A DNA stretch of 64,000 bases from contig CAVRGH010000010.1 of the NCBI GenBank assembly GCA_963720675.1, positions 491,830-555,829 of the forward strand. The letters run 5' to 3'. This DNA is from an uncultured Acidimicrobiia bacterium (GTDB lineage Bacteria; Actinomycetota; Acidimicrobiia; IMCC26256; PALSA-555). Both the position numbers and the translations under genes were made by a program. This document shows, one piece after another, positions 1 through 64,000 of this stretch; position 1 is the first letter of the stretch, and every line of letters starts with the position of its first letter. The notes beneath the pieces were generated by a model, which had not been told where the DNA came from, ran no database searches, and saw only the letters and a list, made by a program, of their open reading frames with translations.

Positions 1-1015
1 AGCCAGCGAGATCGACGAGGCGGTTCGAGTAGCCCCACTCGTTGTCGTACCAGCCGAGCACCTTCACGAGCGGGCCATTCGCCATCGTGTCGACCGAGGA
101 GAAGATGCACGATGCCGGGTTGCCGACGATGTCGGCCGAGACCAGCTCCTCCTCGCTGAACTCCAGCACCCGTTGGTAGGACGCGTCGTTCGACGCCTCC
201 AGGAACGCCGCATTGATCTCGTCGATCGACGCAGCGGTCTTCAGCTCGGCGGTCAGGTCGGTGATCGAGCCCGTGGCCGTCGGGACCCGGAGCGACGTGC
301 CGTCGAGGCGACCGTCGAGCTCTGGGAGCACCTTGCCGATCGCCTTCGCGGCACCGGTGGTGCTGGGGATGATCGAGAGTGCGGCAGCGCGCATGCGGCG
401 CAGGTCGGGCTTGCCCGAGCGCGTCGGCTTCGCGAGGTCCTGGAGCGACTGGTCGCTCGTGTAGGCGTGCACGGTCATCATCAGCCCGCGCTCGATGCCG
501 AACCGCTCGTTGAGGACCTTGGCCATCGGCGCGAGACAGTTCGTCGTGCACGACGCGTTGGAGATCACGGTGTGCGCCGCAGGGTCGAACACGCTGTCGT
601 TGACGCCGATGCAGATCATCGCGTCGGCGTCGCCGCTCGGCGCCGAGATGATCACGCGCTTGGCGCCGCCGGCGAGGTGGCCGGCGGCCTTCTCGCGTGC
701 AGTGAAGAGCCCGGTCGACTCGATGACGACCTCGACGCCGTGCTCGGCCCACGGGATCTCGGCCGGGTCCATCACGTCGAGCTTGCGGATCTCCTTGCCG
801 TCGACGCTGAAGCCCTGGTCGGTGGCTTTGACGTCGTGGTGGAGCGTGCCGCCGACGGAGTCGTGCTTGAGGAGGAACGACGCCGTGTGGGCGTCGCCCA
901 TCGGGTCGTTCACCGCCACCAGCTCGACGCCCGCGGACGCGCCGCGAGCGATGAGCGCCCGGGTGAACGAGCGCCCGATGCGCCCAAAGCCGTTGATTCC
1001 CACTCGAACGCTCAT
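1..1015 (-). CDS. gap: Glyceraldehyde-3-phosphate dehydrogenase, type I (3' end runs off the window)
   Basis: Absent from ORF track because there is no in-window stop. Reverse translation from ATG at 1015..1013 gives MSVRVGINGFGRIGRSFTRA. The window edge reads LVKVLGWYDNEWGYSNRLVDLAG. Both are canonical GAPDH signatures. Confidence 0.92.
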   Translation of the reverse strand, partial: MSVRVGINGFGRIGRSFTRALIARGASAGVELVAVNDPMGDAHTASFLLKHDSVGGTLHHDVKATDQGFSVDGKEIRKLDVMDPAEIPWAEHGVEVVIESTGLFTAREKAAGHLAGGAKRVIISAPSGDADAMICIGVNDSVFDPAAHTVISNASCTTNCLAPMAKVLNERFGIERGLMMTVHAYTSDQSLQDLAKPTRSGKPDLRRMRAAALSIIPSTTGAAKAIGKVLPELDGRLDGTSLRVPTATGSITDLTAELKTAASIDEINAAFLEASNDASYQRVLEFSEEELVSADIVGNPASCIFSSVDTMANGPLVKVLGWYDNEWGYSNRLVDLAG

Positions 1016-1089
1016 GCGCCCCTCATTCGTGAAGACCGATACTCGTGATGACCCTGCTGGTGCAAGGCAGTGTTCCAGGTTCGGTGCAC

Positions 1090-2022
1090 TCAGGACTCCA
1101 GCAGATCGGCGAGCGCCTTCGCCAATCTCGCGGGATCGTGGCGGTGGCCGCTCCCGACTGCCAGTGCAGCACAGACCGGCCGAACTCCCAGGGTCCGGAC
1201 CCCGGTCTCGTCGGCCGGGAGTCGGCCGTCACTGGGCGCGAGCAGCACGTCGACCCGACCTCCGTGCTCCAGCACCGCCCGGAGGTGATCGACGGCGTCC
1301 AGCCCCTCGGTCTCGGGCAGCTGGGGCTCGAGGTTCGAGACCTGGACCACCTGGCCACGAGTTGCGGCGACCGCGGCCCGGACCTCGGGAACGACCAGCA
1401 CCGGGAGCAGGCTCGTGTAGAGGGAGCCCGGCGCGAGCACGACCTGGTCGGCGGCCGCGATCGCCTCGATGGCGTCGGGGTGGGCGCGAGCGTCCGCGGG
1501 CACGATCCCGACCCGCCGGATCCGTCCCCGATGCTCCATCACCGCGACCTGGCCCTCCACCGAGCGAGGAGCGTCGCCGGGCCCGGCCGGGTCGACCTCG
1601 GCCTGGAGCACCACGCGCTCCCTCGTCGCAGGACGGACCCGCCCGACCGCACCGAGCACGCAACCGGCTTCGTCGAGCGCGCGGCCGACGTCGCCGAGCG
1701 ACTCGGTGAGCCCGACGAGCACGAGGTTCCCGAGCGCGTGCCCGCCGAGCTCGGTACCGCCGAAGCGGTGCTCGAACGCTTCGCTCCACACGTTGCCGGG
1801 CTCGGCGAGCGCGACCAGGCACTTGCGGAGGTCACCGGGGGGCACGACGTCGAGATCCCGGCGCAGCCGGCCGCTCGAACCCCCGTCGTCGGCCACGCTG
1901 ACCACGGCCGTGACCGACCCCGCGTACTGCCGGACCGCGCGGAGCGCCGCGGCGAGCCCGTGACCCCCACCGAGCGCGACGACCGCCGGGCCGGCGCCCT
2001 GCGAGCTCTCAGGCTTCGCCAC
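1090..2022 (-). CDS. yvcK: YvcK/CofD-like gluconeogenesis factor (UPF0052 family)
   Basis: 310-aa ORF with VVALGGGHGL and VVSVADDGGSSGRLR motifs typical of YvcK/CofD. GTG start overlaps the rapZ stop by 14 nt. Position downstream of rapZ is conserved. Confidence 0.85.
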   Translation of the reverse strand: MAKPESSQGAGPAVVALGGGHGLAAALRAVRQYAGSVTAVVSVADDGGSSGRLRRDLDVVPPGDLRKCLVALAEPGNVWSEAFEHRFGGTELGGHALGNLVLVGLTESLGDVGRALDEAGCVLGAVGRVRPATRERVVLQAEVDPAGPGDAPRSVEGQVAVMEHRGRIRRVGIVPADARAHPDAIEAIAAADQVVLAPGSLYTSLLPVLVVPEVRAAVAATRGQVVQVSNLEPQLPETEGLDAVDHLRAVLEHGGRVDVLLAPSDGRLPADETGVRTLGVRPVCAALAVGSGHRHDPARLAKALADLLES

Positions 2023-2876
2023 GGTCCACGTCCCGGTGGTGGAGCCGCGTCGAGAAACCCAGCTCCTGCAGCATGCGCGCGAGCTCCGTCGCGATCACGA
2101 CGCTGCGGTGGCGGCCGCCGGTGCAGCCGACTCCGATCGAGAGGTAGGCCTTGCCTTCACGCACGAACGCCGGGAGGAGGAGCGCGAACAGGCGGCGGAG
2201 CTCCTCGAGGAACGGGCCTGACTCCTCCTGTTCGAGCACGAACTCGCGGACCTCGTCGTCGGTCCCGGCCAAGGGTCGGAGGCGCTCGACCCAGTGTGGG
2301 TTCGGGAGGAACCGACAGTCGAACAGCACGTCGACGTCGACCGGCACGCCGTGCTTGTACCCGAACGAGACCACACTCGTCTGCAGCTCACCGGCTTCGG
2401 GTTCCCCCTCGCCGAACTGGACGCGGAGGCGGTCCCGCAGCTCGTGGACGTTGAGGCTGGTCGTGTCGACGACGAGGTCGGCCTGCCCCTTCAGCTCCGC
2501 CAGGAGCACCCGCTCGCGGGAGATGCCGTCCGCGATGCCGTCCGCGTCGGCGAGGGGATGCGGCCGCCTCGACGCCTCGAAGCGGCGCACGAGCGCCTCA
2601 TCGGTGGCGTCGAGGAACAAGATGCCGCGTGCGCGCTCCCGCCTCCCGAAGGTCCGCGAGGGCGGCCGAGAGGTCGTGCATGAACGCACCCGAACGGACG
2701 TCGACGACCAGGGCATAGCTCGACGGCCTGCCCCCACCGCTCGCGAGCTCGGCAACCTTGGGGATCAGGGCCGGCGGCAGGTTGTCGATCACGAAGAAGC
2801 CGAGATCCTCGAGCACGTCGGCCGCGGACGACCGGCCCGCGCCAGACATCCCGGTGACGATCGTCAGATCAAGCAT
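2009..2876 (-). pseudogene. rapZ: RNase adapter / nucleotide-binding protein RapZ (YvcJ), reading frame broken once near 2626
   Basis: N-terminus with P-loop ([34 protein letters not shown]) is in ORF 2598..2876. The rest ([16 protein letters not shown]...FGYKHGVPVDVDVLFDCRFLPNPHW...GCTGGRHRSV) is in ORF 2009..2755, another frame. One extra G in ACGCGGCATC restores continuity. Confidence 0.85.
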
Positions 2877-2903
2877 GTGGTGCCTGCATCATGTCGGCCT
2901 GCA

Positions 2904-4787
2904 TCACGGTCGGCCACCCGGTGCGGGTGAGCCACTGTGCAACCGCTCGTACAGGGCGGCCCCGACGGCGTCGGGCAACCATGGCAGCGCCAGCAGGTCG
3001 TCCACCGAAAGCTCACGGAGCTTCTTGACGGACCCGAACTCCCGGAGCAGGCGGGTGCGTCGCGTCGGCCCGAGCCCAGCCACCTCGTCGAGCACCGAGC
3101 GCGTCGCCTGCTTGTCGCGCAGCTTCCGGTGGTAGGTGATCGCGAACCGGTGGGCCTCGTCGCGCACCTGTTGCAGCAGGTAGAGCGCCTCGGAGTCGCG
3201 GGCGATGCGCACCGGCTCGCTGCGATCGGGCAGGTAGACCTCTTCCAGGCGCTTCGCGAGCGAGGCGACCTGGATGTCCTCGAGCCCGAGCTCCTCCAGG
3301 ACGCGCACGGCGACATTGAGCTGACCGCGTCCGCCGTCCACCACCAGCAGGTTGGGAGGGTACGCGAACCGCTTGCCGGCGCGTGCGCCCTCGTCGCGCT
3401 CCTCGAGGTACCGCTTGAAGCGGCGGGTGAGCACCTCCTCCATGGAGGCGAAGTCGTCCTGGCCGTCCTGGTGGCGGACCTTGAAGCGGCGGTAGTCGGA
3501 CCGCTTGGCGAGCCCGTCCTCCATCACGACCATCGACCCGACGATCTCGGTCCCCTGGAGGTTCGAGATGTCGAAGCATTCGATACGCAGCGGCGCGTCC
3601 GGAAGCTGTAGCGCGTCCTGGAGGGCGGTGAGCGCTCGGGCGCGAGCGTTGTGGTCGGACGCGCGCTTGAGCTTGTGCTGCGCGAACGCTTCGCCGGCGT
3701 TGCGCGTGACGGTCGCGAGCAGCTCGCGCTTCTCCCCCCGTTGCGGGACCCTGACCCCGACGCGCGCGCCGCGGACCTCGGCGAGGAACGCTTCGGCGAG
3801 CTTCGGATCGGCCGGCTGGACCGGGACGAGCACCTCCCGTGGGACGTCCTCGGGCGCGGCGCCCGCGTACAGCTGCTCCAGGGTCCGCTCCACCAGCGCC
3901 GGGGTGTCGAGGTCCTCGACCTTGTCGACCACGAGGCCGCGCCGACCGACGACGCGGCCCTTCCGGACGAAGAACAGCTGGATCGACGCCTCGAGCTCGT
4001 CCTCGACGAGTCCGATCACGTCGAAGTTCTCCTCCTTGGGGGCGACCATCTGCTGTCGCTCGATCGCCTTGCGCACCGAGGTGAGCTGGTCGCGGAGGCG
4101 AGCAGCTCGCTCGAACTCGAGCTCGTCGGACGCCTCGCGCATCTGCAGCTCGAGCCGGGCGACGACCGGGCCGCTCTCGCCGTCGAGGAACGCGATCAGG
4201 TCGGCGACGAGCCGGTCGTACTCGTCCTTCGCGATGTCCCCCACACACGGCGCCGCACACTTCTCGATGTGGGCGTAGAGGCAGGGACGCCCGAGGCGCT
4301 TGTGCCGATCGAACTTCGCGTTCGTACAGGTGCGGATCGGGAACGTGCGCAGGAGGAGGTCGAGGGTCTCCCGGATCGCGTATGCATGGGCGAACGGCCC
4401 GAAGTAGCGAACGCCCTTGCGCTTCTTGCCCCGCATCACCATCGCCCGGGGCCACTCCTCGTCGAGGGTGACCGCGAGGTACGGGTACGACTTGTCGTCC
4501 TTGTACCGGATGTTGAACCGGGGATGGTGTGTCTTGATGAGGTTGTACTCGAGGAAGAGTGCCTCGACCTCGTTGCTGACCTCGATCCACTCCACCGTCT
4601 CGGCCACCGCGACCATCTGGCGGGTGCGGGGCAGCAACGACTCCGGCGGGCCGAAGTAGTTGGAGAGACGGCTGCGGAGGCTCTTCGCCTTCCCGACGTA
4701 GATGACCCGGCCGCGCGCGTCCTTGAACTGGTAGGAGCCGGGGGTGGTGGGGATGGAGCCGGCCTCGGGGCGCTGCACGGTCCCCAT
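2904..4787 (-). CDS. uvrC: Excinuclease ABC subunit C
   Basis: ORF 2904..5066. Homology starts at internal ATG (4787) with MGTVQRPEAGSIPTTPGSYQFKDARGRVIYVGKAKSLRSRLSNYF (GIY-YIG). A C-terminal HhH region is present. Confidence 0.93.
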   Translation of the reverse strand: MGTVQRPEAGSIPTTPGSYQFKDARGRVIYVGKAKSLRSRLSNYFGPPESLLPRTRQMVAVAETVEWIEVSNEVEALFLEYNLIKTHHPRFNIRYKDDKSYPYLAVTLDEEWPRAMVMRGKKRKGVRYFGPFAHAYAIRETLDLLLRTFPIRTCTNAKFDRHKRLGRPCLYAHIEKCAAPCVGDIAKDEYDRLVADLIAFLDGESGPVVARLELQMREASDELEFERAARLRDQLTSVRKAIERQQMVAPKEENFDVIGLVEDELEASIQLFFVRKGRVVGRRGLVVDKVEDLDTPALVERTLEQLYAGAAPEDVPREVLVPVQPADPKLAEAFLAEVRGARVGVRVPQRGEKRELLATVTRNAGEAFAQHKLKRASDHNARARALTALQDALQLPDAPLRIECFDISNLQGTEIVGSMVVMEDGLAKRSDYRRFKVRHQDGQDDFASMEEVLTRRFKRYLEERDEGARAGKRFAYPPNLLVVDGGRGQLNVAVRVLEELGLEDIQVASLAKRLEEVYLPDRSEPVRIARDSEALYLLQQVRDEAHRFAITYHRKLRDKQATRSVLDEVAGLGPTRRTRLLREFGSVKKLRELSVDDLLALPWLPDAVGAALYERLHSGSPAPGGRP

Positions 4788-4869
4788 TGTCCCAGAGATG
4801 GGAATCGGTTCGGTCGGCTCGACGTTATGATCTCCACAAGACCGGGCCTGGAAGTCCCCGGTCACAATA

Positions 4870-4969
4870 CGAACCCGGGGCCGACAACCCCGCGGTGGGC
4901 GACCAGGCTGTCCCCGCCGGCCATCACCGGGCTCGCACATCAGGTACCAACCGTGAGGTGCCACACATG
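4870..4969 (+). promoter_or_regulatory. Candidate class-I NAD+ riboswitch (nadA motif), two tandem domains ending at the nadA start codon
   Basis: ACAACCCCGCGGUGGGCGAC (4884-4903) and ACCAACCGUGAGGUGCCAC (4946-4964) are two similarly built short hairpin/internal-loop cores 62 nt apart. The first resembles the CAACA-CCCC...GGGG-ACGA core I recall for nadA-motif domain 1. The second abuts ATG 4967. Gene context (nadA) is the canonical one. Confidence 0.35.
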
Positions 4970-6061
4970 CTGCGACTCCAGGCTCCCCTGCCGGACCGGT
5001 ACACGCTCGCGTCCCCCGATGAGCTCGCCGAGTGGATCCAGACCGCCAAGGACACGCTCGGTGCACGGCTCCTGATCCTCGGCCACCACTACCAGCGGCC
5101 CGAGGTCATCCGCTGGGCCGACCTGCGGGGCGACTCGTTCAAGCTCGCCCAGTGGGCCGCCGAGCACGACGAGGCCGACACGATCGTCTTCTGCGGCGTC
5201 CACTTCATGGCCGAGGCCGCCGACGTGCTCACGGCGGACCACCAGCGGGTGATCCTCCCCGACCTCAACGCAGGTTGTTCCATGGCCGACATGGCCGACA
5301 TCGACCAGGTCGAGGAGGCCTGGGCCGAGATCGCCGCGATCACCGACATCGAGCGCGTCGTCCCGATCACCTACATGAACTCCTCGGCGGCACTGAAGGC
5401 GTTCGTCGGCGAGCACGGTGGGTCGGTGTGCACCTCGTCGAACGCGCGGGCGTCACTCGAGTGGGCCTTCGCGAAGGGTGACCGAGTGCTCTTCTTCCCC
5501 GACCAGCACCTCGGTCGCAACACTGCGTTCCAGATGGGCTACGGCGCGTCCGACATGCGCGTCTGGAACCCCCACAAGGATCTGGGCGGGCTCGAGGACC
5601 GCGACGTGAAGGAGTCGAAGATCCTCCTGTGGAAGGGGCACTGCACGGTCCACCAGCGCTTCCAGCCCAAGCACGTCGAGGCGTTCCGTGCCGAGCACCC
5701 CGACGGCGAGGTCATCGTGCATCCGGAGTGCATGCACGAGGTGGCCGAGCTTGCCGACAAGGTCGGCTCCACCGAGCGCATCCTCGAATGGGTGACCGCG
5801 GCGCCCACCGGGTCGACGCTCGGGATCGGCACCGAGATCCACATGGTGCAACGCCTCGCGGCCGAGAACCCCGACAAGACCGTCATGTCACTCGATCCGC
5901 TCGTGTGCCCCTGCGCCACGATGTTCCGCATCGACGAGCCGCACCTCGCGTGGTGCCTCGAGTCGCTCGTGGCCGGCACGGTGGTGAACCAGATCGTGGT
6001 CGACGATCACACGACCGAGTGGGCGAAGGTCGCGCTCGAGCGGATGCTCGCCATCACCTGA
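4967..6061 (+). CDS. nadA: Quinolinate synthase
   Basis: ORF 4787..6061. Homology begins at ATG 4967 (MLRLQAPLPDRYTL...LILGHHYQRPEVI...VFCGVHFMAEAADVL...CSMADMA), typical NadA. Confidence 0.92.
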   Translation: MLRLQAPLPDRYTLASPDELAEWIQTAKDTLGARLLILGHHYQRPEVIRWADLRGDSFKLAQWAAEHDEADTIVFCGVHFMAEAADVLTADHQRVILPDLNAGCSMADMADIDQVEEAWAEIAAITDIERVVPITYMNSSAALKAFVGEHGGSVCTSSNARASLEWAFAKGDRVLFFPDQHLGRNTAFQMGYGASDMRVWNPHKDLGGLEDRDVKESKILLWKGHCTVHQRFQPKHVEAFRAEHPDGEVIVHPECMHEVAELADKVGSTERILEWVTAAPTGSTLGIGTEIHMVQRLAAENPDKTVMSLDPLVCPCATMFRIDEPHLAWCLESLVAGTVVNQIVVDDHTTEWAKVALERMLAIT

Positions 6062-6083
6062 CCCGTCTCACCCAGCCCCGGCT

Positions 6084-7791
6084 TCAGGTGCGGACGTACT
6101 CCGCGACGGTGAGGCGAATCCCGCTGAGGAACTCGATCGAGCGCGACGACGCCCGTGCGTAGTCGCCGAACCGCTCGGGCGCCTGGCGCGGCGTCCGTGC
6201 GACGACGCTGAACCGCTCGGCCCCGGTCGCGTCGAGGATGCCGAGTGCCACGCTCCGATCGCCGGGTTCGTCCACCGTGAGCCGCGGCGCCGCGGGGTCG
6301 TAGAACGCGCCCCGCTCACGCAGCTGGTGCGGGAGGCCGATCGTCACCACCGGATCCCGAGTAGCGAGCACCGCGGCAGAGTCGGCGACGACGTGCGAGC
6401 GCTCCGAGAGCCACGCCACACCGCACCCGGTGACGAGGACCGCCGCGAGCACGAACGCGACGAACGAGCGCGTGCCCCGCTCCAGCAGTGCGACGATGCC
6501 CACGACGGCCAGGAGGGCGCCCGATGCCAGCAGGTACCGCCCGCCCCACTGCACGTTGGCGCCGTCGGGATACTGGAAGAGGAACACGAGGGGTAGGGCC
6601 CCGATCACGATCGCGGCGACGAGCCGCGGCTTCACGTCACGCGTCGCCGCGATCGCGCCGGCCACGGCGAACGGCGAGGTGACGAGCATCCCGGGAAGGA
6701 AGCTCAGGCCGTCGGACAACCGGAACAGCAACAGGGCACCGGCGAGCAGCGAGGGCCACGTAGGCAACGGGCTCGGTGCCGCTTCAGGTCGAGGAGCACC
6801 GCGGCGGCGAAGCCGACGAGGACCACGATCAGCGCGCCGAACAGCCAGTCCACCCTCGGCGCGTAGTTGTTCAACCCGACCGTGGTGCGAAGCACGTTCT
6901 CAATCCGCACGACGAGATCGGTCCCGCCAGCAGCCGCGGCACTCGACGCCCGCCCGCTCCGGAGCGCTTGCCCGACGCGAGCCGCTCCAGGAGCTGGTCG
7001 AGCGCGAGCGGTGTCACGAGCCCCACTGCCGCGGCGGCCACGATGCCCGGGATGCCGCGCCGGCGACTGCGGACGAGAACGACCGTGGCAACCAGTACGG
7101 TCACCGCCGCGTACACGAGCGCCTCGGTGCGCATCGTCGCGGCGAGGCCGAACAGCGCCCCGGCCGCGAAGGTGGCCTTCCACCCGGCGGCGCCGGCGCG
7201 CCACGTCGACGAGCAGCACGACGCCCCAGAGCATCGCAGCGAGGCCGAGCGAGTGCTCCCAGAAGTCCAGCGCGTACACCGCGACCGGGGTGGCGAGGCC
7301 AATCGCCCAGAAGGCGAGCATGCCGTCACCACCCAGCCGTCGCGCGAGGGCGCGCGCCGCGAGGGCCGCGAGCACCGCTCCGAGCATGGGGAGCAGCAGG
7401 ATCCCGCGCAGACCGCCCACCTCGTAGAGCGGCACGGCCGCGTAGAGCATCGGCAGCGTCGTGACGTTCAGCCATTGGTCGCCGATGTGGCACGGTGAGC
7501 GCGAGCGGGTGCGCGACGCCGTTGCGGTCGAACCGCTCGGCCCAGTACCCGACGTCGGGATCGAGGTCGCCTCGCTCGTCCATCGCCCGGATGGTCGCGA
7601 CCTTGGCGCCGGTGTCGGTGCCGAGGAACGCGCGCGGGTCGTTGAGGAGCGACAGGCACCCGTAGATCCCGAGGAGGACGACGCAGGCGACGAGCGGCCG
7701 GGTCAGCGCTGTGCCGCGCCCGCGCCGGGAACGGCCGGGACGAGATCGGGCCGGACACCGACGGCGCTCGGGGCGCCGTCGCGAGGCTCAC
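6084..7791 (-). pseudogene. Polytopic membrane protein, GT-C/PMT_2-like glycosyltransferase candidate, frame broken 4-5 times
   Basis: Hydrophobic, coherent segments are spread over ORFs 7326..7583, 6704..7450, 6871..7332 and 6084..6767. Examples: LTRPLVACVVLLGIYG...DPDVGYWAERFDRNG / IGDQWLNVTTLPMLYAAVPLYEVGG / WKATFAAGALFGLAATMRTEALVY / TDLVVRIENVLRTTVGLNNYAPRVDWLFGALIVVLVGF / PTWPSLLAGALLLFRL. Junctions lie near 7488, 7212, 6985 and 6785, possibly also about 7715. Start is uncertain; a GTG at 7791 overlaps the upstream stop. Confidence 0.55.
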
Positions 7792-8537
7792 CCCTGCTTG
7801 CGGGCGAGCAGGACGAGCAGTCTGGGGATCGAGGCCGCCTCGCCGTACTCGGGTGCCTGGTCCAGGAAGCCCGGCGGAGGCGGTGGTTCGTCCATGTGCT
7901 CGACGAGCAGCCCACAAGTTGCCATCACGTTGATGTATCGGCTCAGCGGGCGGTGCATAAAGGGGAGTTTGATGCCGGGGGCAACCTCCTCCATCGACAC
8001 GTCGTCGTGCAGGTAGGGGCCGACGCGCCAGTACTGCTCTTCGAGGATGTGGTCGTCGATCCATCCGCTGTTCGGCGCCTGGAGCAGCGGATGGTTGAGG
8101 AAGAGGAGGAACCGACCGCCGGGGGCCAGGACCCGCCCGACCTCCTCGACCGCGGGCTCGAAGGGATCCATGTGCTCGAGGCTCAGGCAGATCACGAGCG
8201 CGTCGAACGAGCCGGTTGCGAAGGGCAGGTGCTCGGCCGCACTCCGGGCGTAGCGGACGTCACCGCCGCGCACCTTGGCCTCGACGATCTGGTTCTCGGT
8301 CAGGTCCACGCCGACGACACGCGCACCGCGGGCCGCGGCGCGACGCGAGAGCTGGCCTTCGCCACAGCCGACGTCGAGGAGGAGCGATGCACCCGCGAGG
8401 TGCTCATCGGCCAGCGGGAGGATCTGCTCCTCGTACTCCGGGTCGGCGCCGTCGGTGAAGTGCTCCTGCCACCACCCGGCGTGCGTCTCCCACTCGTTGC
8501 CCACCGCGTCGGGCTCGGGGACCACGGGTGCCGGCAT
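7788..8537 (-). CDS. Class I SAM-dependent methyltransferase
   Basis: 249-aa ORF with LLLDVGCGEGQLS (motif I) and ...VLAPGGRFLLFLNHP. ATG start at 8537. Confidence 0.8.
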   Translation of the reverse strand: MPAPVVPEPDAVGNEWETHAGWWQEHFTDGADPEYEEQILPLADEHLAGASLLLDVGCGEGQLSRRAAARGARVVGVDLTENQIVEAKVRGGDVRYARSAAEHLPFATGSFDALVICLSLEHMDPFEPAVEEVGRVLAPGGRFLLFLNHPLLQAPNSGWIDDHILEEQYWRVGPYLHDDVSMEEVAPGIKLPFMHRPLSRYINVMATCGLLVEHMDEPPPPPGFLDQAPEYGEAASIPRLLVLLARKQG

Positions 8538-8556
8538 CGCCTGACCGTACGCCGGG

Positions 8557-11508
<2,952 letters not shown>

Positions 11509-11537
11509 GAGACCATTGTACCGAGGGGTCGACCGGG

Positions 11538-11553
11538 TCGAACGGATGTTCGC
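11538..11553. promoter_or_regulatory. Putative LexA (SOS/Cheo-type) operator upstream of uvrA
   Basis: TCGAACGGATGTTCGC matches the Gram-positive/actinobacterial TCGAAC-N4-GTTCGA palindrome with one mismatch. It lies just upstream of a TACAAT -10 box (11520..11515 on the minus strand). Confidence 0.5.
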
Positions 11554-11569
11554 TCCGGCGGCGGGCCGC

Positions 11570-13603
11570 TCAGCCGACGGCCTTCAGCTCGCGCTTGAGC
11601 TCGGTGATCTCGTCACGCAGGCGCGCGGCCTCCTCGAACCGGAGGCCGGTCGCGGCATCGTGCATCTCCTCCTGCAGCGTGAGGATGAGGCGTCCGAGCT
11701 CCTCGGGCGGCACCCCCGAGAGGTCGAACACGGCCGACTGCGACGCGCTCCGCCCACGGCCGCGGGAGCGCCCGCGGGCCGCGGGCGTGCTGCCGTCGTC
11801 GCCGCGAGCGCGCACCATCGCCATGATGTCGACGATGTTCTTGCGGATCGTCTGGGGGTCGATCCCGTGCGCCGCGTTGTACTCGAGCTGCGCCTTGCGG
11901 CGCCGGTTCGTCTCGGAGAGCGCGAACTTCATCGAGTCGGTCACCTGGTCGGCGTACATGATCACCTGACCTTCGACGTTCCGTGCCGCCCGACCCATCG
12001 TCTGGATGAGTGACGTCGAGGACCGGAGGAAGCCTTCCTTGTCGGCGTCGAGAATCGCGACGAGCGCGACCTCGGGGAGGTCGAGGCCCTCCCGGAGCAG
12101 GTTGATGCCGACGAGCACGTCGAACTCGCCGAGCCGGAGCGACCGCAGGATGTCGACGCGTTCGAGGGTGTCGACCTCGCTGTGGAGGTAGCGCACGCGC
12201 ACCCCGAGCTCGAGCAGGTAGTCGGTGAGGTCCTCGGACATCTTCTTCGTGAGCGTGGTGACCAGGACGCGCTGGTCGCGCTCCTCGCGCAACCGGATCT
12301 CCGCGACGAGGTCGTCGATCTGGCCCTTCGTCGGGCGCACGACGACCTCCGGATCCACCAGCCCCGTCGGCCGCACGATCTGCTCGACGACGCGTGCCGA
12401 CTGCTCGATCTCGTAGGGCCCGGGCGTCGCCGACATGTAGACGATCTGGTTGATCTTCTCGGTGAACTCCTCGAAGCGCAGCGGACGGTTGTCCATCGCC
12501 GACGGGAGTCGGAAGCCGTGCTCGACGAGCACGTCCTTGCGGGACTTGTCTCCTGCGTACTGGCCGTGCAGCTGGGGCACGGTCGCGTGCGACTCGTCGA
12601 GGACCACCAGGTAGTCGTCGGGGAAGTAGTCGAGCAGCGTGTAGGGCATCTCGCCGGGGCGACGACCGTCGAGGTGGCGCGAGTAGTTCTCGATCCCCGA
12701 GCACACGCCGACCTCACGCAGCATCTCCAGGTCGTAGGTGGTGCGCATCCGGAGGCGCTGGGCCTCCAACATCTTGTTCTGACCCTCGAGCTCGGCCAGG
12801 CGCACGGCCAGCTCGGCCTCGATCCCGTCGATCGCGGTGCGCATCCGCTCTTCGGAGGTGACGTAGTGCGACGCCGGGAAGAGCACCAGCTTGTCGAGCT
12901 CCTCCACCACCTCGCCCGTGAGTGGGTCGACCGAAGCGATCCGTTCGACCTCGTCGCCGAACAACGACACGCGGATCGCACGCTCCTCGTACGACGGGTA
13001 GATCTCGATCGTGTCGCCGCGCACACGGAACTTGTTGCGGGCGAACTCGAAGTCGTTGCGGTCGTACCCGAGGTGCACGAGGCGTCCGAGGATGGACCGC
13101 TGCTCACGCTCTTCGCCCTTGCCGAGGATGAGACACTGGCGCTCGTACTCATCGGGGGCACCGAGCCCGTAGATCGCCGAGACCGACGCGACGACGATCA
13201 CGTCGCGCCGACTCATGATGGCGCTCGTGGCCGAGTGGCGGAGTCGGTCGATCTCGTCGTTGATCGAGGAGTCCTTCTCGATGTACGTGTCGGTCGAGGG
13301 AAGGTACGCCTCGGGCTGGTAGTAGTCGTAGTAGGACACGAAGTACTCGACCCGGTTCTTCGGGAAGAACTCACGGAACTCGCTGGCGAGCTGCGCGGCG
13401 AGGCTCTTGTTCGGGGCGAGGACGATCGTCGGCCGCTGGGTCTCCGCGATCAGGCCGGCGATCGTGAACGACTTCCCCGAGCCGGTGATGCCGAGCAGCG
13501 TGACCGCCCGCTCCCCCGCTTCGACGCCCGCCGCGAGGGAGGCGATCGCCGCGGGCTGGTCCCCGGCAGGCGCGAAGTCGGAGACCAGCTCGAAGGGAGG
13601 CAT
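11570..13603 (-). CDS. uvrB: Excinuclease ABC subunit B
   Basis: 677-aa ORF with [12 protein letters not shown], helicase motifs and a C-terminal UVR domain ([13 protein letters not shown]). Confidence 0.95.
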
Positions 13604-13641
13604 GCCCGATTGTCGCGCGGGGGTGTGACAGGGATGCCCGG

Positions 13642-14322
13642 CTACTTCGCCTCCGCCGCCTCGTGCTCGGACTTGAGGCGCAGCAGGTCGGCCCAGAGGG
13701 TGTCGACCTGGGGCTCCAGCGCCGCGAGGTCACCGGAGTTGTCGATCAGGTGCGTGGCGATCGCCCGACGGTCCTCGTCACTCGCCTGCGCGGCCATCCG
13801 ACGTTCGGCGTCGTCGCGTGGCACGCCCCGGTCCTCGAGTCGCTCCAGTCGCACGGCTCGCGGTGCTTCCACGACGATGACCACCGGATAGCCCCGAGCC
13901 TGGGCCGCCGGCGACTCCGCGAGCAGCGGCACGTCACACACGACGATGCCGTCGGCGGGCGCCGCCTGCATCTGTCGGAGGAACTCGGCGTTGATCGCCG
14001 GGTGCGTGATCGCCTCGAGGTCCTTGCGCGACTGCTCGTCCGCGAAGGCCAGCTCGGCCAGCCTGGGGCGGTCGAGGGCCCCATCGGCCCCCAGGACTCC
14101 CGGGCCGAACCGTTCGACCAGGGCAGCCAGGGCCGGCGTGCCGGGCTCGACCACCGAGCGGGCCACGGCGTCGGCGTCGACCACCACCGCCCCCCGACCC
14201 ATCAGGAGCCCGGCGACGGTCGACTTCCCGGATCCGATCCCGCCCGTCAGGCCCACCAGCAGCACGGGGCGGGAGCGTATCGGGCCTCCGGCGGGCCCCC
14301 GGCGGGCGCCCCAAATTGCCAC
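13642..14322 (-). CDS. coaE: Dephospho-CoA kinase
   Basis: [20 protein letters not shown]-loop near the N-terminus. The ORF begins at GTG 14322, but GTG at 14265 (VLLVGLTGG) is the more typical start. Confidence 0.85.
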
Positions 14323-14413
14323 GGAGAGTGCTCAAGGTTCCGGACGTCGCGCGCCGATAGAACAAGTGATCGGACTGGGCTCCGGTCACCGACACCGAAA
14401 GGGGCACCAACCA

Positions 14414-14608
14414 ATGAACCTCTTCGTGCTGAAGACCTGGCTCACCGCCAAGTTCACGAAGGACGAGCAGGGCGCCAACCTGGTGGAGTACATCCTCCTG
14501 GTCGCCCTGATCGCCCTTGCCGTCATCGCTGCTGTCGTCTTCCTGCGTGGTCAGGTCAGCGACAAGTTCAACGAGACCGGCTCGAAGCTGAGTAGCAACG
14601 GCAACTAG
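14414..14608 (+). CDS. flp: Flp family type IVb pilin (copy 1)
   Basis: MNLFVLKTWLTAKFTKDEQG/ANLVEYILLVALIALAVIA carries the Flp G/XXXXEY prepilin cleavage motif and a hydrophobic helix. AAAGGGG RBS upstream of ATG 14414. Confidence 0.85.
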   Translation: MNLFVLKTWLTAKFTKDEQGANLVEYILLVALIALAVIAAVVFLRGQVSDKFNETGSKLSSNGN

Positions 14609-14643
14609 TCACACCCGCAGAGTCAGGAACGAAAGGGGTTCGT

Positions 14644-14841
14644 ATGAACCTGTTCGTGCTGAAGACCTGGCTCCAAGCGAAGTTCACGAAGGACGAGCAA
14701 GGCGCCAACCTGGTGGAGTACATCCTCCTGGTCGCCCTCATCGCCCTGGCGGTCATCGCCGCAGTGGTCTTCATGCGGGGCCAAGTGAGTGACAAGTTCA
14801 ACGAGGCCGGCAGCAAGGTCGGGAACGCTCCCAACCCGTAA
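14644..14841 (+). CDS. flp: Flp family type IVb pilin (copy 2, tandem paralog)
   Basis: 65-aa ORF nearly identical to copy 1 through residue about 50 (G/ANLVEY motif). It diverges in the C-terminal tail (NEAGSKVGNAPNP versus NETGSKLSSNGN). Confidence 0.85.
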   Translation: MNLFVLKTWLQAKFTKDEQGANLVEYILLVALIALAVIAAVVFMRGQVSDKFNEAGSKVGNAPNP

Positions 14842-14867
14842 GCCGCCTCCAAGGACAACCAGCGAGG

Positions 14868-14897
14868 GAGGCCGCAGGCAACGAAGCCTGCGGCCTC
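14868..14897 (+). terminator. Stem-loop terminator candidate after flp2
   Basis: Perfect 12-bp stem GAGGCCGCAGGC / GCCTGCGGCCTC with 6-nt loop AACGAA, 27 nt after the flp2 stop. The downstream T-tract is weak (TTC). Confidence 0.5.
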
Positions 14898-15106
14898 TTC
14901 GCGTGGGCGCACCCCACCCCCTGGGTTGCGAAGCTCACCCGCCGCTGCGGGCGCTCGGGACGCACGTCACGCGAATCCGATGGTTCCGCCCGGGGGGGAA
15001 TCGACGTGCGTCCCGAACGCCACCGCCGTGCCCCGGTCGAGAGCAGCACTCCTGAGCGACGCACCGCGGACCCGCAGAGACGGGTGAGCGACGCAACCCG
15101 AGCGGA

Positions 15107-16614
15107 CTAGGCGTTCACGTCCTGGCGGACGAAGGTGGTGTACGTCTTGTCCTGGTGGGTCACGCGCCAGGTCCGCTCTGGTGCAGGAGCTGGGTCAGTG
15201 CCCTCCCCCGCTCCCACACGACGACCTCGATGTCGTACTTGCGCAGGACGTCGTCCCAGCCGGCGGTGCCGTTGCTCATGGTCGTGAAGTCGTGGATGAC
15301 CGCCAACGGGTACATGTCGAAGCGGTCGTCCATGAAGACGGGCTGGTCCGTGCCGTACCGCAGGATGAGGTACCCCGCGTCGGCGTCGTCGGTGAGCACG
15401 CGGCGCCCGAGGAGGCCCTGGCGCTCGACGGCGTTCATCGCCTGCACCGGGTACTCGCCGAGGGCGAAGTCGGGCTGCCCACTCGCGCGCAGCCCCATTG
15501 CGACCGCGATGACGGCCAGCGCCGCGACGAACACCCAACCGAGCGGGAGGCGCTGCTCGTCGTCCGCCTTCGGTCGCACCGCGACCGCCCGGGCGACGAC
15601 GGGCAGACCGACCAACGGTGCCAGCGCGATGTTCCGCAGTGCCCAGAAGCCGAGCACCAGGAACGGGATCGTCACGACGAGGTCGCGGATCGTCACGCGG
15701 TGACGGGCCCGGGCGACGACGACCATGAACAGCACCACCCACAGCGCGAACGCCAGACCGCGCACGGAGTGGAAGTCGGGTGACGACCACTCGATCACGC
15801 CCCGCAGCGCATCGCCCCGCCGCAGGAGGTCGACCGGGAAGGTCACCAGCGAGACGCCGTACGGGTTCAGGAAGCAGACCAGGAACCCGAGCAGGCCTCC
15901 GAGGACGAGCCGGCGCTCCCGTCCTTCCCAGGGACGGTGGCCTTCGAGCCAGCGGCCGAGCAGGTGCAGCCCGAGATAGGCGAAGCCGAGTGCGAAGGTC
16001 CCGTGCACGTTCGCCCACAGCCAGAAGAGGACCGGGAGCGCGACCAGCTCTCGCCGGCCGAGGAGCCCGTCGGGCACCTCGACGACCCAGAGCAGGAGCA
16101 CGAAGAACAGGACGCCGATGAGGAGCGGCCGCTCCGACCACAGCGTGTAGAGCGCCGCCAGCGCGGCGATCGTGACCAGCGCCGCTCGCATCCGGTCGTG
16201 GGCGAGGCGCAGCGCCAGCCGGAACGCGAGCACGGTGATCGCCAGGCCCACGAGCCCGCAGAAGACCCGGATGGCGAACGGCCCGGCAAGCCGGTCGAGG
16301 CCGCCGTAGGTCACCTCCGCGAGCCACGACTGCACCACCCACGGCGTCCCCTTTGCCACGAACGAGTACTGGTCCGCGTGCGGAAAGCCGTGGTCGAGGA
16401 TCCAACCACCGGTACGAAGGTGCCAGAAGAACGAGTTGTCCGAGAGCCGTTCGATGCCGACGCCCCAGCCGAACACGGCGAAGACGAGTGTGAACAGCGT
16501 GTCGAGGCTGGGAGGCCGGAGCCCGCGTCGAGAGGTGACGCGCGTCGCGTCCTGCGGTGGTGTCTCCTCGAGCGACGCACCCGCGGCCCCGGGCGAGTGC
16601 GTGAGCGTGGCCAT
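15107..16614 (-). pseudogene. Polytopic membrane protein (GT-C-like candidate) translationally coupled to tadC; probable frame break near 15170
   Basis: ATG at 16614 overlaps the tadC stop (TAATG). About 12 hydrophobic segments (FWHLRTGGWILDHGFPHADQYSF...). The main frame stops at 15160 (..LLHQSGPGA). The adjacent frame continues with a family-like tail WRVTHQDKTYTTFVRQDVNA ending at 15107. Confidence 0.6.
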
Positions 16615-17537
16615 TAGGTCTTCGCGAAGTTCTGCATCAGCGAGATCATCGCCGGGCCCAGGATCACGACGAAGATCGACGGGAAGATGCAGAAGACCAG
16701 CGGGAAGAGCATCTTCACCGGCGCCTTCTGCGCCTGCTCCTGCGCGCGGAGCCGCCGTCGGATGCGCATCTCGTCCGCCTGCGAGCGGAGCATCCGGGAG
16801 ATCGACACACCGAACGTGTCGGCCTGCAGCATCGCCATGATGAACGTCCGCAGCTCGGGCACGTCGGCGCGCTCGTCCATCGCGCGGAGCGCTTCGGCGC
16901 GGCTCGCGCCGTAGCGGGTCTCGCGCAGCATTCGGCGGAACTCGTCGGAAAGCGGACCCGGCACGGCAGTCGTGGTGCGCTCGAGCGCCTGCTCGAAACC
17001 GAGCCCCGCCTCCACCGAGATGGTGAGCAGGTCGAGGACGTCGGGGAGCTGCACCGCGATGTCGTGCTGTCGTGCCTCGATCGCACGGGACAGGAACACG
17101 TCGGCGCCCATGAAGCACACGCCCCACAGCACGACCACGACGGCGAACCCGAACAGTCCGCCGAGCCCGAGCCCGGCGAAGATGAGCGGCACCCAGAGCA
17201 ACCCCGACATCAGTCCGAGGAACTTGAACACGAGGATCTGGTCGACCGTCATGTTCCTCGGGGTGCCGGCGAGGGTGAGCTTGTGCGCGACCTGTTCTCG
17301 GTACCCGTTCGGCGTGAAGCGTTGCGCGATGCCGGAGAGTCCACCGAGGAAGGGCGCGAACACGCGCTCGCCGATCGGCGCCAGCATCTCCTGGTCGCGC
17401 ACGTCCTGGATCTGGTAGCCCTCGAGCCGACGCAGCGACTCCCGGACCTCGGAACGCTCGACGACGACGGACATCGTCAGCAGGCCGATGAAGAGCACGG
17501 CCCCGGACACCATGGCGGCGATGACGATGGGAGACAC
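16614..17537 (-). CDS. tadC: Tad pilus inner-membrane platform protein TadC (T2SS F domain)
   Basis: 307-aa ORF with a GspF-like domain (LPDVLDLLTISVEAGLGFEQALERT...) and TM helices. Directly follows tadB. Confidence 0.8.
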   Translation of the reverse strand: MSPIVIAAMVSGAVLFIGLLTMSVVVERSEVRESLRRLEGYQIQDVRDQEMLAPIGERVFAPFLGGLSGIAQRFTPNGYREQVAHKLTLAGTPRNMTVDQILVFKFLGLMSGLLWVPLIFAGLGLGGLFGFAVVVVLWGVCFMGADVFLSRAIEARQHDIAVQLPDVLDLLTISVEAGLGFEQALERTTTAVPGPLSDEFRRMLRETRYGASRAEALRAMDERADVPELRTFIMAMLQADTFGVSISRMLRSQADEMRIRRRLRAQEQAQKAPVKMLFPLVFCIFPSIFVVILGPAMISLMQNFAKT

Positions 17538-17538
17538 G

Positions 17539-18558
17539 TCAGACCTCGATCGTCATGATCTTGCGGAGCCAGAAGAACCCGAAGCAGGCCATGACGGTCG
17601 ACACGCCCACGGCCATGATCCCGAGCGGGCTGTCGAACAGGAGGCTCATGTAGTCGGGCTGGATGATGTAGAGCACGACCGCGAACGCGGGCGGGAAGAC
17701 CCCGAGCACCCAGGCCGACATGCGACCTTCCGCCGTGAGCGACAGGATCTCGCCCTTCAGCTGCTCGCGCTGGGTCATGGTCTTCGCCACCGTGTCGAGC
17801 AGCTCGGCCAGGTTCCCGCCGACCTCACGCTGGATGCGGATCGCCATGACCGCCCACATGAGGTCGACGGATTGCATCCGGTTCGCCGACTCCTCGAGCG
17901 AGTCCTCGATCGGTCGACCCAGGCGACTCTCGGTGAACACCCGCTGCAGCTCGCGCCGCGACGGCTCGACGGCTTCGTCGGCGACGGCTTCGAGCCCCTG
18001 CGCGAACGAGAAGCCCGCGCGCATCGAGCCGGCGAGCAGGTTGAGCGTGTCGGGCAGCTGCCGCTCGAACTTCCGTAGCCGCCGCTTGCGACGGAGCTCC
18101 AGCCACACGAAGGGGCCGACCGCCGCAACTGCGGTGAAGATCAACGCCATCACCGGAGCGAGCAGCAGGAACGACGCCGCGAACACGACGAAGAGTCCTG
18201 CCGCGTAGAAGAAGATCGCTTCGGGCGGTCGGAGCGGGACGTCGGCCTGCTCGAGCTTGTCCTCGACCCGGTTGAGGACACCGACCCGCTCGGCCATGCG
18301 ACCGGTGATGTCCACCATCTCCTGCATGAGGCGCGTCTCGGCGAGCTGCTGGTCGCCGCGCGGCTGGGTCTCTTCGTCCGGCTCCTCCTCGTCGGGGGTC
18401 CCGAACCCGGTCAGGCGCTTCTCGAGGCCTGAGCGCTTGTCCCCCGTCATCAACATGAACGCGAGGACGAGCGCGAGGATCGCCGCGGCCATCAGGACCG
18501 CGATGACGAGACGCAGCGTCGGGTCCCCGGCGTCGATCGCCAGCACGAGCGCGCTCAT
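17539..18558 (-). CDS. tadB: Tad pilus inner-membrane platform protein TadB (T2SS F domain)
   Basis: 339-aa ORF with LPDTLNLLAGSMRAGFSFAQGLEAV. ATGA overlap with the tadA stop. Confidence 0.8.
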   Translation of the reverse strand: MSALVLAIDAGDPTLRLVIAVLMAAAILALVLAFMLMTGDKRSGLEKRLTGFGTPDEEEPDEETQPRGDQQLAETRLMQEMVDITGRMAERVGVLNRVEDKLEQADVPLRPPEAIFFYAAGLFVVFAASFLLLAPVMALIFTAVAAVGPFVWLELRRKRRLRKFERQLPDTLNLLAGSMRAGFSFAQGLEAVADEAVEPSRRELQRVFTESRLGRPIEDSLEESANRMQSVDLMWAVMAIRIQREVGGNLAELLDTVAKTMTQREQLKGEILSLTAEGRMSAWVLGVFPPAFAVVLYIIQPDYMSLLFDSPLGIMAVGVSTVMACFGFFWLRKIMTIEV

Positions 18559-19823
18559 CGCTTCGCCGCCGCACGTCGGGCGAACTGCTCGGCCGCGAAG
18601 AGCGAGGAGTCGAGCGAGATGCCGTAGTTCGCGAGTCGGTCGCCGAAGCTGGGGCGGATCCCGGTGCTCTTCATGTGGCCGAGGAACTTGCCCTCGGCAT
18701 CCATGCCCATCCCGTAGTCGAAGAGGAACAGGTCCTGCAGCACGATCACGTCTCCTTCCATGCCCATCACCTCGGTCACGTGGGTGACGCGGCGGGTGCC
18801 GTCCCGCAGGCGACTGAGGTGGATGATCAGGTCCAGCGCCGATGCCATCTGCTCCCTGATGACGCGCACCGGGAGATCCATGCCCGCCATCAGCGACATG
18901 GTCTCGATGCGCGACAACGTGTCGCGCGGTGAGTTCGAGTGGACGGTCGTGAGTGAACCGTCGTGACCGGTGTTCATCGCCTGGAGCATGTCGAGAGCCT
19001 CGGAGCCACGGACCTCACCGACGACGATGCGATCGGGCCGCATTCGCAGGCAGTTCCGCACCAAGTCGCGGATCTTCACCTCGCCCTTGCTCTCGATGTT
19101 GGGTGGGCGACCCTCGAGTGCGAGCACGTGCGGCTGCTGGAGCTGGAGCTCCTTGGAGTCCTCGACCGTGATGATGCGCTCGTCCCTCGGGATGAACGAC
19201 GACAGCACGTTCAGCAGGGTCGTCTTCCCGGTACCGGTACCGCCGCTCACCACGACGTTCAGGCGACCGCGCACGCAGGCGTCCATGAAGGTGGAGACCT
19301 GCTGGTTCAGCGTCCCCATCTGAACGAGGTCCTCGACGGTGAACGGATCGGTCGCGAACCGCCGGATCGTCATGAACGGCCCGCCGATGGCGAGCGGGGA
19401 GACGACCACGTTCACGCGGGAGCCGTCGGGAAGCCGGGCGTCCACCATCGGCGTGGCTTCGTCGACGCGCCGGCCGACCTGGCTCACGATCTTGTCGATG
19501 ATCCGGCGCAGGTGACCCTCGTCGACGAACTTCGCGTCCGTGAGGACGATCTTGCCTTCCTTCTCGATGAAGACCTGGTTCGGGCCGTTCACCATGACCT
19601 CGTTGATGCCCGGGTTGCGCAGCAGCTGGTCGATCGGCCCGTAGCCGAGCACGTCGTCGAACACCGACTGCACGAGCGCCTGGCGGTCGGCTGCGCCGAT
19701 CGCGAGTCGCTCCTGCGAGAGGGCCTTGTGCAGCTGCTCCTCGACCTGCTTCCGCAGGTCGGCCTCCGAGATGCGCTGGTCGTAGAGGATCGGGCCGAGC
19801 TCCTGGATGACGTAGGTGTGCAT
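18555..19823 (-). CDS. tadA: Tad pilus ATPase CpaF/TadA
   Basis: Walker [16 protein letters not shown] plus secretion-ATPase Asp/His boxes. Upstream in-frame sequence (...AAQVASRAHALEDLRQK) and an RBS-preceded ATG at 19957 in another frame suggest the true gene spans 18555..19957, with one indel somewhere in 19830-19950. Confidence 0.9.
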
Positions 19824-19972
19824 CTTCTGGCGCAGGTCCTCGAGCGCGTGGGCCCGGGAGGCGACCTGTGCGGCGCGGGGCTGCGCGTCGGCCCAGGGAC
19901 GGCTCGGCTGCTGCGGTGTTGTGGTGGCTGTGGTGGCTGAGGTGTCTGCACCGTCATGGTCAGCTCCCGCCG

Positions 19973-21097
19973 CTACTTCTGCTTGCGCCCGAAGCGCTTC
20001 TTCGACGGCACGCTGGCGCCGGCGCCGAGGAGCGCCACGGCGATGTGCTCCATCGCGCGCGACGCGGGCGACTTCTCGTCGGAGTCGACGACCGGCTGGC
20101 CGGCGTTCACCGAGATCGGGACGGCGATGTCGGACGGGATGGGGAACTCCGCTCGCATCCCGAGCACCTGCTCGATCTCGCGCACGTCGAGCTTCACCTG
20201 GGTGTTGGCCCGATTCAGGACGAGGCGCAGCTTCGGACCGGCGATCGACGCGAGGTCCAGCGCCTGCATGCCGATCTTGAGGTTCTTCACGCTCGGGATG
20301 TCCATCCCACCGACGAGCAGGATGTCATCGGCGGCTTCGATGAGGGCGAGGATGCTGTCGTCGAAGACGGTGGGGGTGTCGACGATCACGTGGCCGCAGA
20401 ACGACTGCAGCGCGGTGCACACCCCGACCAGCTCCTCGGGCAGGAGCGCGGACCCGAGCACGGCCTCGGCCGGCGCGGGCAGGACGTACACCCCGCTGGA
20501 GTGTCGGGTGAGCATCTGACTCAGCATCTCGGGCTCGGCGAACTGGATCGACGCCGCGGCGTCGGTGATGGTCGTCTGCGGCGGGATGCCGAGCATCACC
20601 GCGACGTCCCCGAAGTGGAGGTCGGCGTCGACGAGCGCAACCCGCTCACCGGTGCGGTGCGCCATGGCGACCGCGACGTTGATGGCGATCGTGCTCTTGC
20701 CCACACCGCCCTTGGTGGAGAACACGACGGTCAGCCGTCCCGGGTTCGAACGCGACTCGGGGACCGCGGGGACCCGAGAGCTCGTCGACTCACTGAGGAG
20801 GTCGCCGACACGGGCGACCGCCTGCACCATCGTGGCGGCGTCGCCGGCAGCGACGGTGTCACGGGCCCCGGCGCGGAGCGCTGCCTGCAGCACTGGCGCG
20901 GACAGCTCCGCGACCGCGAAGACCGCGCCGAGCTCGGGGTACGCGGCGACGAGCCGCTGCACCTGCTGGAACCCGAGCGGTACCGCGACCGACGGCCCGA
21001 ACACGGCGACGACCGGGCGACCCGGCCGCAGGTGCTGGACGAGCTCCTCGATCGACTCGAACTGGGCCGCGCCCGCGAGCTGGGTGCCCAGACGCAT
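19973..21097 (-). CDS. tadZ: CpaE/TadZ-like pilus localisation ATPase (ParA/MinD family with N-terminal receiver-like domain)
   Basis: FSTKGGVGKSTIAINVAVAMA deviant Walker A. An RBS-preceded ATG at 21197, 5 nt after the cpaB stop, opens MAVAHDDAMGMTSGAPTPSRYDVAVVE in another frame. This suggests the real gene is 19973..21197 with an indel near 21105. Confidence 0.8.
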   Translation of the reverse strand: MRLGTQLAGAAQFESIEELVQHLRPGRPVVAVFGPSVAVPLGFQQVQRLVAAYPELGAVFAVAELSAPVLQAALRAGARDTVAAGDAATMVQAVARVGDLLSESTSSRVPAVPESRSNPGRLTVVFSTKGGVGKSTIAINVAVAMAHRTGERVALVDADLHFGDVAVMLGIPPQTTITDAAASIQFAEPEMLSQMLTRHSSGVYVLPAPAEAVLGSALLPEELVGVCTALQSFCGHVIVDTPTVFDDSILALIEAADDILLVGGMDIPSVKNLKIGMQALDLASIAGPKLRLVLNRANTQVKLDVREIEQVLGMRAEFPIPSDIAVPISVNAGQPVVDSDEKSPASRAMEHIAVALLGAGASVPSKKRFGRKQK

Positions 21098-21202
21098 GCG
21101 GTACGCGCGGCTCGGGTTCGACGACCGCCACGTCGTAGCGCGAAGGCGTCGGCGCGCCGCTGGTCATCCCCATCGCGTCGTCGTGGGCAACTGCCATGGC
21201 TC

Positions 21203-21928
21203 CTACCGGCTCGATGCCGAGGCTGTGGAGTCCCCACCACCCGCCGCAGCGATCGGACGGAGCGTGAGGTACACGGACCCGGTCTTGTTCGCCGCGACGA
21301 CTGCGAGTGCGTCACTGGGACTCAGCTCGAAGGTGATGAGCCCGCTCGTGGCCGCGGCCGCCGAGGGCTGGCCGTTGCCACCCGCCGCGTTCGCTGCGGT
21401 CTCGGTGCCGACGGAGAGGACCTTCACGTCGTTGAGGATGTAGCCGGCGGAGCCGTCGGCCACGACCGCGATGTCCACGCGGTCCCCGGGTGCGATCTGG
21501 TTCGCGACGCCCCGTTCGGCGTCGACCGAGATCGTCACCGCGACCAGTCCCTTGTCGCCGATGGCCGCGGCGAGCGACCCGCCGCCACCCTCGGACGGGG
21601 CCACGAAGCTCGCGTCGGTGATGTACTGCCGGGCCTGGATCGTCGAGGCTGCGACCTTGCCGCCGAGCAGCGACGAGTCGGTCACCGCCGCCGGGGGCAC
21701 GGAGCCGCGCAGCACGTCCTTGGCCTGGATCAGCCCGTCCGCAACGGCAGCGTCACCGGTCGTCCCCTTCGGGATGTCGTTGACCGCGACGAAGGCCTGG
21801 ACCACGTCGACCTTGTCCGAGGCGCGCTGGTCGGCGCCCGAGACGTAGACGAAGACCAATAGGCCGGCCACAGCAGCCAGGACGACCGCCCCGGCCGCGA
21901 TCAGAGTCCGTCGGTTCCCCACGGGCAC
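21203..21928 (-). CDS. cpaB: Flp pilus assembly protein CpaB/RcpC (SAF domain)
   Basis: N-terminal TM (TLIAAGAVVLAAVAGLLVFVYV) followed by a SAF-like region (VVQAFVAVNDIPKGT...). The long ORF 21203..22147 overlaps rpsA. GTG at 21928 or 21922, after GAGGAG, is the plausible start. Confidence 0.75.
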   Translation of the reverse strand: MPVGNRRTLIAAGAVVLAAVAGLLVFVYVSGADQRASDKVDVVQAFVAVNDIPKGTTGDAAVADGLIQAKDVLRGSVPPAAVTDSSLLGGKVAASTIQARQYITDASFVAPSEGGGGSLAAAIGDKGLVAVTISVDAERGVANQIAPGDRVDIAVVADGSAGYILNDVKVLSVGTETAANAAGGNGQPSAAAATSGLITFELSPSDALAVVAANKTGSVYLTLRPIAAAGGGDSTASASSR

Positions 21929-21992
21929 GCTCCTCGAAAGTCGGTTGCCTCCCGACTTCTTTGGTCGGCCTGGGGTGGCCTCGCCTTGAGCG

Positions 21993-23336
21993 TTACTCGG
22001 GCGAGTTCTCCTCGGAGATCCCGGCCTCCGGGGCTCCTGCGGGCTCCTCGGCCGCCGCGACCGGCGCCTCGGCGCCTTCCGCTGCGGTTTCGGGCTGTAC
22101 CGGCGCCGCCTCGGCCGCTTCCGCCGCCTCGGCGCCCTCGACCGCATCCGCAGCCTCGGGCTCCTCCACGGCGATCTCCGGGCCGATGTAGTTGCCGGCC
22201 TCGTCGTAGGCGTGCTCGCCGAACTGGTCCTGGTACTCGGCCGCCACGACGCCGCCCTCGGCCGCCTGCTTGATGGAGAGCGAGATCCGGCGGCGCTCGA
22301 GGTCGATGTCGATGATCTTCACCCAGAGCTCCTCGCCGGGGGTGACGACCTGCTCCGGGGCCTCGACGTGGTGCACGGCCATCTCGGAGATGTGGACCAG
22401 ACCCTCGATCCCGTCACCGACCTGGACGAACGCGCCGAAGGGCACGAGCTTGGTGACCCGTCCGTAGACCAGCTCGCCGACCTGGTGGCCATCGGCGAAC
22501 TCCTGCCACGGGTCCTGCTGCGTCGCCTTGAGCGAGAGCGAGATCCGCTCGCGATCGAGGTCGACGTCGAGCACCTGGACCGTGACCTCGTCGCCCACCT
22601 GCACGACGGAGCTCGGGTGGTCGACGTGCTTCCAGGACAGCTCGGACACGTGGACGAGTCCGTCCATGCCACCGAGGTCGACGAATGCACCGAAGTTCAC
22701 GACCGACGAGACCACTCCCTTGCGGATCTCGCCCGGCTTGAGGTTCGTGAGGAACTCGTCGCGCTGCTCGCGCTGCGTCTCCTCGAGGTACGCGCGCCGC
22801 GAGAGGACGACGTTGTTGCGGTTCTTGTCGAGCTCGATGATCTTGCACTCGAGCGTCTTGCCCACGAACGGCGCGAGATCGCGCACGCGGCGCAGATCGA
22901 CGAGCGAGGCGGGCAGGAAGCCTCGGAGTCCGATGTCGAGGATCAGGCCGCCCTTGACCACCTCGATGACCGGCCCCTCGACGATGCCTTCCTTCTCCTT
23001 GATCTCCTCGATCGTCCCCCAGGCGCGCTCGTACTGCGCGCGCTTCTTGGAGAGGATGAGGCGACCGTCCTTGTCCTCCTTGGTGAGGACGAGGGCCTCG
23101 AGCTGCTGCTCGAGGGTGACGACCTCGTTCGGGTCGACGTCGTTGCGGATCGAGAGCTCGCGCGAAGGGATGACGCCTTCGGACTTGTAGCCGATGTCGA
23201 GCAGGACCTCGTCACTGTCGATCTTGACGACGATGCCGGTGACGATGTCACCGTCGTCGAAGGCCACGATCGTGGCGTCGACCGCGTCCGAGAACGACTG
23301 GCCGCCGAGGTCGTCGAACACCACGGGGGCGTCCAT
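21993..23336 (-). CDS. rpsA: 30S ribosomal protein S1
   Basis: 447-aa ORF with four S1 repeats (GDIVTGIVVKIDSDEVLLDIGYKSEGVIPSRELS...). GGGAGG lies 5 nt before ATG 23336. Acidic A/E/P-rich C-terminal tail. Confidence 0.93.
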   Translation of the reverse strand: MDAPVVFDDLGGQSFSDAVDATIVAFDDGDIVTGIVVKIDSDEVLLDIGYKSEGVIPSRELSIRNDVDPNEVVTLEQQLEALVLTKEDKDGRLILSKKRAQYERAWGTIEEIKEKEGIVEGPVIEVVKGGLILDIGLRGFLPASLVDLRRVRDLAPFVGKTLECKIIELDKNRNNVVLSRRAYLEETQREQRDEFLTNLKPGEIRKGVVSSVVNFGAFVDLGGMDGLVHVSELSWKHVDHPSSVVQVGDEVTVQVLDVDLDRERISLSLKATQQDPWQEFADGHQVGELVYGRVTKLVPFGAFVQVGDGIEGLVHISEMAVHHVEAPEQVVTPGEELWVKIIDIDLERRRISLSIKQAAEGGVVAAEYQDQFGEHAYDEAGNYIGPEIAVEEPEAADAVEGAEAAEAAEAAPVQPETAAEGAEAPVAAAEEPAGAPEAGISEENSPE

Positions 23337-23681
23337 GTCGACCTCCCGATCTTCCTCGGGGCGGTCCTCTCCCTCGGCGGGCGTCCGCTGCCGACGGGGC
23401 CGCCTCGGGTGCCGATGCCTCCGGGGCCGCCGACTCGGGCATGGCCTCCGGGGTGATCTCGGTGGGTGCTGCTTCGGGGGCCGGCGTCGCGCCTGCGTCC
23501 CCCGCTTCCTGCTCCAGGACGGTGGCGCTGCCGCCGACCGTCGCGTCCTGCTCCGACAACTTCTGACTCCTCGAGAACCCTGGGCGCCCGCACGGCGACG
23601 GGACTCCCACCAAGGTCGGGGTCAGGACGCGAACACGGACGACACAGCCCCCGGCGGGGACTGCGCATCCAGGCTATCCGT

Positions 23682-24440
23682 TCAGTTCCCGCAACGCCCC
23701 ACCAGCAGCAGCTCCGGGTCGTCGAGCGAGGGTGGCGCGGCGCGGTAGCCCCCGGGCGCGACCCCGAAGATCCCGTCCACCGAGACGCCTGCGGTCCGGG
23801 CCAAGAGGTCGAGCTCGCGCGCCGTGAAGCAGGTGGTCCAGAGGTCGAAGGGCTGCTCCTCCCCCGCCTCGTTGCGCACCGTCGCGACCTCGTGCAGCAC
23901 ACCGGTCGCGGGATCGAACTCCTCGCCGGCTTCGAGATGCCGGATCGCGAACGGTGCGTGGAAGGCGGAGACCGCGAGCCCGCCGCCGGGGCGAACGGCC
24001 CGCACGATGCGGTGGAAGACCTCCGCCTCGTCGCGCCCGCCCAGCAACCCGAAACCGCCTTGGCACAGGCAGATCGCGGCGTCGAACTCGGCGTCGAACG
24101 CGAGCTCCCGCACGTCGAGCACGGTGAACGTCGCGGGCAGCCCCTCGGCCTCGGCTGCCGACCGGGCGAGGTCGACGAAGTCGGGCGACAGGTCGACGCC
24201 GAGCACCTCGATGCCACGTGCCGCGAGCGCGAGCGCATGGCGCCCGGGACCACACCCCACGTCGAGGACCCGGTCCCCGTGCCCGAGCCCGAGTGCGTCG
24301 ACGAGGAACGAGACCTCTTGCTCCGTGCCCTTCGTGAAGGCCATGACCCGACCGGTATCAGGCGCCCAGTAGGTCCTGCCCAGGAACGCGGCAATCGGGT
24401 TGAACCACGCTCCCTCGGGAGGCAGTGGCAGGTCCGGCAT
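23682..24440 (-). CDS. Class I SAM-dependent methyltransferase
   Basis: 252-aa ORF with VLDVGCGPGRHALALAARGIEVLGVDLS motif I and a post-I acidic residue. Confidence 0.8.
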   Translation of the reverse strand: MPDLPLPPEGAWFNPIAAFLGRTYWAPDTGRVMAFTKGTEQEVSFLVDALGLGHGDRVLDVGCGPGRHALALAARGIEVLGVDLSPDFVDLARSAAEAEGLPATFTVLDVRELAFDAEFDAAICLCQGGFGLLGGRDEAEVFHRIVRAVRPGGGLAVSAFHAPFAIRHLEAGEEFDPATGVLHEVATVRNEAGEEQPFDLWTTCFTARELDLLARTAGVSVDGIFGVAPGGYRAAPPSLDDPELLLVGRCGN

Positions 24441-24454
24441 CGAGACGCGAGCCT

Positions 24455-25840
24455 ATGACCATGCCCGAGGACGACCTCACGAACGATGATCCCGTCACGC
24501 GACGCAGCCCGAAGCACGTCGGTCTCCGGGCTCTGGTCGTTCGCTCCCGCCCGTTCCGGAGTGCCGTCCGTCGTTCGAAGCATGTCCGTCATTCGAGACT
24601 GCTCGATCGGCTGCGGTGGTGGCGGCGTCGTCCCGTCACCCTCAACGAGAAGATCCGATACAAGATGGCGAAGGACCGTCGCCCGCTGCTGACCACGTTC
24701 TCGGACAAGTTGGCGGTCCGCGACTACGTCGCCAGTCGTGTGGATCCGGACATCCTCAACCATGTCTTCCTCACCGCAGCGGACCCGAGGGAGATCGACG
24801 TCGAGCAGCTCCCGGACCCCTGCGTGATCAAGCCCACGCATGGCAGCGGTGCCGTCATCCTGGTGCACGACGGGGCGGACCCGAGCGCGGTGATCCCCGG
24901 CGTCCCGGACGGCGCCGGTTGGGTCTCGGGCACGGTCTCGATCCGGAGGGACCGCATCGACCAGGCGCGGTTCAACTCACTGGCCGACAGCTGGCTCTCC
25001 GCGGACTACGGGCGCACAACCTCGTGGGCCCAGTGGGCGTACCGGGATGTCCCGCCTCGCCTCATCGTGGAACGTTTCCTCGAGGGGCGCGACGGCGTGG
25101 CCCCGACGGAGTACAAGCTCATGGTCTTCCACGGAAGGGTGCGGTGGCTCTACCAGGTGGCGATCGCGGCGCCCAGGAGGCTCAGTCTGTTCTGGCCCGA
25201 CTGGACCCCGATTCCCGCGACCTACGGATTCGCGAAGCACGAGGATCCGCCGTCGGCCCCACGAGCACTCGAGGAAATGATCGCGGTCGCCGAAGCACTC
25301 GGTTCCGAGACCGACTTCGTCCGCGTCGACCTCTACGACGTGGACGGCCGGATGATCTTCGGGGAGCTCACCAACTACTCGCAGGGGGGACGTGGGATTC
25401 TCGACCCCCCCGAGTACCGGACGATTCTTGCTGACGGATGGGATCCACCGGCCCGGTACAGCGGCTCGGGTCGGAGGCGGGCAAGCCGCGCCGAAGGGGA
25501 GCGGAGGCCGTCAACCCTTGGCGGTCGCCCTGTTCGGGCCGAAGCCGATGTCGACCACACTGTCGATCTTGACGACCAGCCGGTGACGAGCGCCTTCGTC
25601 GAAGGCTGCTGCGCGCGGCGGCTGCCCTCAGGCGTCGGCCACCGGGTTGTTCCCCCAGAACTCCTCCATCGCCTCGCTGTCGAGGTCGACGGTCCAGACG
25701 CGTTCGACGTTGCCGTCCGCGTCCAGTCGGGAGATGTAGATCGCCCGGTTGTCGAAGACGTCCCCGCTCGTGGCGTGACGCCCCGTCTCGGCGACCAGGG
25801 CGGAGTGCCGCAGAAGGAGAGAAGGAGAACTCAGATGTAG
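24455..25840 (+). CDS. TupA-like ATP-grasp protein; ORF stays open about 110 codons past the end of recognisable homology
   Basis: LNEKIRYKMAKDRRPLLTTFSDKLAVRDYV...CVIKPTHGSGAVILV...EYKLMVFHGRV...DFVRVDLYDVDGRMIFGELTNY resembles the ATPgrasp_TupA family. Homology ends about 25480 (ADGWDPPARY). The remainder runs antisense through the polA-3'-like remnant and NTF2-like fragment, so the stop was probably lost or shifted. Start could be GTG 24425 or ATG 24455/24461. Confidence 0.65.
   Translation: MTMPEDDLTNDDPVTRRSPKHVGLRALVVRSRPFRSAVRRSKHVRHSRLLDRLRWWRRRPVTLNEKIRYKMAKDRRPLLTTFSDKLAVRDYVASRVDPDILNHVFLTAADPREIDVEQLPDPCVIKPTHGSGAVILVHDGADPSAVIPGVPDGAGWVSGTVSIRRDRIDQARFNSLADSWLSADYGRTTSWAQWAYRDVPPRLIVERFLEGRDGVAPTEYKLMVFHGRVRWLYQVAIAAPRRLSLFWPDWTPIPATYGFAKHEDPPSAPRALEEMIAVAEALGSETDFVRVDLYDVDGRMIFGELTNYSQGGRGILDPPEYRTILADGWDPPARYSGSGRRRASRAEGERRPSTLGGRPVRAEADVDHTVDLDDQPVTSAFVEGCCARRLPSGVGHRVVPPELLHRLAVEVDGPDAFDVAVRVQSGDVDRPVVEDVPARGVTPRLGDQGGVPQKERRRTQM
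25480..25606 (-). repeat. Orphan diverged duplicate of the polA 3' terminus (with its own stop)
   Basis: Minus strand reads ...LVVKIDSVVDIGFGPNRATAKG-TGA (stop 25513..25511). polA reads ...NVPLVVDIGFGPNWATAKD at 26325-26372. About 40 of 46 nt are identical in the core. Shared blocks continue past the stop: TGACGGCC and CGGCGCGGC at the same spacing. Copy offset is 810-811 bp. Confidence 0.6.
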
Positions 25841-25846
25841 GCACAT
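25628..25846 (-). pseudogene. C-terminal fragment of an NTF2/SnoaL-like protein (best preserved of three tandem degenerate copies, 25628-26170)
   Basis: ...HATSGDVFDNRAIYISRLDADGNVERVWTVDLDSEAMEEFWGNNPVADA. A second copy (25852-26010) aligns at DNA level but needs 2 frameshifts (HSTSGHVLDIR/SIYIFLLDCGTV/RYVEHVLPTFYLDSEAMEEFSGTNP). A third, weaker copy lies around 26100-26170 (VFDNGPGG). No full-length N-terminal half is present. Confidence 0.35.
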
Positions 25847-26320
25847 CCGGGTTAGTTCCCGAGAACTCCTCCATAGCCTCGCTGTCGAGGTAGAAGGTAG
25901 GCAGGACGTGTTCGACGTACCGTACCGCAGTCCAGTAGGAAGATGTAGATCGACCCGTATGTCGAGGACGTGCCCGCTCGTGGAGTGAAGTCACATGCGC
26001 AGATGCGGAATGCTCGTTGGCGAACACACACGTCCGGCCTGGTGGAACGAGTCACCGAAGATCGGCAGGAACTTCATCATCAGCTCCACGACACAAAGGC
26101 TTCTCGACCTTCGGTGTGCCGCCATGGCCCCCCGGCCCGTTGTCGAAGACACGCCGGCGCGTGCGAGTCAGCGCGGCACCGGCTCGCCCGACGCGAGCGT
26201 GTCCCAGATCGCCTGGTCTCGAGCGAGCGCGTCCGGCTCGTTCACCGTCCAGCTCTCGTCGTGGCGGCAACTGTAGTGACGCGTGCCGGTCGCGGGCCGC
26301 GCCGGACGCGGCGCGGGCCG

Positions 26321-28987
26321 TCACGTCCTTGGCAGTCGCCCAATTCGGTCCGAAGCCGATGTCGACGACGAGCGGGACGTTGAGCTCGGTGACGGACTCC
26401 ATCGTCTCGCGCAGGACGGGCTCGACCCGTTCGCGCTCGTCGACGGGCACCTCGAAGACGAGCTCGTCGTGCACGGTCAGGAGCATCCGCGTCTCGAAGC
26501 CACCCGCGTCGAGCGCGGCGTCGACGTCGATCATCGCCAGCTTGAAGATGTCGGCGGCCGAACCCTGGATCGGCGCGTTCTGCGCCATCCGCTCCCCCAT
26601 CTGGCGGATGCGGAAGTTGTCGGACGACAGCTCGGCGATCTGGCGCCGCCGACCGAAGATCGTGGTCGTGTAGCCGCGGCCCTTCGCCTCTTCCACCGTC
26701 TCGCTCCATGAACGCGGCGACGTTGGGGAACGCCTCGAAGTAGTCGTCGAGGATGACCCGCGCCTCGTCGACCGCGACATCCATGCGCTGGCTCAGGCCG
26801 TACGCCTCCATGCCGTAGGCGAGCCCGTAGTTCACGACCTTGGCGAAGCGACGGTCCTCTGCGTTCACGTCGGCCTCGTCCTTGTGGAAGACCTTCGCGG
26901 CGGTGGCGGTGTGGATGTCGACGCCGCGCTCGAACGCATCGACGAGGCCCGGGTCCTCTGCGAGGTGCGCGAGGACGCGCAGCTCGATCTGGCTGTAGTC
27001 GGCCGTGAGCAAACCGAAGCCGTCGTCCGCGACGAACGCCCGGCGGAACTCCCGACCGTCCGCGGTCCGGACCGGGATGTTCTGGAGGTTCGGTGCCTCG
27101 CTGGAGATCCGGCCGGTCGTGGTGTCGGTCTGCTTGAAGGTCGCGTGGATCCGCCCGTCGGGACCGATGAGCGGGGGCAGGGCATCGGCGTAGGTGCCGC
27201 GCAGCTTCTCGACCTCCCGGTAGTGGAGGAGGTCGGCGACGATCGGGTGGTCGTCGATCATCTTCTGCAGCGAGTCGGCGTCGGTGGACGGTCCGGTCTT
27301 GGTCTTCTTGACCGGAGTCAGCCCGAGCTTGTCGAAGAGCACGACGCGCATCTGCGGTGTGGAGTTCACGTTGAACTCCTCCCCGGCATGCGCCCAGATC
27401 GCGCGCATCAGGCGGTCGCACTCCTTGTTGAGCTCCGCGCTCAGCGCGCTCAGGAACTCGCGGTCCATGCGGATCCCGGTGCGCTCCATCTTCGCGAGCA
27501 CGCGCACGAGCGGCCGCTCGAACCGCTCGTACAGATCGGTGAGCTCTCGTGCGACGAGCGCTTCGCCCAGCACGTCGGCGAGCTGGAGCACCACCGCGGC
27601 GCGGCGCCCGGTCTCCTCGGCACCGGCCGTGCCTTCGAGGTCGAGCGTGCCCTCCTCGACGTCGGGCGAGCGCACCTCCAGAGAGAGGAACCGCAGCGCG
27701 AGATCCTCGAGCAGGAACTTCCCGGCGCCGGGATCGAGGAGGTACGCCATCACCGCGGTGTCCGACTCGAGGGTGCGCACGTCGGCACCGAGCCCGTGCA
27801 TGAGGTCCTTCGCACGGTGTGCCACCAGCGGCGGGCCCCCCGGCCCGACCAGCTCGCCACCCGCCGCGAGCACGTCCGGGTCGCCGAGCAACGCCCCGTC
27901 GAGGTACGACACGTCGCCGTCGTCGGTCGCGATCGCGAGCCCGATCAGTCCGCTCCGTCCGGGCGTGCCGTCCCAGCGGGCCTCGAGCGCGTAGCGCTTC
28001 CCCGCCTTCGCGATCGCCCGGAGGCGCTTCGTCGCCGCCGCCGCGTCGCGGAGCACGACCACTTCGGTCTCCAGCGTCTCGGACTCCGCCTCCGGTTCGG
28101 CCGCGACCGCACCGACCGCGGCCATCATCCGCGGGAGCAGCGTGCGGAACGCGAGCTGATCGAAGAGCACCCGCACGCGCTCCTGGTCGAAGGCGCCCTG
28201 GCGCAGCTCGTCGGGCGTGATGCCGGTGTCGACGTCGAGACGCAGCTCCGACATGTCGCGGTTCAGCCGCACGCGATCGGCCATCTCGGTGAGGTTCTGG
28301 CGCTGCTTCGGGGGGAGCTCGTCGACGTGGGCGAGGATCCCTTCGATGTCGCCGTAGGTCGTGACGAGCTTCGCCGCCGTCTTCTCGCCGATCCCGGGGA
28401 CGCCCGGCAGGTTGTCGCTGGAGTCACCCCGCAGCGCGGCGTACTGGACGTACTGGTCGGGCGTGACGCCACCGGTCCGCTCGACGATCCCCGCCTCGTC
28501 GTAGAGGGCGTAGTCCGAGACGCCGCGCTTGTTGTAGAGGACCTTGAGGTGCGGGTCGTGCACGAGCTGGAACGCGTCGCGGTCGCCGGTGACGACCACG
28601 ACGTCCATGCCGCCGTCGGCGGCCTGGGTCGCGAGCGTCGCGATCACGTCGTCGGCCTCCACGCCCTCGATCTCGATCGTCGGGATCTCGAGGACCTCGA
28701 GCACCTCCCGGATGAGGGGGAGCTGCGACTTGAAGACGTCGGGCGTGGCCTTGCGCCCGGCCTTGTAGTCGGGGTCCATCGTCGTGGCGGAAGGACTTCA
28801 CCGGCGCGTCGAACGCGACGCCGATCAGCTCGGGCTGCTCGTCGGCCAGCACCTTCGTGAGCATCGAGGTGAAGCCGAAGACGGCGTTCGTGATCGTCCC
28901 GTCGGGGGTCGCGAGATCTGCAGGCAGCGCGTAGAACGCCCGGTACGCGAGCGAGTGCCCGTCGAGGAGGAGAAGCTTCTCGGCCAT
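26321..28987 (-). pseudogene. polA: DNA polymerase I, reading frame broken three times (about 28781, 26712 and 26325)
   Basis: The 5'-nuclease N-terminus MAEKLLLLDGHSLAYRAFYALP...FDAPVKSFRHD is in ORF 28424..28987. The body (DPDYKAGRKATPD ... KTGPSTDADSLQ ... ADYSQIELRVLAHL) is in 26242..28779. The palm/fingers end (TTTIFGRRRQI...QGSAADIFKLAMI...LLTVHDELVFE...VDIGFGPNWATAKD) is in 26052..26780. One extra nt (AAGGACGTGA versus AAGGGTTGA in the orphan copy) removes the expected stop at 26323..26321, so the frame runs on to 26052. Confidence 0.93.
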
Positions 28988-29026
28988 TCGGCCGATGGTA
29001 CGAACGCGCGATCGGGCGAGGCGGTC

Positions 29027-29620
29027 CTACTCCGGGGCGAGCTCGCCCTCGATGATCCGACGCGCGATCTCGCCGATCTTCACCCGGTTGCTCATCGCCT
29101 GGGTCTGGATGAACCGCCACGCAGCGTGCTCGTCGTAGCCGTACTCGTCCATGAGCCGGCCTTTGGCCCGGTCGATCAGCTTGCGCGACTCCAGCCGCTC
29201 CTCGAGGTCCTCGACGTGGCGTTCCAGGGAGGTGAGCTCGGTGTGCCGCGCGAGCGCCACCTCGATCGCCGGCATGAGGTCGCTCTTCTGGAACGGCTTC
29301 ACCAGATACGCGAGCGCACCGGCGTCCCGGGCCTGCTCGACCAGGTCGCGCTGGGAGAACGCGGTGAGGATGAGGACGGCGGCGAGCCGTTCGCTCGTGA
29401 TCTGGCGCGCGGCCGAGAGCCCGTCGAGGCCCGGCATCTTCACGTCGAGGATGACGAGGTCGGGGACGAGGTCGCGCACGAGCTCGATCGCCTCGTCGCC
29501 GCGGCCGGTCTCGCCCACGACGTCGTAGCCCTCCTCTTCGAGGAGCTCCTTGAGGTCGAGACGGATGATCGCCTCGTCCTCGGCGATCACGACACGCGGG
29601 CTGCTGGTGCTCGGGGTCAT
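29027..29620 (-). CDS. pdtaR: ANTAR-domain response regulator (PdtaR-like)
   Basis: Internal ATG 29620 of ORF 29027..30631. Receiver domain (VVIAEDEAIIRLDLKELLEEEGYDVV...DLVILDVKMPGLDG...LVKPF) followed by ANTAR (LESRKLIDRAKGRLMDEYGYDEHAAWRFIQTQAMSNRVKIGEIA). Confidence 0.85.
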   Translation of the reverse strand: MTPSTSSPRVVIAEDEAIIRLDLKELLEEEGYDVVGETGRGDEAIELVRDLVPDLVILDVKMPGLDGLSAARQITSERLAAVLILTAFSQRDLVEQARDAGALAYLVKPFQKSDLMPAIEVALARHTELTSLERHVEDLEERLESRKLIDRAKGRLMDEYGYDEHAAWRFIQTQAMSNRVKIGEIARRIIEGELAPE

Positions 29621-29637
29621 CGGCGTCGGCCCGGGGC

Positions 29638-29937
29638 TCAGCGGGCCGAGAGCTCGGCCGACATGCGGTCGAGCAAGGCGTCCTGCTCGCGCTCGAGCCC
29701 CGCAGTAGAGAGGACGAGCGAATCGCGGTGTCGGCTCAGCGCATCGGCGTGGCGCCGGGCGTCCCGGGCCTCTGCGTCGGTGAGCGGGGTCTCGGCCACC
29801 AGGGCGCGCAGGCGCGCGTCCTCGGCTTCCTCCTCCAGGAAGAGGAGCTGTTCCTCGGTGACGGCCAGCTCGGCTCGGAGACGCTTGAGCCGGTCGGACA
29901 CGTCCACGAGGCGCCGCTGCAGGAGTGACCGCGTCAT
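29638..29937 (-). CDS. Small coiled-coil protein, unknown function, 17 nt upstream of pdtaR
   Basis: 99-aa ORF rich in heptad-like L/E/R repeats (LKRLRAELAVTEEQLLFLEEEAEDARLRALV). ATG start. Same strand and tight spacing with pdtaR. Confidence 0.45.
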   Translation of the reverse strand: MTRSLLQRRLVDVSDRLKRLRAELAVTEEQLLFLEEEAEDARLRALVAETPLTDAEARDARRHADALSRHRDSLVLSTAGLEREQDALLDRMSAELSAR

Positions 29938-29995
29938 GGACCGGAGAGTCTACGGGGGAAGTGACGGTGTGGCACCGTATCTGGGTGGTTCCCCG

Positions 29996-31154
29996 ATGAC
30001 CCCCCATCCGATCTTCACGGCCGAGCACGACGAGCTCCGGGGATCGGTCCGCCGGTTCGTCGAGGCCGAGCTGGCTCCGCACGTCGACGAGTGGGAGGAC
30101 GCCGGCTCGTTCCCCGACGAGGTCTTCCGCCGGGCCGGCGAGCTGGGGTTCCTGGGCCTCCACTACCCCGAGGCCTGGGGTGGGTCGGGCGGCGACCTGG
30201 CTGCGGAGCTCGTGTTCGTCGAGGAGATCGCCAAGGCAGGCTGCGGGGCGATCGCGATGGCGCTGTCGGTCCAGACCGACATGGCCACTCCCGCGCTCGG
30301 CGAGTTCGGCACCGACGACCAGAAGGAGCGGTACCTCCGCCCGGCGATCGCCGGCACGAAGATCGCAGCCATCGCGATCACCGAGCCCGACGCCGGCTCG
30401 GACGTCGCGGGCATCGGCACCCGAGCGACGCTCGACGGCGACGTCTGGCGCGTCAACGGGACGAAGCTCTACATCACGAACGGCGCGCGGGCCGACTTCC
30501 TCACGTGCGTCGTGAAGACGGACGCGTCGGCCGGGCATAGCCGGCATCTCGCTCCTGCTGGTCGACACCGACCTCCCGGGCGTGACGGTGTCACGCAAGC
30601 TCCGCAAGCTCGGGATGTGGTCGAGTGACACCGCCGAGATCGCGCTCGACGACGTCGCCGTCCCCGCCGCGAACCTGATCGGCCTCGAACCGGGTCACGG
30701 GTTCGCGCAGCTGATGTGGCAGCTCCAGTACGAGCGCATGTCAGGCGCAGCCGCGTGCCTCGGCTACGCGGAGAGCGTCCTCGACGAGACCATCGCGTAT
30801 GCGAAGGACCGCAACGCGTTCGGCCGTCCGATCGCCGGCCACCAGGTCGTCGCGCACATGCTCGCCGACGCGGCGACCGAGCTCACCGCGGCGCGCGCCC
30901 TCGTGTACGACACCGCGTGGCGGATCCTGCAGGGCGACTACCCCGTCGCCGAGATCTCGATGGCGAAGAAGTACTCGGCCCAGGTCTTCAACCGCCTCGT
31001 CGACACCTGCCTCCAGGTGCACGGCGGCATGGGGTACATGCACGAGGCCCGGGTGAGCCGCGCGTTCCGCGACGCAAGGCTGCAGCGCATCGGTGCCGGG
31101 ACGGACGAGATCATGAACGAGGTGATCGCCAAGCGTCTCGGGATCACGCCCTGA
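29996..31154 (+). pseudogene. Acyl-CoA dehydrogenase, frame broken once near 30541
   Basis: N-terminal and middle domains (MTPHPIFTAEHDELRGSVRRFVEAELAPHVDEWE...AIAITEPDAGSDVAGI...YITNGARADF) form the tail of ORF 28784..30628. The C-terminal domain (LRKLGMWSSDTAEIALDDV...QVHGGMGYMHEARVSRAFRDARLQRIGAGTDEIM) is in 30582..31154. Removing one C in AGCCGGCATC restores SGISLLLVDTDLPGVTV. Confidence 0.85.
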
Positions 31155-31205
31155 GGCGTGCCTCAGCCGGTTGGGCTTCGCGCGCTCTGCGTGCCCTGGG
31201 GCCGC

Positions 31206-31694
31206 TCAGCCGCCGACGACGGTGGCGCAGGTGTTGTCGGAGTACTCGCACGTGTAGGTGCCGAGATCTCCGTCGGCCAAGTTCTCGGCCGAGTTGCTCA
31301 CGTTGAACGTCAAGCCCTTCCACTCGACGTAGACGCGTGAACCCGCGGCCGGTGCGGCGGACGTCTTGACCTTGTACTTCATCAGGCAGACGTCGTCGCC
31401 GAGGAACTTCGCGGCCTTGCCCTTGGCCAGCTTGCCGGTGCCGAGCTTGGTGAAGTCACCGTCGACGCTCTGGGAGATCGTCACCTTCGCTCCGGGCTTG
31501 GCGACCCCGAACGCGCCCTCGCCGTGGCAGTTCTTGTTCGGCCCCACGGCCGCGAGGCCCTCGAACTGCAGCGCACCCTTGAAGGTGGGACCCGACGCCT
31601 TCCGCACCGAGGCGGGCGCAGCCGGAGCAGCGAGCGCGAGGCAGGTCAGGGCGAGCAGCGCGCCGACGAGCAGACGACGGGGTGTCCTCGGCAT
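31206..31694 (-). CDS. Secreted Cys-containing hypothetical protein
   Basis: Internal ATG 31694 preceded by GGAGG. Signal peptide MPRTPRRLLVGALLALTCLALAAPAAPA, then four Cys residues in the mature part. Confidence 0.55.
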   Translation of the reverse strand: MPRTPRRLLVGALLALTCLALAAPAAPASVRKASGPTFKGALQFEGLAAVGPNKNCHGEGAFGVAKPGAKVTISQSVDGDFTKLGTGKLAKGKAAKFLGDDVCLMKYKVKTSAAPAAGSRVYVEWKGLTFNVSNSAENLADGDLGTYTCEYSDNTCATVVGG

Positions 31695-31871
31695 TCGAGT
31701 GCCTCCAGCATCGGGAGCGGAACACCACACCGGAGCGCGGCGGAACGCCAACCTAACCGCCCAGAGCGCTCACCCGATCACGGAGAGGACGCGCGGTTCG
31801 CTCAACACCGGGACCTGGGCTGCCGATACAGGGGTCACTCCGCCGCGCCAGGCGCGTCGGACCCCCACATC

Positions 31872-32908
31872 ATGCGCCGGACCCCTCCCCTCCTCCTCCC
31901 CACGCTCGTCGTGCTGGTCGTCGCCCTAGTGGCGTCGTCGAGCGCGGCGTTCGGCGCGGCCGGCGGCGATCCGCTCATCGAGCTGCGCGCCGAGCGCGAC
32001 CGTACCCAGGCCGCGGCGGTCGATGCCGCGCAGCGCTACAGCGACGCCCTCTCCGAACAAGCGGCCCAGGAGGCGGAGATCGCGAGGCTCGAAGCCGAGA
32101 TCCCGAAGCTTCGGGCCCGCTCGGCGGAGCTCCAGGTCCAGGTGCGCGACCGTGCCGTCGACCTGTACCAGCAGGGCTCGTCGATGCCGCTGTCGAGGAT
32201 GATCGACGCGGGGAGCGTCATCCAAGCAGCGCGCGCGATCCAGCTCAGCTCGAGCGCCGCCAACCACGACCGCGACCTCGCGGCCGAGCTCACGCGCACC
32301 GCGGCGCAGCTCACCAAGGACGAGGCCGAGCTGCAAGGTGCGCAAGGCCGCGCAGGACGCGCTGGTACTCCAGCTCGCCGACCAGAAGACCGGGCTCGAC
32401 GTCGCGCTCGCTGCGGCCGACGTCGCGGTGCAGAACCTCGAAGCCGTCGGTGGCATCACAAGCCGAGTTCGCGACCCTCGACGGCGCCGCGGCCGGGCAG
32501 GTGCGCACCGGCGCCGCGGTGTGTCCCGTCGCCGGGATCACCGTGTTCGTCAACGACTGGGGCGCGCCACGCAGCGGTGGACGCACGCACAAGGGCACCG
32601 ACATGCTCGCCGCGATGGGCACGCCACTCGTCGCGGTCACCGAGGGCACGGTCGAGTGGAACCTCGACGACCTCGGCGGGGTCGGCATCTGGCTCCGTGG
32701 TGACGACGGTGTCGGCTACTACTACGCGCACCTGAGCTGGTACGAAGGCGACGCGCCGCGGCGCGTCACGCGTGGCGAGGTGATCGGCTACGTGGGTGAC
32801 ACGGGGAACGCCAAGGGCGGCCCGCCGCACCTGCACTTCGGGATCCGTGCGCCGTCGGGCGAGATGGTCAACCCCTACCCCACCGTCCGTGCGCTGTGTC
32901 ACCCCTAG
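31872..32908 (+). pseudogene. Secreted coiled-coil M23 (LytM-domain) peptidase, frame broken twice (about 32337 and 32447)
   Basis: Signal/TM MRRTPPLLLPTLVVLVVALVASSSA plus a coiled coil are in ORF 31524..32735. The middle segment VRKAAQDALVLQLADQKTGLDVAL is in 32338..32703. The catalytic domain (RSGGRTHKGTDMLAAMGTPLVAV...YYYAHLS...GYVGDTGNAKGGPPHLHFGI) is in 32450..32908. Confidence 0.8.
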
Positions 32909-32920
32909 GTGCGTTCGATG

Positions 32921-33004
32921 GTGCCCGAGGAGGGATTCGAACCCTCATGCCCTTTCGAGCAATGGATTTTGAGTCCATCGTGTATGCCGTTCCACCACTC
33001 GGGC
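32921..33004 (-). tRNA. tRNA-Leu (anticodon CAA), encoded CCA
   Basis: Minus strand: GCCCGAGTGGTGGAACGGCATACACGATGGACTCAAAATCCATTGCTCGAAAGGGCATGAGGGTTCGAATCCCTCCTCGGGCACCA. It has a 7-bp acceptor stem, anticodon loop CT-CAA-AA, a long variable arm and a GGTTCGAATCC T-arm. Confidence 0.93.
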
Positions 33005-33045
33005 AATAGTCTGATCTTGACACGACGCCCCGTACACTGAGCGCC

Positions 33046-33294
33046 GTGCTTCCCGTGCTCGCGACCGACTGGGTGCCGTGGATCCTCGGGATCTGCGTGC
33101 TCTCGGTCGTCGTCCTGATCCTGATCATCGTCGCACCCTGGCGCGGCGTGCGCCGCGAGCCGCCGCTCGACAGCGAGGTGGAGGCCCGCCTGCTCCTCGG
33201 TGAGGACCCCGACGAGATCGACCGCGACCTCGCAGCGCGCGACGCGCAGCGCCGGGGGCAGGTGACGGACCTGCGTCCCGACGACGAAGCCTGA
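33046..33294 (+). CDS. Small membrane protein, unknown function
   Basis: 82-aa ORF (GTG start) with one clear TM helix (WVPWILGICVLSVVVLILIIVAPW) and an acidic tail. Confidence 0.45.
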   Translation: MLPVLATDWVPWILGICVLSVVVLILIIVAPWRGVRREPPLDSEVEARLLLGEDPDEIDRDLAARDAQRRGQVTDLRPDDEA

Positions 33295-33300
33295 GGTGCT

Positions 33301-33741
33301 CTAGAGCGTCGCCTCCGCGAGCGCGAAGAAGATCCGCCCTTCGCACGACTTCTCGCCCTCGACCGTCGACAGTGCACGCGCCCAGCCGCCGCGCGCGGAG
33401 AGGCGCTCCATCTCGACGTGGAGCGTGAGCTCGTCGCCCGGTCGCACGAGGCGACGCCAGCGCACCTTCTCGACGCCGCCGAAGAGCGGGAGCTTGCCGG
33501 TGTAGCGCTCGTCGGCGAGCAGCGCGATCCCGCCGGCCTGGGCGAGCGCCTCCAGCTGGATGACGCCGGGGAGCACCGGGAAGCCGGGGAAGTGGCCGCC
33601 GAGGAAGTCCTCGTCGCCGGTGACCCGGTAGCGCGCGGTGATCGAGGCGCCCGGCTCGCAGGCGTCGACCGCGTCGATGAACCGGAACGGCGGCCGGTGC
33701 GGCAACAGGGCGATGAAGTCCGCTGACTCGAGCTTCGTCAT
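33301..33741 (-). CDS. fabZ: 3-hydroxyacyl-ACP dehydratase
   Basis: LLPHRPPFRFID...FLGGHFPGFPVLPGVIQLEALAQAGG hot-dog FabZ signature. The ORF starts at TTG 33750; ATG 33741 is preferred. Confidence 0.85.
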   Translation of the reverse strand: MTKLESADFIALLPHRPPFRFIDAVDACEPGASITARYRVTGDEDFLGGHFPGFPVLPGVIQLEALAQAGGIALLADERYTGKLPLFGGVEKVRWRRLVRPGDELTLHVEMERLSARGGWARALSTVEGEKSCEGRIFFALAEATL

Positions 33742-33839
33742 GGGGCGCAAGTTACCCGCGAGTCACGTGTAACCCCGGTGAACCGGGGCTGGTCGAACCA
33801 ACTACAGCACGTTTCGAGGGCACGGGAGAGGGATCGTTC

Positions 33840-34761
33840 GTGGGCATCGGCATCGTGTTCCCCGGTCAGGGAACCCAGACCCCGGGGATGGGCCTGCCCT
33901 GGCGCGACCACCCCGCGTGGTCCGTCGTCGAGCGGGCCGAGGCCGCGTTCGGGGAGCCGCTCGCCTCCCTCGTCCTCGACGCGCCGGCCGAGCAGCTCGC
34001 CCGGACCCGCGACGCACAGCTCGCCGTCCTCCTCACCTCGCTCGTCGTGTGGGAGGCCATCCGCGATCAGGTCACCGCACCGGTGGCGTTCGCCGGGCAC
34101 TCCCTCGGCCAGGTCACCGCGCTCATCGCATCCGGCGCGCTCCCCCTCGACGCCGGTGTCCGCTTCGCGGCCCGGCGGGCCGAGCTCACCCAGGCCGCAG
34201 CCGACGCCCACCCCGGCCGGATGGCCGCGCTGCTCGGCGCGACCGTCGAGCAGGCCGAGGCCGCGTGCGAAGCCGCCCCCGACGCTTGCTGGGTCGCGAA
34301 CGACAACGCGCCGGGGCAGGTCGTCATCGCCGGCACGCCCGACGGCGTCGACGCCGGCAGCGCACGCGCCAAGGAGCTCGGCGTGAAGCGCGCCACGGCC
34401 CTGAACGTCGGCGGCGCGTTCCACACGCCCTCTGATGCGCGACGCGGCGGACGCCCTGCCCGCCGTCCTCGCCGACACCACCTTCTCGGCACCGAACGCA
34501 CCGGTCGTCTCCAACCTCGACGCTCGCGCCTACGACGGCCCCGACGGGTGGGTCGAACGCTCGAGCGAGCACGTCGCGGTCCCCGTCCGCTGGCGCGAGT
34601 CGATGCTGACGATGGTCGACCTCGGCGCCACGTCGTTCCTCGAGGTAGGGAACGGCTCGATGCTCGCGGGGCTCGCGAAGCGGATCACCCCCGACACGCC
34701 CGTACGCGGCATCGCCACCCCGGACGATGCCGCCGCGCTGCAGATGGAAGAGGTCGGCTGA
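33840..34761 (+). pseudogene. fabD: Malonyl-CoA:ACP transacylase, frame broken once near 34431
   Basis: GIVFPGQGTQTPGMG...AFAGHSLGQVTALIASG...NAPGQVVIAG...GGAFHTP is in ORF 33840..35021. It continues as LMRDAADALPAVLA...VRWRESM in ORF 34435..34761. Deleting the T in CCCTCTGATG restores the frame. Confidence 0.88.
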
Positions 34762-35021
34762 TGGAAGGGCTGCTCGACAGTGGTGAGGGTCTGCTGGTCC
34801 CGGAGCGGATGATCGTCGCCCCGGCCGTCGGCACGTTCCGCTCCGTCAGCCTGAGCGATGGCGCCCAGCTCAGCACGGGCCAGACTGTGGGCATGGTCGA
34901 CGGTCCCGGTACCTCCACACCGGTCGCGAGCCCCTTCACCGGGCAGCTCGTCGGGATGCTCGTGCACCCCGGGGAACGTCTGCGTGAGGGGCAGCCCGTC
35001 GCGTGGCTGCGGGTCCACTGA
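34761..35021 (+). CDS. Biotinyl/lipoyl-domain (BCCP-like) protein lacking any lysine
   Basis: ATG overlaps the fabD stop (TGATG). IVAPAVGTFRSVSLSDGAQLSTGQTVGMVDGPGTSTPVASPFTGQLVGMLVHPGERLREGQPVAWL follows the BCCP hybrid-motif pattern (APxVGTF...G..V..GQ..G.[EAMK]....SP..G.L...LV..GE.L..GQP). DGPG replaces EAMK, and the 86-aa protein contains no lysine. Confidence 0.6.
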   Translation: MEGLLDSGEGLLVPERMIVAPAVGTFRSVSLSDGAQLSTGQTVGMVDGPGTSTPVASPFTGQLVGMLVHPGERLREGQPVAWLRVH

Positions 35022-35069
35022 ACCCCGTCTCCCCGACCCGGCCGATCCGACGCCCGGCGGGCGCCTGAG

Positions 35070-36060
35070 ATGCGCGCGCGTCGATCGCGGGGTGGGGCAC
35101 CGCCGTACCCGAACAGCGCCTCACGAACGCCGACCTCGAGCGGCTGGTCGAGACGAGCAACGACTGGATCGTCGAGCGCACGGGGATCCGGGAGCGCCGC
35201 ATCGCCGCGGCCGGCGAGACCACGGCGAGTCTCGCGGTCGAAGCCGGGACCGCCGCGATCAAGCAGGCGGGCATCACACCCGAGGACATCCAGCTGCTGA
35301 TCGTCGCGACGGCGACGCCCGAGCAGCCGATACCGCACACCGGCGCGTTCGTTGGTGACGGGCTCGGCCTGCGCTGCGGTTCGTTCGACCTCGCGGCGGG
35401 ATGCGCGGGTTTCGTCTACGAGCTCGTCGCCGGTGCCGCGATGCTGACCGCCGGCGGACTCGAGCCATGTGCTCGTCATCGGCGCGGAGACGCTGTCGCG
35501 CATCGTCGACCCGACCGACCGCGGCACCTGCATCATCTTCGGTGACGCCGCCGCCGCGATCGTGCTGGAGACCACGACGAACGACAGCCTGGGCATCCTC
35601 GGCTGGGACCTCGGCTGTGACGGTTCGGCAACCGGGCTGCTCGAGGTCCAGGCCGGCGGGAGCCGGCTGCCGTCGACGCCGGACACGATCGCCGCGGGCC
35701 AGCAGTACATCAAGATGCAGGGACAGGAGGTCTTCCGACGCGCGGTGCGCGCGGTCGTGGACTCCGCGCGCCTCGCACTCGAGAATGCCGGGGTGGCCAC
35801 CTCCGACATCGACTGGTTCGTCCCTCACCAGGCGAACGTGCGGATCATCGAAGCCGCCGCGAGTCGCCTGAACATGCCCGATGGACCGGACCGTCGTGAA
35901 CATCGACCGCTTCGGGAACACGTCCGCCGCGTCGATCCCGCTCGCGCTCTCCGGGGCGGCGGACGACGGCCGGATCAAGGACGGTGACCTCGTGCTCCTC
36001 AGCGGGTTCGGTGCCGGGATGACGTGGGGCAGCGTCGTCGTGCGCTGGGGCCGCGGGTGA
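35070..36060 (+). pseudogene. fabH: 3-oxoacyl-ACP synthase III, frame broken three times (about 35080, 35465 and 35890)
   Basis: SIAGWGTAVPEQRLTNADLERLVETSNDWIVERTGIRERR...FDLAAGCAGFVYEL; then VLVIGAETLSRIVDPTDRGTCIIFGDAAAA...[22 protein letters not shown] (ORF 35469..35987); then [22 protein letters not shown]...[18 protein letters not shown] ending at TGA 36060. Each junction is fixed by removing or adding 1 nt. Confidence 0.88.
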
Positions 36061-36797
36061 GCCACCCCGCCCTCGTCACCGGCGCGTCCCGCGGGATCGG
36101 ACGCGCGATCGCCGTCGCGCTCGGCGCGACGGGCCACCGCGTCGCGTGCGGGTACTCCAGCGACCAGGCGAGCGCCGAGGAGACCTGCGCCGCGGTCCGG
36201 GAGGCCGGCGGCGAAGCGCTCGCCGTCCACATCGACGTCACCGACACCGATTCGGTCGACTCGGCGTTCGGCGAGATCGAGGGTGCCTTCGACCCGGTCA
36301 CCGTCCTGGTGAACAACGCCGGGGTCACCGCCGACGGTCTCGTGGCCCGGATGAGCGACGAGGCCTGGTCGAAGGTCGTCGAGACCAACCTCACGGGTGC
36401 CTTCCACACCATCCGCCGGGCCTCACCCAAGCTGATGCGGGCCCGCTGGGGCCGGATCGTGAACGTCTCGTCGGTCAGCGGCCAGATCGGGGCCCCCGGC
36501 CAGGCCAACTACTCTGCTGCGAAGGCGGGCCTCGTCGGGCTCACCCGGGCGGTGGCCCGGGAACTGGCTCCCCGCAACGTCACCTGCAACATCGTGGCGC
36601 CGGGGCCTATCGTGACCGCCATGACCGAGGGCATGCCGGCCGAATGGCACGGTGCCATGGAGGCCACGGTGCCCCTCGGACGTCTCGGGACCCCCGAGGA
36701 GGTGGCGGCCGTCGTCGGCTTCCTCTGCTCGGACGCCGCGGCCTACGTCACCGGTGCGATCGTGCCGGTCGACGGCGGCCTCGGCATGGGCCACTGA
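36057..36797 (+). CDS. fabG: 3-oxoacyl-ACP reductase
   Basis: GTG overlaps the fabH stop (GTGA). [15 protein letters not shown]...NNAG...[24 protein letters not shown] signature. Confidence 0.88.
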
Positions 36798-36835
36798 GAA
36801 GGCGACCACTGAGCAGACCACCACTGAGCAGACGA
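36791..36835 (+). repeat. Three tandem 15-bp repeats at the fabG stop / acpP leader
   Basis: CCACTGAGAAGGCGA, CCACTGAGCAGACCA, CCACTGAGCAGACGA. Each unit carries TGA in the fabG frame, and the first contains the fabG stop. Confidence 0.7.
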
Positions 36836-36882
36836 TCACCCGACCAACAATCCCCCGAACCGAACCGAGAAGGAGCACATCG

Positions 36883-37134
36883 ATGGACCGTGACGAGGGA
36901 CTCGCCGCTCTGCGCGAAGTGGCCGTGGAGGTCCTGAGCGTCGAGCCCGACACCGTCACCTACGAGGCCCGCTTCAAGGAAGACCTCGACGCGGACAGCC
37001 TCGACCTCGTGGAGCTCGTGATGGGCCTCGAGGAGCGCTTCGACATCTCGGTGCCCGAGGAAGACCTCGAAGGGGTCGCCACGGTCGGTCAGGCCGTCGA
37101 CCTCGTGCTCGCCAAGGTCGCAGCGCAGCCATGA
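36883..37134 (+). CDS. acpP: Acyl carrier protein
   Basis: 83 aa with [21 protein letters not shown] (phosphopantetheine Ser in DSLD). GAAGGAG RBS 7 nt upstream of ATG 36883. Confidence 0.9.
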
Positions 37135-38387
37135 GCGACGCCGCACGCGACCATCTCGGCCGCCCTCGGGTCGCCGTGACCGGCATCGGGGTGAAGGCCC
37201 CCGCCGGGAACGACCTCGCGTCGTTCTGGGCCAACGTGCGCGCGGGCAAGTCCATGGCGCGGACGATCGAGCAGTTCGACCCGACCGATCCCGAGCTCCC
37301 CGTGCGCTTCGCGTGCGAGGTGCGCGACTTCGACCCGGTGGAGTACTTCGGGCCCAAAGAGGTCCGACGTCAGGACCGGGTCACGCACTTCGGCTTCGCT
37401 GCCGCATCGGACGCGATCAACGACGCCGGCGACCTCGGGGCCGACCCGAGCCGCTGCGCGGTGATCGCGGCCACCGGCGTCGGCGGACTCACGACGCTCC
37501 AGGAGAACGTCACGACGTTCCTCGACAAGGGCCCGTCGCGCGTCAGTCCGTTCTTCGTCCCGATGATGATGCCGAACGCGACCGCGGGTGCGATCTCGAT
37601 CCACTTCGGGTTCACCGGACCCGCGCTGTGCATCTCGACCGCATGCGCGGCCGGCGCGAACGGGATCGGTGAGGCGGCGCGGATGATCCGGGACTCCAGC
37701 GCCGACGTCGTCGTCGCGGGCGGCACCGAAGCGTTCACGTCCGTCACCGTCGCCGCGTTCGCCCGGATGGGCGCGCTCAGCGGCCGCAACGACGAGCCCG
37801 AGCTCGCCTCGCGCCCGTTCGACGTCGAGCGCGATGGCTTCGTCATCGCCGAAGGTGCGGCATTCGTCGTGCTGGAGAGCCTGGAGCGGGCGCGGGCACG
37901 CGGCGCACGGATCTACGGCGAGGTGTCCGGCTACGGGCGCAACGCCGACGCCTTCCACATCACGGCACCGTCGCCGGGAGGCGTGGGGGCGGCGACGTGC
38001 ATGCAGCAGGCGCTCGAGGACGCGGGGCTCGACCCGTCCGACGTCGGCCAGATCAACGCCCACGGAACCTCCACGCCGATGAACGACTCCACCGAAGCCG
38101 AGGCCATCCACAAGGTGTTCGGCGACGACGGTCCGCCCGTCACGGGCAGCAAGGGCGTCACCGGGCACATGATCGGTGCCGCAGGCGCGTGCGAAGCCGT
38201 CATCGCACTCTGCTCCATCGCCGACGGCGTCGTCCCGCCCACGGCCAACACGGAGAAGATCGGCGAGGAGATCGGTCTCGACGTCGTGATCGGTGCCGAG
38301 CGCGAGGTCGACAAGCTGCCCGTCATCTCGAACTCCTTCGGCTTCGGTGGCCACAACGCCTCGTTGGTGCTGACGCCCACCGCGTGA
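37131..38387 (+). CDS. fabF: 3-oxoacyl-ACP synthase II (KAS I/II)
   Basis: 418-aa ORF with [12 protein letters not shown]...[15 protein letters not shown]...[14 protein letters not shown]...[18 protein letters not shown] overlap with the acpP stop. Confidence 0.92.
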
Positions 38388-39766
38388 CGACGGCGCCCAC
38401 GCCCACGCCGCTCGCGGGCCGCCGCAGCGAGGCCGCGAGCGCGCACCTCACCGAGATCGACGGCCGGACCGTCGCCCAGTTCGAACTCCGGGGCGGCAAG
38501 CACGTCGGCGCCATCGGTCCCCCCGAGGGGAAGACGATCACCGGCATCACCGAGCTCGCGGTCGAGCTCGGGGTCCCGATCGTCGGCACCCTCGCGTCGT
38601 CGGGCGCGGACGTCGCCGAGGGCATGCCGTCGCTGCACGCCTGGGGTGAGATGGCCCGGGCGCTGGCGAACGCGTCCGGTGTCGTCCCCACCGTGCTGGT
38701 GGTCGTCGGGCCGTGCGTCTCCGGCCCGGCCCTCCTCCTCGGGCTCGCCGACATCGTCGTCATGACCGAGGAGGCGTTCGCGTACGTCACCGGTCCCGAC
38801 ACGGTGCGTTCGTTCACCGGCATCGACGTCGACCACCGCGGCCTCGGCGGCGCCGGGGTGCACGGTCGCCGGAGCGGGGTCGCCACGTTGGTCGTCACCG
38901 ACGAGGACGCGGCGCACGACGTCGTGGGTGCGATCCTCGATCTCCTGCCGTCGAACCACCTCCAGGACCCGCCGCGGTTCGCGACCTCCGACCCCGTCGA
39001 TCGCGATTGCGCCCGCGCCGCCGGCGCGGTGCCCGCACGACCCAACGCCTCGTACGACATCCGCGTCGTGATCGAAGACGTGCTCGACGCCGACACCTTC
39101 ATCGAGCTGCGGCCCACGCACGCGGCGAACCTGGTGACCGGGCTCGGCCGACTCGACGGTCGCCCGGTGGGTGTCGTCGCCAACCAGCCGCAGCAGCGCG
39201 CCGGGACGATCGACATCGAGGCCTCGGAGAAGGCGGCCCGGTTCGTGCAGTGGTGCGACTGCTTCAACCTGCCGCTCCTCACGTTCGTCGACACCCCCGG
39301 GTTCGAGCCCGGCAAGGACCTCGAGTGGCGCGGGATGATCCGCCACGGCGCGGAGCTCGTGTACGCCTACGCGGGGGCGACGGTGCCGCGCCTCTGCGTC
39401 GTCGTCCGCAAGGCGTACGGCGGTGCCTACATCGTCATGGACTCGAAGGGGCTCGGGAACGACTGGTGCGGCGCCTGGCCGTCGGCCGAGATCGCCGTCA
39501 TGGGCGCGCCCGGCGCCGTCCAGATCCTCCACGGACGCCGCCTGCAGGCCCACGACGACGACACCGAGCGCCTCCGAGAGCAGGCCGAGCTCGAGCTCGC
39601 GTACGAGGAGCGCTTCGCCAACCCGTACGTCGCGGCCGAGCGCGGCTTCGTCGACGCCGTGCTCCCTGCGTCCGACACCCGCCGCATCCTGGCCAGCGCC
39701 CTCGATCGGCTCGCCACCAAGCGCGAGCAGCTCCCACCCCGCCGACACGGCAACACGCCGCTCTAA
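38384..39766 (+). CDS. accD: Acyl-CoA carboxylase carboxyltransferase beta subunit (AccD6-like)
   Basis: GTG overlaps the fabF stop (GTGA). GVVANQPQQRAGTIDIEASEKAARFVQWCDCFNLPLLTFVDTPGFEPG...RKAYGGAYIVM carboxyltransferase signature. Its position after the KAS gene mirrors the mycobacterial fabD-acpM-kasA-kasB-accD6 locus. Confidence 0.85.
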   Translation: MTTAPTPTPLAGRRSEAASAHLTEIDGRTVAQFELRGGKHVGAIGPPEGKTITGITELAVELGVPIVGTLASSGADVAEGMPSLHAWGEMARALANASGVVPTVLVVVGPCVSGPALLLGLADIVVMTEEAFAYVTGPDTVRSFTGIDVDHRGLGGAGVHGRRSGVATLVVTDEDAAHDVVGAILDLLPSNHLQDPPRFATSDPVDRDCARAAGAVPARPNASYDIRVVIEDVLDADTFIELRPTHAANLVTGLGRLDGRPVGVVANQPQQRAGTIDIEASEKAARFVQWCDCFNLPLLTFVDTPGFEPGKDLEWRGMIRHGAELVYAYAGATVPRLCVVVRKAYGGAYIVMDSKGLGNDWCGAWPSAEIAVMGAPGAVQILHGRRLQAHDDDTERLREQAELELAYEERFANPYVAAERGFVDAVLPASDTRRILASALDRLATKREQLPPRRHGNTPL

Positions 39767-39783
39767 CAGGATCGGATCACGTC

Positions 39784-40539
39784 ATGCTGCTCGAAGGTAA
39801 GCGGATTCTCGTCACCGGCGTCCTGAACGACGCGTCGATCGCGTTCTCGGTCGCGCGACGCGCGCAGGAAGAAGGCGCCGAGGTCGTGCTCACGAGCTTC
39901 GGTCGGGTGACGCGCCTCACCGAGCGCACCTCGAAGCGGCTGCCGGTCGAGGCCGAGGTGATCGAGCTCGACGTCGGCAACGAGGACGATCTCGCCGCGC
40001 TCGCGGGACGGGTCGGCGGCAAGCTCGACGGGGTCATGCACGCGATCGGATTCGCGCCCGAGTCCTGTCTCGGCGGCGGGTTCCTCGATGCGCCGTGGGA
40101 GGACGTCGCGATCGCGCTGCAGGTCTCGGCCTACTCCCTGAAGTCGCTCGCGGTCGCGGCACTCCCCCTCATGGAGCGGGGCGGCTCGATCGTCGGACTC
40201 GACTTCGACAACACCCAGGCCTGGCCGGTCTACGACTGGATGGGCGTCGCGAAGTCGGCGTTCGAGTCGGTGTCGCGGTACCTCGCGAAGGAGCTCGGGC
40301 CCCAGGGCATCCGCGTGAACCTCGTCGCCGCCGGGCCCATCCGCACGATGGCGGCGAAGAGCATCCCGGGCTTCGAGAAGTTCGAGGAGGTGTGGGCCGA
40401 GCGCGCACCGCTCGGCTGGGACATCCGCGACCCCGAACCCGTGGCGAACGCGTGCATCGCGCTCTTCACGGACCTCTTCTCGGCGACGACCGGCGAGATG
40501 CTCCACGTGGACGGCGGCTTCCACGCCGTCGGCGCGTAG
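39784..40539 (+). CDS. fabI: Enoyl-ACP reductase (NADH), InhA/FabI type
   Basis: MLLEGKRILVTGVLNDASIAFSVA...AIGFAP...YDWMGVAKSAFES...RVNLVAAGPIRT, a FabI/InhA pattern. Confidence 0.9.
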   Translation: MLLEGKRILVTGVLNDASIAFSVARRAQEEGAEVVLTSFGRVTRLTERTSKRLPVEAEVIELDVGNEDDLAALAGRVGGKLDGVMHAIGFAPESCLGGGFLDAPWEDVAIALQVSAYSLKSLAVAALPLMERGGSIVGLDFDNTQAWPVYDWMGVAKSAFESVSRYLAKELGPQGIRVNLVAAGPIRTMAAKSIPGFEKFEEVWAERAPLGWDIRDPEPVANACIALFTDLFSATTGEMLHVDGGFHAVGA

Positions 40540-40561
40540 CGACCGAGCCGCGGCCGCGCGT

Positions 40562-41029
40562 TCAGTCGCCCTTGAGCGCGGCGCTCACCTTGGGAACGGT
40601 GTCCTTCGGGCTCACCTTGTAGAACGTCGCCGCGACCTTGCCCTGCTCGTCGATGACGAACGCCGAGCGCACGATCCCCATGAACTTCTTGCCGTACATG
40701 GACTTCTCACCCCACGCTCCGAACTTCTCGGCGACCTTGTGGTCTTCGTCCGCGAGCAGCTCGAACCCGAGTGAGTACTTGTCGTCGAACCGCTTCTGCT
40801 TCTCCGGGGTGTCGGGACTGATACCGAGCACCACTGCCTTGAGCTTCTTGAGATCAGGCATCGCGTCGCGCAGGGAGCACGACTGCGTGGTGCAGCCGGG
40901 TGTGTCGGCCCTCGGATAGAAGTACACGACGACGCGCTTGCCCTTGAAGTCGGACAAGCGGACCTTCTTGCCCTTCTGGTCGGTCAGCGTGAACGCCGGT
41001 GCTCGCGACCCGACCTTGAGCTCTGCCAC
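40562..41029 (-). CDS. bcp: Peroxiredoxin Bcp (thiol peroxidase)
   Basis: 155 aa with GKRVVVYFYPRADTPGCTTQSC, an AhpC/TSA motif. Confidence 0.9.
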   Translation of the reverse strand: MAELKVGSRAPAFTLTDQKGKKVRLSDFKGKRVVVYFYPRADTPGCTTQSCSLRDAMPDLKKLKAVVLGISPDTPEKQKRFDDKYSLGFELLADEDHKVAEKFGAWGEKSMYGKKFMGIVRSAFVIDEQGKVAATFYKVSPKDTVPKVSAALKGD

Positions 41030-41069
41030 TTCTGCCCCACCTCATCGTCTGCGCCCGTGACTGCGTAGC

Positions 41070-42669
41070 ATGCCGCACGTGCGGCGCCGAGTGCTCGTCC
41101 GGCTCGATGCGCCGCCCGATCGAGTGCGCGCCGTAGCGATCCGCGCACTCACTCTCCGCGACTCTCCCGGACACCTCCTCGTGGGTGACCTTGCCCACAG
41201 CACCGGCGACGCAACCGCCCGACTCACCGTCGACGTCCACGCGGCCGAGCCGGCCGCCGGCGCGAGCCCGACGACCGAGATCGAGCTCGTCGGGACCTCG
41301 GACCTCCACGTGCCGTTCTTCGGCTGGATCATCGCCCCGCTCACGAGGCTGGGTATGCGCCGCGCGCTCGGACACGCGGTCGAGATGCTCGAGGCAGCGT
41401 TGGCCGGCGAGCCCGCGCCCGAACATCGGCGTCACGCGTTGCTGCCTCCCGTCCCGTTCACGACCGAACAGGCCGGCCGCCTCGCCGCGCTCGCCGCCGT
41501 CGGCGCGCTGGCCAGCTTCAGCGGTGCGCTGCTCACCCAGAACGGGGATGCCGTCGCCCGCTCGTTCCACGAGTCGGACGGTTCGCTCGGCGTCGCCCTG
41601 GCCCTGGCCCGAAGTGGCGTGCTCTTCGCCCTGGTCGCGTCGGCGGTCGCGGACCGGGTCGGGCGGCGACGGCTCATCCTGCTGGGGCTCGTCGTCGCGG
41701 CGCTCGCCAACGGCGTCGCCGCGCTGGCGCCGAGCTTCGAGGTCTTCACCGCATCACAGGTCCTGACGCGCGCCGCGCTGAACGCCACGGCAGTCGTCGC
41801 GTCGGTGGCGGCCATCGAGGACGCGCCCGAGGGTGCACGCGCCTACGCCCTCTCACTGTTCGCGCTTGCGCTGGGCCTCGGCTTCGCCCTCTCGGTCGTG
41901 CTCCTCCCCCTCGCCGATCTCGGCGCCGAGTCGTGGCGCATCGCGTTCGTCCTGAGCGCGCTGACGGTCTTCCTCGTACCAGTCCTGGCGCGGCACCTCC
42001 GGGAGACCACCCGCTTCACGCGCGTCGCCACCCGGGTGAAGGAGCGGTGGCGGATCCGCGAGATGTTCGACGACCGCTACGGGCGGACGGTTCCTCATGC
42101 TCGGCCTCGTGGCGTTCCTCGCGAACGTCTTCGCCGCTCCGTCGTCACAGCTCACCAACCGGTACCTCACCGGCGCGCACGACTTCTCGAACTCGCAGGT
42201 CGCGATCTTCCGCTCGATCACTGCCGGGGCTCCGGGCATCTTCGGGGTGCTCCTCGCGGGTCGCCTCGCCGAGAGCCGCGGCCGTCGGCCGGTCGCGATC
42301 ATCGGTCTCCTGGTGGCGACGGCCGCGCAGGCCGCGTTCTTCCTCGGCGACGGTGCCCTGCTCTGGCTCGCGCCCACGCTCGCGATCATGGCCGCGGCGT
42401 GCGCCGGGCTCGCCGTCGGCACCGTGAACACCGAGCTCTTCCCCACCGAGGTGCGCGGCACGTCGAACGGATTCATCCTCGTCTGCGGCGTCGTCGGCGC
42501 TGCGCTCGGTCTGGTGCTCGCCACCCAGCTCCGCGACGCAGTGGGTGGTCTCGGACCTGCCATCGCGCTGTGCGGCATCGCGCCGATCATCGCAGCGGTG
42601 CTGCTGCTGCGATACCTCCCGGAGACCCGAGCCCGTACGCTCGACGAGGTCAGCCCGTCCGAGGTCTGA
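41070..42669 (+). pseudogene. MFS transporter with about 140-aa N-terminal soluble extension, frame broken once near 42087
   Basis: ORF 41070..42794 carries the extension plus TM1-6 (DRVGRRRLILLGLVVAALANGVAAL). ORF 42097..42669 carries TM7-12. Deleting the A in GGGCGGACGGTTC gives DDRYGRRFLMLGLVAFL. Confidence 0.7.
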
Positions 42670-42691
42670 CGCAACAACAGGAGGCGTTCCC

Positions 42692-43486
42692 GTGTCTGAC
42701 TACCGCGCCGCGCTCGACGGCTTCACCGAGTCGCCCTTCACGCACGACGGCACGACGAGGCCCGTCTTCAGCGCCGGGAGCGGTCCGGCCGTGATCGTGA
42801 TCAGCGAGATGCCGGGGCTGCATCCCGGCGTGGTCGCCTTCGGACAACGGGTCGTCGACCGCGGCTTCCACGTCCGGATGCCGTCGTTGTTCGGCACCCC
42901 GGGCCGCCCGGTGAGCGTGCCGTACGTGCTGGGTTCGATCACGTCGGGCTGCGTGTCGCGCGACTTCGTCACGTGGGCGCTGGACCGCACCAGCCCGATC
43001 ACCGCGTGGCTGCGAGCCCTCGCCGCCGACGCCCACGAGGCGTGCGGGGGTCCCGGCGTGGGCGCGGTCGGCATGTGCTTCACCGGCGGGTTCGCGCTCG
43101 GGATGATGCTCGACGAGCGACTCCAGGCACCGGTGTTGAGCCAGCCGTCGCTGCCGTTCGCGATCGGGAAGCGTCGGCGCGCGGCACTCGGCATCAGCGA
43201 CGCGGACCTCGCGGTCGTCAAGGAGCGGGCTGCGCAGGGCGCTTGCGTGATGGGTCTGCGCTTCTCGGCCGACCGCATGGTGCCGGGTGACCGCTTCGAC
43301 ACGCTCCGAGCGGCGCTCGGCGAGTCGTTCATCGCCGTCGAGATCGACTCGTCGAAGGGGAACGAGCACGGCATCAAGACCAGCGCGCACTCCGTGCTCT
43401 CGGAAGAGTTCGTCGATGATCCCGCGCATCCCACGTACGAGGCACTCGAGCGCGTGTTGACCTTCTTCGACGAGCGGCTGCGCTAG
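42692..43486 (+). CDS. Dienelactone hydrolase family protein
   Basis: GTG 42692 follows AGGAGG. VIVISEMPGLHPGVVAFGQRVVDRGF...GAVGMCFTGGFAL (nucleophile Cys elbow), DLH-like. Confidence 0.75.
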   Translation: MSDYRAALDGFTESPFTHDGTTRPVFSAGSGPAVIVISEMPGLHPGVVAFGQRVVDRGFHVRMPSLFGTPGRPVSVPYVLGSITSGCVSRDFVTWALDRTSPITAWLRALAADAHEACGGPGVGAVGMCFTGGFALGMMLDERLQAPVLSQPSLPFAIGKRRRAALGISDADLAVVKERAAQGACVMGLRFSADRMVPGDRFDTLRAALGESFIAVEIDSSKGNEHGIKTSAHSVLSEEFVDDPAHPTYEALERVLTFFDERLR

Positions 43487-44165
43487 CTCAGCTCGAGCCG
43501 CGCGTGACAGACGGCGTTCCCTGCGCCGTCCACCATGCGGAGGATGCTGCCTCGTGCCCGGGATCGCCGCGGTCCCGGTCCACGTGCCACGACCGCCCGC
43601 GACCGCCAGGGTGCCGATCTCGCGGGTGATCGCGCCCGTCGGTGGTGTGCAGCTCGAGGCCGTAGTCGCCGTCGGGCAGCGCATAGTCGACGGTCACGAC
43701 GAGCGACGCGGGCGTCCCGTCGGACACGACGACGCGCCCGACCGGGAGACCACCGGCGCCGACCATCGGGACGGTCTGCAATGCCGGAGCGACCGTCGTG
43801 GGCGTGCTCGCCTGTTCGGTCGAGCGGCCGGCGTCGATGACGCGCACGACGACGATGCTCAGGATGGCGGCTGCGGCGGCTGCGCCGCCGACGACCAGAA
43901 CGCGACGGCGGATGCTGCGCCAGTCGCGGGGTCGGCCGCCGTGCATCTCGCGCAGCACGCGCTGCTCGAATCCCGCGGGGGGCTCGGCTTCGGGTGCGAG
44001 CTGGGCGAGGAGGTCGGCGACACCGCTCGAGTCGTCGACGATCGCCTGACAGCGCGCGCACCCGTGCACGTGGAGCAGGACCTCGGCGCGCTCCGCGCCG
44101 TCGAGGTGCCCGAGGGCGAGCTCCGGGATCCGCTCGCGCGCGGCGTCGCACGGCGCAGTGCTCAC
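43483..44165 (-). pseudogene. Anti-sigma factor (zf-HC2), single TM; C-terminal part frame-broken twice (about 43635 and 43552)
   Basis: GTG 44165 follows GGAGGAGG. LLHVHGCARCQAIV zinc motif and TM VLVVGGAAAAAAILSIVVV. The tail reads coherently only across three frames (YGLELHT.../ITREIGTLAVAGGRGTWTGTAAIPG/SILRMVDGAGNAVCHARLELS). Confidence 0.65.
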
Positions 44166-44196
44166 GGTCGCACCTCCTCCGCTCCTCGAGCTCGCG

Positions 44197-44757
44197 TCAT
44201 TCGGCTGGCTCCTCGGTCGCGAGCAGCACGCGAAGCCGTTGCATCGCCGCGCGAATTCGGGTCTTCGCGGTACCGAGGGGCAACCCCTCCCGCTCGGCGA
44301 CCTCCCTTGCACTGAGCCCGAGTACGCCGGCGAGCACGATCGCCCGCCGCTGCTCGGGCGGGAGCACCGTGAGCGCGACGCGAAGCCTCACCAGCTCCTG
44401 GTTCACCTCGGCGGTCTCGGCCGGGCCCCGCTCCGCGCTTGCCAGCGCCAGATCTGCCACGTGGTCGGGATCGATCGCCATCGGGCGCCGGACCCGGATC
44501 GCGTCGATCGCCAGGTTCCGGGTGATCGTGAGCAGCCAGGTGACGACGCTGCCCCGACGCGGGTCGTAGGCCGCGGCGTGCCGCCATGCCCGGACCAGTG
44601 CCTCTTGGGCGACGTCCTCGGCCGCCCGGTCGTCCGACATGATCGTGCGGGCCAACCCGTACACGCGGCGCTGGAACCGCTCGACGAAGGCCGCGGCGGC
44701 GTCCCGATCCCCCGTTGCGAGCCCTGCGAGGAGCGCCTCGTCCGAAACTGACCACAT
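44197..44757 (-). CDS. ECF (sigma-70 group 4) RNA polymerase sigma factor
   Basis: Internal ATG 44757. Region 2 (DVAQEALVRAWRHAAAYDPRRGSVVTWLLTITRNLAIDAIR) and region 4 (LPPEQRRAIVLAGVLGLSAREVAEREGLPLGTAKTRIR). Confidence 0.88.
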   Translation of the reverse strand: MWSVSDEALLAGLATGDRDAAAAFVERFQRRVYGLARTIMSDDRAAEDVAQEALVRAWRHAAAYDPRRGSVVTWLLTITRNLAIDAIRVRRPMAIDPDHVADLALASAERGPAETAEVNQELVRLRVALTVLPPEQRRAIVLAGVLGLSAREVAEREGLPLGTAKTRIRAAMQRLRVLLATEEPAE

Positions 44758-44915
44758 GAGGTGATACGGACCGCATCCGCCGAGGGATTGGTCCGGTCGC
44801 AACCTACTGCCCGTCGAGAGCAGGCAATCCGTTCGGACCCGTCGGCCGTAGTACCGGGCGACGACCCGTCGACCGCCGCCCGGACCCAGGACCGCCCCAG
44901 CGAGAGGAACCCCCA

Positions 44916-45397
44916 ATGCGCAAGCTGCTCGGCACCCTGAGCGCAGCCCTCGTGGCGGCGATCGCCGTCATCGGGACCCGTCGGCCCCGCGGGCGCCTCG
45001 ACGGTGGCCAAGACGAAGCCACCCGTGCATCTCGACGGCAAGGTCGAACAACCACGGGAAGGCGACCGTCTCGGGCGGCGCCATCACCATCGAGCAGCAC
45101 GACTACTTCTTCAAGCCGACGTTCGTGAAGGCGAAGGCCGGCAGCACGGTGCACGTCACGGTGAAGAACGAGGGCTCCGCCGAGCACACGTTCACCATCG
45201 ACAAGCAGGACGTCGACGAGCAGCTCGCGCCGGGCGAGACCGTGAAGGTCGACGTGAAGATCCCGTCGAACGGCAAGTCGGTCGCGTTCTACTGCCGCTT
45301 CCACGCGGGCATGGGCATGCAAGGCGCGCTCTACAGCAAGGGCGGTGGCGCCGCCAAGAGCAGCAGTGGCTCGAGTGGGCGAGGGTACGGCTACTAG
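44916..45397 (+). pseudogene. Secreted cupredoxin (plastocyanin/amicyanin-like blue copper protein), frame broken twice (about 44975 and 45050)
   Basis: Signal peptide MRKLLGTLSAALVAAIAVIG; then PVGPAGASTVAKTKPPVHLDGKV; then NNHGKATVSGGAITIEQHDYFFKPTFVKAKAGSTVHVTVKNEGSAEHTF...FYCRFHAGMGMQGAL (Cu ligands H..C..H..M). Confidence 0.7.
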
Positions 45398-45750
45398 CCC
45401 TCCGTGCCGCCCGGGTTCCGACGCTGGAGCCCGTGGCCGAAGAACCCACCCTTGGGCCGACCGTGCGCGTGGTAGTGATCCGGGATCTGGCGCATGTTGT
45501 CGTCGACGTAGTGCTCGAACGTGAAGTGCAGCTCGATCACCTCGGCAAGCCGTGCGTGCATGTGCGCGAGCTCGTCGGCCGGCGGCTCGGTGCCGTGTCC
45601 GCGCCAGACGACCATCGGCACCGCGCAGATCTCACACTCGGCGATCCAGCAGACGTCGTCCTCGTGGAACCACTCCGTGATCTTCGCGGCCTCGCAGAGA
45701 TCGCAGTCGTCGGAGAAGGCCCGTCCGGAGCTCGCGTCCTGGCTGGTCAT
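45394..45750 (-). CDS. Small Cys-rich HIT-like protein (HxHxH motif), translationally coupled to trpA
   Basis: ATGA overlap with the trpA stop at 45750..45747. 118 aa with CDLC...(17)...CEIC and DHYHAHGRP (His-x-His-x-His). The family assignment is tentative. Confidence 0.45.
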   Translation of the reverse strand: MTSQDASSGRAFSDDCDLCEAAKITEWFHEDDVCWIAECEICAVPMVVWRGHGTEPPADELAHMHARLAEVIELHFTFEHYVDDNMRQIPDHYHAHGRPKGGFFGHGLQRRNPGGTEG

Positions 45751-46517
45751 GCGTCGAGTGCTCCTCGTAGCTCGCGAACGAACGCGTGCGCTTCCTCGGG
45801 ACCACCACCGCGCAGGAGCCGGCCGACGAGCGCGCTGCCGACGATGACACCGTCGGCGGAGGCTGCGGCCTCGACCGCCTGCGCCGGAGTCGAGATGCCG
45901 ACCCCGAGGAGCACGGGCACGTCGGTCGCCGCCTTGCAACGCCGACCCATCTCCTGGGCCTGCGATGCGAGGCGCTCGCGCTCACCGGTGACCCCCATCA
46001 GCGACACCCCGTAGATGAAGCCCCGCGTCCGCTCACAGATGTCGTGCAGCCGCGCGTCGGTCGTCGTCGGCGCCGCCAGCAACACCGTCTCGACCCCCGC
46101 GTCGTCCGCCGCGTCGGCCCAGCCGTCGAGCTCGTCGAGAGGGAGGTCGGGCACGATCGCCCCGTCGATCCCGGCCTCCGCGAGCGACGACGCGAAACGC
46201 TCGTGGCCCGCGTGGTGCACGGGGTTGTAGTAGGTCATGACGACGAGCGGGACGTCCACGTCGAGGCGCGCCGCGTCAGCGACGATCGACGCAGGGGTCG
46301 CGCCGATGTCGAGGGCCCGCTGCGAGGCCTCCTGGATCGTGCGTCCGTCCATGACGGGGTCCGAGAACGGGATGCCGACCTCGACCGCGTCGGCGCCGGC
46401 GTCGACCACGGCACGCACGACGTCGAGCCAGTCGTGGCCGAGCCCACCGGTGACGTACGGGACGAGCAGCTTCGCGCCGGTCTCCCTGCGGGCGCGCAGG
46501 TGCGCTTCCAGGTTCAC
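45747..46517 (-). CDS. trpA: Tryptophan synthase alpha chain
   Basis: GTGA overlap with the trpB stop. LVPYVTGG...[18 protein letters not shown]...[13 protein letters not shown]. Confidence 0.9.
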
Positions 46518-47779
46518 GCGAGGGGCTCGCCGGTGAGGCGCTCGGCGACGTAGGCCGCGTCCTTGTCGCCGCGACCCGACAGCGTGACGAGCACGGTCGA
46601 TCCGGACGGGATCGACCGTCCGGCCTCGCGTGCGAGCCACCCGATGGCGTGGGCCGGCTCGAGCGCGGGAACGATGCCCTCGGTGGCGGAGAGCAGCTGG
46701 AACCCCGCGATCGCCTCGTCGTCGGTTGCCGACGGGTACTCGGCCCGACCGGCCGCGGCGAGCGCCGCGTGCTCCGGACCGACGCCCGGATAGTCGAGGC
46801 CCGCGCTGATCGAGTGGGCCTCGAGGATCTGGCCGTCCTCGTCCTGGAGGAACAGAGAACGCGCGCCGTGGAGCACGCCCGGGGTCCCGCGGGTCACGGA
46901 CGCTCCGTGCTTGCCCGACTCGAGTCCGAGGCCGCCGGCCTCCACACCGATCAGCTGCGAGGTCGTGTCGAGGAAGCCGACGAAGGTTCCCATCGCGTTC
47001 GAGCCACCACCGACGCACGCGACGACGTAGTCGGGGTCCGCTCCGCCCAAGATCGCCCGGGACTGCTCGCGCGCTTCGTCTCCGACGACGCGCTGGAGCT
47101 CGCGGACGATCCACGGGTACGGGTGCGGCCCGACGACCGAGCCGATGCAGTAGTGCGTGGTCTCGACGCTCGAGACCCAGTCGCGCAGCGCCTCGTTGAT
47201 GGCGTCCTTCAGCGTCCGGCTTCCCGACTCCGCCGGGATGACCGTCGCCCCGAGCAGCTGCATGCGCCATACGTTGAGCGCCTGGCGTTCGACGTCGACC
47301 GCGCCCATGAACACGGTGCAGTCGAGCCCGAAGAGCGCCGCGGCGGTCGCGGTGGCCACGCCGTGCTGACCGGCGCCCGTCTCCGCGATGACCCGTTGCT
47401 TGCCCATGCGGCGGGTGAGCAGGGCCTGGCCGAGCACGTTGTTGATCTTGTGTGAACCGGTGTGCGTGAGGTCCTCGCGCTTGAGGAGCACTCGCAACCC
47501 GAGGCGCTCCGACAACCGATGACATTCGGTGACGGGCGTGGGCCGGCCGGCGTAGCTCGTCAGGAGCGACGCGAGCTCGGTGCGGAACTCGGTGGACTCC
47601 CAGGCCGCGCGGAACTCGGCCTCGAGCTCCTGCAGCGCGGGGACGAGCGTCTCGGGGACGAACCGCCCTCCGAAGTCCCCGAACCGGCCGAGGCCCTCGG
47701 GCGGCGCGCCGGGAGGCCCGAGGAGAACCGGGTCACCACGTCCGGGTGCGTTCATGGGCTGGTCCTGTCTCCGATGCAC
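46514..47779 (-). CDS. trpB: Tryptophan synthase beta chain (TrpB1 type)
   Basis: 421-aa ORF with [15 protein letters not shown]...[16 protein letters not shown]...[10 protein letters not shown]...GGGSNAMG. Alternative ATG start at 47755. Confidence 0.93.
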
Positions 47780-47845
47780 GAGCCGGCGTGGTGCTCGCCG
47801 TGCATGATACGAGCGCGCGGTCCGGCGATTCCGGTTGGATGCGCG

Positions 47846-48532
47846 TCAGGAACGGGCTTCGTCGGCCTGCCAGTCGTACGGCCGCGCGTCGTCCGGTGCC
47901 CATCCGTCGTCCTCGACCTCGGCGCCCGCGGCGCGCGCCTCCTCGAGGAAGCGCTGCAGGCGCCGGGCGTCCTTCTGGCCCGAGCCGGGTGAGGTCTCGA
48001 CGCCGGTCGAGACGTCGACGCCCCACGGCCGGACCCGCCGGATCGCCTCCCCGACGTTGTCGGGCGTCAACCCACCCGCGAGCAGCAGGCGGACACCGGA
48101 CGGTGCACCCTCCGCGAGCGCCCAGTCGAAGACCTTGCCGGAGCCGGGCTCCGGGCCGTCGATGAGCACGACATCGGCCGGACCGCCCGCCGCGGACGCG
48201 AGTGCGGGATCACCGACGTGGAAGCCCTGGATCACGAACGGGACCCGCTCGCGGATCCAGCGGACCTCGGTCTCGGGCTCGCGGCCGTGGAGCTGGGCCC
48301 CGCCGAGCCGGAGGCTGTTGACGATCTCGACGACCCGGGCCGGCTTCTCGTCGCGGAAGACCCCGAGCGTGTGGGCTTCGGGCGGGAGCCGGCGCAGCAC
48401 GTCACGCACTGCGCTCGGGGTGACCTGGCGCGGGCTCCCCGGGGCGAACATGAAGCCGAGGGCGTCGGCGCCGAGTGCGACCGCCAGGAGCGCGTCTTCC
48501 TCGTTCGTGATGCCGCAGATCTTCACGAACAT
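47846..48532 (-). CDS. trpF: N-(5'-phosphoribosyl)anthranilate isomerase
   Basis: MFVKICGITNEEDALLAVALGADALGFMF...LAGGLTPDNV...GVDVSTGVE. Confidence 0.88.
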   Translation of the reverse strand: MFVKICGITNEEDALLAVALGADALGFMFAPGSPRQVTPSAVRDVLRRLPPEAHTLGVFRDEKPARVVEIVNSLRLGGAQLHGREPETEVRWIRERVPFVIQGFHVGDPALASAAGGPADVVLIDGPEPGSGKVFDWALAEGAPSGVRLLLAGGLTPDNVGEAIRRVRPWGVDVSTGVETSPGSGQKDARRLQRFLEEARAAGAEVEDDGWAPDDARPYDWQADEARS

Positions 48533-48601
48533 GCGTACGACGGTACCGGAGTCCGGAGGGCATCCCGAACCGCGTTCCGGCCGGTACGCTCAGCGCCGCT
48601 C

Positions 48602-49583
48602 ATGAGCCGGGTCACGCCAAGCCCCCCCGACGCGCCAACCACGACCATCGCCCGATGGGTCGTCCGCGCGCGGATGCCGGTCCTGCTCACCTACGTGCTC
48701 GTCACGGCAGTCGGGCTCGCCACCCGCAGCTCGATCCCCGACCGGCCGTACCTGCTCTTCTGGCTCCTCGGGCTGGTGATCATCGTCTCGTGGTGCAACC
48801 CGCACCGCTGGGCCCGCTTCGCCATGGCCTGGCTGCCCGTGCTGGTCATCGCCGCCGGCTACGACCTCGTGCGCAGCCAGGCACCGTTCCTCAAGCCCCG
48901 CGCCGTCACCGAGCCCCAGCGCGACTTCGACGAGACGTTGTTCGGTGGCACCGCGCCGACGGTCCGGCTCCAGGAGTGGCTCGTCGACCGGGGGACGCCG
49001 CACTGGTGGGACTACCCCGCGTGGCTGATGTACCTCTCGCACTTCGTGGTCACCCCGGCGATCGCGATCTGGCTGTACCTCCGCCACCGCGTCTGGTTCC
49101 ACCGATACGCGATCCTCATCCTCACGGTGAGCGTGTGCGGGTTCATCACCTACCTGATCGTGCCCGCAGTGCCCCCGTGGCTCGCGACGCGCCAGGGAAA
49201 CCTGGGCCCGACGATCCGGGTGGTGCACTCGGTGTGGGAGAGCATCGGGTTCGAACGCGCCGCCGAGGTGTTCAACGGCGACGCGCGTCTTGCGAACCCG
49301 GTCGCGGCGCTGCCTTCGCTCCACGCCGCGTGGCCGTTCATGACCCTGCTGTTCCTCTGGCGCAAGATCGGACCGTGGCGCTGGCTGCTGCTCGCGTACA
49401 ACGCGGCGATGATCGTCGTGCTCGTGTACGGCGCGGAGCACTACGTCAGCGACATCCTGCTGGGATGGCTGTACGCGACCGTCGTCTTCATCGTGGTGAA
49501 CCGCATCCTCGACCGGACCGAAGCGCGACGAGCGACGGCGGCAGAGCGCGCGACCGGAGACCTCGGAGGTCACCACGACATGA
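48602..49583 (+). CDS. PAP2_3 / Aur1-Ipt1-like membrane phosphotransferase; 3' end uncertain
   Basis: ATG 48602 inside ORF 48218..49873. Multiple TM helices and PSLHAAWPF...YGAEHYVSDILLG (PAP2 C2/C3-like). The ORF frame runs on into the next gene. A TGA overlapping ATG 49580 (ATGA) in the adjacent frame suggests an indel near 49520 and a true end at 49583. Confidence 0.6.
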
Positions 49584-50087
49584 GCGACCCATCCCCCGAG
49601 GAGCTGGCCCCCGAAGGAGCTGGCCCGGTACGCCGCGGACCGCTGGTCGATCCACGACGTCATCACGCGGTACTGGATGCACGTGGACCGGCGGGACTGG
49701 CCCACGGTGAAGTCGTGCTTCGTGCCCGGCACGCTCGTCGACTACTCCGACCTGATGCCGATCGGGAGCTCGCTGCCCGCGGAGGACGTCGTCGACCGGA
49801 TCGCTGCTGCCATCGAGATCTATGCGGTGACGGTGCACAACGTCGGGAACCACGAGGTCACGATCGACGGTGACGTCGCGCGCAGCGAAGCAACGATCGT
49901 CGCTCATCACGTGTACCTCGACCCGGAGAAGAACGACGGTCGGCTCCCCGTCGCCGGGTTGCGGTACACCGACGTGTTGGTACGCACTGACGACGGCTGG
50001 CGCATCCGCGATCGGAAGGCCTCGACCGACTGGCGGGCATGGTGGGACCCGCGAACGCCGACCTACGTCGACGGCAAGCACCAGTGA
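49580..50087 (+). pseudogene. SnoaL_4/NTF2-like protein, frame broken once near 49616
   Basis: GGAGG lies 10 nt before ATG 49580 (MSDPSPEELAPE). After removing one G in GAAGGAG it continues ELARYAADRWSIHDVITRYWMHVDRRDW... (ORF 49677..50087), ending ...VLVRTDDGWRIRDRK. Confidence 0.6.
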
Positions 50088-50097
50088 CGGCCCTCTG

Positions 50098-50877
50098 ATG
50101 ACCGGGCCGCTCGTCCGTTACGAGCGCGACGGGCACGTCGCGACGCTCACGTACAACCGGCCCGAGCGGCTCAACGCGATCACCGGTGCACTCCGCACGG
50201 AGCTGAACGCGGCGTGGGAACGCTTCCGCGACGACGAGGACGCGTGGGTCGGGATCATCACCGGGGCCGGTCGCGCGTTCTGCGTCGGCGCCGACCTGCA
50301 GGACGGGACGGGCTCCGCCGGCACCTGGCCCGGATCGTTCTGGGAGATCCCCACCGTGAACTCGTTCGAGTCGGGCCTGGAGGTGTGGAAGCCGACGATC
50401 GCTGCGGTGAACGGATACTGCCTCGGCTACGGCCTGACACTCGCGAGTGCGTGCGACTTCATCGTCGCGGCCGACGACGCGCAGTTCGGGATGCCCGAGG
50501 TACGCCTCGGGGTGCCGACGATCGTCGGTGCGATGCGTCTCCCGACCCGCATCCGCATGCAGGACGCGCTCGAGCTGCTGCTGACCGGCGACCGGATCGA
50601 CGCGGCGCGGGCCCACGAGATCGGCCTCGCGTGGAAGGTCGTCCCGCGCGACGTGCTGCTCGACGAAGCCCGCGCGCTCGCCGATCGGCTCTGCCAGGGC
50701 GCTCCGCTCGCCGTGCGTGCGGTGAACGAGATGGCCCACCGCGGGCAGCGCCTGCCGTGGGAGGACGCCGTCCGCATGGGCGAGGCGATGCGCCGCGTGG
50801 TGGCCGCGACCGACGACGCCAGCGAGGGCTTCACGGCCGCGGCCGAGCAGCGCGACCCCCGCTGGACCGGCCACTAG
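50098..50877 (+). CDS. Enoyl-CoA hydratase/isomerase (crotonase) family protein
   Basis: ATG 50098 in ORF 49870..50877. TLTYNRPERLNAI...ITGAGRAFCVGADL...AAVNGYCLGYGLTLA...FGMPEVRLG. Confidence 0.88.
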   Translation: MTGPLVRYERDGHVATLTYNRPERLNAITGALRTELNAAWERFRDDEDAWVGIITGAGRAFCVGADLQDGTGSAGTWPGSFWEIPTVNSFESGLEVWKPTIAAVNGYCLGYGLTLASACDFIVAADDAQFGMPEVRLGVPTIVGAMRLPTRIRMQDALELLLTGDRIDAARAHEIGLAWKVVPRDVLLDEARALADRLCQGAPLAVRAVNEMAHRGQRLPWEDAVRMGEAMRRVVAATDDASEGFTAAAEQRDPRWTGH

Positions 50878-50937
50878 AGGCGTTTTGGCGTCGGGATTGG
50901 GTGCCTCAGACACCCGTGTCGACGCCAAAACACCTCG

Positions 50938-52188
50938 TCAGGCGTCGATCAGGCGCCCGTGCAGGTAGTCGTCGTAGGCGGACAGGTCGAGGAAGCCGTG
51001 ACCGCTGTAGTTGAACAGGATCACGCGCTCCTCGCCCGACTCCTTCGCGGCCAGCGCCTCGTCGATCGCGGCGCGGATCGCGTGCCCGGTCTCGGGCGCA
51101 GGGATCTTCCCCTCGGCGTTCGCGAACTGGATCGCGGCCTCGAACGTCTTGCCCTGCGGGTACGCGACCGCTTCCATGCGCCCGGCGCGCACGAGCGACG
51201 AGATGATCGGCGAGTCACCGTGGTAGCGGAGCCCACCGGCGTGGATCGACGGCGGGATGAAGTCGTGGCCCAGCGTGTACATCGGCATGAGCGGCGTCAT
51301 GCCCGCGGTGTCCCCGAAGTCGTACTCGAACGTCCCCTCGGTGAGGGTCGGGCACGACGACGGCTCGACGGCCACCAGCCGCACCGAGGCGTCCGGCACG
51401 AACGGCAGCGCGATCCCGCCGAGGTTGCTGCCACCGCCGCACGAACCGATCACGACGTCGGGCAGCGTCTCGCCCGCGAGGCCGAGCTGCTCCTTCGCCT
51501 CGAGCCCGATCACCGTCTGGTGGAGGAGCACGTGGTTGAGCACGCTCCCCAACGAGTAGTGCGTGTCGTCTCGCGCCACCGCGTCGCGCACCGCGTCGCT
51601 GATGGCGAGCCCGAGCGAGCCCGGGTGGTCCGGCTCGTCGACCGGTGACGGTACGACCTCACCACCCCAGGTCTCCATGAGGATCCGGCGGTACGGCTTC
51701 TGGTCGTACGACGCCCGGACCATGTACACCTTGCACTCGAGGTCGAACTGTCGACACACGAACGCGAGTGCGCTCCCCCACTGCCCCGCGCCGGTCTCGG
51801 TGGCCAGCCGTGTCGAGCCCTCGGCCTTGTTGTAGAAGGCCTGGGCCACCGCGGTGTTCGGCTTGTGCGAACCCGCGGGCGAGACCGACTCGTCCTTGTA
51901 GTAGATCCGCGCCGGGGTGCCGAGCGCGCGCTCCAGCCGTTCGGCGCGCACGAGCGGCGTCGGCCGCCAGAGGCGCAGGATGTCGAGCACCTCGCCGGGG
52001 ATGTCGATCCAAGGTTCGGCCGCCATCTCCTGGGCGATGAGCGCCATCGGGAACAGTGGTGCGAGATCGTCGGGCCCGACGGGCTCGCGCGTGGCCGGGT
52101 GCAGCGGTGGCTGCATCGGCTCGGGCATCGCGGGCGCGACGTTGTACCAGGCCGTGGGCATCTGGTCCTCGGACAAGAGGTAGCGCAT
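50938..52188 (-). CDS. trpB2: TrpB2-type tryptophan synthase beta-like protein
   Basis: ATG 52188 overlaps the trpC stop (TGATG) after [32 protein letters not shown]...[12 protein letters not shown]...GGGSNLGG, with the long N-terminal region typical of TrpB2. Confidence 0.85.
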
Positions 52189-53015
52189 CAGTCCTCCCCC
52201 TGTTTCGACGGGTCGGTCTCGATCTGGGTGAACGCACGGACGAGTGCAGTCGGATCCTCGGCGCGCACGAGTGCCTCGCCCACGAGCACCGCGTCGAAGC
52301 CGGCTTCGGCCATGCGACGCGCGTCGTCGACGGACCGGATCGCGCTCTCGGCGACGCTCAGCACCTCCACCGGCAGCTTCGCGACGAGTCGCTCCCCCAC
52401 CGACAGGTCTTCGGCAAAGGTGCCGAGGTCGCGCGCGTTGATCCCGGTGATGGTGGCGCCCGCCGCCAGCGCACGGTCGAGCTCCCACTCGTCGTGCGCC
52501 TCCACCAGGACCGACAACCCGAGCTCGGTCGCGAGTGCGTGTAGGTCGTGCAGGTGCGCGTCGTCGGGCAGGGCGGCGACGATCAGGAGGATCGCATCGG
52601 CACCGATGCCGCGCGTCTCGTACACCTGGTCCTCGTCGATCGTGAAGTCCTTGCGCAGCACCGGGGTCGTCCCGGCCGCGCCCCGCGCTCCCTGCAGGTC
52701 GGCGACCGAACCGCCGAAGTAGGGGCCATCGGTGAGGACCGAGAGGCACGTGGCCCCGCCCTGCTCGTACGCCGTTGCGGTGGCCGGTGCGTCGAGGTCG
52801 GGAGCGAGATCGCCCTTCGACGGCGACCGCCGCTTGATCTCGGCGATGACGCCGAGGCGCCCATCGACCCGGGACACCTCGCGGAGGCGATCCTCGAACC
52901 CCCGCGTCGGCCCCGCACCGAGCGCAGCCGTGCGGATCGCGGAGCGCGTCGGGGGCTGGTGCAGCACCGTGACCTCGTCGCGCTTGGTCTCGAGGATCTC
53001 GTCCAGCACGCTCAT
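52188..53015 (-). CDS. trpC: Indole-3-glycerol phosphate synthase
   Basis: Internal ATG 53015. [15 protein letters not shown]...[13 protein letters not shown]...[13 protein letters not shown]...[12 protein letters not shown]...VLVEAHD...GINARDL. Confidence 0.9.
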
Positions 53016-53073
53016 GGCGGCGTCAGTCTGACAGATGGGAGGCCGGCACCCCACGGAGATGCGAGCATGCGGC

Positions 53074-54462
53074 ATGGACCGGCGACGCCTCTCGATCGGG
53101 CTCATGCTCGACGTGGGGGTCATCGCGTTCGAGGCCCTGGCGGTCGCGACGATCGCGCCGCGGGTCGCGCGCGACCTCGACGGGATCGAGCTCTACGGCT
53201 GGCTCTTCGCCGCGTTCATGCTGGCGAACCTCGTCAGCGTCGTGGTCGCGGGCCACGCGTCGGACCGGTTCGGGCCCGCGCCACCCTTCGCCGTCGGCCT
53301 GCTGTTGTTCACCGCCGGGTTGGTGCTCGGCGGGTTGGCGCCGTCGATGCCGGTGCTCGTCCTGGCGCGCGCGGTGCAGGGGCTCGGGGCCGGCGCGCTC
53401 CTGTCGACGGCGTACGTCGCCATCGGTCGCGCGTTCGACGAGTCGGAGCGGCCGCGGCAGTTCGCGCTCCTGTCGACCGCGTGGGTCATCCCCGGACTCA
53501 TCGCGCCCGCACTCGCCGGCGTGATCGCCCAGCAGCTCGGTTGGCGGTTCGTGTTCCTCGGCCTCGCCGGCCTCCCCGTGATCGCGGGCTGGCTGTGCTT
53601 CCCAGCGATGCGCGCGCTCGGCAAGAGCGAGACCGCGCACGACGGCGCGCTGCCGGTCGGGGCCGCGCTCCGCCTGGCCGCGGGCGCCGGTCTCGTGATC
53701 GGAGGACTCAGTGCGGACTCGATCGTCGTCGCGGTGCTCCTCGCCGCGGCCGGGCTCGTAGTGGGCGTTCCTGCGTTCATGCGCCTCACCCCGCCGGGGA
53801 CGGTGCGGGCCCGTCCCGGGCTGCCCGCCGCGATCGCGAGCCGAGGGCTCCAGACCTTCGCGTTCTTCGGCGCCGACGCGTTCCTCGCCCTCGCGCTTGC
53901 ACGCGTGCGTGGCCTGTCGCCGATCGAGGTCGGCATCGTGCTGACGCCGGCCACGCTCACCTGGACGTGCGGCTCGTGGCTCCAGGCGCGTCGGGCCGGG
54001 CTGACCAGCCGCCGAACCCTGGCGACGGTCGGCGCGATCCTGGTCGCCCTCGGCACCGCACTGGGTGCGACGGTGCTGATCCCCGAAGTCCCGATCTGGG
54101 TCGCGGGCATCGCGTGGGGCATCTCGGGGCTCGGGATGGGGATGTCCTACAGCACGACGTCGTTGGTGGTGCTGTCCGAGGCCCACGACGGCGGGCAGGG
54201 TGTCGCCACGTCTGCGCTCCAGGTGAGCGACGTGCTCGGCACCGCCCTCGGTACCGGCATCGGCGGCGCGATCGTCGCCGTCGCGATCTCCTCGGGCTGG
54301 GCGCGGCGCGATGGGCTCGGCGTCGTGTTCACGCTCATGGTCGTCGTCGCGAGCTTCGCGTGGTTCACCGCGCGCCGATTCCCCCGCGACCCGACGCAGC
54401 CGCTCGAGGCGTCGGCCCCCGAGCCGGCCCTACGATCCGAGCATGACGACGACGTTCCCTGA
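53074..54462 (+). CDS. MFS transporter (drug/H+ antiporter-like)
   Basis: ORF 53035..54462 with 12-14 predicted TM segments and SDRFGPAPPF / LARAVQGLGAGAL MFS motifs. Start could be 53035 or ATG 53074. Confidence 0.8.
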   Translation: MDRRRLSIGLMLDVGVIAFEALAVATIAPRVARDLDGIELYGWLFAAFMLANLVSVVVAGHASDRFGPAPPFAVGLLLFTAGLVLGGLAPSMPVLVLARAVQGLGAGALLSTAYVAIGRAFDESERPRQFALLSTAWVIPGLIAPALAGVIAQQLGWRFVFLGLAGLPVIAGWLCFPAMRALGKSETAHDGALPVGAALRLAAGAGLVIGGLSADSIVVAVLLAAAGLVVGVPAFMRLTPPGTVRARPGLPAAIASRGLQTFAFFGADAFLALALARVRGLSPIEVGIVLTPATLTWTCGSWLQARRAGLTSRRTLATVGAILVALGTALGATVLIPEVPIWVAGIAWGISGLGMGMSYSTTSLVVLSEAHDGGQGVATSALQVSDVLGTALGTGIGGAIVAVAISSGWARRDGLGVVFTLMVVVASFAWFTARRFPRDPTQPLEASAPEPALRSEHDDDVP

Positions 54463-55627
54463 CGGGTTCCTGTGGGGCACCGCGACCGCCGCTCACCAGG
54501 TCGAAGGCGCGAACTGGAACAACGACTGGTGGGCGTGGGAACACGCCGACGGCACCGCGTGCGTCGAGGTGTCGGGTGACGCGTGCGACCACTACTGGCG
54601 CTATCCCTCGGACCTCGACCTCCTGCGCGACCTCGGCTTCGGTTCGTACCGGTTCTCGCTCGAGTGGTCGCGCATCGAACCCGAGGAAGGTGAGTGGTCG
54701 CTCGCGCAGCTCGACCACTACTCCCGGATGCTCGATGCGTGCGTCGAGCGTGACCTGTTGCCTGTCGTCACCTTCCACCACTTCACGACACCGCGCTGGG
54801 CGGCGGCCGATGGCGGCTGGACGAACCCCGTGACCGCCGAGCGGTTCGCGCGCTTCTGTGAGCGGGCGGTCGACCGGCTCGGGGATCGCATCGGGATGGC
54901 CTGCACGATCAACGAGCCGAACGTCGTCTCCACGATCGGCTACCTGGTCGGCGCGTTCCCGCCCGGGAAGGTCCAGGATCTCGACGGGTACGTGCGCGCG
55001 ACCGAGACGCTCGTCGCCGCGCACGGCCGCGCGTTCGAGGCGCTGAAGGCGGGGCCCGGCGACTTCCCCGTCGGACTCACGCTGTCGATGAGCGACTGGG
55101 GGGCCGAACCCGGCCACGAGGACAAGATCGAGGAGTACCGGGCCCACCACGAGGACGTGTACCTCGAGGCGGCGCGCGGCGATGACTACTTCGGCGTGCA
55201 GGCGTACTCGCGGACACGCGTCGGCGCCGACGGCGTACTCGGACCAGAGCCGGGGGTCGAGGTGCTCCCCATGGGCTACGAGTACTGGCCGACCGCGGCG
55301 GAGGCGGCGATCCGCCATGCGGCCGAGATCGTGGACATCCCGCTGTACGTCACGGAGAACGGCATCGGTACCGACGACGACGACCAGCGCGTCGGCTACC
55401 TCCGGGAGTCGCTCGAGGGGGTGGCCCGCACGATCGCGGACGGGCTCGACGTCCGGGGCTTCTTCCACTGGTCGCTCCTCGACAACTTCGAGTGGGCCTT
55501 CGGCTACCAGATGCGCTTCGGCCTCGTCGGCGTCGACCGCACCACGCAGGAGCGCGCGGTGAAGCCCAGCGCCCGCTGGCTCAGCGAGGTCGTGCGCGCC
55601 AACCGCCTCGACGACTCACCCGGCTAG
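54443..55627 (+). CDS. bglA: GH1 beta-glucosidase
   Basis: FPDGFLWGTATAAHQVEG...YRFSLEWSRIEP...TINEPNV...YVTENGIG...HWSLLDNFEW, GH1 signatures including both catalytic Glu motifs. Confidence 0.9.
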   Translation: MTTTFPDGFLWGTATAAHQVEGANWNNDWWAWEHADGTACVEVSGDACDHYWRYPSDLDLLRDLGFGSYRFSLEWSRIEPEEGEWSLAQLDHYSRMLDACVERDLLPVVTFHHFTTPRWAAADGGWTNPVTAERFARFCERAVDRLGDRIGMACTINEPNVVSTIGYLVGAFPPGKVQDLDGYVRATETLVAAHGRAFEALKAGPGDFPVGLTLSMSDWGAEPGHEDKIEEYRAHHEDVYLEAARGDDYFGVQAYSRTRVGADGVLGPEPGVEVLPMGYEYWPTAAEAAIRHAAEIVDIPLYVTENGIGTDDDDQRVGYLRESLEGVARTIADGLDVRGFFHWSLLDNFEWAFGYQMRFGLVGVDRTTQERAVKPSARWLSEVVRANRLDDSPG

Positions 55628-55724
55628 CGCGGGGGCCGCCCTCACACGCACCTCATCGTTCCTTCACACTCCTGCGGGATGCTGTTCGCCGTACGCCCCA
55701 CCGAACCGAACCGGGGCGGACAGA

Positions 55725-56426
55725 ATGAGGACCGTGGACGGCAAGGGAACGATCGTCGTGGTCGACGACGAGGCCAACATCGCCGACCTCGTCGGCATGT
55801 ACCTCGAGCGGGACGGCTTCCGCGTGCTGAAGGCAGCCACCGGCGACGCCGGGCTCGAGGCCTTCCAGACGCACCGACCCCGGCTCGTGGTGCTCGACGT
55901 GGGACTCCCCGACATCGACGGGCTCGAGGTGTGCAAGCAGATCCGCCGCACCTCGCAGGTGCCGGTGATCTTCCTCACCGCGCGCGACGGCGAGGTCGAT
56001 CGCGTCCTGGGCCTCGAGCTCGGCGCCGACGACTACCTCACGAAGCCCTTCTCCCCCGCCGAGCTCGTCGCGCGCGTGAAGGCAGTCCTGCGCCGCACCG
56101 ACGGTGCTCCGCCACCCGAGGTCGTGCAGGCCGGCCGGGTCACCATCGACGGCGGCCGGCGGGAGATCCGCGTCGACGAGGTGCCGGTCGAGCTCACCAC
56201 CAAGGAGTTCGAGCTCCTCCGCTTCCTCGCCGAACGCCCCGGGCTCGCGCTCTCGCGCCAGCAGATCCTCGACGGCGTCTGGGGTCACGACTGGTTCGGC
56301 GACGCGCGCACGGTCGACGTGCACATCGCGCAGGTCCGGAAGAAGCTCGGCGACGCGATCTCGATCACGACGGTCCGCGGCGTCGGCTACCGGCTCGAAT
56401 CGGGTGGCGGCGAGCCCGGCTCGTGA
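55725..56426 (+). CDS. OmpR-family response regulator
   Basis: Receiver (IVVVDDEANIADLV...VLDVGLPDIDG...LTKPF) plus a winged-helix output domain (LTTKEFELLRFLAERPG...VDVHIAQVRKKL...VRGVGYRL). Confidence 0.9.
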   Translation: MRTVDGKGTIVVVDDEANIADLVGMYLERDGFRVLKAATGDAGLEAFQTHRPRLVVLDVGLPDIDGLEVCKQIRRTSQVPVIFLTARDGEVDRVLGLELGADDYLTKPFSPAELVARVKAVLRRTDGAPPPEVVQAGRVTIDGGRREIRVDEVPVELTTKEFELLRFLAERPGLALSRQQILDGVWGHDWFGDARTVDVHIAQVRKKLGDAISITTVRGVGYRLESGGGEPGS

Positions 56427-57916
56427 GGCGCCCGCGCCGGCGACTGCGGACCCGGCTGCTGGTTGCGATGGTCGGCATCGCGTTCGGTGTGCTCGTCGTC
56501 GCCGCCCTCGGTGCCGCGGGCCTCGCACGCGAGACGGCAAAGGACGCCGCGGTCAAGGATCTGCAGGTGCAGGCCCCTTCCGTTGGCGCGGAGCTCGAAG
56601 ACCTCGGCACCCGGTTCCGGCAGGCCCGGCGCACGGTCCAGGACCTCGGGCCGACGCAGGCCGCGAACCGCCGCACCAACCTCCTCTTCGCGTGCCGCCT
56701 GATCGGTTCGACGGTGAAGCTCTCCAGCGGGAGCGTCGTGGTCGTCGGCGAGGACGGAAGCGTCGAGGACGGCGTCGGAGGGCTGCTGGGCGAGGCGTGC
56801 GCGGCGCGGGCATCGACGCCCGAGCTGCCCCGCGACCTCCGCCTCGACGACCTCGACACCGCCAAGCTCGGACTCGGGGAGTTGCAGACCGGCGTCCGCG
56901 ACAGCACGGCGTTCGTCGCCCAACCACTCACGCCGGTCGCGGGCAAGACCCCGGTGCTCGTGCTGACCCAGCAGGTCGAGACCCGACCACTGGGACGCGC
57001 CGGCAACTACCTGCTGGGCACCGGCGCGTTCGCGCTCTTCGTCGCCGCCGTCGTCGCCGCGATCCTCGCCCGGCGCCTCACTCGGCCGATCGCCGCGATG
57101 CAGACCACGGCGGGGCGCATCGCCGCCGGCGACCTCTCGGCCCGGGTCGACACCTCGTCGATGCCCGACGACGAGCTCGCGAGCCTCGCGCGCAGCATCG
57201 ACACCATGGCCGAAGAGCTCGAGAGCGCGCGCGGTCACGAGCGCGCGTTCCTCCTGAGCATCTCGCATGATCTCCGGACGCCGCTGACGTCGATCAAGGG
57301 CTACGCCGAGGCAATGTCGGACGGCACGATCGAGTCGGATCCCGACCGCGTGCGCGCGGCGCAGGTGATCATGAGCGAGTCACAACGACTGGAGCGCCTC
57401 GTTGCGGATCTCCTCGACCTCGCGCGGCTCGACGCGCACCAGTTCTCGCTCGCCCCGCGGCTCGTCGACGCACGGGCGGTCGTCCGTGCCACGGTCGAGG
57501 GCTTCCTCCCGTCGGCCCGCGACTGGGAGATCGGGCTCCAGTTCGGCACGGGCGAGCCGGCGGAGGCCACGCTGGACCCGGAACGGTTGGGGCAGGTGGT
57601 CGCGAACCTGGTCGAGAACGCCCTGAAGTACGCGCGCACGAGCGTGCTCGTGGAGGTCACCACGAGCGCCACCCACCTCGCGCTGTACGTCGACGACGAC
57701 GGGCCCGGTGTCCCCGACGACGAGCGGGACCGGGTCTTCGAGCGCCTCTACACCGCGCGGGGCGCGCCGAGCCGTTCGCTCGGCACCGGCATCGGGCTCG
57801 CGATCGTGCACGAGCTGACCGCCGCCATGGGTGGGGACGCCGGCTGCGAGCCCTTGCCGAACGGGGGCACCCGCTTCGTCGTCATCGTGCCCCGAACGCC
57901 CCGGCCACCGACCTGA
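56423..57916 (+). CDS. Sensor histidine kinase (HAMP-HisKA-HATPase_c)
   Basis: GTGA overlap with the regulator stop. Two TM segments, HAMP, H-box FLLSISHDLRTPLTSIKGY, N/G boxes (VENALKYA, DDGPGV, GTGIGLAIV). Confidence 0.88.
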   Translation: MRRPRRRLRTRLLVAMVGIAFGVLVVAALGAAGLARETAKDAAVKDLQVQAPSVGAELEDLGTRFRQARRTVQDLGPTQAANRRTNLLFACRLIGSTVKLSSGSVVVVGEDGSVEDGVGGLLGEACAARASTPELPRDLRLDDLDTAKLGLGELQTGVRDSTAFVAQPLTPVAGKTPVLVLTQQVETRPLGRAGNYLLGTGAFALFVAAVVAAILARRLTRPIAAMQTTAGRIAAGDLSARVDTSSMPDDELASLARSIDTMAEELESARGHERAFLLSISHDLRTPLTSIKGYAEAMSDGTIESDPDRVRAAQVIMSESQRLERLVADLLDLARLDAHQFSLAPRLVDARAVVRATVEGFLPSARDWEIGLQFGTGEPAEATLDPERLGQVVANLVENALKYARTSVLVEVTTSATHLALYVDDDGPGVPDDERDRVFERLYTARGAPSRSLGTGIGLAIVHELTAAMGGDAGCEPLPNGGTRFVVIVPRTPRPPT

Positions 57917-57931
57917 CCCGCACCGCCCGGC

Positions 57932-58855
57932 TCAGGGGAGATCGGTGAGTCGTGCCGCGACGTCGCCGGTCGGCCCCTGCACGGTCACGTCGGCGGGCGG
58001 TTCGACCTCGCGTCGGACCATGGCGAGCGCGACGGCGCGCTCTTCACCCGGCACCGCGGCGACGCTGGTGAGCTCCCCCACGGCCTTCCCGTCGACCGCG
58101 ACCGACGCCCCGGGCGCCGGGACCGCAGGCCCGGGGATCTCGAGCCTCCGGAGGAACCGGTTGACGTGTCCTCGCGTGTCGATCCGGCACACGAGCTCCT
58201 GGCCGAGGAAGCAGCCCTTCGTGAACGAGACCGCGTCCCGCTCGAGCGCAGCCTCCTGCGGGATGGTCCGGTCGTCGATGTCGACGCCGAGGCGCGGGAT
58301 CCCCGCCTCGATGCGCGCGACCTCGTAGGCACCGGGCGCGAACGGTTCGACGCCGCTGCCGACCAACGAGTCGCGGAGCGCCTGGATCTCGGCGGACGGA
58401 GCGAGCACGTCGACGCCGTGCACGGTCGGCCAGTCGGCGCGGACGACCCGACCCGTCCGCCACGGGACGTGGGCGCGGTTCGTGTCGGGGACATCCACAC
58501 CGGTCGCGGCGGAGACTCGCGCCGGCGCGTCGGCGCCCCGGACCTCGAGGAGATCCCACGCGGTGGAGCGATCCTCGATGTCGGCCTTCACGCGGATGCG
58601 GTAGCGCGTGAGGCGCTCGGCCAGGGCCGGGCCGTACCCGGCCTCGCAATCGAGCCACCAGTCGGCGCCGACGTGGAGCGCGCGGAAGTCGACCTCGAGC
58701 TTCCCCTGCGGCGAGAGCAGCAGGCTGTGCGCGCCCGTTCCGTCGGGTACCACGTCGAGGTCCTGGGAGACGAGGCTCTGCAGGAACGAGGTGGCGTCGG
58801 GACCGGAGACCAGGACCGCGCCGTGGTCCGGTCGCTCGATCAGTCGTGTGCTCAT
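57932..58855 (-). CDS. ygfZ: YgfZ/GcvT-like folate-binding protein
   Basis: Internal ATG 58855 overlaps the trpE stop (ATGA). GAVLVSGPDATSFLQSLVSQDL...SFTKGCFLGQELVCRIDTRGHVNR (KGCYxGQE motif). Confidence 0.8.
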   Translation of the reverse strand: MSTRLIERPDHGAVLVSGPDATSFLQSLVSQDLDVVPDGTGAHSLLLSPQGKLEVDFRALHVGADWWLDCEAGYGPALAERLTRYRIRVKADIEDRSTAWDLLEVRGADAPARVSAATGVDVPDTNRAHVPWRTGRVVRADWPTVHGVDVLAPSAEIQALRDSLVGSGVEPFAPGAYEVARIEAGIPRLGVDIDDRTIPQEAALERDAVSFTKGCFLGQELVCRIDTRGHVNRFLRRLEIPGPAVPAPGASVAVDGKAVGELTSVAAVPGEERAVALAMVRREVEPPADVTVQGPTGDVAARLTDLP

Positions 58856-60396
58856 GTGCGTTCCGAGGTGAGGGGTGTCAGGCGGCGCGCAGCCGCGGCG
58901 GCAGTCAGGAGCGCCTTCGCCTTGTTGCGGCACTCGAGATCTTCGTCGGCCGGGTCGGAGTCCGCGACGATCCCCGCGCCTGCCGACACGCTCGCCTGGC
59001 CGCCGCGGAAGACCATCGTGCGGATCGCGATCGCGGTGTCGAGGTTCCCCGAGAAGTCGAGGTAGCCGACGACGCCGGCATACGGGCCGCGCTTGACCGG
59101 CTCGAGGTCGTCGATGATCTCCATCGCCCGCACTTTCGGTGCGCCACTGACGGTGCCGGCCGGGAAGGTCGCGCGGAGCACGTCGACCGCGCTGCGCCCG
59201 GCGGCGAGGTCGCCGGATGCCTGGCTGGTGAGGTGCATGACGTGCGAGTACCGCTCGAGCGACATCAGCTCGTCGACCTGTTCCGTCCCGAACTCCACGA
59301 CGCGTCCGATGTCGTTGCGTGCGAGATCGACGAGCATCACGTGCTCGGCGCGCTCCTTGGGGTTCTCCGCGAGCTCGGCACCGAGTCTGCGGTCGTGCTC
59401 GTCGTTCTGGCCGCGGAACCGGGTACCGGCGATCGGGCGGATGATCACGCGGCCATCGAGGACCTGCACCATGGGCTCCGGCGAGGAGCCGACGAGCGTC
59501 GCCTCGGGGTGCCGCACGACGTACATGTACGGCGACGGGTTCACCTGGCGGAGCACCCGGTACACGTCGAACGGGTCGAGCGTGCCCTCGATGTCGAAGC
59601 GCTGCGCGAGCACGACCTGGAAGATGTCGCCGGCGAGGATGTGCTCACGCGCGACCTCGACCGCCTGGCGATAGTGCTCACCGCCCATCGACGAGACCAC
59701 GTCGGGCAGCTCACCGAGGTCGTCGGCGGGCGGGCGCGACGGGATGTACGGCAGCGGCCGGGCGAGCTCGTCGACGAGGTCCTCGAGGCGAGCGACCGCG
59801 CGGTCGTAGGCCGCGTCGACCTCGGGTTCGGTCGCGCCAACCTGCGGCAGGAAGACGTTCTCGATCAGTGCGAGTCGCTGGCGGAAGTGGTCGAACGCGG
59901 TCACGTGGCCCGTGAGCGAGAGCACCGCGTCCGGGAGCCCCCGGTCGTCGGTCGGGACCGACGGCAGGTGCTCCACCTCGCGCACGACGTCGTAGCCGAG
60001 GTACCCGACGACGCCGCCATGGAACGGCGGGAGCTCCGGGATCTGCGGCGCGCGATGGAGCGCCAGCAGGGCCTCGAGCGCAGCCAGCGCGCCCTGGTCG
60101 CGCGGGACCTCCGCGGGGAGGACTCCGTCGACCTCGACCTGGCGGCCGCGCACGACCATCGTGCACGCAGGATCACGACCGAGGAACGAGAAGCGTCCCC
60201 ACCGTTGGCCGTGCTCGACCGACTCGAGCAGGAAGCCCGGGGCACCATCGGCCTCGGCGCCGACGAGCTTCACGAACGCCGAGACCGGCGTCTCCAGGTC
60301 TGCGAGCACCTCGCGCCACACCGGCACGACCGTGTGGTCGCGCGCCAGGGCACGAAAGTCCTCGCGGCTCGGCCGGATCGCGCCCGGGTCAGCCAC
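58852..60396 (-). CDS. trpE: Anthranilate synthase component I
   Basis: 514-aa ORF (GTG start) with LESVE...RFSF...; SPYMY; GGAYGGAV-like (RGPYAGVVGYLDFSGNLDTAIAIRT) chorismate-binding signatures. Confidence 0.93.
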   Translation of the reverse strand: MADPGAIRPSREDFRALARDHTVVPVWREVLADLETPVSAFVKLVGAEADGAPGFLLESVEHGQRWGRFSFLGRDPACTMVVRGRQVEVDGVLPAEVPRDQGALAALEALLALHRAPQIPELPPFHGGVVGYLGYDVVREVEHLPSVPTDDRGLPDAVLSLTGHVTAFDHFRQRLALIENVFLPQVGATEPEVDAAYDRAVARLEDLVDELARPLPYIPSRPPADDLGELPDVVSSMGGEHYRQAVEVAREHILAGDIFQVVLAQRFDIEGTLDPFDVYRVLRQVNPSPYMYVVRHPEATLVGSSPEPMVQVLDGRVIIRPIAGTRFRGQNDEHDRRLGAELAENPKERAEHVMLVDLARNDIGRVVEFGTEQVDELMSLERYSHVMHLTSQASGDLAAGRSAVDVLRATFPAGTVSGAPKVRAMEIIDDLEPVKRGPYAGVVGYLDFSGNLDTAIAIRTMVFRGGQASVSAGAGIVADSDPADEDLECRNKAKALLTAAAAARRLTPLTSERT

Positions 60397-60405
60397 GGGG
60401 CCGGC

Positions 60406-60777
60406 TCACCGGGGACCGGGCTCGGCGCCGCTCCCGAAGGCCCGGAAGAAGCAGGAGCGCTCCCCCGTGTGGCAGGCCCCCCGACCCTCCTGCTCGACGA
60501 CCAGCAGGATCGTGTCGGCGTCGCAGTCGTATCGGGCGTCACGCACCCACTGCCGGTCGCCGGAGGTGTCGCCCTTGCGCCACAGCTCCTGGCGGCTCCG
60601 GCTCCAGAAGACCGTGCGGCCCTCCTCGAGGGTCCGACGGAGCGAGTCCTCGTTCATCCACGCCAACATCAGCACCGTGCCGGTCCCGGCCTCCTGGACG
60701 ATCGCGGGGACGAGACCATCGTCGTTCCAGCGCACCGCGGCGAGCTCTTCCGGCGCATACGCGATCGGTGATGCCAT
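60406..60777 (-). CDS. hisI: Phosphoribosyl-AMP cyclohydrolase
   Basis: Internal ATG 60777. [25 protein letters not shown]...[17 protein letters not shown]...[25 protein letters not shown]. Confidence 0.9.
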
Positions 60778-60902
60778 GCCCGGCGAGGGAGAGGGCGACG
60801 CGGGGGACGATGCGGTCATCGCCGATCGAGCGTAGCCGTCGACCTCCCGGACGCCGTCGGGGATTGACGCGCGCACGCGGACCGTCGAGACTGCCCCGCC
60901 CC

Positions 60903-63017
60903 ATGACCACTGCCGATCGCCTTCCCGCGCCACCTCGGGCTCCTCGTCGCCCCACCGTGCTCCGGCACGGAGGCGACGAGCGCACCGACGATTGGTTCTG
61001 GCTGCGCGAGCGCGACGACCCGGAGGTGCGCGACTACCTCGAGGCGGAGAACGCGTACACCCAGGCCGGGCTGGCGCACACGGAACCGGTCCAGCACCGG
61101 GTGTTCGCCGACATCAAGGAGCGCGTCCAGGAGACCGACGCGAGCGCGGTCGTCCGGCGGGGCGACTGGGAGTACTTCACGCGCACGATCGAGGGCCGCG
61201 AGTACGCGGCGCACTGCCGCCGGCCCGCGAGCGACGCGCCCGCTCCGGACCCACTCGTCGAACCCGCGAGTGCCGCCGGCGAGATGCTCGTACTCGATGA
61301 GAACGCGCTCGCGGCAGGGGAGGACTACTTCGTGCTGCGCGGGTTCGCTCTCTCCCCCGCGCAACGGCTCCTCGCCTACGCCGTCGACGTCACCGGAGGC
61401 GAGCTCGCGACGCTGCGGGTCCGTGACCTGGACACGGGCTCGGACCTGCCCGACGAGATCGACGGCGTGTACTACGGCCTGGCCTGGGCGAACGACGAGC
61501 GCACGCTCTTCTACGTGCGTACCGACGATGCGATCCGTCCGTACCAGGTGTGGCGCCACCTGCTCGGCGAGCCCACCTCCGCCGACGTGCTCGTGTACCA
61601 GGAGGACGACGAACGTTTCGGCGTCGGGATCGGTCGCATGCGCACCGGCCGCTTCATCGGCGTCGGGAGCGAGTCGAAGACGACGAGCGAAGCGCGCCTC
61701 ATCGACGCCGACGACCCCACGGCACCGCTCCGTCTGGTCACCCCTCGCGAACAGGGCCTCGAGTACCACGTCGAGCACCACGTGGACGCGGAGCACGGCG
61801 ACCGGCTCTTCGTGCTCACCAACGCGGACGGCGCGGAGAACTTCCGCCTGATGGTCGTCGGCCTCGAGGACACCAGCCGCGGGGCGTGGGCCGAAGTCGT
61901 CCCCCACCGGGCCGACGTCCGTCTGGCCGACGTCGACGCGTTCGCCGACCACCTGGTGCTGTCCGAGCGCTCGGCCGGCCTCGAACGGCTCCGCGTCCTG
62001 AGGCTCGGCGACGGATCCGAGCGCGTGCTCGAGATGCCCGACGACGTGTACTCGGCGTGGGTGGGGCCGAACCCCGAGTTCGAGTCGTCGACGCTCCGTA
62101 TCGGGTACACGTCGCTCGTCGTGCCGACCTCCGACATCGACGTCGACCTCGCCGACGGCGCCCGCACCGTCGTGAAGCGCCAGCCGGTCCACGGCTATGA
62201 CCCGTCGACCCTCGAGACGCACCGCCTCTGGGCGACGGCGTCGGACGGCACCCAGATCCCGATCTCGATCGTGCACCGCAAGGACCTGCATCGCGACGGC
62301 AGCGCAGCCTTGCTGCTGTACGGCTACGGCTCGTACGAGGTGTCGATCGACCCGACGTTCTCGGCGTCGCGTGTCTCGCTGCTCGAGCGAGGGGTCGCGT
62401 TCGCGATCGCCCACGTGCGGGGTGGCGGTGAGCTCGGGCGTCCGTGGTACGAGGACGGCAAGCTCGACCACAAGCGGAACACGTTCACCGACTTCGTCGC
62501 CTGCGCCGAGCACCTCGTCGCCCAGGGTTACACGTCACCCACCCGGCTCGTCGCCCGGGGCGGGAGTGCCGGGGGGTTGCTGATGGGCGCGGTCGCGAAC
62601 CTGCGTCCGGATCTCTTCCGGGCCATCGTTGCCGAGGTGCCGTTCGTCGACTGCCTCACCACGATGCTCGACGAGTCGTTGCCCCTCACCATCACCGAAT
62701 GGGAGGAGTGGGGCGACCCGGCGCACGACCCGGCGATCTACGACTACATCAAGTCGTACGCGCCCTACGACAACGTCGCGGCGCTCGACTACCCCGCGCT
62801 CCTGGTGACGGCCGGGCTCAACGATCCACGGGTGCAGTACTGGGAGCCGGCCAAGTGGGTCGCGAAGCTGCGCGAGACCGCGATCGGCGACGCGCCGCTC
62901 TTCCTGAAGACCGAGCTCGGCGCGGGCCACCACGGGCCCAGCGGACGCTACGAGTCGTGGAAGGACGAGGCCTTCGTGCTCGCGTTCGTCCTCGACCAGA
63001 TGGGCATCGCCGAATAG
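60903..63017 (+). CDS. ptrB: Oligopeptidase B / prolyl oligopeptidase family S9A serine protease
   Basis: Internal ATG 60903. [25 protein letters not shown], beta-propeller region, catalytic [10 protein letters not shown], ...D... and GAGHHG triad context. Confidence 0.9.
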
Positions 63018-63018
63018 C

Positions 63019-63834
63019 TCAGCCGAAGGGCATGAACAGCGCGAGCTGGCGGCTCTGGGCGAGCAAGGTGCCGTCGGCGGCCCAGATCTCCCCGTCCTCC
63101 TCCAGGAACCCCTCGGCCGCAGCGTTCGTGCGGAACACCGCGAGGAGGAAGTCGTCGGGTGCGATACCTGCGTGCGGGAGCGCCCGCCGGAAGTGCACCG
63201 TGAGATCGATCGTGGGGACGACGAAGGGCTGGTCCGAACGGCTGAACACCGGCGGGAGCCACGCGTCGGTGACCGCAGCGAGCACGGGAGCGTCGAAGAC
63301 CTGGGGCTCCTCGAGCCGGATCCACCCACCGGCGACCGCCTCGTGCGCGAGGGGCTCGTCGCTCCATGGACGACGCCCGACCGCCCAGCGCGACTCCCAC
63401 CGATGCGCGATCGGTGGCGCCATTGCGTCGGGGAGGAACGGCTCGATCGCTTCGGGCGACGGGACGACCGGTGCGACCAGATCGCAGAACTCCGGGCCCG
63501 GTCGGGGCGACGAGAACGCGGCCATCGCGAGGGCGATGAGACGGTCGCCCTGGGTCATGCGCGCGGAGCACGACGTCAGTGAACGCCCCTGCCGTTCGAG
63601 CACGATCGCGACCTCGACCGTGCCCTCCTCGGGCGGCGCAGCGAAGTGGACCGTCAGGGAGCGCGGTGCGCGCGCCGGGTCGTCGACCGCGGCGACCAGC
63701 GCACGCGTGATGATCCCCGCGAGGTACCCGCCGTTCGGTCCGCGCGCCACCCACCATGCAGGGTCGACGCGTGCCCCGAAGCGCAGGTCGTCGAGTCGCT
63801 CGATGGCGGTGTCGCGCTCGAACCGTGAGGCCAT
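63019..63834 (-). CDS. Acyl-CoA thioesterase (TesB-like double hot-dog, 4HBT_3 type)
   Basis: 271-aa ORF with GPNGGYLAGIITRAL...SLTVHF...TIDLTVHFRR, a pattern of thioesterase-II-like proteins. Confidence 0.7.
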   Translation of the reverse strand: MASRFERDTAIERLDDLRFGARVDPAWWVARGPNGGYLAGIITRALVAAVDDPARAPRSLTVHFAAPPEEGTVEVAIVLERQGRSLTSCSARMTQGDRLIALAMAAFSSPRPGPEFCDLVAPVVPSPEAIEPFLPDAMAPPIAHRWESRWAVGRRPWSDEPLAHEAVAGGWIRLEEPQVFDAPVLAAVTDAWLPPVFSRSDQPFVVPTIDLTVHFRRALPHAGIAPDDFLLAVFRTNAAAEGFLEEDGEIWAADGTLLAQSRQLALFMPFG

Positions 63835-63860
63835 GGCGAAGGACGCTACCGCCGCACCCG

Positions 63861-64000
63861 ATGCCCTCTACGCTCGTCGGCGTGGCCGAGGCGCGGGTGC
63901 TCACGACGGCGGACGGCGAGACGCTCGAGGCGCAGGTCGCGCCTGCGACCGGAGCCGCCCGTGCCGCGATGGTGCTGTGCCACCCCCACCCGCAGTTCGG
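63861..64000 (+). CDS. Alpha/beta-hydrolase-like protein, 5' fragment (runs off the window)
   Basis: ATG 63861. MPSTLVGVAEARVLTTADGETLEAQVAPATGAARAAMVLCHPHPQFG, the N-terminal pattern (..CHPHPxxGG) of a small alpha/beta hydrolase family. Too short for a firm call. Confidence 0.45.
   Translation, partial: MPSTLVGVAEARVLTTADGETLEAQVAPATGAARAAMVLCHPHPQF

Follow-up and report, generated by a model that had tools for sequence, protein, structure and literature searches.

The nadA locus

The window analysed here, a stretch of 64,000 nucleotides from the genome of an uncultured bacterium of the class Acidimicrobiia (Actinomycetota), contains the gene nadA for quinolinate synthase at 4967-6061 on the plus strand (NCBIfam TIGR00550 nadA, E = 3e-94, above the cutoff of that model). 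Its start codon is the ATG at 4967-4969, and NadA homologues align with the encoded protein from residue 1. The divergent neighbour of nadA is uvrC (2904-4787, minus strand; NCBIfam UvrC, E = 2e-264), and a spacer of 179 nt separates the uvrC start at 4787 from the nadA ATG at 4967, as correctly given in an earlier reading of this DNA that had been made without database searches (the sequence-only reading). On its other side nadA is flanked by a uvrA-like gene with Pfam UvrA domains (8557-11505, minus strand). Neither nadB nor nadC follows nadA in the window, and the long open reading frames (ORFs) searched in between (region 6062-8556; 6430-7464 and 7461-8702 on the plus strand, 6084-6767 and 6704-7450 on the minus strand) have no Pfam or NCBIfam match. 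A search of the whole window with Rfam 15 at gathering thresholds returned only a tRNA with a long variable arm at 32922-33004 on the minus strand (59.5 bits), and nothing near the nadA leader.

The sequence-only reading had proposed that this leader harbours a tandem NAD+ riboswitch of the nadA motif, i.e. two similarly organised elements, ACAACCCCGCGGTGGGCGAC at 4884-4903 and ACCAACCGTGAGGTGCCAC at 4946-4964, the first of them preceded by GGCCG at 4879-4883. All three sequences are found at these positions, and the comparison of nadA leaders bears out that a riboswitch-type RNA, with a conserved structure supported by covariation, occupies the spacer. This RNA is a single element of about 100 nt, which begins about 30 nt upstream of the interval considered earlier and includes a 5' hairpin and a pseudoknot that are absent from the sequence-only reading.

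Conservation of the leader element

Using the NadA protein as a query, we retrieved the best 80 of at least 591 relatives from species-representative genomes, with NadA identities of 67-84%. Nearly all of these 80 loci are from metagenome-assembled genomes (MAGs) of Acidimicrobiia, to which the cultured Aquihabitans daechungensis DSM 27986 (L067; taxonomy confirmed) is added. Their leaders share a near-invariant block, GGCCGACANCCCCGYGG...GGCGACCNGGCUGYCCCCRCCGGCC, and 78 of these 80 loci, all of them of the Acidimicrobiia type, have one and only one copy of an anchor pattern, immediately before nadA. A gene-agnostic motif pattern, scanned over metagenome contigs, produced at least 120 matches. 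Among the matches listed, a nadA start lies 40-77 nt downstream in 107, and 7 end at contig ends, so that nadA follows in 107 of 107 genuine and readable cases. Six matches are without nadA (L100, L116, L121, L122, L183, L189) and likewise without P0, P1 and P2; they are located mostly inside ORFs, have no covariance-model match and correspond to about the number expected by chance, to which we attribute them. As only the best 80 of at least 591 NadA relatives and 120 metagenome matches are covered, the range and the regulon given here are lower bounds.

Seventy-two full-length elements from the genome loci were aligned with MAFFT (alignment A2), and a covariance model (R1) was built from this alignment. 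Of the first 100 metagenome loci, R1 detects 96; the other four are precisely those regarded as spurious. In the genome set it yields one match per locus, with none in L019 and L043 and a low-scoring one of 24.9 bits in L065. In the window, R1 has a single match at 4837-4940 on the plus strand (85.1 bits, E = 2.1e-15, R1 E-values being rough), the next best score being 14 bits. A second match of the 13-nt anchor in the window, at 30191-30203, falls within a coding region (...GGDLAAELVFVEEIAKAG...), is accompanied neither by the flanking motif nor by a model match, and was discarded as a chance occurrence. Altogether, about 170 further nadA leaders share the element and support it by covariation.

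A few loci deviate from this pattern. L019 and L043 carry close nadA orthologues with neither the anchor nor a covariance-model match; the sequence upstream of nadA in L019 looks coding, so this gene may be part of an operon. In L065 (1017-1116), a MAG labelled Acidobacteria, P0, the pseudoknot (CCGGG/CCCGG) and the GGCGACC...CUGCC module are kept, and UGUUGUAU stands in place of GCCG-ACANCCCC; the copy may have decayed or may have changed its specificity. In the Actinobacteria bacterium IMCC26207 (L050:2858-2959) and a relative (L051:1394-1496), ACUUACCA replaces ACANCCCC and part of the bulge is taken up by a helix in a shifted register, CCAGAGG/CCACUGG, the remaining motif being intact (72-74 bits). 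Finally, three loci labelled Bifidobacteriaceae, Burkholderiales and Bordetella parapertussis (L001, L013 and L022, respectively) possess an Acidimicrobiia-type nadA with the full motif and are probably mis-binned or mislabelled MAG contigs.

Secondary structure and covariation

The 5' end of the element follows closely on a -10-like hexamer, and some 30 nt separate its 3' end from the nadA ATG. At its 5' side lies the hairpin P0 (4840-4863, formed by 4840-4845 with 4858-4863), the loop of which carries the 5' arm of a pseudoknot, GCCUGG at 4846-4851. A linker, J0/1 (ACAAUACG, 4864-4871; consensus ACAUAU...), follows, in which the ACA after P0 is conserved in most sequences. The remainder of the element is a long, interrupted stem. 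Its closing helix P1 pairs 4872-4878 with 4927-4933, and its next helix P2 pairs GGCCG at 4879-4883 with CGGCC at 4918-4922; on the 3' side the two helices are separated by the internal loop AUCA(C) at 4923-4927. The sequence-only reading had rightly suggested the pairing of GGCCG with CGGCC, which covariation supports, and had placed the 3' partner at 4916-4920, two nucleotides short of its position.

Above P2, the 5' strand bulges out with the eight nucleotides ACAACCCC (4884-4891; consensus ACANCCCC), which have no nucleotides opposite. The bulge is followed by P3 (4892-4895 with 4914-4917), the single bulged nucleotide U4896, P4 (4897-4900 with 4910-4913) and the apical loop GACCAGGCU (within 4892-4917), in which CCAGGC at 4903-4908 forms the 3' arm of the pseudoknot. 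The helix above the bulge is, according to covariation, GCGG/CCGC, with G4892:C4917 as its first pair, and the C-run belongs to the bulge; the sequence-only reading had assigned this run to a CCCC...GGGG mini-helix followed by ACGA, an arrangement that has to be abandoned.

The structure was scored explicitly on A2 and, in the same form, on an independent alignment of 92 distinct metagenome sequences (A3). In A2, 95.6% of the cells are paired, a proportion that falls to 25-49% upon displacement of the 3' partners by 1-3 columns and, with both alignments considered, to 25-50%; double-sided changes occur at 17 of the 30 pairs, none of 500 shuffles reaching the observed value on any measure; in A3 the corresponding values are 97.0%, 19 of 30 and 0 of 500. 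The sequences being related, these and the following counts refer to sequences, not to evolutionary events, and do not represent independent events. P1 shows compensatory changes at six of six pairs in both alignments (95-97% paired), P2 covaries at four of five pairs in A2, and P0 at five of five pairs in A3 and three of five in A2 (91-96% of cells paired). At the second pair of P3, CG and UA occur 49 and 21 times in A2 and 57 and 35 times in A3. The central pair of the pseudoknot takes all four Watson-Crick types (A2: UA 55, CG 9, GC 5, AU 3; A3: UA 73, CG 13, GC 2, AU 1, UG 1) and is unpaired in none of the 72 and 90 sequences, respectively. Compensatory changes in two independent alignments thus support the nested helices and the 6-bp pseudoknot, with the exception of P4, which is compatible with pairing and nearly invariant; covariation cannot test P4 and the proposed tertiary partners, all of which are invariant.

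RNAalifold independently predicts P1, P2 and P3, and the minimum free energy (MFE) structure of the window sequence alone reproduces all nested helices, including P0, together with the 8-nt bulge. The folding energy of this single sequence is not significant (z = -1.15) and is not counted as evidence.

Conservation of the unpaired positions is equally pronounced. A2 was selected by protein similarity and its bulge profile is therefore unbiased with respect to RNA sequence: A in all 72 sequences, C in 72, A in 70, a variable fourth position (A 36, U 30, C 5), C in 57 or A in 15, and then C in 72, 72 and 70. The penultimate pair of P2, C4882:G4919, is CG in 71 of the 72 A2 sequences and in all 92 of A3, without being imposed there by the search pattern, and GGCGAC and CUGUC of the apical module are invariant. 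The bare 8-mer ACANCCCC has 8 matches in the window against 6.6 expected, so that the resemblance of this motif to a known aptamer alone proves nothing; it is as the core of a conserved element of about 100 nt that the first of the two sequences singled out earlier becomes significant.

A further hairpin, CGGGG-CCGACAA-CCCCG at 4876-4892, would hide the C-run of the bulge against the 5' strand of P1 and P2, and, where a lineage has GGGG at the junction of P1 and P2, could represent the apo state. A terminator-like site on the minus strand (4892-4876) is the reverse complement of this plus-strand hairpin of the aptamer; it has no gene to terminate and was rejected.

Promoter and transcript start

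The hexamer TATGAT at 4827-4832 (plus strand) resembles a -10 promoter element and predicts a transcription start at about 4838-4841. In all 72 aligned leaders of A2, a hexamer TANNNT ends 5-11 nt before the first pair of P0; its commonest form is TACACT. A scan with the sigma-70 consensus detected no promoter in the leader, and the hexamer is visible only from the alignment. Its presence in 72 of 72 leaders suggests that the nadA transcript probably begins at the conserved element, which makes a start downstream of 4903 unlikely.

The region between the element and nadA

For the region 3' of the element, MFE folding predicts an expression platform at 4933-4975. Its inner hairpin, GGUACC (4943-4948)-AACCGUGA-GGUGCC (4957-4962), includes and half covers the Shine-Dalgarno (SD) sequence GAGG at 4955-4958, and its outer stem pairs 4933-4940 with the AUG at 4967-4969 and with 4971-4975. 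The stretch 4946-4964, regarded by the sequence-only reading as the second riboswitch domain, is the loop and 3' arm of this local SD hairpin and is lineage-specific. Even in the closest relative (L095; NadA 91% identical, aptamer 95% identical) its ACCAACC reads ACUCAAC, more distant leaders have hairpins of the type CUCCC-loop-GGGGG instead, and a second ACANCCC is present in just 5 of 183 leaders, at inconsistent positions. Of the two hairpins for which conservation and covariation had been anticipated, only the first has them; the two are not similarly organised, and the leader holds no second domain but a non-conserved hairpin around the SD site.

Predicted pairing of the SD site is enriched among the leaders. 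The median distance between the conserved core and the ATG is 45 nt, and a purine-rich SD sequence lies 10-17 nt before the ATG, matching GGAGG at five of five positions (G allowed at the central A) in 142 of 178 leaders. At least four of the five SD nucleotides are paired in 75% of the 178 leaders, compared with 52% after shuffling of the upstream arm; the SD sequence of the window is only about half paired. A search for a mutually exclusive anti-sequestor helix was negative, as blocking the 5' half of the aptamer leaves the predicted SD accessibility nearly the same (0.20 vs 0.23). Since nearest-neighbour folding thus reveals no P1-dependent change of SD accessibility, switching is not explained by a mutually exclusive helix, and the coupling of aptamer and SD site may be steric, kinetic or tertiary. 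In some lineages, though not in the CGAUGC group, a GGAG in the 3' strand of P1 could pair with the anti-SD sequence. In one leader (L039:2440-2475), UUUCUUUUU comes after the SD hairpin CUUCCCCGAGGGGG and directly ahead of the start codon; this arrangement resembles an intrinsic terminator, which hints that control may be transcriptional in some lineages.

Comparison with known NAD+ riboswitches

According to the structural literature, domain 1 of the class-I NAD+ riboswitch (RF03013) comprises a helix P1, whose conserved penultimate C:G pair is in A-minor contact with the adenine of the ligand, and a bulge of eight nucleotides, ACANCCCC, with A8 stacked on the ligand and C13 and C14 paired with G38 and G36; its further parts are the helix P1a of constant length (7 bp), an internal loop with AGYG in its 3' strand, and P1b (PMC7297122, PMC7708056, PMC6859854). 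In the crystallised RNA of Ca. Koribacter versatilis the bulge A8-C15 is embedded as ...UUC-A|ACAACCCC|G-UAGGUU... (PMC7297122), and it is identical to that of the window, GGC-C-G|ACAACCCC|G-CGG.... The resemblance noted in the sequence-only reading between this core and the ADP-binding core of domain 1 is therefore reproduced as a signature of helix, ACANCCCC bulge and helix. In both RNAs two stacked helices (P2 and P3 here, P2 being equivalent to the class-I P1) flank the bulge, which belongs to the 5' strand and has nothing opposite, the lower helix has a penultimate C:G pair, the upper one opens with a G-C pair, and positions 1-3 and 6-7 of the bulge are invariant whereas position 4 varies. 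The class-I positions that contact the ligand or metal are the invariant ones of the present element. Both RNAs are located immediately upstream of nadA, and translational control via the ribosome-binding site (RBS), as in class I, is presumed here too.

Beyond this pocket the two differ in almost every respect. Instead of the 7-bp P1a, the leader element has 4 bp (P3), a 5' bulge of 1-3 nt, 3-4 bp (P4) and a 9-nt loop. In place of AGYG on the 3' strand and P1b, neither of which is present, it has CCAGGCUGUC, whose AGGC pairs with the P0 loop. It further possesses the additional 5' hairpin P0, the 6-bp pseudoknot with the apical loop, and an additional closing helix P1 below the internal loop. 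In the apical module, the invariant G-C-G-A at 4899-4902 on the 5' strand occupies stacked positions 7-9 above the bulge, with its C paired to the invariant G4910, and may correspond to the class-I GYG with the strands swapped. Class I is known from Acidobacteria, as opposed to the Acidimicrobiia (Actinomycetota) hosts found here, and is always built of two aptamers according to a 2022 review (PMC9481103), in contrast to the single one of the present leaders; the discovery paper likewise states that neither domain occurs alone, the only variant reported being that of ubiB in Nocardia.

No Rfam family matched the region 4700-5100 even at E <= 10, RF03013 included, which the sequence-only reading had named as a check and the absence of which it had counted as a refutation, and the consensus-like leader L017:2850-3010 gave only noise at the same threshold (CRISPR-DR28, PVT1_2, Xoo8), again without RF03013. 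With respect to RF03013, the element has the ACANCCCC bulge, the penultimate C:G pair and the position upstream of nadA, and has neither a score at or above the gathering threshold nor the 7-bp P1a, the AGYG loop with P1b or the tandem second domain. The suggestion of the sequence-only reading that it is a divergent variant outside Acidobacteria is nevertheless a fair description, considering its Acidimicrobiia hosts and the class-I pocket signature.

Two further RNAs deserve comparison. The ubiB motif, a variant of nadA domain 1 from Nocardia with nine known representatives (Malkowski et al. 2019), is similarly a single domain-1-like aptamer with an RBS hairpin in an actinobacterial host; to go by its description, on which this comparison is based, it is near-identical to nadA domain 1, precedes ubiB/aarF and not nadA, and has the 7-bp spacing to the internal loop that is absent here. 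Class-II NAD+ riboswitches (pnuC motif) are also pseudoknotted single aptamers that are associated with an NAD-related gene and occlude the RBS, but their consensus is unrelated, they recognise the nicotinamide/NMN moiety, and they are associated with pnuC in Streptococcus and related Firmicutes. Membership in class II is contradicted by the absence of any Rfam match at E <= 10 and by the downstream gene, which is always nadA here.

Interpretation

A conserved and covarying structure in the 5' UTR, invariant unpaired nucleotides and a consistent association with a gene of one pathway, here exclusively nadA, are general hallmarks of riboswitches, all of which the element shows in addition to the class-I pocket signature. 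On balance, we consider it reasonably probable that 4837-4940 is the aptamer of a single-domain riboswitch of the NAD+-I kind, which lies in the nadA 5' UTR and represses nadA translation. The element appears to be an undescribed variant that is found across Acidimicrobiia; it is absent from Rfam 15, and we found no earlier description in the searchable literature, outside of which many subscription papers lie. It probably derives from, or converges on, the ADP pocket of class I.

According to this riboswitch model, the RNA would start a few nucleotides after the -10 hexamer and fold into P0 and the long bulged stem (in the order P1, internal loop, P2, 8-nt ACANCCCC bulge, P3 and P4), the apical loop of which would form the 6-bp pseudoknot with the P0 loop. 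The junction of P2, bulge and P3 would constitute the ADP pocket, with its penultimate C:G pair, a stacking A1 of the bulge and the invariant C6 and C7. NAD+ (or NADH) would presumably bind to this junction through its ADP moiety and thereby fix the junction in place together with the pseudoknot and the closing helix P1. The short hairpin 3' of the aptamer is predicted to occlude the SD site and the start codon, so that at high NAD levels the bound RNA in its compact form and the neighbouring anti-SD:SD hairpin would jointly reduce the initiation of nadA translation. The system would then act as an OFF switch like class I, its ligand, its direction of regulation and its switching step being inferred.

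Four other explanations have to be weighed. P1a, the AGYG loop, P1b and domain 2 of class I are all absent, so the similarity of the pocket could be convergent and the ligand a different one. This leads to the foremost alternative, namely an independent riboswitch class with a convergent ACANCCCC bulge that senses another NAD-pathway or ADP-containing metabolite, such as NaAD, ADP-ribose, ATP/ADP or quinolinate, and not NAD+ itself. It would account for an architecture that, apart from the bulge, has no relation to class I (a pseudoknot, no AGYG loop, no Rfam similarity), and for a different ligand it is relevant that the ADP moiety is all that class-I aptamers themselves recognise, and that they fail to exclude ATP (PMC10702441). 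We regard it as unlikely all the same, as the conservation of the bulge and its flanking pairs mirrors the class-I ligand contacts position by position, the exclusive association with nadA matches class I, and, as argued in PMC6859854, NAD+ far exceeds in abundance every other end product of the pathway that contains ADP.

Still less probable, in our estimation, is a structured leader that serves a protein or another trans-acting factor, or mRNA stability only, and binds no metabolite. Although such a leader would agree with the failure of thermodynamic modelling to detect an alternative-helix switch, about 20 loop and bulge nucleotides are invariant amid freely covarying helices, as is typical of small-molecule aptamers, and the match to a crystallographically defined ADP pocket likewise speaks against it; nor was a regulator gene noticed that is conserved alongside nadA, uvrC being the divergent gene in the window.

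A canonical tandem class-I riboswitch (RF03013), in which two ACANCCCC domains are present and the second sequesters the RBS, is very improbable: it would explain the identical 8-nt bulge, the penultimate C:G pair and the location upstream of nadA, but RF03013 matches neither the leader of the window nor the consensus-like one at E <= 10, a second ACANCCC in 5 of 183 leaders and a median of 45 nt between core and ATG are hard to reconcile with a second domain, the supposed second element is altered even in the closest relative, and the length of P1a, the J2 loop, P0 and the pseudoknot all set the RNA apart.

Finally, we can virtually dismiss both a DNA operator for a repressor of the NrtR, NiaR or NadR type, even though protein repressors control NAD regulons in other Actinobacteria, in view of compensatory changes that maintain the pairing of five helices and the pseudoknot and so reveal a constraint at the RNA level, and an N-terminal extension of nadA, for which an ORF running in frame from the TTG at 4787 to 6061 could be invoked, since the leaders covary in the manner of an RNA and differ by indels whose lengths are not multiples of three, NadA homologues align from Met1, and the extension gains only 4 bits against the NadA profile.

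Within the favoured reading, that of a single-domain NAD+-I-kind riboswitch, a more far-reaching proposal can be advanced tentatively, as possible but doubtful: the element might represent a third structural solution for NAD+ sensing, in which an ancestral ACANCCCC ADP pocket is buttressed by the 5' hairpin and pseudoknot and not by J2, P1b and domain 2, with GGCGAC/CUGUC supplying the partners of the bulge cytosines and possibly the nicotinamide site. If this is true, the discrimination of NAD+ from ADP and ATP, and the purpose of domain 2, would become directly testable on a single aptamer.

NAD+ is one of the few universal cofactors whose control by riboswitches is still poorly understood. 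The class-I riboswitch is confined to Acidobacteria, has been described as always tandem, visibly binds only the ADP half of its ligand and cannot exclude ATP in vitro. This picture would change with an abundant single-domain relative that retains the pocket and has a pseudoknot in place of the remaining scaffold, as the present element, with its occurrence in no fewer than 78 genomes at species level and over 100 contigs from metagenomes, appears to be. Such a relative would extend RNA-based control of NAD to Actinomycetota, would reveal what in the class-I fold is indispensable, and would be a simpler object for work on structure and selectivity. It would also give the nadA leaders of Acidimicrobiia, a class that is largely uncultured, a specific regulatory annotation.

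Follow-up and report, generated by a model that had tools for sequence, protein, structure and literature searches.

In the natural transformation of Acinetobacter and Streptococcus, homology-facilitated illegitimate recombination combines a homologous anchor with a join at microhomology, usually of 3-10 nt, at the other end. Joins at short repeats also underlie the tandem duplications that arise in E. coli and Salmonella through RecA-independent slipped misalignment, and microhomology-mediated template switching of the FoSTeS/MMBIR type is defined mainly in eukaryotes. Certain integrative elements supply a new 3' end to the gene into which they insert, among them e14 and phage 21 in icd and the islands that target tRNA or tmRNA genes. 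Finally, the consensus of long-read metagenome-assembled genomes can be indel-rich. The term homology-facilitated illegitimate recombination is used in PMC6382021.

Here we analyse a second copy of the polA 3' end in a 64,000-nt stretch of DNA (the window) from an uncultured Acidimicrobiia bacterium. We lean towards the view that microhomology-mediated illegitimate recombination, in the course of which two accessory genes were gained, left this copy behind as a scar, and that the apparent decay surrounding it is probably consensus error; with similarly measured confidence, we take it to be part of no mobile or site-specific element. The accessory segment (~1.9 kb) lies between polA and a methyltransferase-rpsA pair and comprises a SnoaL/NTF2-like gene, on the same strand as polA, and a convergent TupA-like ATP-grasp gene, separated by a ~160-nt mosaic of an rpsA piece, a polA end and its 3' flank. 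Our main point of comparison was L081 (JGI contig Ga0673032_0028748), an independent metagenome contig ~98% identical to the window. The features are as follows.

26325-28987, minus strand: polA (DNA polymerase I), with the Pfam domains 5_3_exonuc_N, 5_3_exonuc and DNA_pol_A spread over three ORFs
26263-26324, minus strand: t1, flanking the resident polA end on its 3' side, starting with TGACGGCC and homologous to t2 in the alignment of both ends with their flanks
25628-26262, minus strand: remnant of the SnoaL/NTF2-like gene, from colinear alignment to L081 4389-4829 and SnoaL_2 matches
25803-26002, minus strand: noisy 200-nt block absent from L081, from comparison with L081 and the clean unit
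25607-25627, minus strand: 21-nt spacer from the SnoaL-like stop to the rpsA fragment
25555-25606, minus strand: orphan rpsA fragment, codons ~24-41, AFDDGDIVTGIVVKIDS, from its match to the window's own rpsA
25543-25554, minus strand: 12-nt junction microhomology TCGACATCGGCT, from alignments to rpsA and polA
25511-25558, minus strand: orphan polA end, VVDIGFGPNRATAKG then TGA, from alignment to the resident polA end
25460-25510, minus strand: t2, flanking the orphan polA end on its 3' side, homologous to t1 and extending to the lost ATP-grasp stop
24455-25459, plus strand: TupA-like ATP-grasp amidoligase gene, convergent with polA (Pfam PF14305, 83.8 bits)
23682-24440, minus strand: SAM-dependent methyltransferase (Pfam Methyltransf_25), which directly follows polA in relatives (conserved)
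21993-23336, minus strand: rpsA (ribosomal protein S1), source of the orphan fragment

GC3 is slightly lower in the accessory genes (0.84-0.87) than in polA, rpsA and a neighbouring uvrA-like gene (0.92-0.94), with the methyltransferase at 0.89. The predicted RNA fold of t1 (26263-26324) is nothing unusual (z = -0.19).

The second polA end, first pointed out in a preliminary description of this DNA, is readily recovered as minus-strand copies at 26369-26327 and 25558-25516 (43 nt, 88% identical, spaced 811 bp apart), and the blocks said to be shared beyond the stop are likewise present, the gapped alignment continuing through TGACGGCC and CGGCGCGGC. The two ends with their flanks align with a score of 80 (shuffles, 20 +/- 3.3) and contain a 17-20-nt identical core, GTCGACATCGGCTTCGG(CCC); a conserved W is replaced by R in the orphan end (25511-25558). 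In L081 the orphan and resident tails agree at 41/48 nt, and third codon positions account for 5 of their 7 differences, a distribution that fits incoming DNA with its own polA end, and the t1 and t2 flanks are identical in ~42 of 66 alignment columns. Since the window comes from a visibly error-prone assembly, the whole arrangement, orphan polA end included, might be suspected of being an assembly chimera or an expansion artefact, as the preliminary description had allowed. L081, however, has the same layout, chimera included, in cleaner form while differing at ~2% of positions, which largely refutes this suspicion and leaves it extremely unlikely; because it recurs in an independent contig, the duplicated polA end is genuine and no assembly error.

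Immediately upstream of the orphan tail, positions 25606-25559 turned out to be a copy of rpsA and not polA. Positions 25606-25555 copy rpsA codons ~24-41, matching the window's rpsA at 23264-23189 (score 72 versus 19 +/- 2.8 for shuffles) and, in dozens of relatives, the 5' region of rpsA; the fragment is identical to rpsA at 52/52 positions in L081 and carries 3 small indels in the window. This piece is fused, via an exact 12-nt microhomology (TCGACATCGGCT), to a polA end made up of the final 16 codons and ~50-60 nt of 3' flank. Both parent genes contain these 12 nt, rpsA at 23200-23189 and polA within 26366-26350, encoding a DIG motif in each, and no obvious microhomology was seen at the left edge of the rpsA fragment (spacer/codon 24). 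Along the minus strand, which carries both pieces, the join passes from the 5' part of rpsA to the 3' part of polA, the order of a duplication-type or template-switch join.

Junction order, orientation and microhomology are exactly those of a tandem duplication, and one could therefore envisage that the whole segment from the polA end to the rpsA 5' part was doubled by slipped or illegitimate recombination via the 12-nt repeats in rpsA and polA, and that reductive deletions then removed one copy of each redundant gene, leaving the join point and a short flank. A derived extra codon with TGACGGCC (AAGG..TGACGGCC), present in both polA tails and absent from all scored relatives, argues for such a within-lineage origin, and no foreign donor was found. 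Yet this scenario needs at least three events (one duplication and two deletions) and predicts pieces of equal age, whereas in L081 the intact match of the rpsA piece and the diverged polA tails and flanks point to different apparent ages or origins; moreover, an HMM built from 53 relatives detected no methyltransferase remnant between polA and the junction. We regard duplication followed by deletion as a possible but rather doubtful origin.

Comparison with relatives bears on where the segment came from. The order polA-methyltransferase-rpsA is kept in most of 80 related Acidimicrobiia genomes (L001-L080), none of which has the SnoaL-like gene or an ATP-grasp gene near polA, or the chimera; the insertion directly after polA that had been proposed is indeed lineage-specific. 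Frameshifted methyltransferase and rpsA genes were also seen in the long-contig relatives L039, L072 and L076.

The preliminary description attributed the layout to an element targeting gene 3' termini, that is, a site-specific integrative element that brought a replacement polA end and has since lost its integrase. Several of its observations hold: downstream of the SnoaL-like insert there is a second, displaced polA end, its differences from the resident end are mostly synonymous, at third codon positions, and neither integrase nor transposase is present; the identical core in both ends and the 'empty' site in relatives would suit such an element too. The element itself fares less well. Excisionase is lacking as well, the SnoaL-like and ATP-grasp genes being the only genes between or beside the repeats, and the arm adjoining the downstream repeat consists of 52 nt copied from host rpsA (exactly so in L081) and joined at 12 nt of microhomology, the signature of illegitimate recombination rather than an att site. 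Furthermore, the displaced end precedes the lineage-specific ATP-grasp gene and not the ancestral methyltransferase start, and the 73 scorable relatives, though many carry other inserts after polA, have no such repeats or orphan copies (scores <=37 versus 68-108 here). We consider an integrative element very unlikely.

On the reading that we favour, in which recombination left the second polA end as a scar, DNA from a related strain carrying 'polA end - t1 - SnoaL-like gene' would have recombined homologously inside polA, and its other end would have been joined illegitimately, by template switching. Resident rpsA may first have been copied over about 52 nt, after which synthesis or ligation would have crossed at the 12-nt microhomology to the polA end of the resident, so that the native end (tail2 + t2) was pushed downstream to become the orphan. 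We infer both the order and the type of these events; among the relatives we found neither a donor-type genome (polA-t1-SnoaL) nor a recipient-type genome (polA-t2-ATP-grasp-methyltransferase without the chimera), and comparison with L001 and L002 revealed no visible breakpoint inside polA.

The DNA between the two polA ends had been described as three tandem copies of the C-terminal half of an NTF2/SnoaL-like protein. It is instead one 146-aa gene (remnant 26262-25628), running from a start codon remnant (ACG, 26262-26260) to a TGA stop (25630-25628) and broken by one degenerate internal tandem unit of ~200 nt. What had been taken for a third copy, near 26135-26169, is the N-terminal half of this same gene, whose VIFDNGPGAGPW motif is conserved in all homologues. 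The family likeness stands, if weakly, through the intact orthologue in L081, a single 146-aa gene that matches SnoaL_2 with E=3.7e-5 (24.7 bits, cut-off 27), while the window fragments have no Pfam match; SnoaL_2 is matched by 4/4 full-length homologues (best E=2.3e-6). Homologues with 64-73% identity occur in L082-L085, in other contexts away from polA. The stretch judged AT-richer by eye is so by computation (GC of 0.56-0.60 across 25800-26100 versus 0.65-0.74 in the flanks). Within it, the block 25803-26002 (GC 0.57, including a CT-rich low-complexity run) repeats a 193-nt unit of the SnoaL-like gene in degenerate and rotated form, an internal tandem duplication. Aligned to the clean unit, it matches at 145 positions and differs by 18 substitutions, 9 being G>T as read on the sense strand, with 7 nt inserted and 12 deleted. 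The noisy unit is ~16% different, its clean neighbour only ~2-3% (flanking unit parts about 97-98% identical to L081).

Both read-throughs noted earlier were confirmed. An extra nucleotide at 26326, where L081 reads GCC AAG GCG TGA, abolishes the polA stop, so that the ORF reads on to 26052; polA is also broken by +1 insertions near 28780 and 26702 (relative to L001, L004, L005 and L081), whereas in L081 it is one continuous ORF ending ATAKA-TGA. The ATP-grasp ORF extends to 25840 because a 1-nt deletion at 25460 destroys a TAG present in L081; its protein is 99% identical to P0001 (335 aa, stop present). Non-homopolymer +1 insertions affect several conserved genes of the window (polA, two; acyl-CoA dehydrogenase-like, one; fabD-like, one; fabH-like, two). 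The 461-aa read-through ORF of the window is recorded from an NCBI/ENA contig of 2,463,246 nt, and such a 2.46-Mb source suggests a long-read assembly.

The insertion had been called old and then decayed, but L081 keeps the intact 146-aa gene, the polA stop and the ATP-grasp stop. The damage could still be biological: a mutagenic internal tandem duplication, arising through error-prone template-switch synthesis, would recently have inactivated the SnoaL-like gene, in a region that, polA and ATP-grasp stops included, would be truly degenerating in this strain. Small indels are strongly clustered, with about 17 in 25460-26330 (~870 nt) versus 1 in the neighbouring 4.2 kb (about 50x the density of the adjacent 4 kb); deletions predominate among them, as they do in bacterial pseudogenes, while frameshifts elsewhere in the window are insertions, and the G>T spectrum of the noisy unit is strand-biased. 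Against L081, however, the SnoaL-like gene outside the block shows 14 substitutions, 10 synonymous and 4 non-synonymous, which speaks against prolonged neutral drift, together with >12 indels; indels are thus in excess beside mostly synonymous substitutions, and an indel-to-substitution ratio near 1 is far above that of pseudogenes. Gradual decay cannot yield one unit so much more diverged than its twin, and the +1 frameshifts in polA, fabD-like and fabH-like genes of the same, apparently long-read, assembly also weigh against real degeneration, which we hold to be unlikely. Given the intact L081 genes, the mostly synonymous substitutions and the +1 frameshifts in several conserved genes, the 200-nt block, the ~17 indels and both lost stops are probably consensus errors. 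Uniform sequencing error does not explain the contrast in indel density, so local low coverage or strain heterogeneity must be assumed.

Akin to indel-rich long-read metagenome-assembled genomes, the window has single-base frameshifts in several conserved genes, and an independent contig has intact versions of the genes damaged here, although the local error density and the noisy 200-nt duplicate are unusual. With elements of the e14/phage 21 type it shares a duplicated gene end whose displaced copy lies downstream of the insert and differs mostly synonymously; it departs from them in having no integrase, a repeat arm made of host rpsA DNA, a displaced end not followed by ancestral downstream sequence and no recurrence in relatives. 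As in FoSTeS/MMBIR, short, putatively templated segments from nearby loci (rpsA at 2.3 kb, the polA end at 0.8 kb) are stitched at microhomology, but microhomology is clear at only one of the two joins. Like a tandem-duplication join, the novel junction uses a short exact repeat to link, in direct orientation, a downstream sequence (the 5' part of rpsA) with an upstream one (the 3' part of polA), whereas here the intervening genes are single and the duplicated pieces differ in apparent age. Relative to homology-facilitated illegitimate recombination, the microhomology is 12 nt long, the join holds an extra templated rpsA piece of 52 nt, and uptake or transformation is entirely inferred, with no donor found; like that process, the locus has DNA added beside a conserved possible anchor, polA, with the far end at a short microhomology, no recombinase gene, and incoming DNA that would carry its own anchor end.

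A second, displaced polA end does lie on the minus strand downstream of the resident gene, as the preliminary description had held: a repeat finder returned the pair as 43 nt of 88% identity at a spacing of 811 bp, and a gapped alignment of the two ends, which continues past the stop through the shared blocks TGACGGCC and CGGCGCGGC, scored 80 against 20 ± 3.3 for shuffles. The AT-richer interior was likewise borne out, with a GC content of 0.56-0.60 at 25800-26100 versus 0.65-0.74 around it (whole window, ~70%). Taken together, repeat, alignment and GC dip show that the core of that description is real, and that it erred in two details, the nature of the orphan end, which belongs to a chimera, and the tandem gene copies placed between the ends.

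Features of the polA-rpsA region of the window
26372-26325, minus strand: resident polA end, ...VVDIGFGPNWATAKD
25558-25511, minus strand: orphan polA end, ...VVDIGFGPNRATAKG then TGA
25554-25543: 12-nt microhomology TCGACATCGGCT, also at 23200-23189 in rpsA and within 26366-26350 in polA, identical in both parents
25628-26262, minus strand: SnoaL-like gene remnant
24455-25459, plus strand: ATP-grasp gene
23682-24440, minus strand: methyltransferase gene
21993-23336, minus strand: rpsA

The identical core of the two polA ends, GTCGACATCGGCTTCGG(CCC), is 17-20 nt long and coincides with the microhomology also present in rpsA. Both copies in the window have an extra codon and then TGACGGCC; polA of all scored relatives ends ...AK-stop. 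The 3' flanks of the resident (t1, 26263-26324) and orphan (t2, 25460-25510) ends are not a dispersed repeat: neither the window nor four metagenomic contigs carrying homologues of the SnoaL-like gene (L082-L085) contain further copies. A terminator or structured RNA was rejected on fold z-scores of -0.19 and +1.13. A consensus scan yielded no sigma-70-like promoter, terminator-like sites were no more frequent than in shuffles, and the sole Rfam match in the window was a tRNA-Leu (CAA) at 32919-33004 (minus strand), also the single ARAGORN match.

The 48-64 nt directly upstream of the orphan tail (25606-25543) match a sequence that dozens of relatives conserve 0.4-4.6 kb downstream of polA, namely the 5' region of rpsA, and the rpsA stretch of the chimera aligns with the window's own rpsA (23264-23189) at a score of 72 (shuffles, 19 ± 2.8). 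On the minus strand the chimera runs from an rpsA fragment (25606-25555) into the polA tail (25558-25511), and the rpsA gene itself lies downstream of polA; the junction thus unites non-adjacent resident sequences in direct orientation, the distal part before the proximal, as in joins of the duplication type. The 12-nt TCGACATCGGCT is short, exact and common to both parents, as breakpoint homology should be, and is shared because rpsA and polA both encode a DIG motif here. The order of the join (rpsA 5' part into polA 3' part, direct) reads as that of a duplication or a template switch. The orphan pieces were confined to the window and L081, a JGI contig ~98% identical to it (alignment scores of 68-108, against at most 37 in 73 scored relatives), and no recurrent polA or rpsA pieces were found at the variable spot downstream of polA in the 73 relatives searched.

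That the spot is variable emerged from 80 genome loci, labelled Acidimicrobiia, Actinomycetota or similar, which were obtained by a scan with the polA C-terminus (protein identities of the closest, 96, 95, 92 and 91%). In most of these loci polA, a SAM-dependent methyltransferase gene and rpsA follow one another on one strand, and in the two closest (L001 and L002) the methyltransferase gene starts no farther than ~20 nt from the polA stop. In the window, polA (26325) and the methyltransferase gene (24440) are separated by an additional ~1.9 kb. In none of the 80 does an ATP-grasp or a SnoaL-like gene lie near polA. Other relatives carry unrelated inserts at the same spot, with polA-to-rpsA intervals of about 0.2 to 6 kb. 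The variable junction, seen in L004, L012, L044, L047, L048, L052, L067, L068 and others, often harbours a gene running convergently to polA, with the two stops abutting; in relatives the methyltransferase gene begins directly at the polA stop or overlaps it (e.g. AAGTGA in L016-L019). In the window, the methyltransferase (24440, minus strand) and ATP-grasp (24455, plus strand) starts are divergent and 14 nt apart, so that any promoters must sit inside adjacent coding regions.

L081, which is 6.9 kb long, provided an independent view of the insert. It matches 21245-28308 at ~96-98% identity with the same gene order (rpsA, methyltransferase, ATP-grasp, chimera, one gene, polA), and its ATP-grasp protein (P0001) is 99% identical to that of the window. 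There the ATP-grasp protein is 335 aa long and ends ...PARY-TAG, polA is one uninterrupted ORF ending ...ATAKA-TGA, and a single intact 146-aa ORF lies between polA and the chimera. The three tandem C-terminal copies reported earlier thus dissolve into one gene, of which the 'third copy' (near 26135-26169) is the N-terminal half, carrying the family-conserved motif VIFDNGPGAGPW; the only real internal repeat in the window's version is a 200-nt block (25803-26002) that is absent from L081. In the L081 equivalent of 25630-25511 the SnoaL-like stop (TGA), the rpsA fragment and the orphan tail share one reading frame, probably by coincidence; read-through of that stop would add ~40 residues. Apart from methyltransferase positions 23750-24250, where it differs by 16-17 substitutions per 250 nt and no indels (0-5 substitutions for rpsA and for the ATP-grasp gene), L081 is otherwise ~98-99% identical to the window, and the divergent stretch may be a recombined or fast-evolving allele.

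The L081 orthologue is weakly NTF2/SnoaL-like, matching SnoaL_2 (PF12680) slightly below threshold (24.7 bits, Pfam gathering score 27; E=3.7e-5; profile positions 3-100 of 102); the window fragments themselves had no Pfam match at E≤1. All four full-length family members, that of L081 included, match SnoaL_2 at E≤0.01 (best E=2.3e-6), and the SnoaL-like protein had no match among PDB sequences. A word-index search with the 58-aa C-terminal fragment found no homologues, and the family was reached only via L081 and a metagenome scan, which gave four colinear homologues of 64-73% identity, none near polA, rpsA or an ATP-grasp gene. The ATP-grasp protein of the window is TupA-like (PF14305; 83.8 bits, cut-off 25; profile positions 1-237 of 241). 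As a separate candidate, a decayed methyltransferase copy in the polA-orphan interval, such as a plain tandem duplication should have left, was rejected: an HMM from 53 relatives run against the six frames of 25400-26420 gave only a trivial (V/L)D(I/V)G.GP match at E of at least 0.09.

These data bear on the earlier idea that an element targeting gene 3' ends had inserted, site-specifically and with a replacement polA end. Such an element would account for a duplicated gene end, yet there is no integrase or recombinase, the SnoaL-like and TupA-like ATP-grasp ORFs being the only ones between polA and the methyltransferase gene; the arm on the inner side of the repeat reproduces 52 nt of host rpsA exactly; and beyond the displaced end comes a lineage-specific ATP-grasp gene instead of the ancestral methyltransferase start that relatives have there. 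We consider this origin highly improbable.

Gene decay was also invoked earlier. Compared with L081, the window has 17 small indels in 25460-26330, mostly 1-nt deletions and none in homopolymers, versus one in the adjacent 4.2 kb; the polA stop is lost through a +1 at 26326 and the ATP-grasp stop through a -1 at 25460, and a further +1 at 26702, just outside this interval, frameshifts polA. Genes and stops are intact in L081. Outside the 200-nt block, 10 of the 14 substitutions in the SnoaL-like gene are synonymous third-position changes, the pattern of two functional alleles and not of a long-dead pseudogene; more than 12 indels and the noisy block fall in the same ~440 nt. Non-synonymous-rich substitutions accumulating with indels, the mark of a decaying pseudogene against an intact orthologue, were not found. 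Pseudogenes are not known to have an indel-to-substitution ratio near 1. The block repeats a 193-nt unit in rotated form and differs from this template by ~16% (18 substitutions, nine of them G>T on one strand, and 19 indel nucleotides), while the neighbouring unit differs from L081 by ~2-3%, a contrast that gradual divergence after duplication cannot yield. The only other candidate for a noisy tandem duplication in the window, at 14396-14838 (plus strand), proved unrelated: it consists of two intact paralogous small genes in tandem, coding for Flp-type pilin-like proteins (MNLFVLKTWL.AKFTKDEQGANLVEYILLVALIALAVIAAVVF...); over 168 nt they share ~89% identity, and most differences are silent.

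Conserved genes elsewhere in the window also carry +1 insertions relative to several relatives.

Insertions of one nucleotide in conserved genes
28780: polA
30538: acyl-CoA dehydrogenase-like gene
34430: fabD-like gene
35464 and 35878: fabH-like gene

At all six sites inspected (these five and 26702) the change is a single-nucleotide insertion outside any homopolymer, which points to a consensus prone to indels throughout the window; further frameshifts lie at about 32336 and 32451, and another ORF is among the frameshifted genes. The read-through ATP-grasp ORF (461 aa) is recorded on a 2,463,246-nt NCBI/ENA contig, whose size points to long-read assembly. We conclude that consensus error is the most probable source of the damage specific to the window, possibly aggravated by strain heterogeneity in an accessory region, and that the decaying tandem fragments, lost stops and read-through ORF are probably assembly noise. 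Real and very recent damage is a less likely explanation that we would give roughly one chance in four; it would agree with the finding that the indels are clustered and mostly deletions, a pattern ill fitted to uniform error.

How the scar arose can be approached through its parts. In L081 the two polA tails agree at 41 of 48 positions, with five of the seven differences at third codon positions, the flanks agree in ~42 of 66 columns, and the rpsA piece is identical to rpsA over 52 of 52 nt; the tails accordingly look like orthologous, once-functional polA ends, and the rpsA piece like something copied recently within the genome. The simplest single history, which we put forward tentatively, would begin with DNA from a related strain (polA end, t1, SnoaL-like gene) entering by homologous recombination within polA; its far end would then have been joined illegitimately, by way of a short templated detour through rpsA and from there, across the 12-nt microhomology, to the resident polA end, turning that end into the orphan. 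A recombination breakpoint within polA was not detected, identity to L001 and L002 (75-93% in 150-nt windows) dipping near 28.1 kb and showing no fall toward the 3' end. The main alternative, a tandem duplication at the two 12-nt repeats that deletions later reduced, accounts for the join equally well, but needs more events. It also predicts that all duplicated parts are of equal age and that some of the methyltransferase gene is left over, and neither prediction is borne out. The duplicated DNA amounts to only ~110 nt (polA tail and flank) plus 52 nt (rpsA), with no second methyltransferase or ATP-grasp gene as a full duplication would leave. We regard this route as rather doubtful. That mosaic and noisy tandem unit are both genuine products of error-prone, microhomology-primed template-switch repair seems to us improbable; a first event, after copying 52 nt from rpsA, would have switched to the polA end, and a second would have made the 200-nt tandem copy with a strand-biased G>T mutation shower. 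If true, this would be a natural bacterial MMBIR-like complex rearrangement with clustered mutagenesis in an uncultured actinobacterium.

No new kind of element or function is revealed. The locus is instead a doubly attested case of accessory genes wedged between polA and methyltransferase-rpsA without mobile-element machinery, and its breakpoint chemistry is legible in the 12-nt microhomology, the templated filler from a nearby gene and the displaced gene end. It also serves as a warning that, in metagenome-assembled genomes built from long reads, consensus noise can pass for 'decay' and produce read-through ORFs; here L081, an independent contig of near-identical sequence, resolved the question. 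A literature search on the icd/e14 precedent and on duplication join points returned nothing directly usable. The scar is a fresh instance, in an uncultured lineage, of an already known type of event: mechanistically it is like homology-facilitated illegitimate recombination, the join points of tandem duplications and microhomology-mediated template switching, whereas it resembles gene-end-restoring integrative elements in outcome only.

Follow-up and report, generated by a model that had tools for sequence, protein, structure and literature searches.

The window analysed here is a 64-kb stretch of DNA from an uncultured Acidimicrobiia bacterium that contains a FAS-II operon. A fabZ-like dehydratase gene (33301-33750, minus strand), 97% identical to a FabA-family gene of locus L001, is divergent from the operon, and this position upstream of fabD is kept in the related loci whose contig extends that far. 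The remaining genes are on the plus strand. The first is fabD for malonyl-CoA:ACP transacylase (33840-34761), the N-terminal part of which matches Acyl_transf_1 (E = 7e-23). It is followed by a gene for an 86-aa lysine-free protein with a predicted biotinyl/lipoyl fold (34761-35021), hereafter called X, and by fabH for KAS III (35070-36060). Next comes the ketoacyl-ACP reductase gene fabG (36057-36797), whose GTG start overlaps the fabH stop codon (GTGA) and whose L001 homologue contains adh_short/KR domains. The acyl carrier protein gene acpP (36883-37134) is in a conserved position, and homologues with PP-binding domains occur there in L088, L090 and L093. The ATG of a fabF/kasA-like ketoacyl synthase gene (37131-38387; homologues with ketoacyl-synt domains) overlaps the acpP stop codon, and the GTG of an AccD6-like carboxyltransferase gene (38384-39766; Carboxyl_trans, E = 1.4e-125) overlaps the fabF stop codon. 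The last gene of the operon encodes a fabI/inhA-like enoyl-ACP reductase (39784-40539; homologues with adh_short_C2).

The original prediction held that the operon contains the AccD6-like gene without a biotin carboxylase or BCCP gene. The Carboxyl_trans match agreed with this claim, as did a crude six-frame motif scan of the 64 kb, in which neither biotin carboxylase nor BCCP signatures were detected. Every related locus that extended far enough contained an accD6 gene. In mycobacteria, accD6 is inside the FAS-II locus and accA3 is elsewhere. Since this arrangement is normal for Actinomycetota, the absence of biotin carboxylase and BCCP from the operon is not evidence in either direction.

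The 15 kb around X contain some 11 indel sites that shift the reading frame, including sites in fabD and fabH. Comparison with the intact 306-aa FabD of L001 and with L002, a 98% identical short-read contig, placed one extra base (a G) in fabD near 34427, with the frame shift at 34429-34430. The intact 326-aa fabH ORF of L002 served as reference for the indels of the window; relative to it, and as seen in a three-frame translation, additional bases near 35072-35073, 35461 and 35880 disrupt fabH. X itself is unaffected. Its ORF is intact, with an ATG at 34761-34763 and a TGA stop codon at 35019-35021. The fabD stop codon (TGA, 34759-34761) shares one base with the X start codon (TGATG), and 48 nt separate the X stop codon from the fabH ATG at 35070. 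Thus, the length of the ORF, its coupling to fabD and its distance from fabH were as originally described. A purine-rich Shine-Dalgarno-like element, GGAAGAGG (34746-34753, plus strand), is situated inside the end of fabD, 7 nt 5′ of the X start codon, and we infer from its sequence that it functions as the ribosome-binding element for X. Nothing bearing on X emerged when the surroundings of the operon were scanned for Rfam families, tRNAs and promoters or terminators.

We considered the possibility that X is a nonfunctional ORF, either a chance open frame in DNA of 70% G+C or an indel artefact. The window contains many overlapping spurious ORFs in addition to the indel sites, and the shifted N-terminal part of fabD shares an open frame with X. 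However, X has no indels relative to L002, and the identical 86-aa protein is encoded in two further independent assemblies (three in total). An artefactual frame, named beforehand as a result that would count against the gene, was looked for in the comparison with L002 and was absent. In addition, the position, length and coupling of X have been kept in 80 species, its median dN/dS is about 0.21 and its fold is predicted with confidence. Conservation and selection therefore refute a nonfunctional ORF, which we give practically no chance of being correct.

At the cluster level, X has 601 close and 224 distant homologues. Our scan of the genome collection used very specific peptide patterns such that only the close Acidimicrobiia clade was returned. 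All 80 species-level Acidimicrobiia loci have X immediately before fabH, and in 79 it is flanked directly by fabD and fabH; in the exception (L082) the order is fabZ(-) X fabH, with no fabD within 9.3 kb. Where the contig was long enough, the gene order was fabZ(-) fabD X fabH fabG acpP fabF accD6 fabI. The distance from the fabD stop codon to the X start codon was mostly −4 to +4 nt, and that from the X stop codon to the fabH start codon mostly +2 nt, so that X is usually translationally coupled to both neighbours. Relatives with about 45% identity occupy the same operon (L090/L091 and L093/L094). The dN/dS ratio indicates that the coding sequence of X is under purifying selection. We conclude that X is a conserved, co-translated component of the FAS-II operon.

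The original prediction assigned a BCCP-type fold to X, and a family profile and a structural model agreed with it. In Pfam, Biotin_lipoyl (PF00364) matched residues 18-81 (E = 1.7e-4), but the 21.8 bits of this match fell 0.3 bits short of the gathering score (22.1). Some relatives exceed this score (e.g. P0168, 24.8 bits), and many homologues carry a precomputed PF00364 match. A profile of the X family matched solved lipoyl and biotinyl domains among the PDB sequences (E = 1.2e-8 to 7.6e-6). The AF2 model of X (pLDDT 89.9) is compact, all-beta and helix-free, and in Foldseek it matched BCCP domains with a probability of 1.00 (TMq 0.72-0.75, TMt 0.80-0.91, rmsd 1.2-2.7 Å), including the Pyrococcus horikoshii BCCP (TM 0.75/0.89, rmsd 1.2-1.4 Å). 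By the criterion of a flattened beta-barrel with two four-stranded sheets and internal two-fold symmetry, X is thus assigned to the biotinyl/lipoyl barrel-sandwich hybrids at the superfamily level. Among single domains, its top sequence matches are to biotinyl and not to lipoyl domains. The actinobacterial AccA3 BCCP (E = 0.0026) is no closer to X than archaeal or propionibacterial BCCPs, and the NCBIfam BCCP-type equivalogs PRK07051, PRK05889, PRK06549 and PRK05641, whose cut-offs range from 75 to 199 bits, scored X at only 15.5-19.5 bits. At E ≤ 1, Biotin_lipoyl and RnfC_N were the sole Pfam families matched by X, and ACC_epsilon was not among them. PF25997 (BSH_YhbJ) is listed for X and most of its close homologues, as a weak or faint match where flagged, and the RND_mfp and EmrA models gave partial matches far under cut-off.

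HMMER alignment to solved BCCP and lipoyl domains identified the hairpin that bears the modified lysine in those domains. In X it is formed by residues D47-G-P-G50-T-S-T-P54 (34899-34922, plus strand). The family sequence V-E-G-P-G-T-S-T was aligned to L-E-A-M-K-M-E-N of biotinyl domains and to V-E-G-D-K-A-S-M of the lipoyl domain of Escherichia coli E2p, such that the modified-lysine column corresponds to Gly50 of X (codon 34908-34910). X therefore contains neither the biotinyl acceptor lysine of the (E/A)-M-K-(M/L) hairpin tip nor that of the lipoyl D-K-A hairpin. X is devoid of lysine over its whole length, as are 113 of the 120 close homologues listed. By itself this is weak evidence because the neighbouring proteins contain 1.5% lysine, from which the chance of an 86-aa protein without lysine is P ~0.26. 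We therefore set this argument aside in favour of a column-specific test, and what counts is the family-wide absence: none of 128 diverse relatives has a lysine at column 50. As predicted, X would be unable to accept biotin or lipoate, and the survey of related fab operons found both the ORF and its lysine-free loop conserved.

Conservation of the hairpin depended on the breadth of the comparison. In the close clade, E/D-G-P-G-T-S-T-P is nearly invariant, with G48 and G50 fully so, and the hairpin may still matter there. Across the wider family of 128, the hairpin is the least conserved segment, and four of its residues are deleted in 19 members, which include most of the FabD-fused forms. The conserved residues of X are in the N-terminal extension and in the first and last strands, and E15, R16, R73, R75 and R84 are invariant charged residues.

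X was also found as a domain of larger proteins. Divergent lineages encode FabD-X fusion proteins (P0181, P0402/P0403, P0255, P0201/P0396, P0269, P0259/P0164 and P0258), and the P0181 fusion is present in several assemblies. In an AF2 model of a natural fusion both domains were confident, and the linker (residues 307-317) had a pLDDT below 50, which indicates that X is a mobile, tethered domain there. A fixed contact between X and FabD within the fusion was not adopted; the model, with its disordered linker and pTM of 0.76, neither shows nor excludes one. In a second type, found in L084, X is fused to a phosphopantetheinyl transferase (PPTase) encoded directly before a KAS III gene. This 6.2-kb contig yielded no fabD call and lacks a carboxyltransferase gene; a truncated, unannotated fragment upstream resembles an NRPS condensation domain. 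In the third type, X occupies the C-terminal effector position behind a cNMP-binding domain, a layout that, from sequence, fits a protein-binding output module. No carboxylase-subunit fusion was seen among the fusions found, and no X-FabH fusion among the 150 representatives listed. Several sister subfamilies are encoded away from fab operons (L087, L095, L097 and the P0224 contig), and the contexts of P0202, P0398, P0163 and P0224 were outside fab operons with uninformative neighbours. The module is therefore not specific for FabH across the superfamily. With respect to the sequence records, P0412 keeps an internal MEAGSVHGE start, and some database fusions could be frameshift artefacts. The window itself contains a spurious 393-aa FabD-X open frame.

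X resembles several known families. The biotinyl domains of BCCP/AccB, the AccA3 C-terminus, P. horikoshii BCCP and transcarboxylase 1.3S have the same barrel-sandwich hybrid and share two motifs with X, AP.vG.f / SPf.G.l as an internal repeat and G-E-x-V-x-x-G-Q at the C-terminus. X differs from them in having glycine in place of the biotinyl lysine and in lacking A-M-K-M; it also has a conserved extension at the N-terminus (G-E-x-L-x-V-x-E-R) and two further invariant residues, W82 and R84. Small free-standing biotin/lipoyl carriers (the mycobacterial TB7.3/PRK05889 type and Bacillus subtilis BLAP, PDB 1z6h) are also single domains of 70-90 aa with the fold of X, but they keep the acceptor lysine, which is modified, and X scored 18.6 bits against the 75-bit cut-off of PRK05889. 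The AccE/PccE epsilon subunits are, like X, small noncatalytic accessories tied to malonyl-CoA supply in Actinomycetota, but they are unrelated in fold and family (no Pfam match at E ≤ 1). Epsilon genes typically adjoin the gene for the beta subunit, whereas X is between fabD and fabH. Lipoyl domain L2, the platform for pyruvate dehydrogenase kinase (PDB 3crk and 1y8n), is among the fold matches of X and is a case of a carrier-type domain that serves as a docking site; however, kinase docking uses the lipoyl-lysine arm, which X lacks. HlyD/AcrA membrane fusion proteins have an alpha-hairpin inserted into the barrel-sandwich, together with beta-barrel and membrane-proximal domains attached to it. 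In contrast, X has 86 residues, no helix and an uninterrupted hairpin, and its structural match to BesA was limited to the BesA lipoyl domain.

A close parallel is with the plant BADC proteins, which are known as negative regulators or assembly factors of the plastid heteromeric ACCase. Like X, they have a BCCP-type fold without the biotinyl lysine, are cofactor-free and are tied genetically to fatty acid synthesis. However, a BADC is a BCCP paralogue of full length, with an N-terminal region by which it enters BC/BCCP subcomplexes (PMC11889953), whereas X comprises a bare domain plus a 16-residue extension, 86 aa in all. Moreover, the partners of X by fusion or coupling are FabD, PPTase and cNMP domains rather than carboxylase parts, and its hairpin is dispensable across the family. 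Of the analogy drawn in the original prediction, the part that casts X as a regulator or adaptor is plausible. The variable hairpin, the location of the conserved residues elsewhere in X, the bare domain and the absence of a carboxylase fusion argue against the part in which X is a decoy that competes with BCCP.

A rival explanation would make X a carboxylase-directed mimic of BCCP that binds AccD6 or the biotin carboxylase half of AccA. As a BADC-like brake, X would lower malonyl-CoA synthesis from the docking site of the biotinyl domain; as a tether, an arrangement that FabD-X fusions would make explicit, it would hold FabD at the carboxylase such that malonyl-CoA passes straight to ACP. The fold of X and its top single-domain matches agree with such a mimic, as do the near-invariant hairpin of the close clade and the presence of accD6 in all FAS-II loci of sufficient length. 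The FabD-linker-X layout mirrors BC-linker-BCCP, and BADCs are a precedent for nonbiotinylatable BCCP-like regulators (PMC11889953; PMC12706156). However, the part of X expected to enter a biotinyl docking site is the most variable segment family-wide, four residues of which are missing in the 19 relatives noted above. The carboxyltransferase gene is four genes away, and X is never adjacent or fused to a carboxyltransferase. The PPTase-X-KAS III locus lacks a carboxyltransferase gene in its 6.2 kb, and L082 keeps X beside fabH even though fabD is absent. X also lacks the N-terminal region of BCCP and BADC, and the AccA3 BCCP is no nearer to it than BCCPs of archaea or propionibacteria. We consider a carboxylase-directed role possible, if rather doubtful.

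The explanation that we tentatively prefer, at somewhat below even odds, is that X is a cofactor-free pseudo-carrier that acts as a docking subunit at the FabD/FabH initiation step. The ancestor of X would have been a biotinyl/lipoyl carrier domain that lost its modified lysine, leaving a small protein-protein docking module. We infer that X acts by binding, that it would do so through its conserved N- and C-terminal strands and not through the hairpin, and that it would bind FabH, FabD or both. In this genome, translational coupling would keep the amounts of X, FabD and FabH at a constant ratio. Most likely X would dock on KAS III (FabH) and thereby couple FabD, the supplier of malonyl-ACP, to FabH. 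In some lineages the module hangs from the FabD C-terminus on a flexible linker, as BCCP does from biotin carboxylase. The conserved, coupled position between fabD and fabH, the FabD-X fusions, the PPTase-X fusion before a KAS III gene and the effector position of X in the cNMP-binding fusions speak for this explanation. An "initiation" complex containing FabD and FabH has been described for mycobacterial FAS-II (PMC4949712). On the other side, FabH, FabD, ACP and AccD6 are all products of the operon, so that adjacency does not distinguish among them as partners. The near-invariant hairpin of the close clade, the lack of an X-FabH fusion among the representatives listed and the sister subfamilies away from fab operons also count against it. 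A broader version of the docking proposal, which we consider unlikely, would make X a mobile docking arm derived from a cofactor-less carrier that assembles a metabolon of carboxyltransferase, FabD and KAS III, and that has been reused as an output of cNMP sensors and as a PPTase tether.

The cNMP-binding fusions also place the module in signalling architectures, which raised the possibility that X is a regulatory sensor. X would then bind acyl-CoA, malonyl-CoA or acyl-ACP, or receive a signal, and tune the activity of FabD or FabH, and the five invariant charged residues could line a binding site. However, X is in the output rather than the sensor position of these fusions, and its model is a compact all-beta domain. 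To our knowledge, no bare barrel-sandwich hybrid domain of this size has a ligand-binding function, and this lack of precedent also argues against a sensor, which we regard as improbable.

The enzymes of bacterial FAS-II are usually assumed to be completely catalogued and to diffuse freely. X is an additional, tightly co-translated operon member across an entire class of Actinomycetota that are abundant in soil and freshwater. Should X organise or gate the path from malonyl-CoA through malonyl-ACP to the first condensation, it would be a bacterial case of a "dead" carrier domain that serves as scaffold or regulator, in parallel to BADC. X would then provide a handle on FAS-II enzyme assembly, and a reusable docking module, with its FabD, PPTase and cNMP-sensor fusions, would be added to the domain repertoire. 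Within the searchable literature, our searches returned plant BADC work and generic ACC and FAS papers only, and no bacterial counterpart of X; to that extent the claim that none has been described at the fabD-fabH position holds. Database labels of X proteins read "biotin carboxyl carrier protein" at JGI and, for some, "biotin/lipoyl-containing protein" at NCBI, and both are functionally wrong.

The gene considered here, X, is an 86-codon open reading frame at 34761-35021 (+) whose translation, MEGLLDSGEGLLVPERMIVAPAVGTFRSVSLSDGAQLSTGQTVGMVDGPGTSTPVASPFTGQLVGMLVHPGERLREGQPVAWLRVH, contains no lysine. Its ATG (34761-34763) overlaps the fabD TGA (34759-34761) by one base, with GGAAGAGG situated 7 nt 5′ of the ATG, and its stop codon (35019-35021) is followed 48 nt further on by the fabH ATG at 35070. 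Re-reading of the sequence showed that the coordinates and motifs quoted in the original prediction were all correct.

Small insertions were abundant in the window, and a 98.3% identical contig from a short-read metagenome (L002) has intact genes. Comparison of window 27950-42700 with intact homologues gave ~11 frameshifting indel sites in ~15 kb, four of which were established at the base level as extra bases relative to L002: ~34427 (fabD), 35072-35073 (codons 2-3 of fabH), ~35461, and ~35880 (fabH). Aligning protein to DNA against the related long contig L001 gave the further frame changes, which include sites at about 28036, 28784, 30535, 32320-32455 and 42085 and fall in the genes for a 5′-3′ exonuclease (two), an acyl-CoA dehydrogenase (one), an M23 peptidase (two) and an MFS transporter (one). 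These indels look like errors of an error-prone long-read assembly rather than biology or pseudogenes. The objection that X is itself a frame artefact fails because it has no indel relative to L002 and the same 86-aa protein is present in two other independent assemblies. The base inserted in fabD does create a spurious 393-aa open frame at 33840-35021 (+), in which the N-terminal portion of FabD runs through an out-of-frame segment into X. Automated gene calling could mistake it for a genuine FabD-X fusion, and database fusions of this type therefore need support from more than one assembly. The sole RNA gene detected across the 64 kb, a tRNA-Leu (CAA) at 32919-33004 (-), is located in the interval from the M23 peptidase gene to the fabZ/fab operon.

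X is under selection as a protein. We found 601 homologues with at least about 70% identity, nearly all of 85-87 aa. Among the 120 of these listed, 113 lacked lysine altogether, and 29 columns were invariant in an alignment of 35 representatives. The median dN/dS was 0.21 (406 pairs), and the AF2 model had a pLDDT of 89.9. That X is not a gene is thus a minor alternative to which we assign a negligible likelihood.

One scan of species-representative genomes with narrow peptide patterns yielded 80 loci, all from uncultured, metagenome-assembled Acidimicrobiia or unclassified Actinomycetota. X was immediately between fabD and fabH in 79 of the 80, and where the contig was long enough the gene order was fabZ(-) fabD X fabH fabG acpP fabF accD6 fabI. 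The sole exception, L082, has the order fabZ(-) X fabH with no fabD within 9.3 kb. In the related loci X begins mostly −4 to +4 nt from the end of fabD, and fabH mostly +2 nt from the end of X, so that X is translationally coupled on both sides; coupling extends to the rest of the window's operon, with GTGA/ATGA overlaps at fabH/fabG, acpP/fabF and fabF/accD6. X relatives of ~45% identity also reside in the same operon (L090/L091, L093/L094). These data establish that FAS-II operons of this type have X as a fixed and co-translated component. Six loci (L011, L012, L015, L017, L034 and L067) are titled 'Bifidobacterium breve' or 'uncultured Bifidobacteriaceae bacterium'; they carry an Acidimicrobiia-type fab operon with 70-80% protein identity to the window, and their taxonomy looks mislabelled.

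The predicted Biotin_lipoyl fold was borne out by profile matches to solved domains and by the confident AF2 model. The Pfam Biotin_lipoyl model matched residues 18-81 with 21.8 bits, slightly below its 22.1-bit threshold, and BCCP-type NCBIfam models matched weakly and partially, far under their cut-offs. The X family profile matched the E. coli E2p lipoyl domains (E = 1.2e-8), the P. horikoshii BCCP (3.7e-6) and the transcarboxylase 1.3S subunit (5.5e-6), and the model superposed on biotinyl domains with TM scores of 0.75 (query) and 0.89 (target) and an rmsd of 1.2-1.4 Å. HMMER aligned the family's V-E-G-P-G-T-S-T with L-E-A-M-K-M-E-N and V-E-G-D-K-A-S-M; therefore Gly50 occupies the acceptor-lysine position. 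Across 128 sequences sampled from 50%-identity clusters, this column never held lysine. Thus, as originally claimed, canonical biotinylation or lipoylation of X is not possible. The absence of lysine from the whole protein was rejected as weak evidence: lysine makes up 1.5% of neighbouring proteins, and the chance of none in 86 residues is P ~0.26. We conclude that X is a genuine protein that has the fold of a carrier domain but lacks the acceptor lysine.

Neither Pfam nor NCBIfam contains a specific model for the X family, and source labels of homologues are unspecific or erroneous ('biotin carboxyl carrier protein', 'biotin/lipoyl-containing protein', 'hypothetical', 'AcrA', 'predicted deacylase'). 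A full-text literature search found no description of an X-like protein in a bacterial fab operon, in line with the earlier statement that no described bacterial counterpart was known in this operon position. The fold is already known, as are non-biotinylatable BCCP-like proteins in plants (BADC), a property that X shares; what is new is the X family, with its fixed slot in the fabD-fabH interval and its range of fusions.

An exhaustive profile search identified 224 clusters at E ≤ 1e-10 and 981 at E ≤ 1e-3. Positions conserved across the family (G8, E9, L11, E15, R16, P21, G24, F26, G40, G44, V55, S57-P58-F59, G61, G71-E72-R73, R75, G77-Q78-P79 and A81-W82-L83-R84) map to the extension at the N terminus, to the framework glycines and prolines of the fold, and to the final strand. 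Variability is greatest in the hairpin (48-53), which is four residues shorter in 19 of 128 sequences. Four sister subfamilies were sampled; none is in a fab operon, and their neighbours were uninformative. One sister subfamily (P0398 at L095 1598-1930, P0247, P0194, P0223, P0248, P0261, P0271) has the hairpin S-G-E-K-H, with its lysine two residues past the canonical acceptor column; its context is non-fab where readable (P0398, L095/L096), the P0247 contig being too short.

In some lineages X is physically fused to FabD. P0181, found in several assemblies, consists of Acyl_transf_1 followed by X and its gene belongs to a complete fab operon. P0402/P0403, P0255, P0201/P0396, P0269 and the fragments P0259, P0164 and P0258 share this arrangement. 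The X domains of these fusions show only 40-50% mutual identity and comprise long-hairpin as well as short-hairpin types, so the fusion either is old or arose more than once. In the AF2 model of P0181 (pTM 0.76) both domains were confident and the linker (307-317) had a pLDDT below 50, which fits a tethered, mobile X domain rather than a fixed one. P0412, which retains an internal start-like MEAGSVHGE, may be an artefactual fusion. P0263 (L084 458-1582) joins a 4′-phosphopantetheinyl transferase (PPTase) to X, with a KAS III-like gene (1665-2642) immediately downstream; in this 6.2 kb contig no fabD gene was called and there was no carboxyltransferase gene. A truncated, unannotated upstream fragment of L084 resembles an NRPS condensation domain by eye; if it is one, the PPTase-X protein would represent a use of the module in secondary metabolism.

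From these sequence comparisons we infer that X would be a cofactor-free docking module. Its conserved surface is distinct from the hairpin, the element with which BCCP enters carboxylase active sites. X is fused to enzymes that have ACP as a substrate (FabD, PPTase) or to a signalling domain, with no carboxylase subunit among the fusions seen, and a KAS III gene is the one neighbour kept without fabD or accD6 (L082, L084). On these grounds we tentatively favour a putative role for X as an accessory subunit in the initiation step carried out by FabD and FabH. FabD/FabH-containing assemblies have precedent in the phylum, since two-hybrid and co-immunoprecipitation experiments identified a mycobacterial initiation FAS-II complex with both enzymes (PMC4949712). 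The main rival, the BADC-like role raised in the original prediction, most attractively as a tether holding FabD at the AccA-AccD6 carboxylase, draws on the BCCP ancestry of X, on accD6 being a constant member of the operon and on a hairpin that is near-invariant inside the close clade; the conserved surface and the fusion partners argue against it, and we consider it rather unlikely. The signalling partners are cNMP-binding domains, to which X is attached C-terminally in the place of an effector (P0168, P0179). Ligand sensing by X is a minor alternative that we regard as improbable, and the residual likelihood falls to functions outside those named.

In L083 (866-1612) and L086 (906-1634) the cNMP-binding domain is N-terminal and the X-type domain occupies the C-terminal slot where CRP/FNR proteins have their DNA-binding domain; another cNMP-binding protein gene comes next after both. 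FabH is 385-394 aa in some X operons (L088 9191-10348; L093 1096-2280) as opposed to 326-334 aa in the window's clade, and the ~60 extra residues might be related to X binding.
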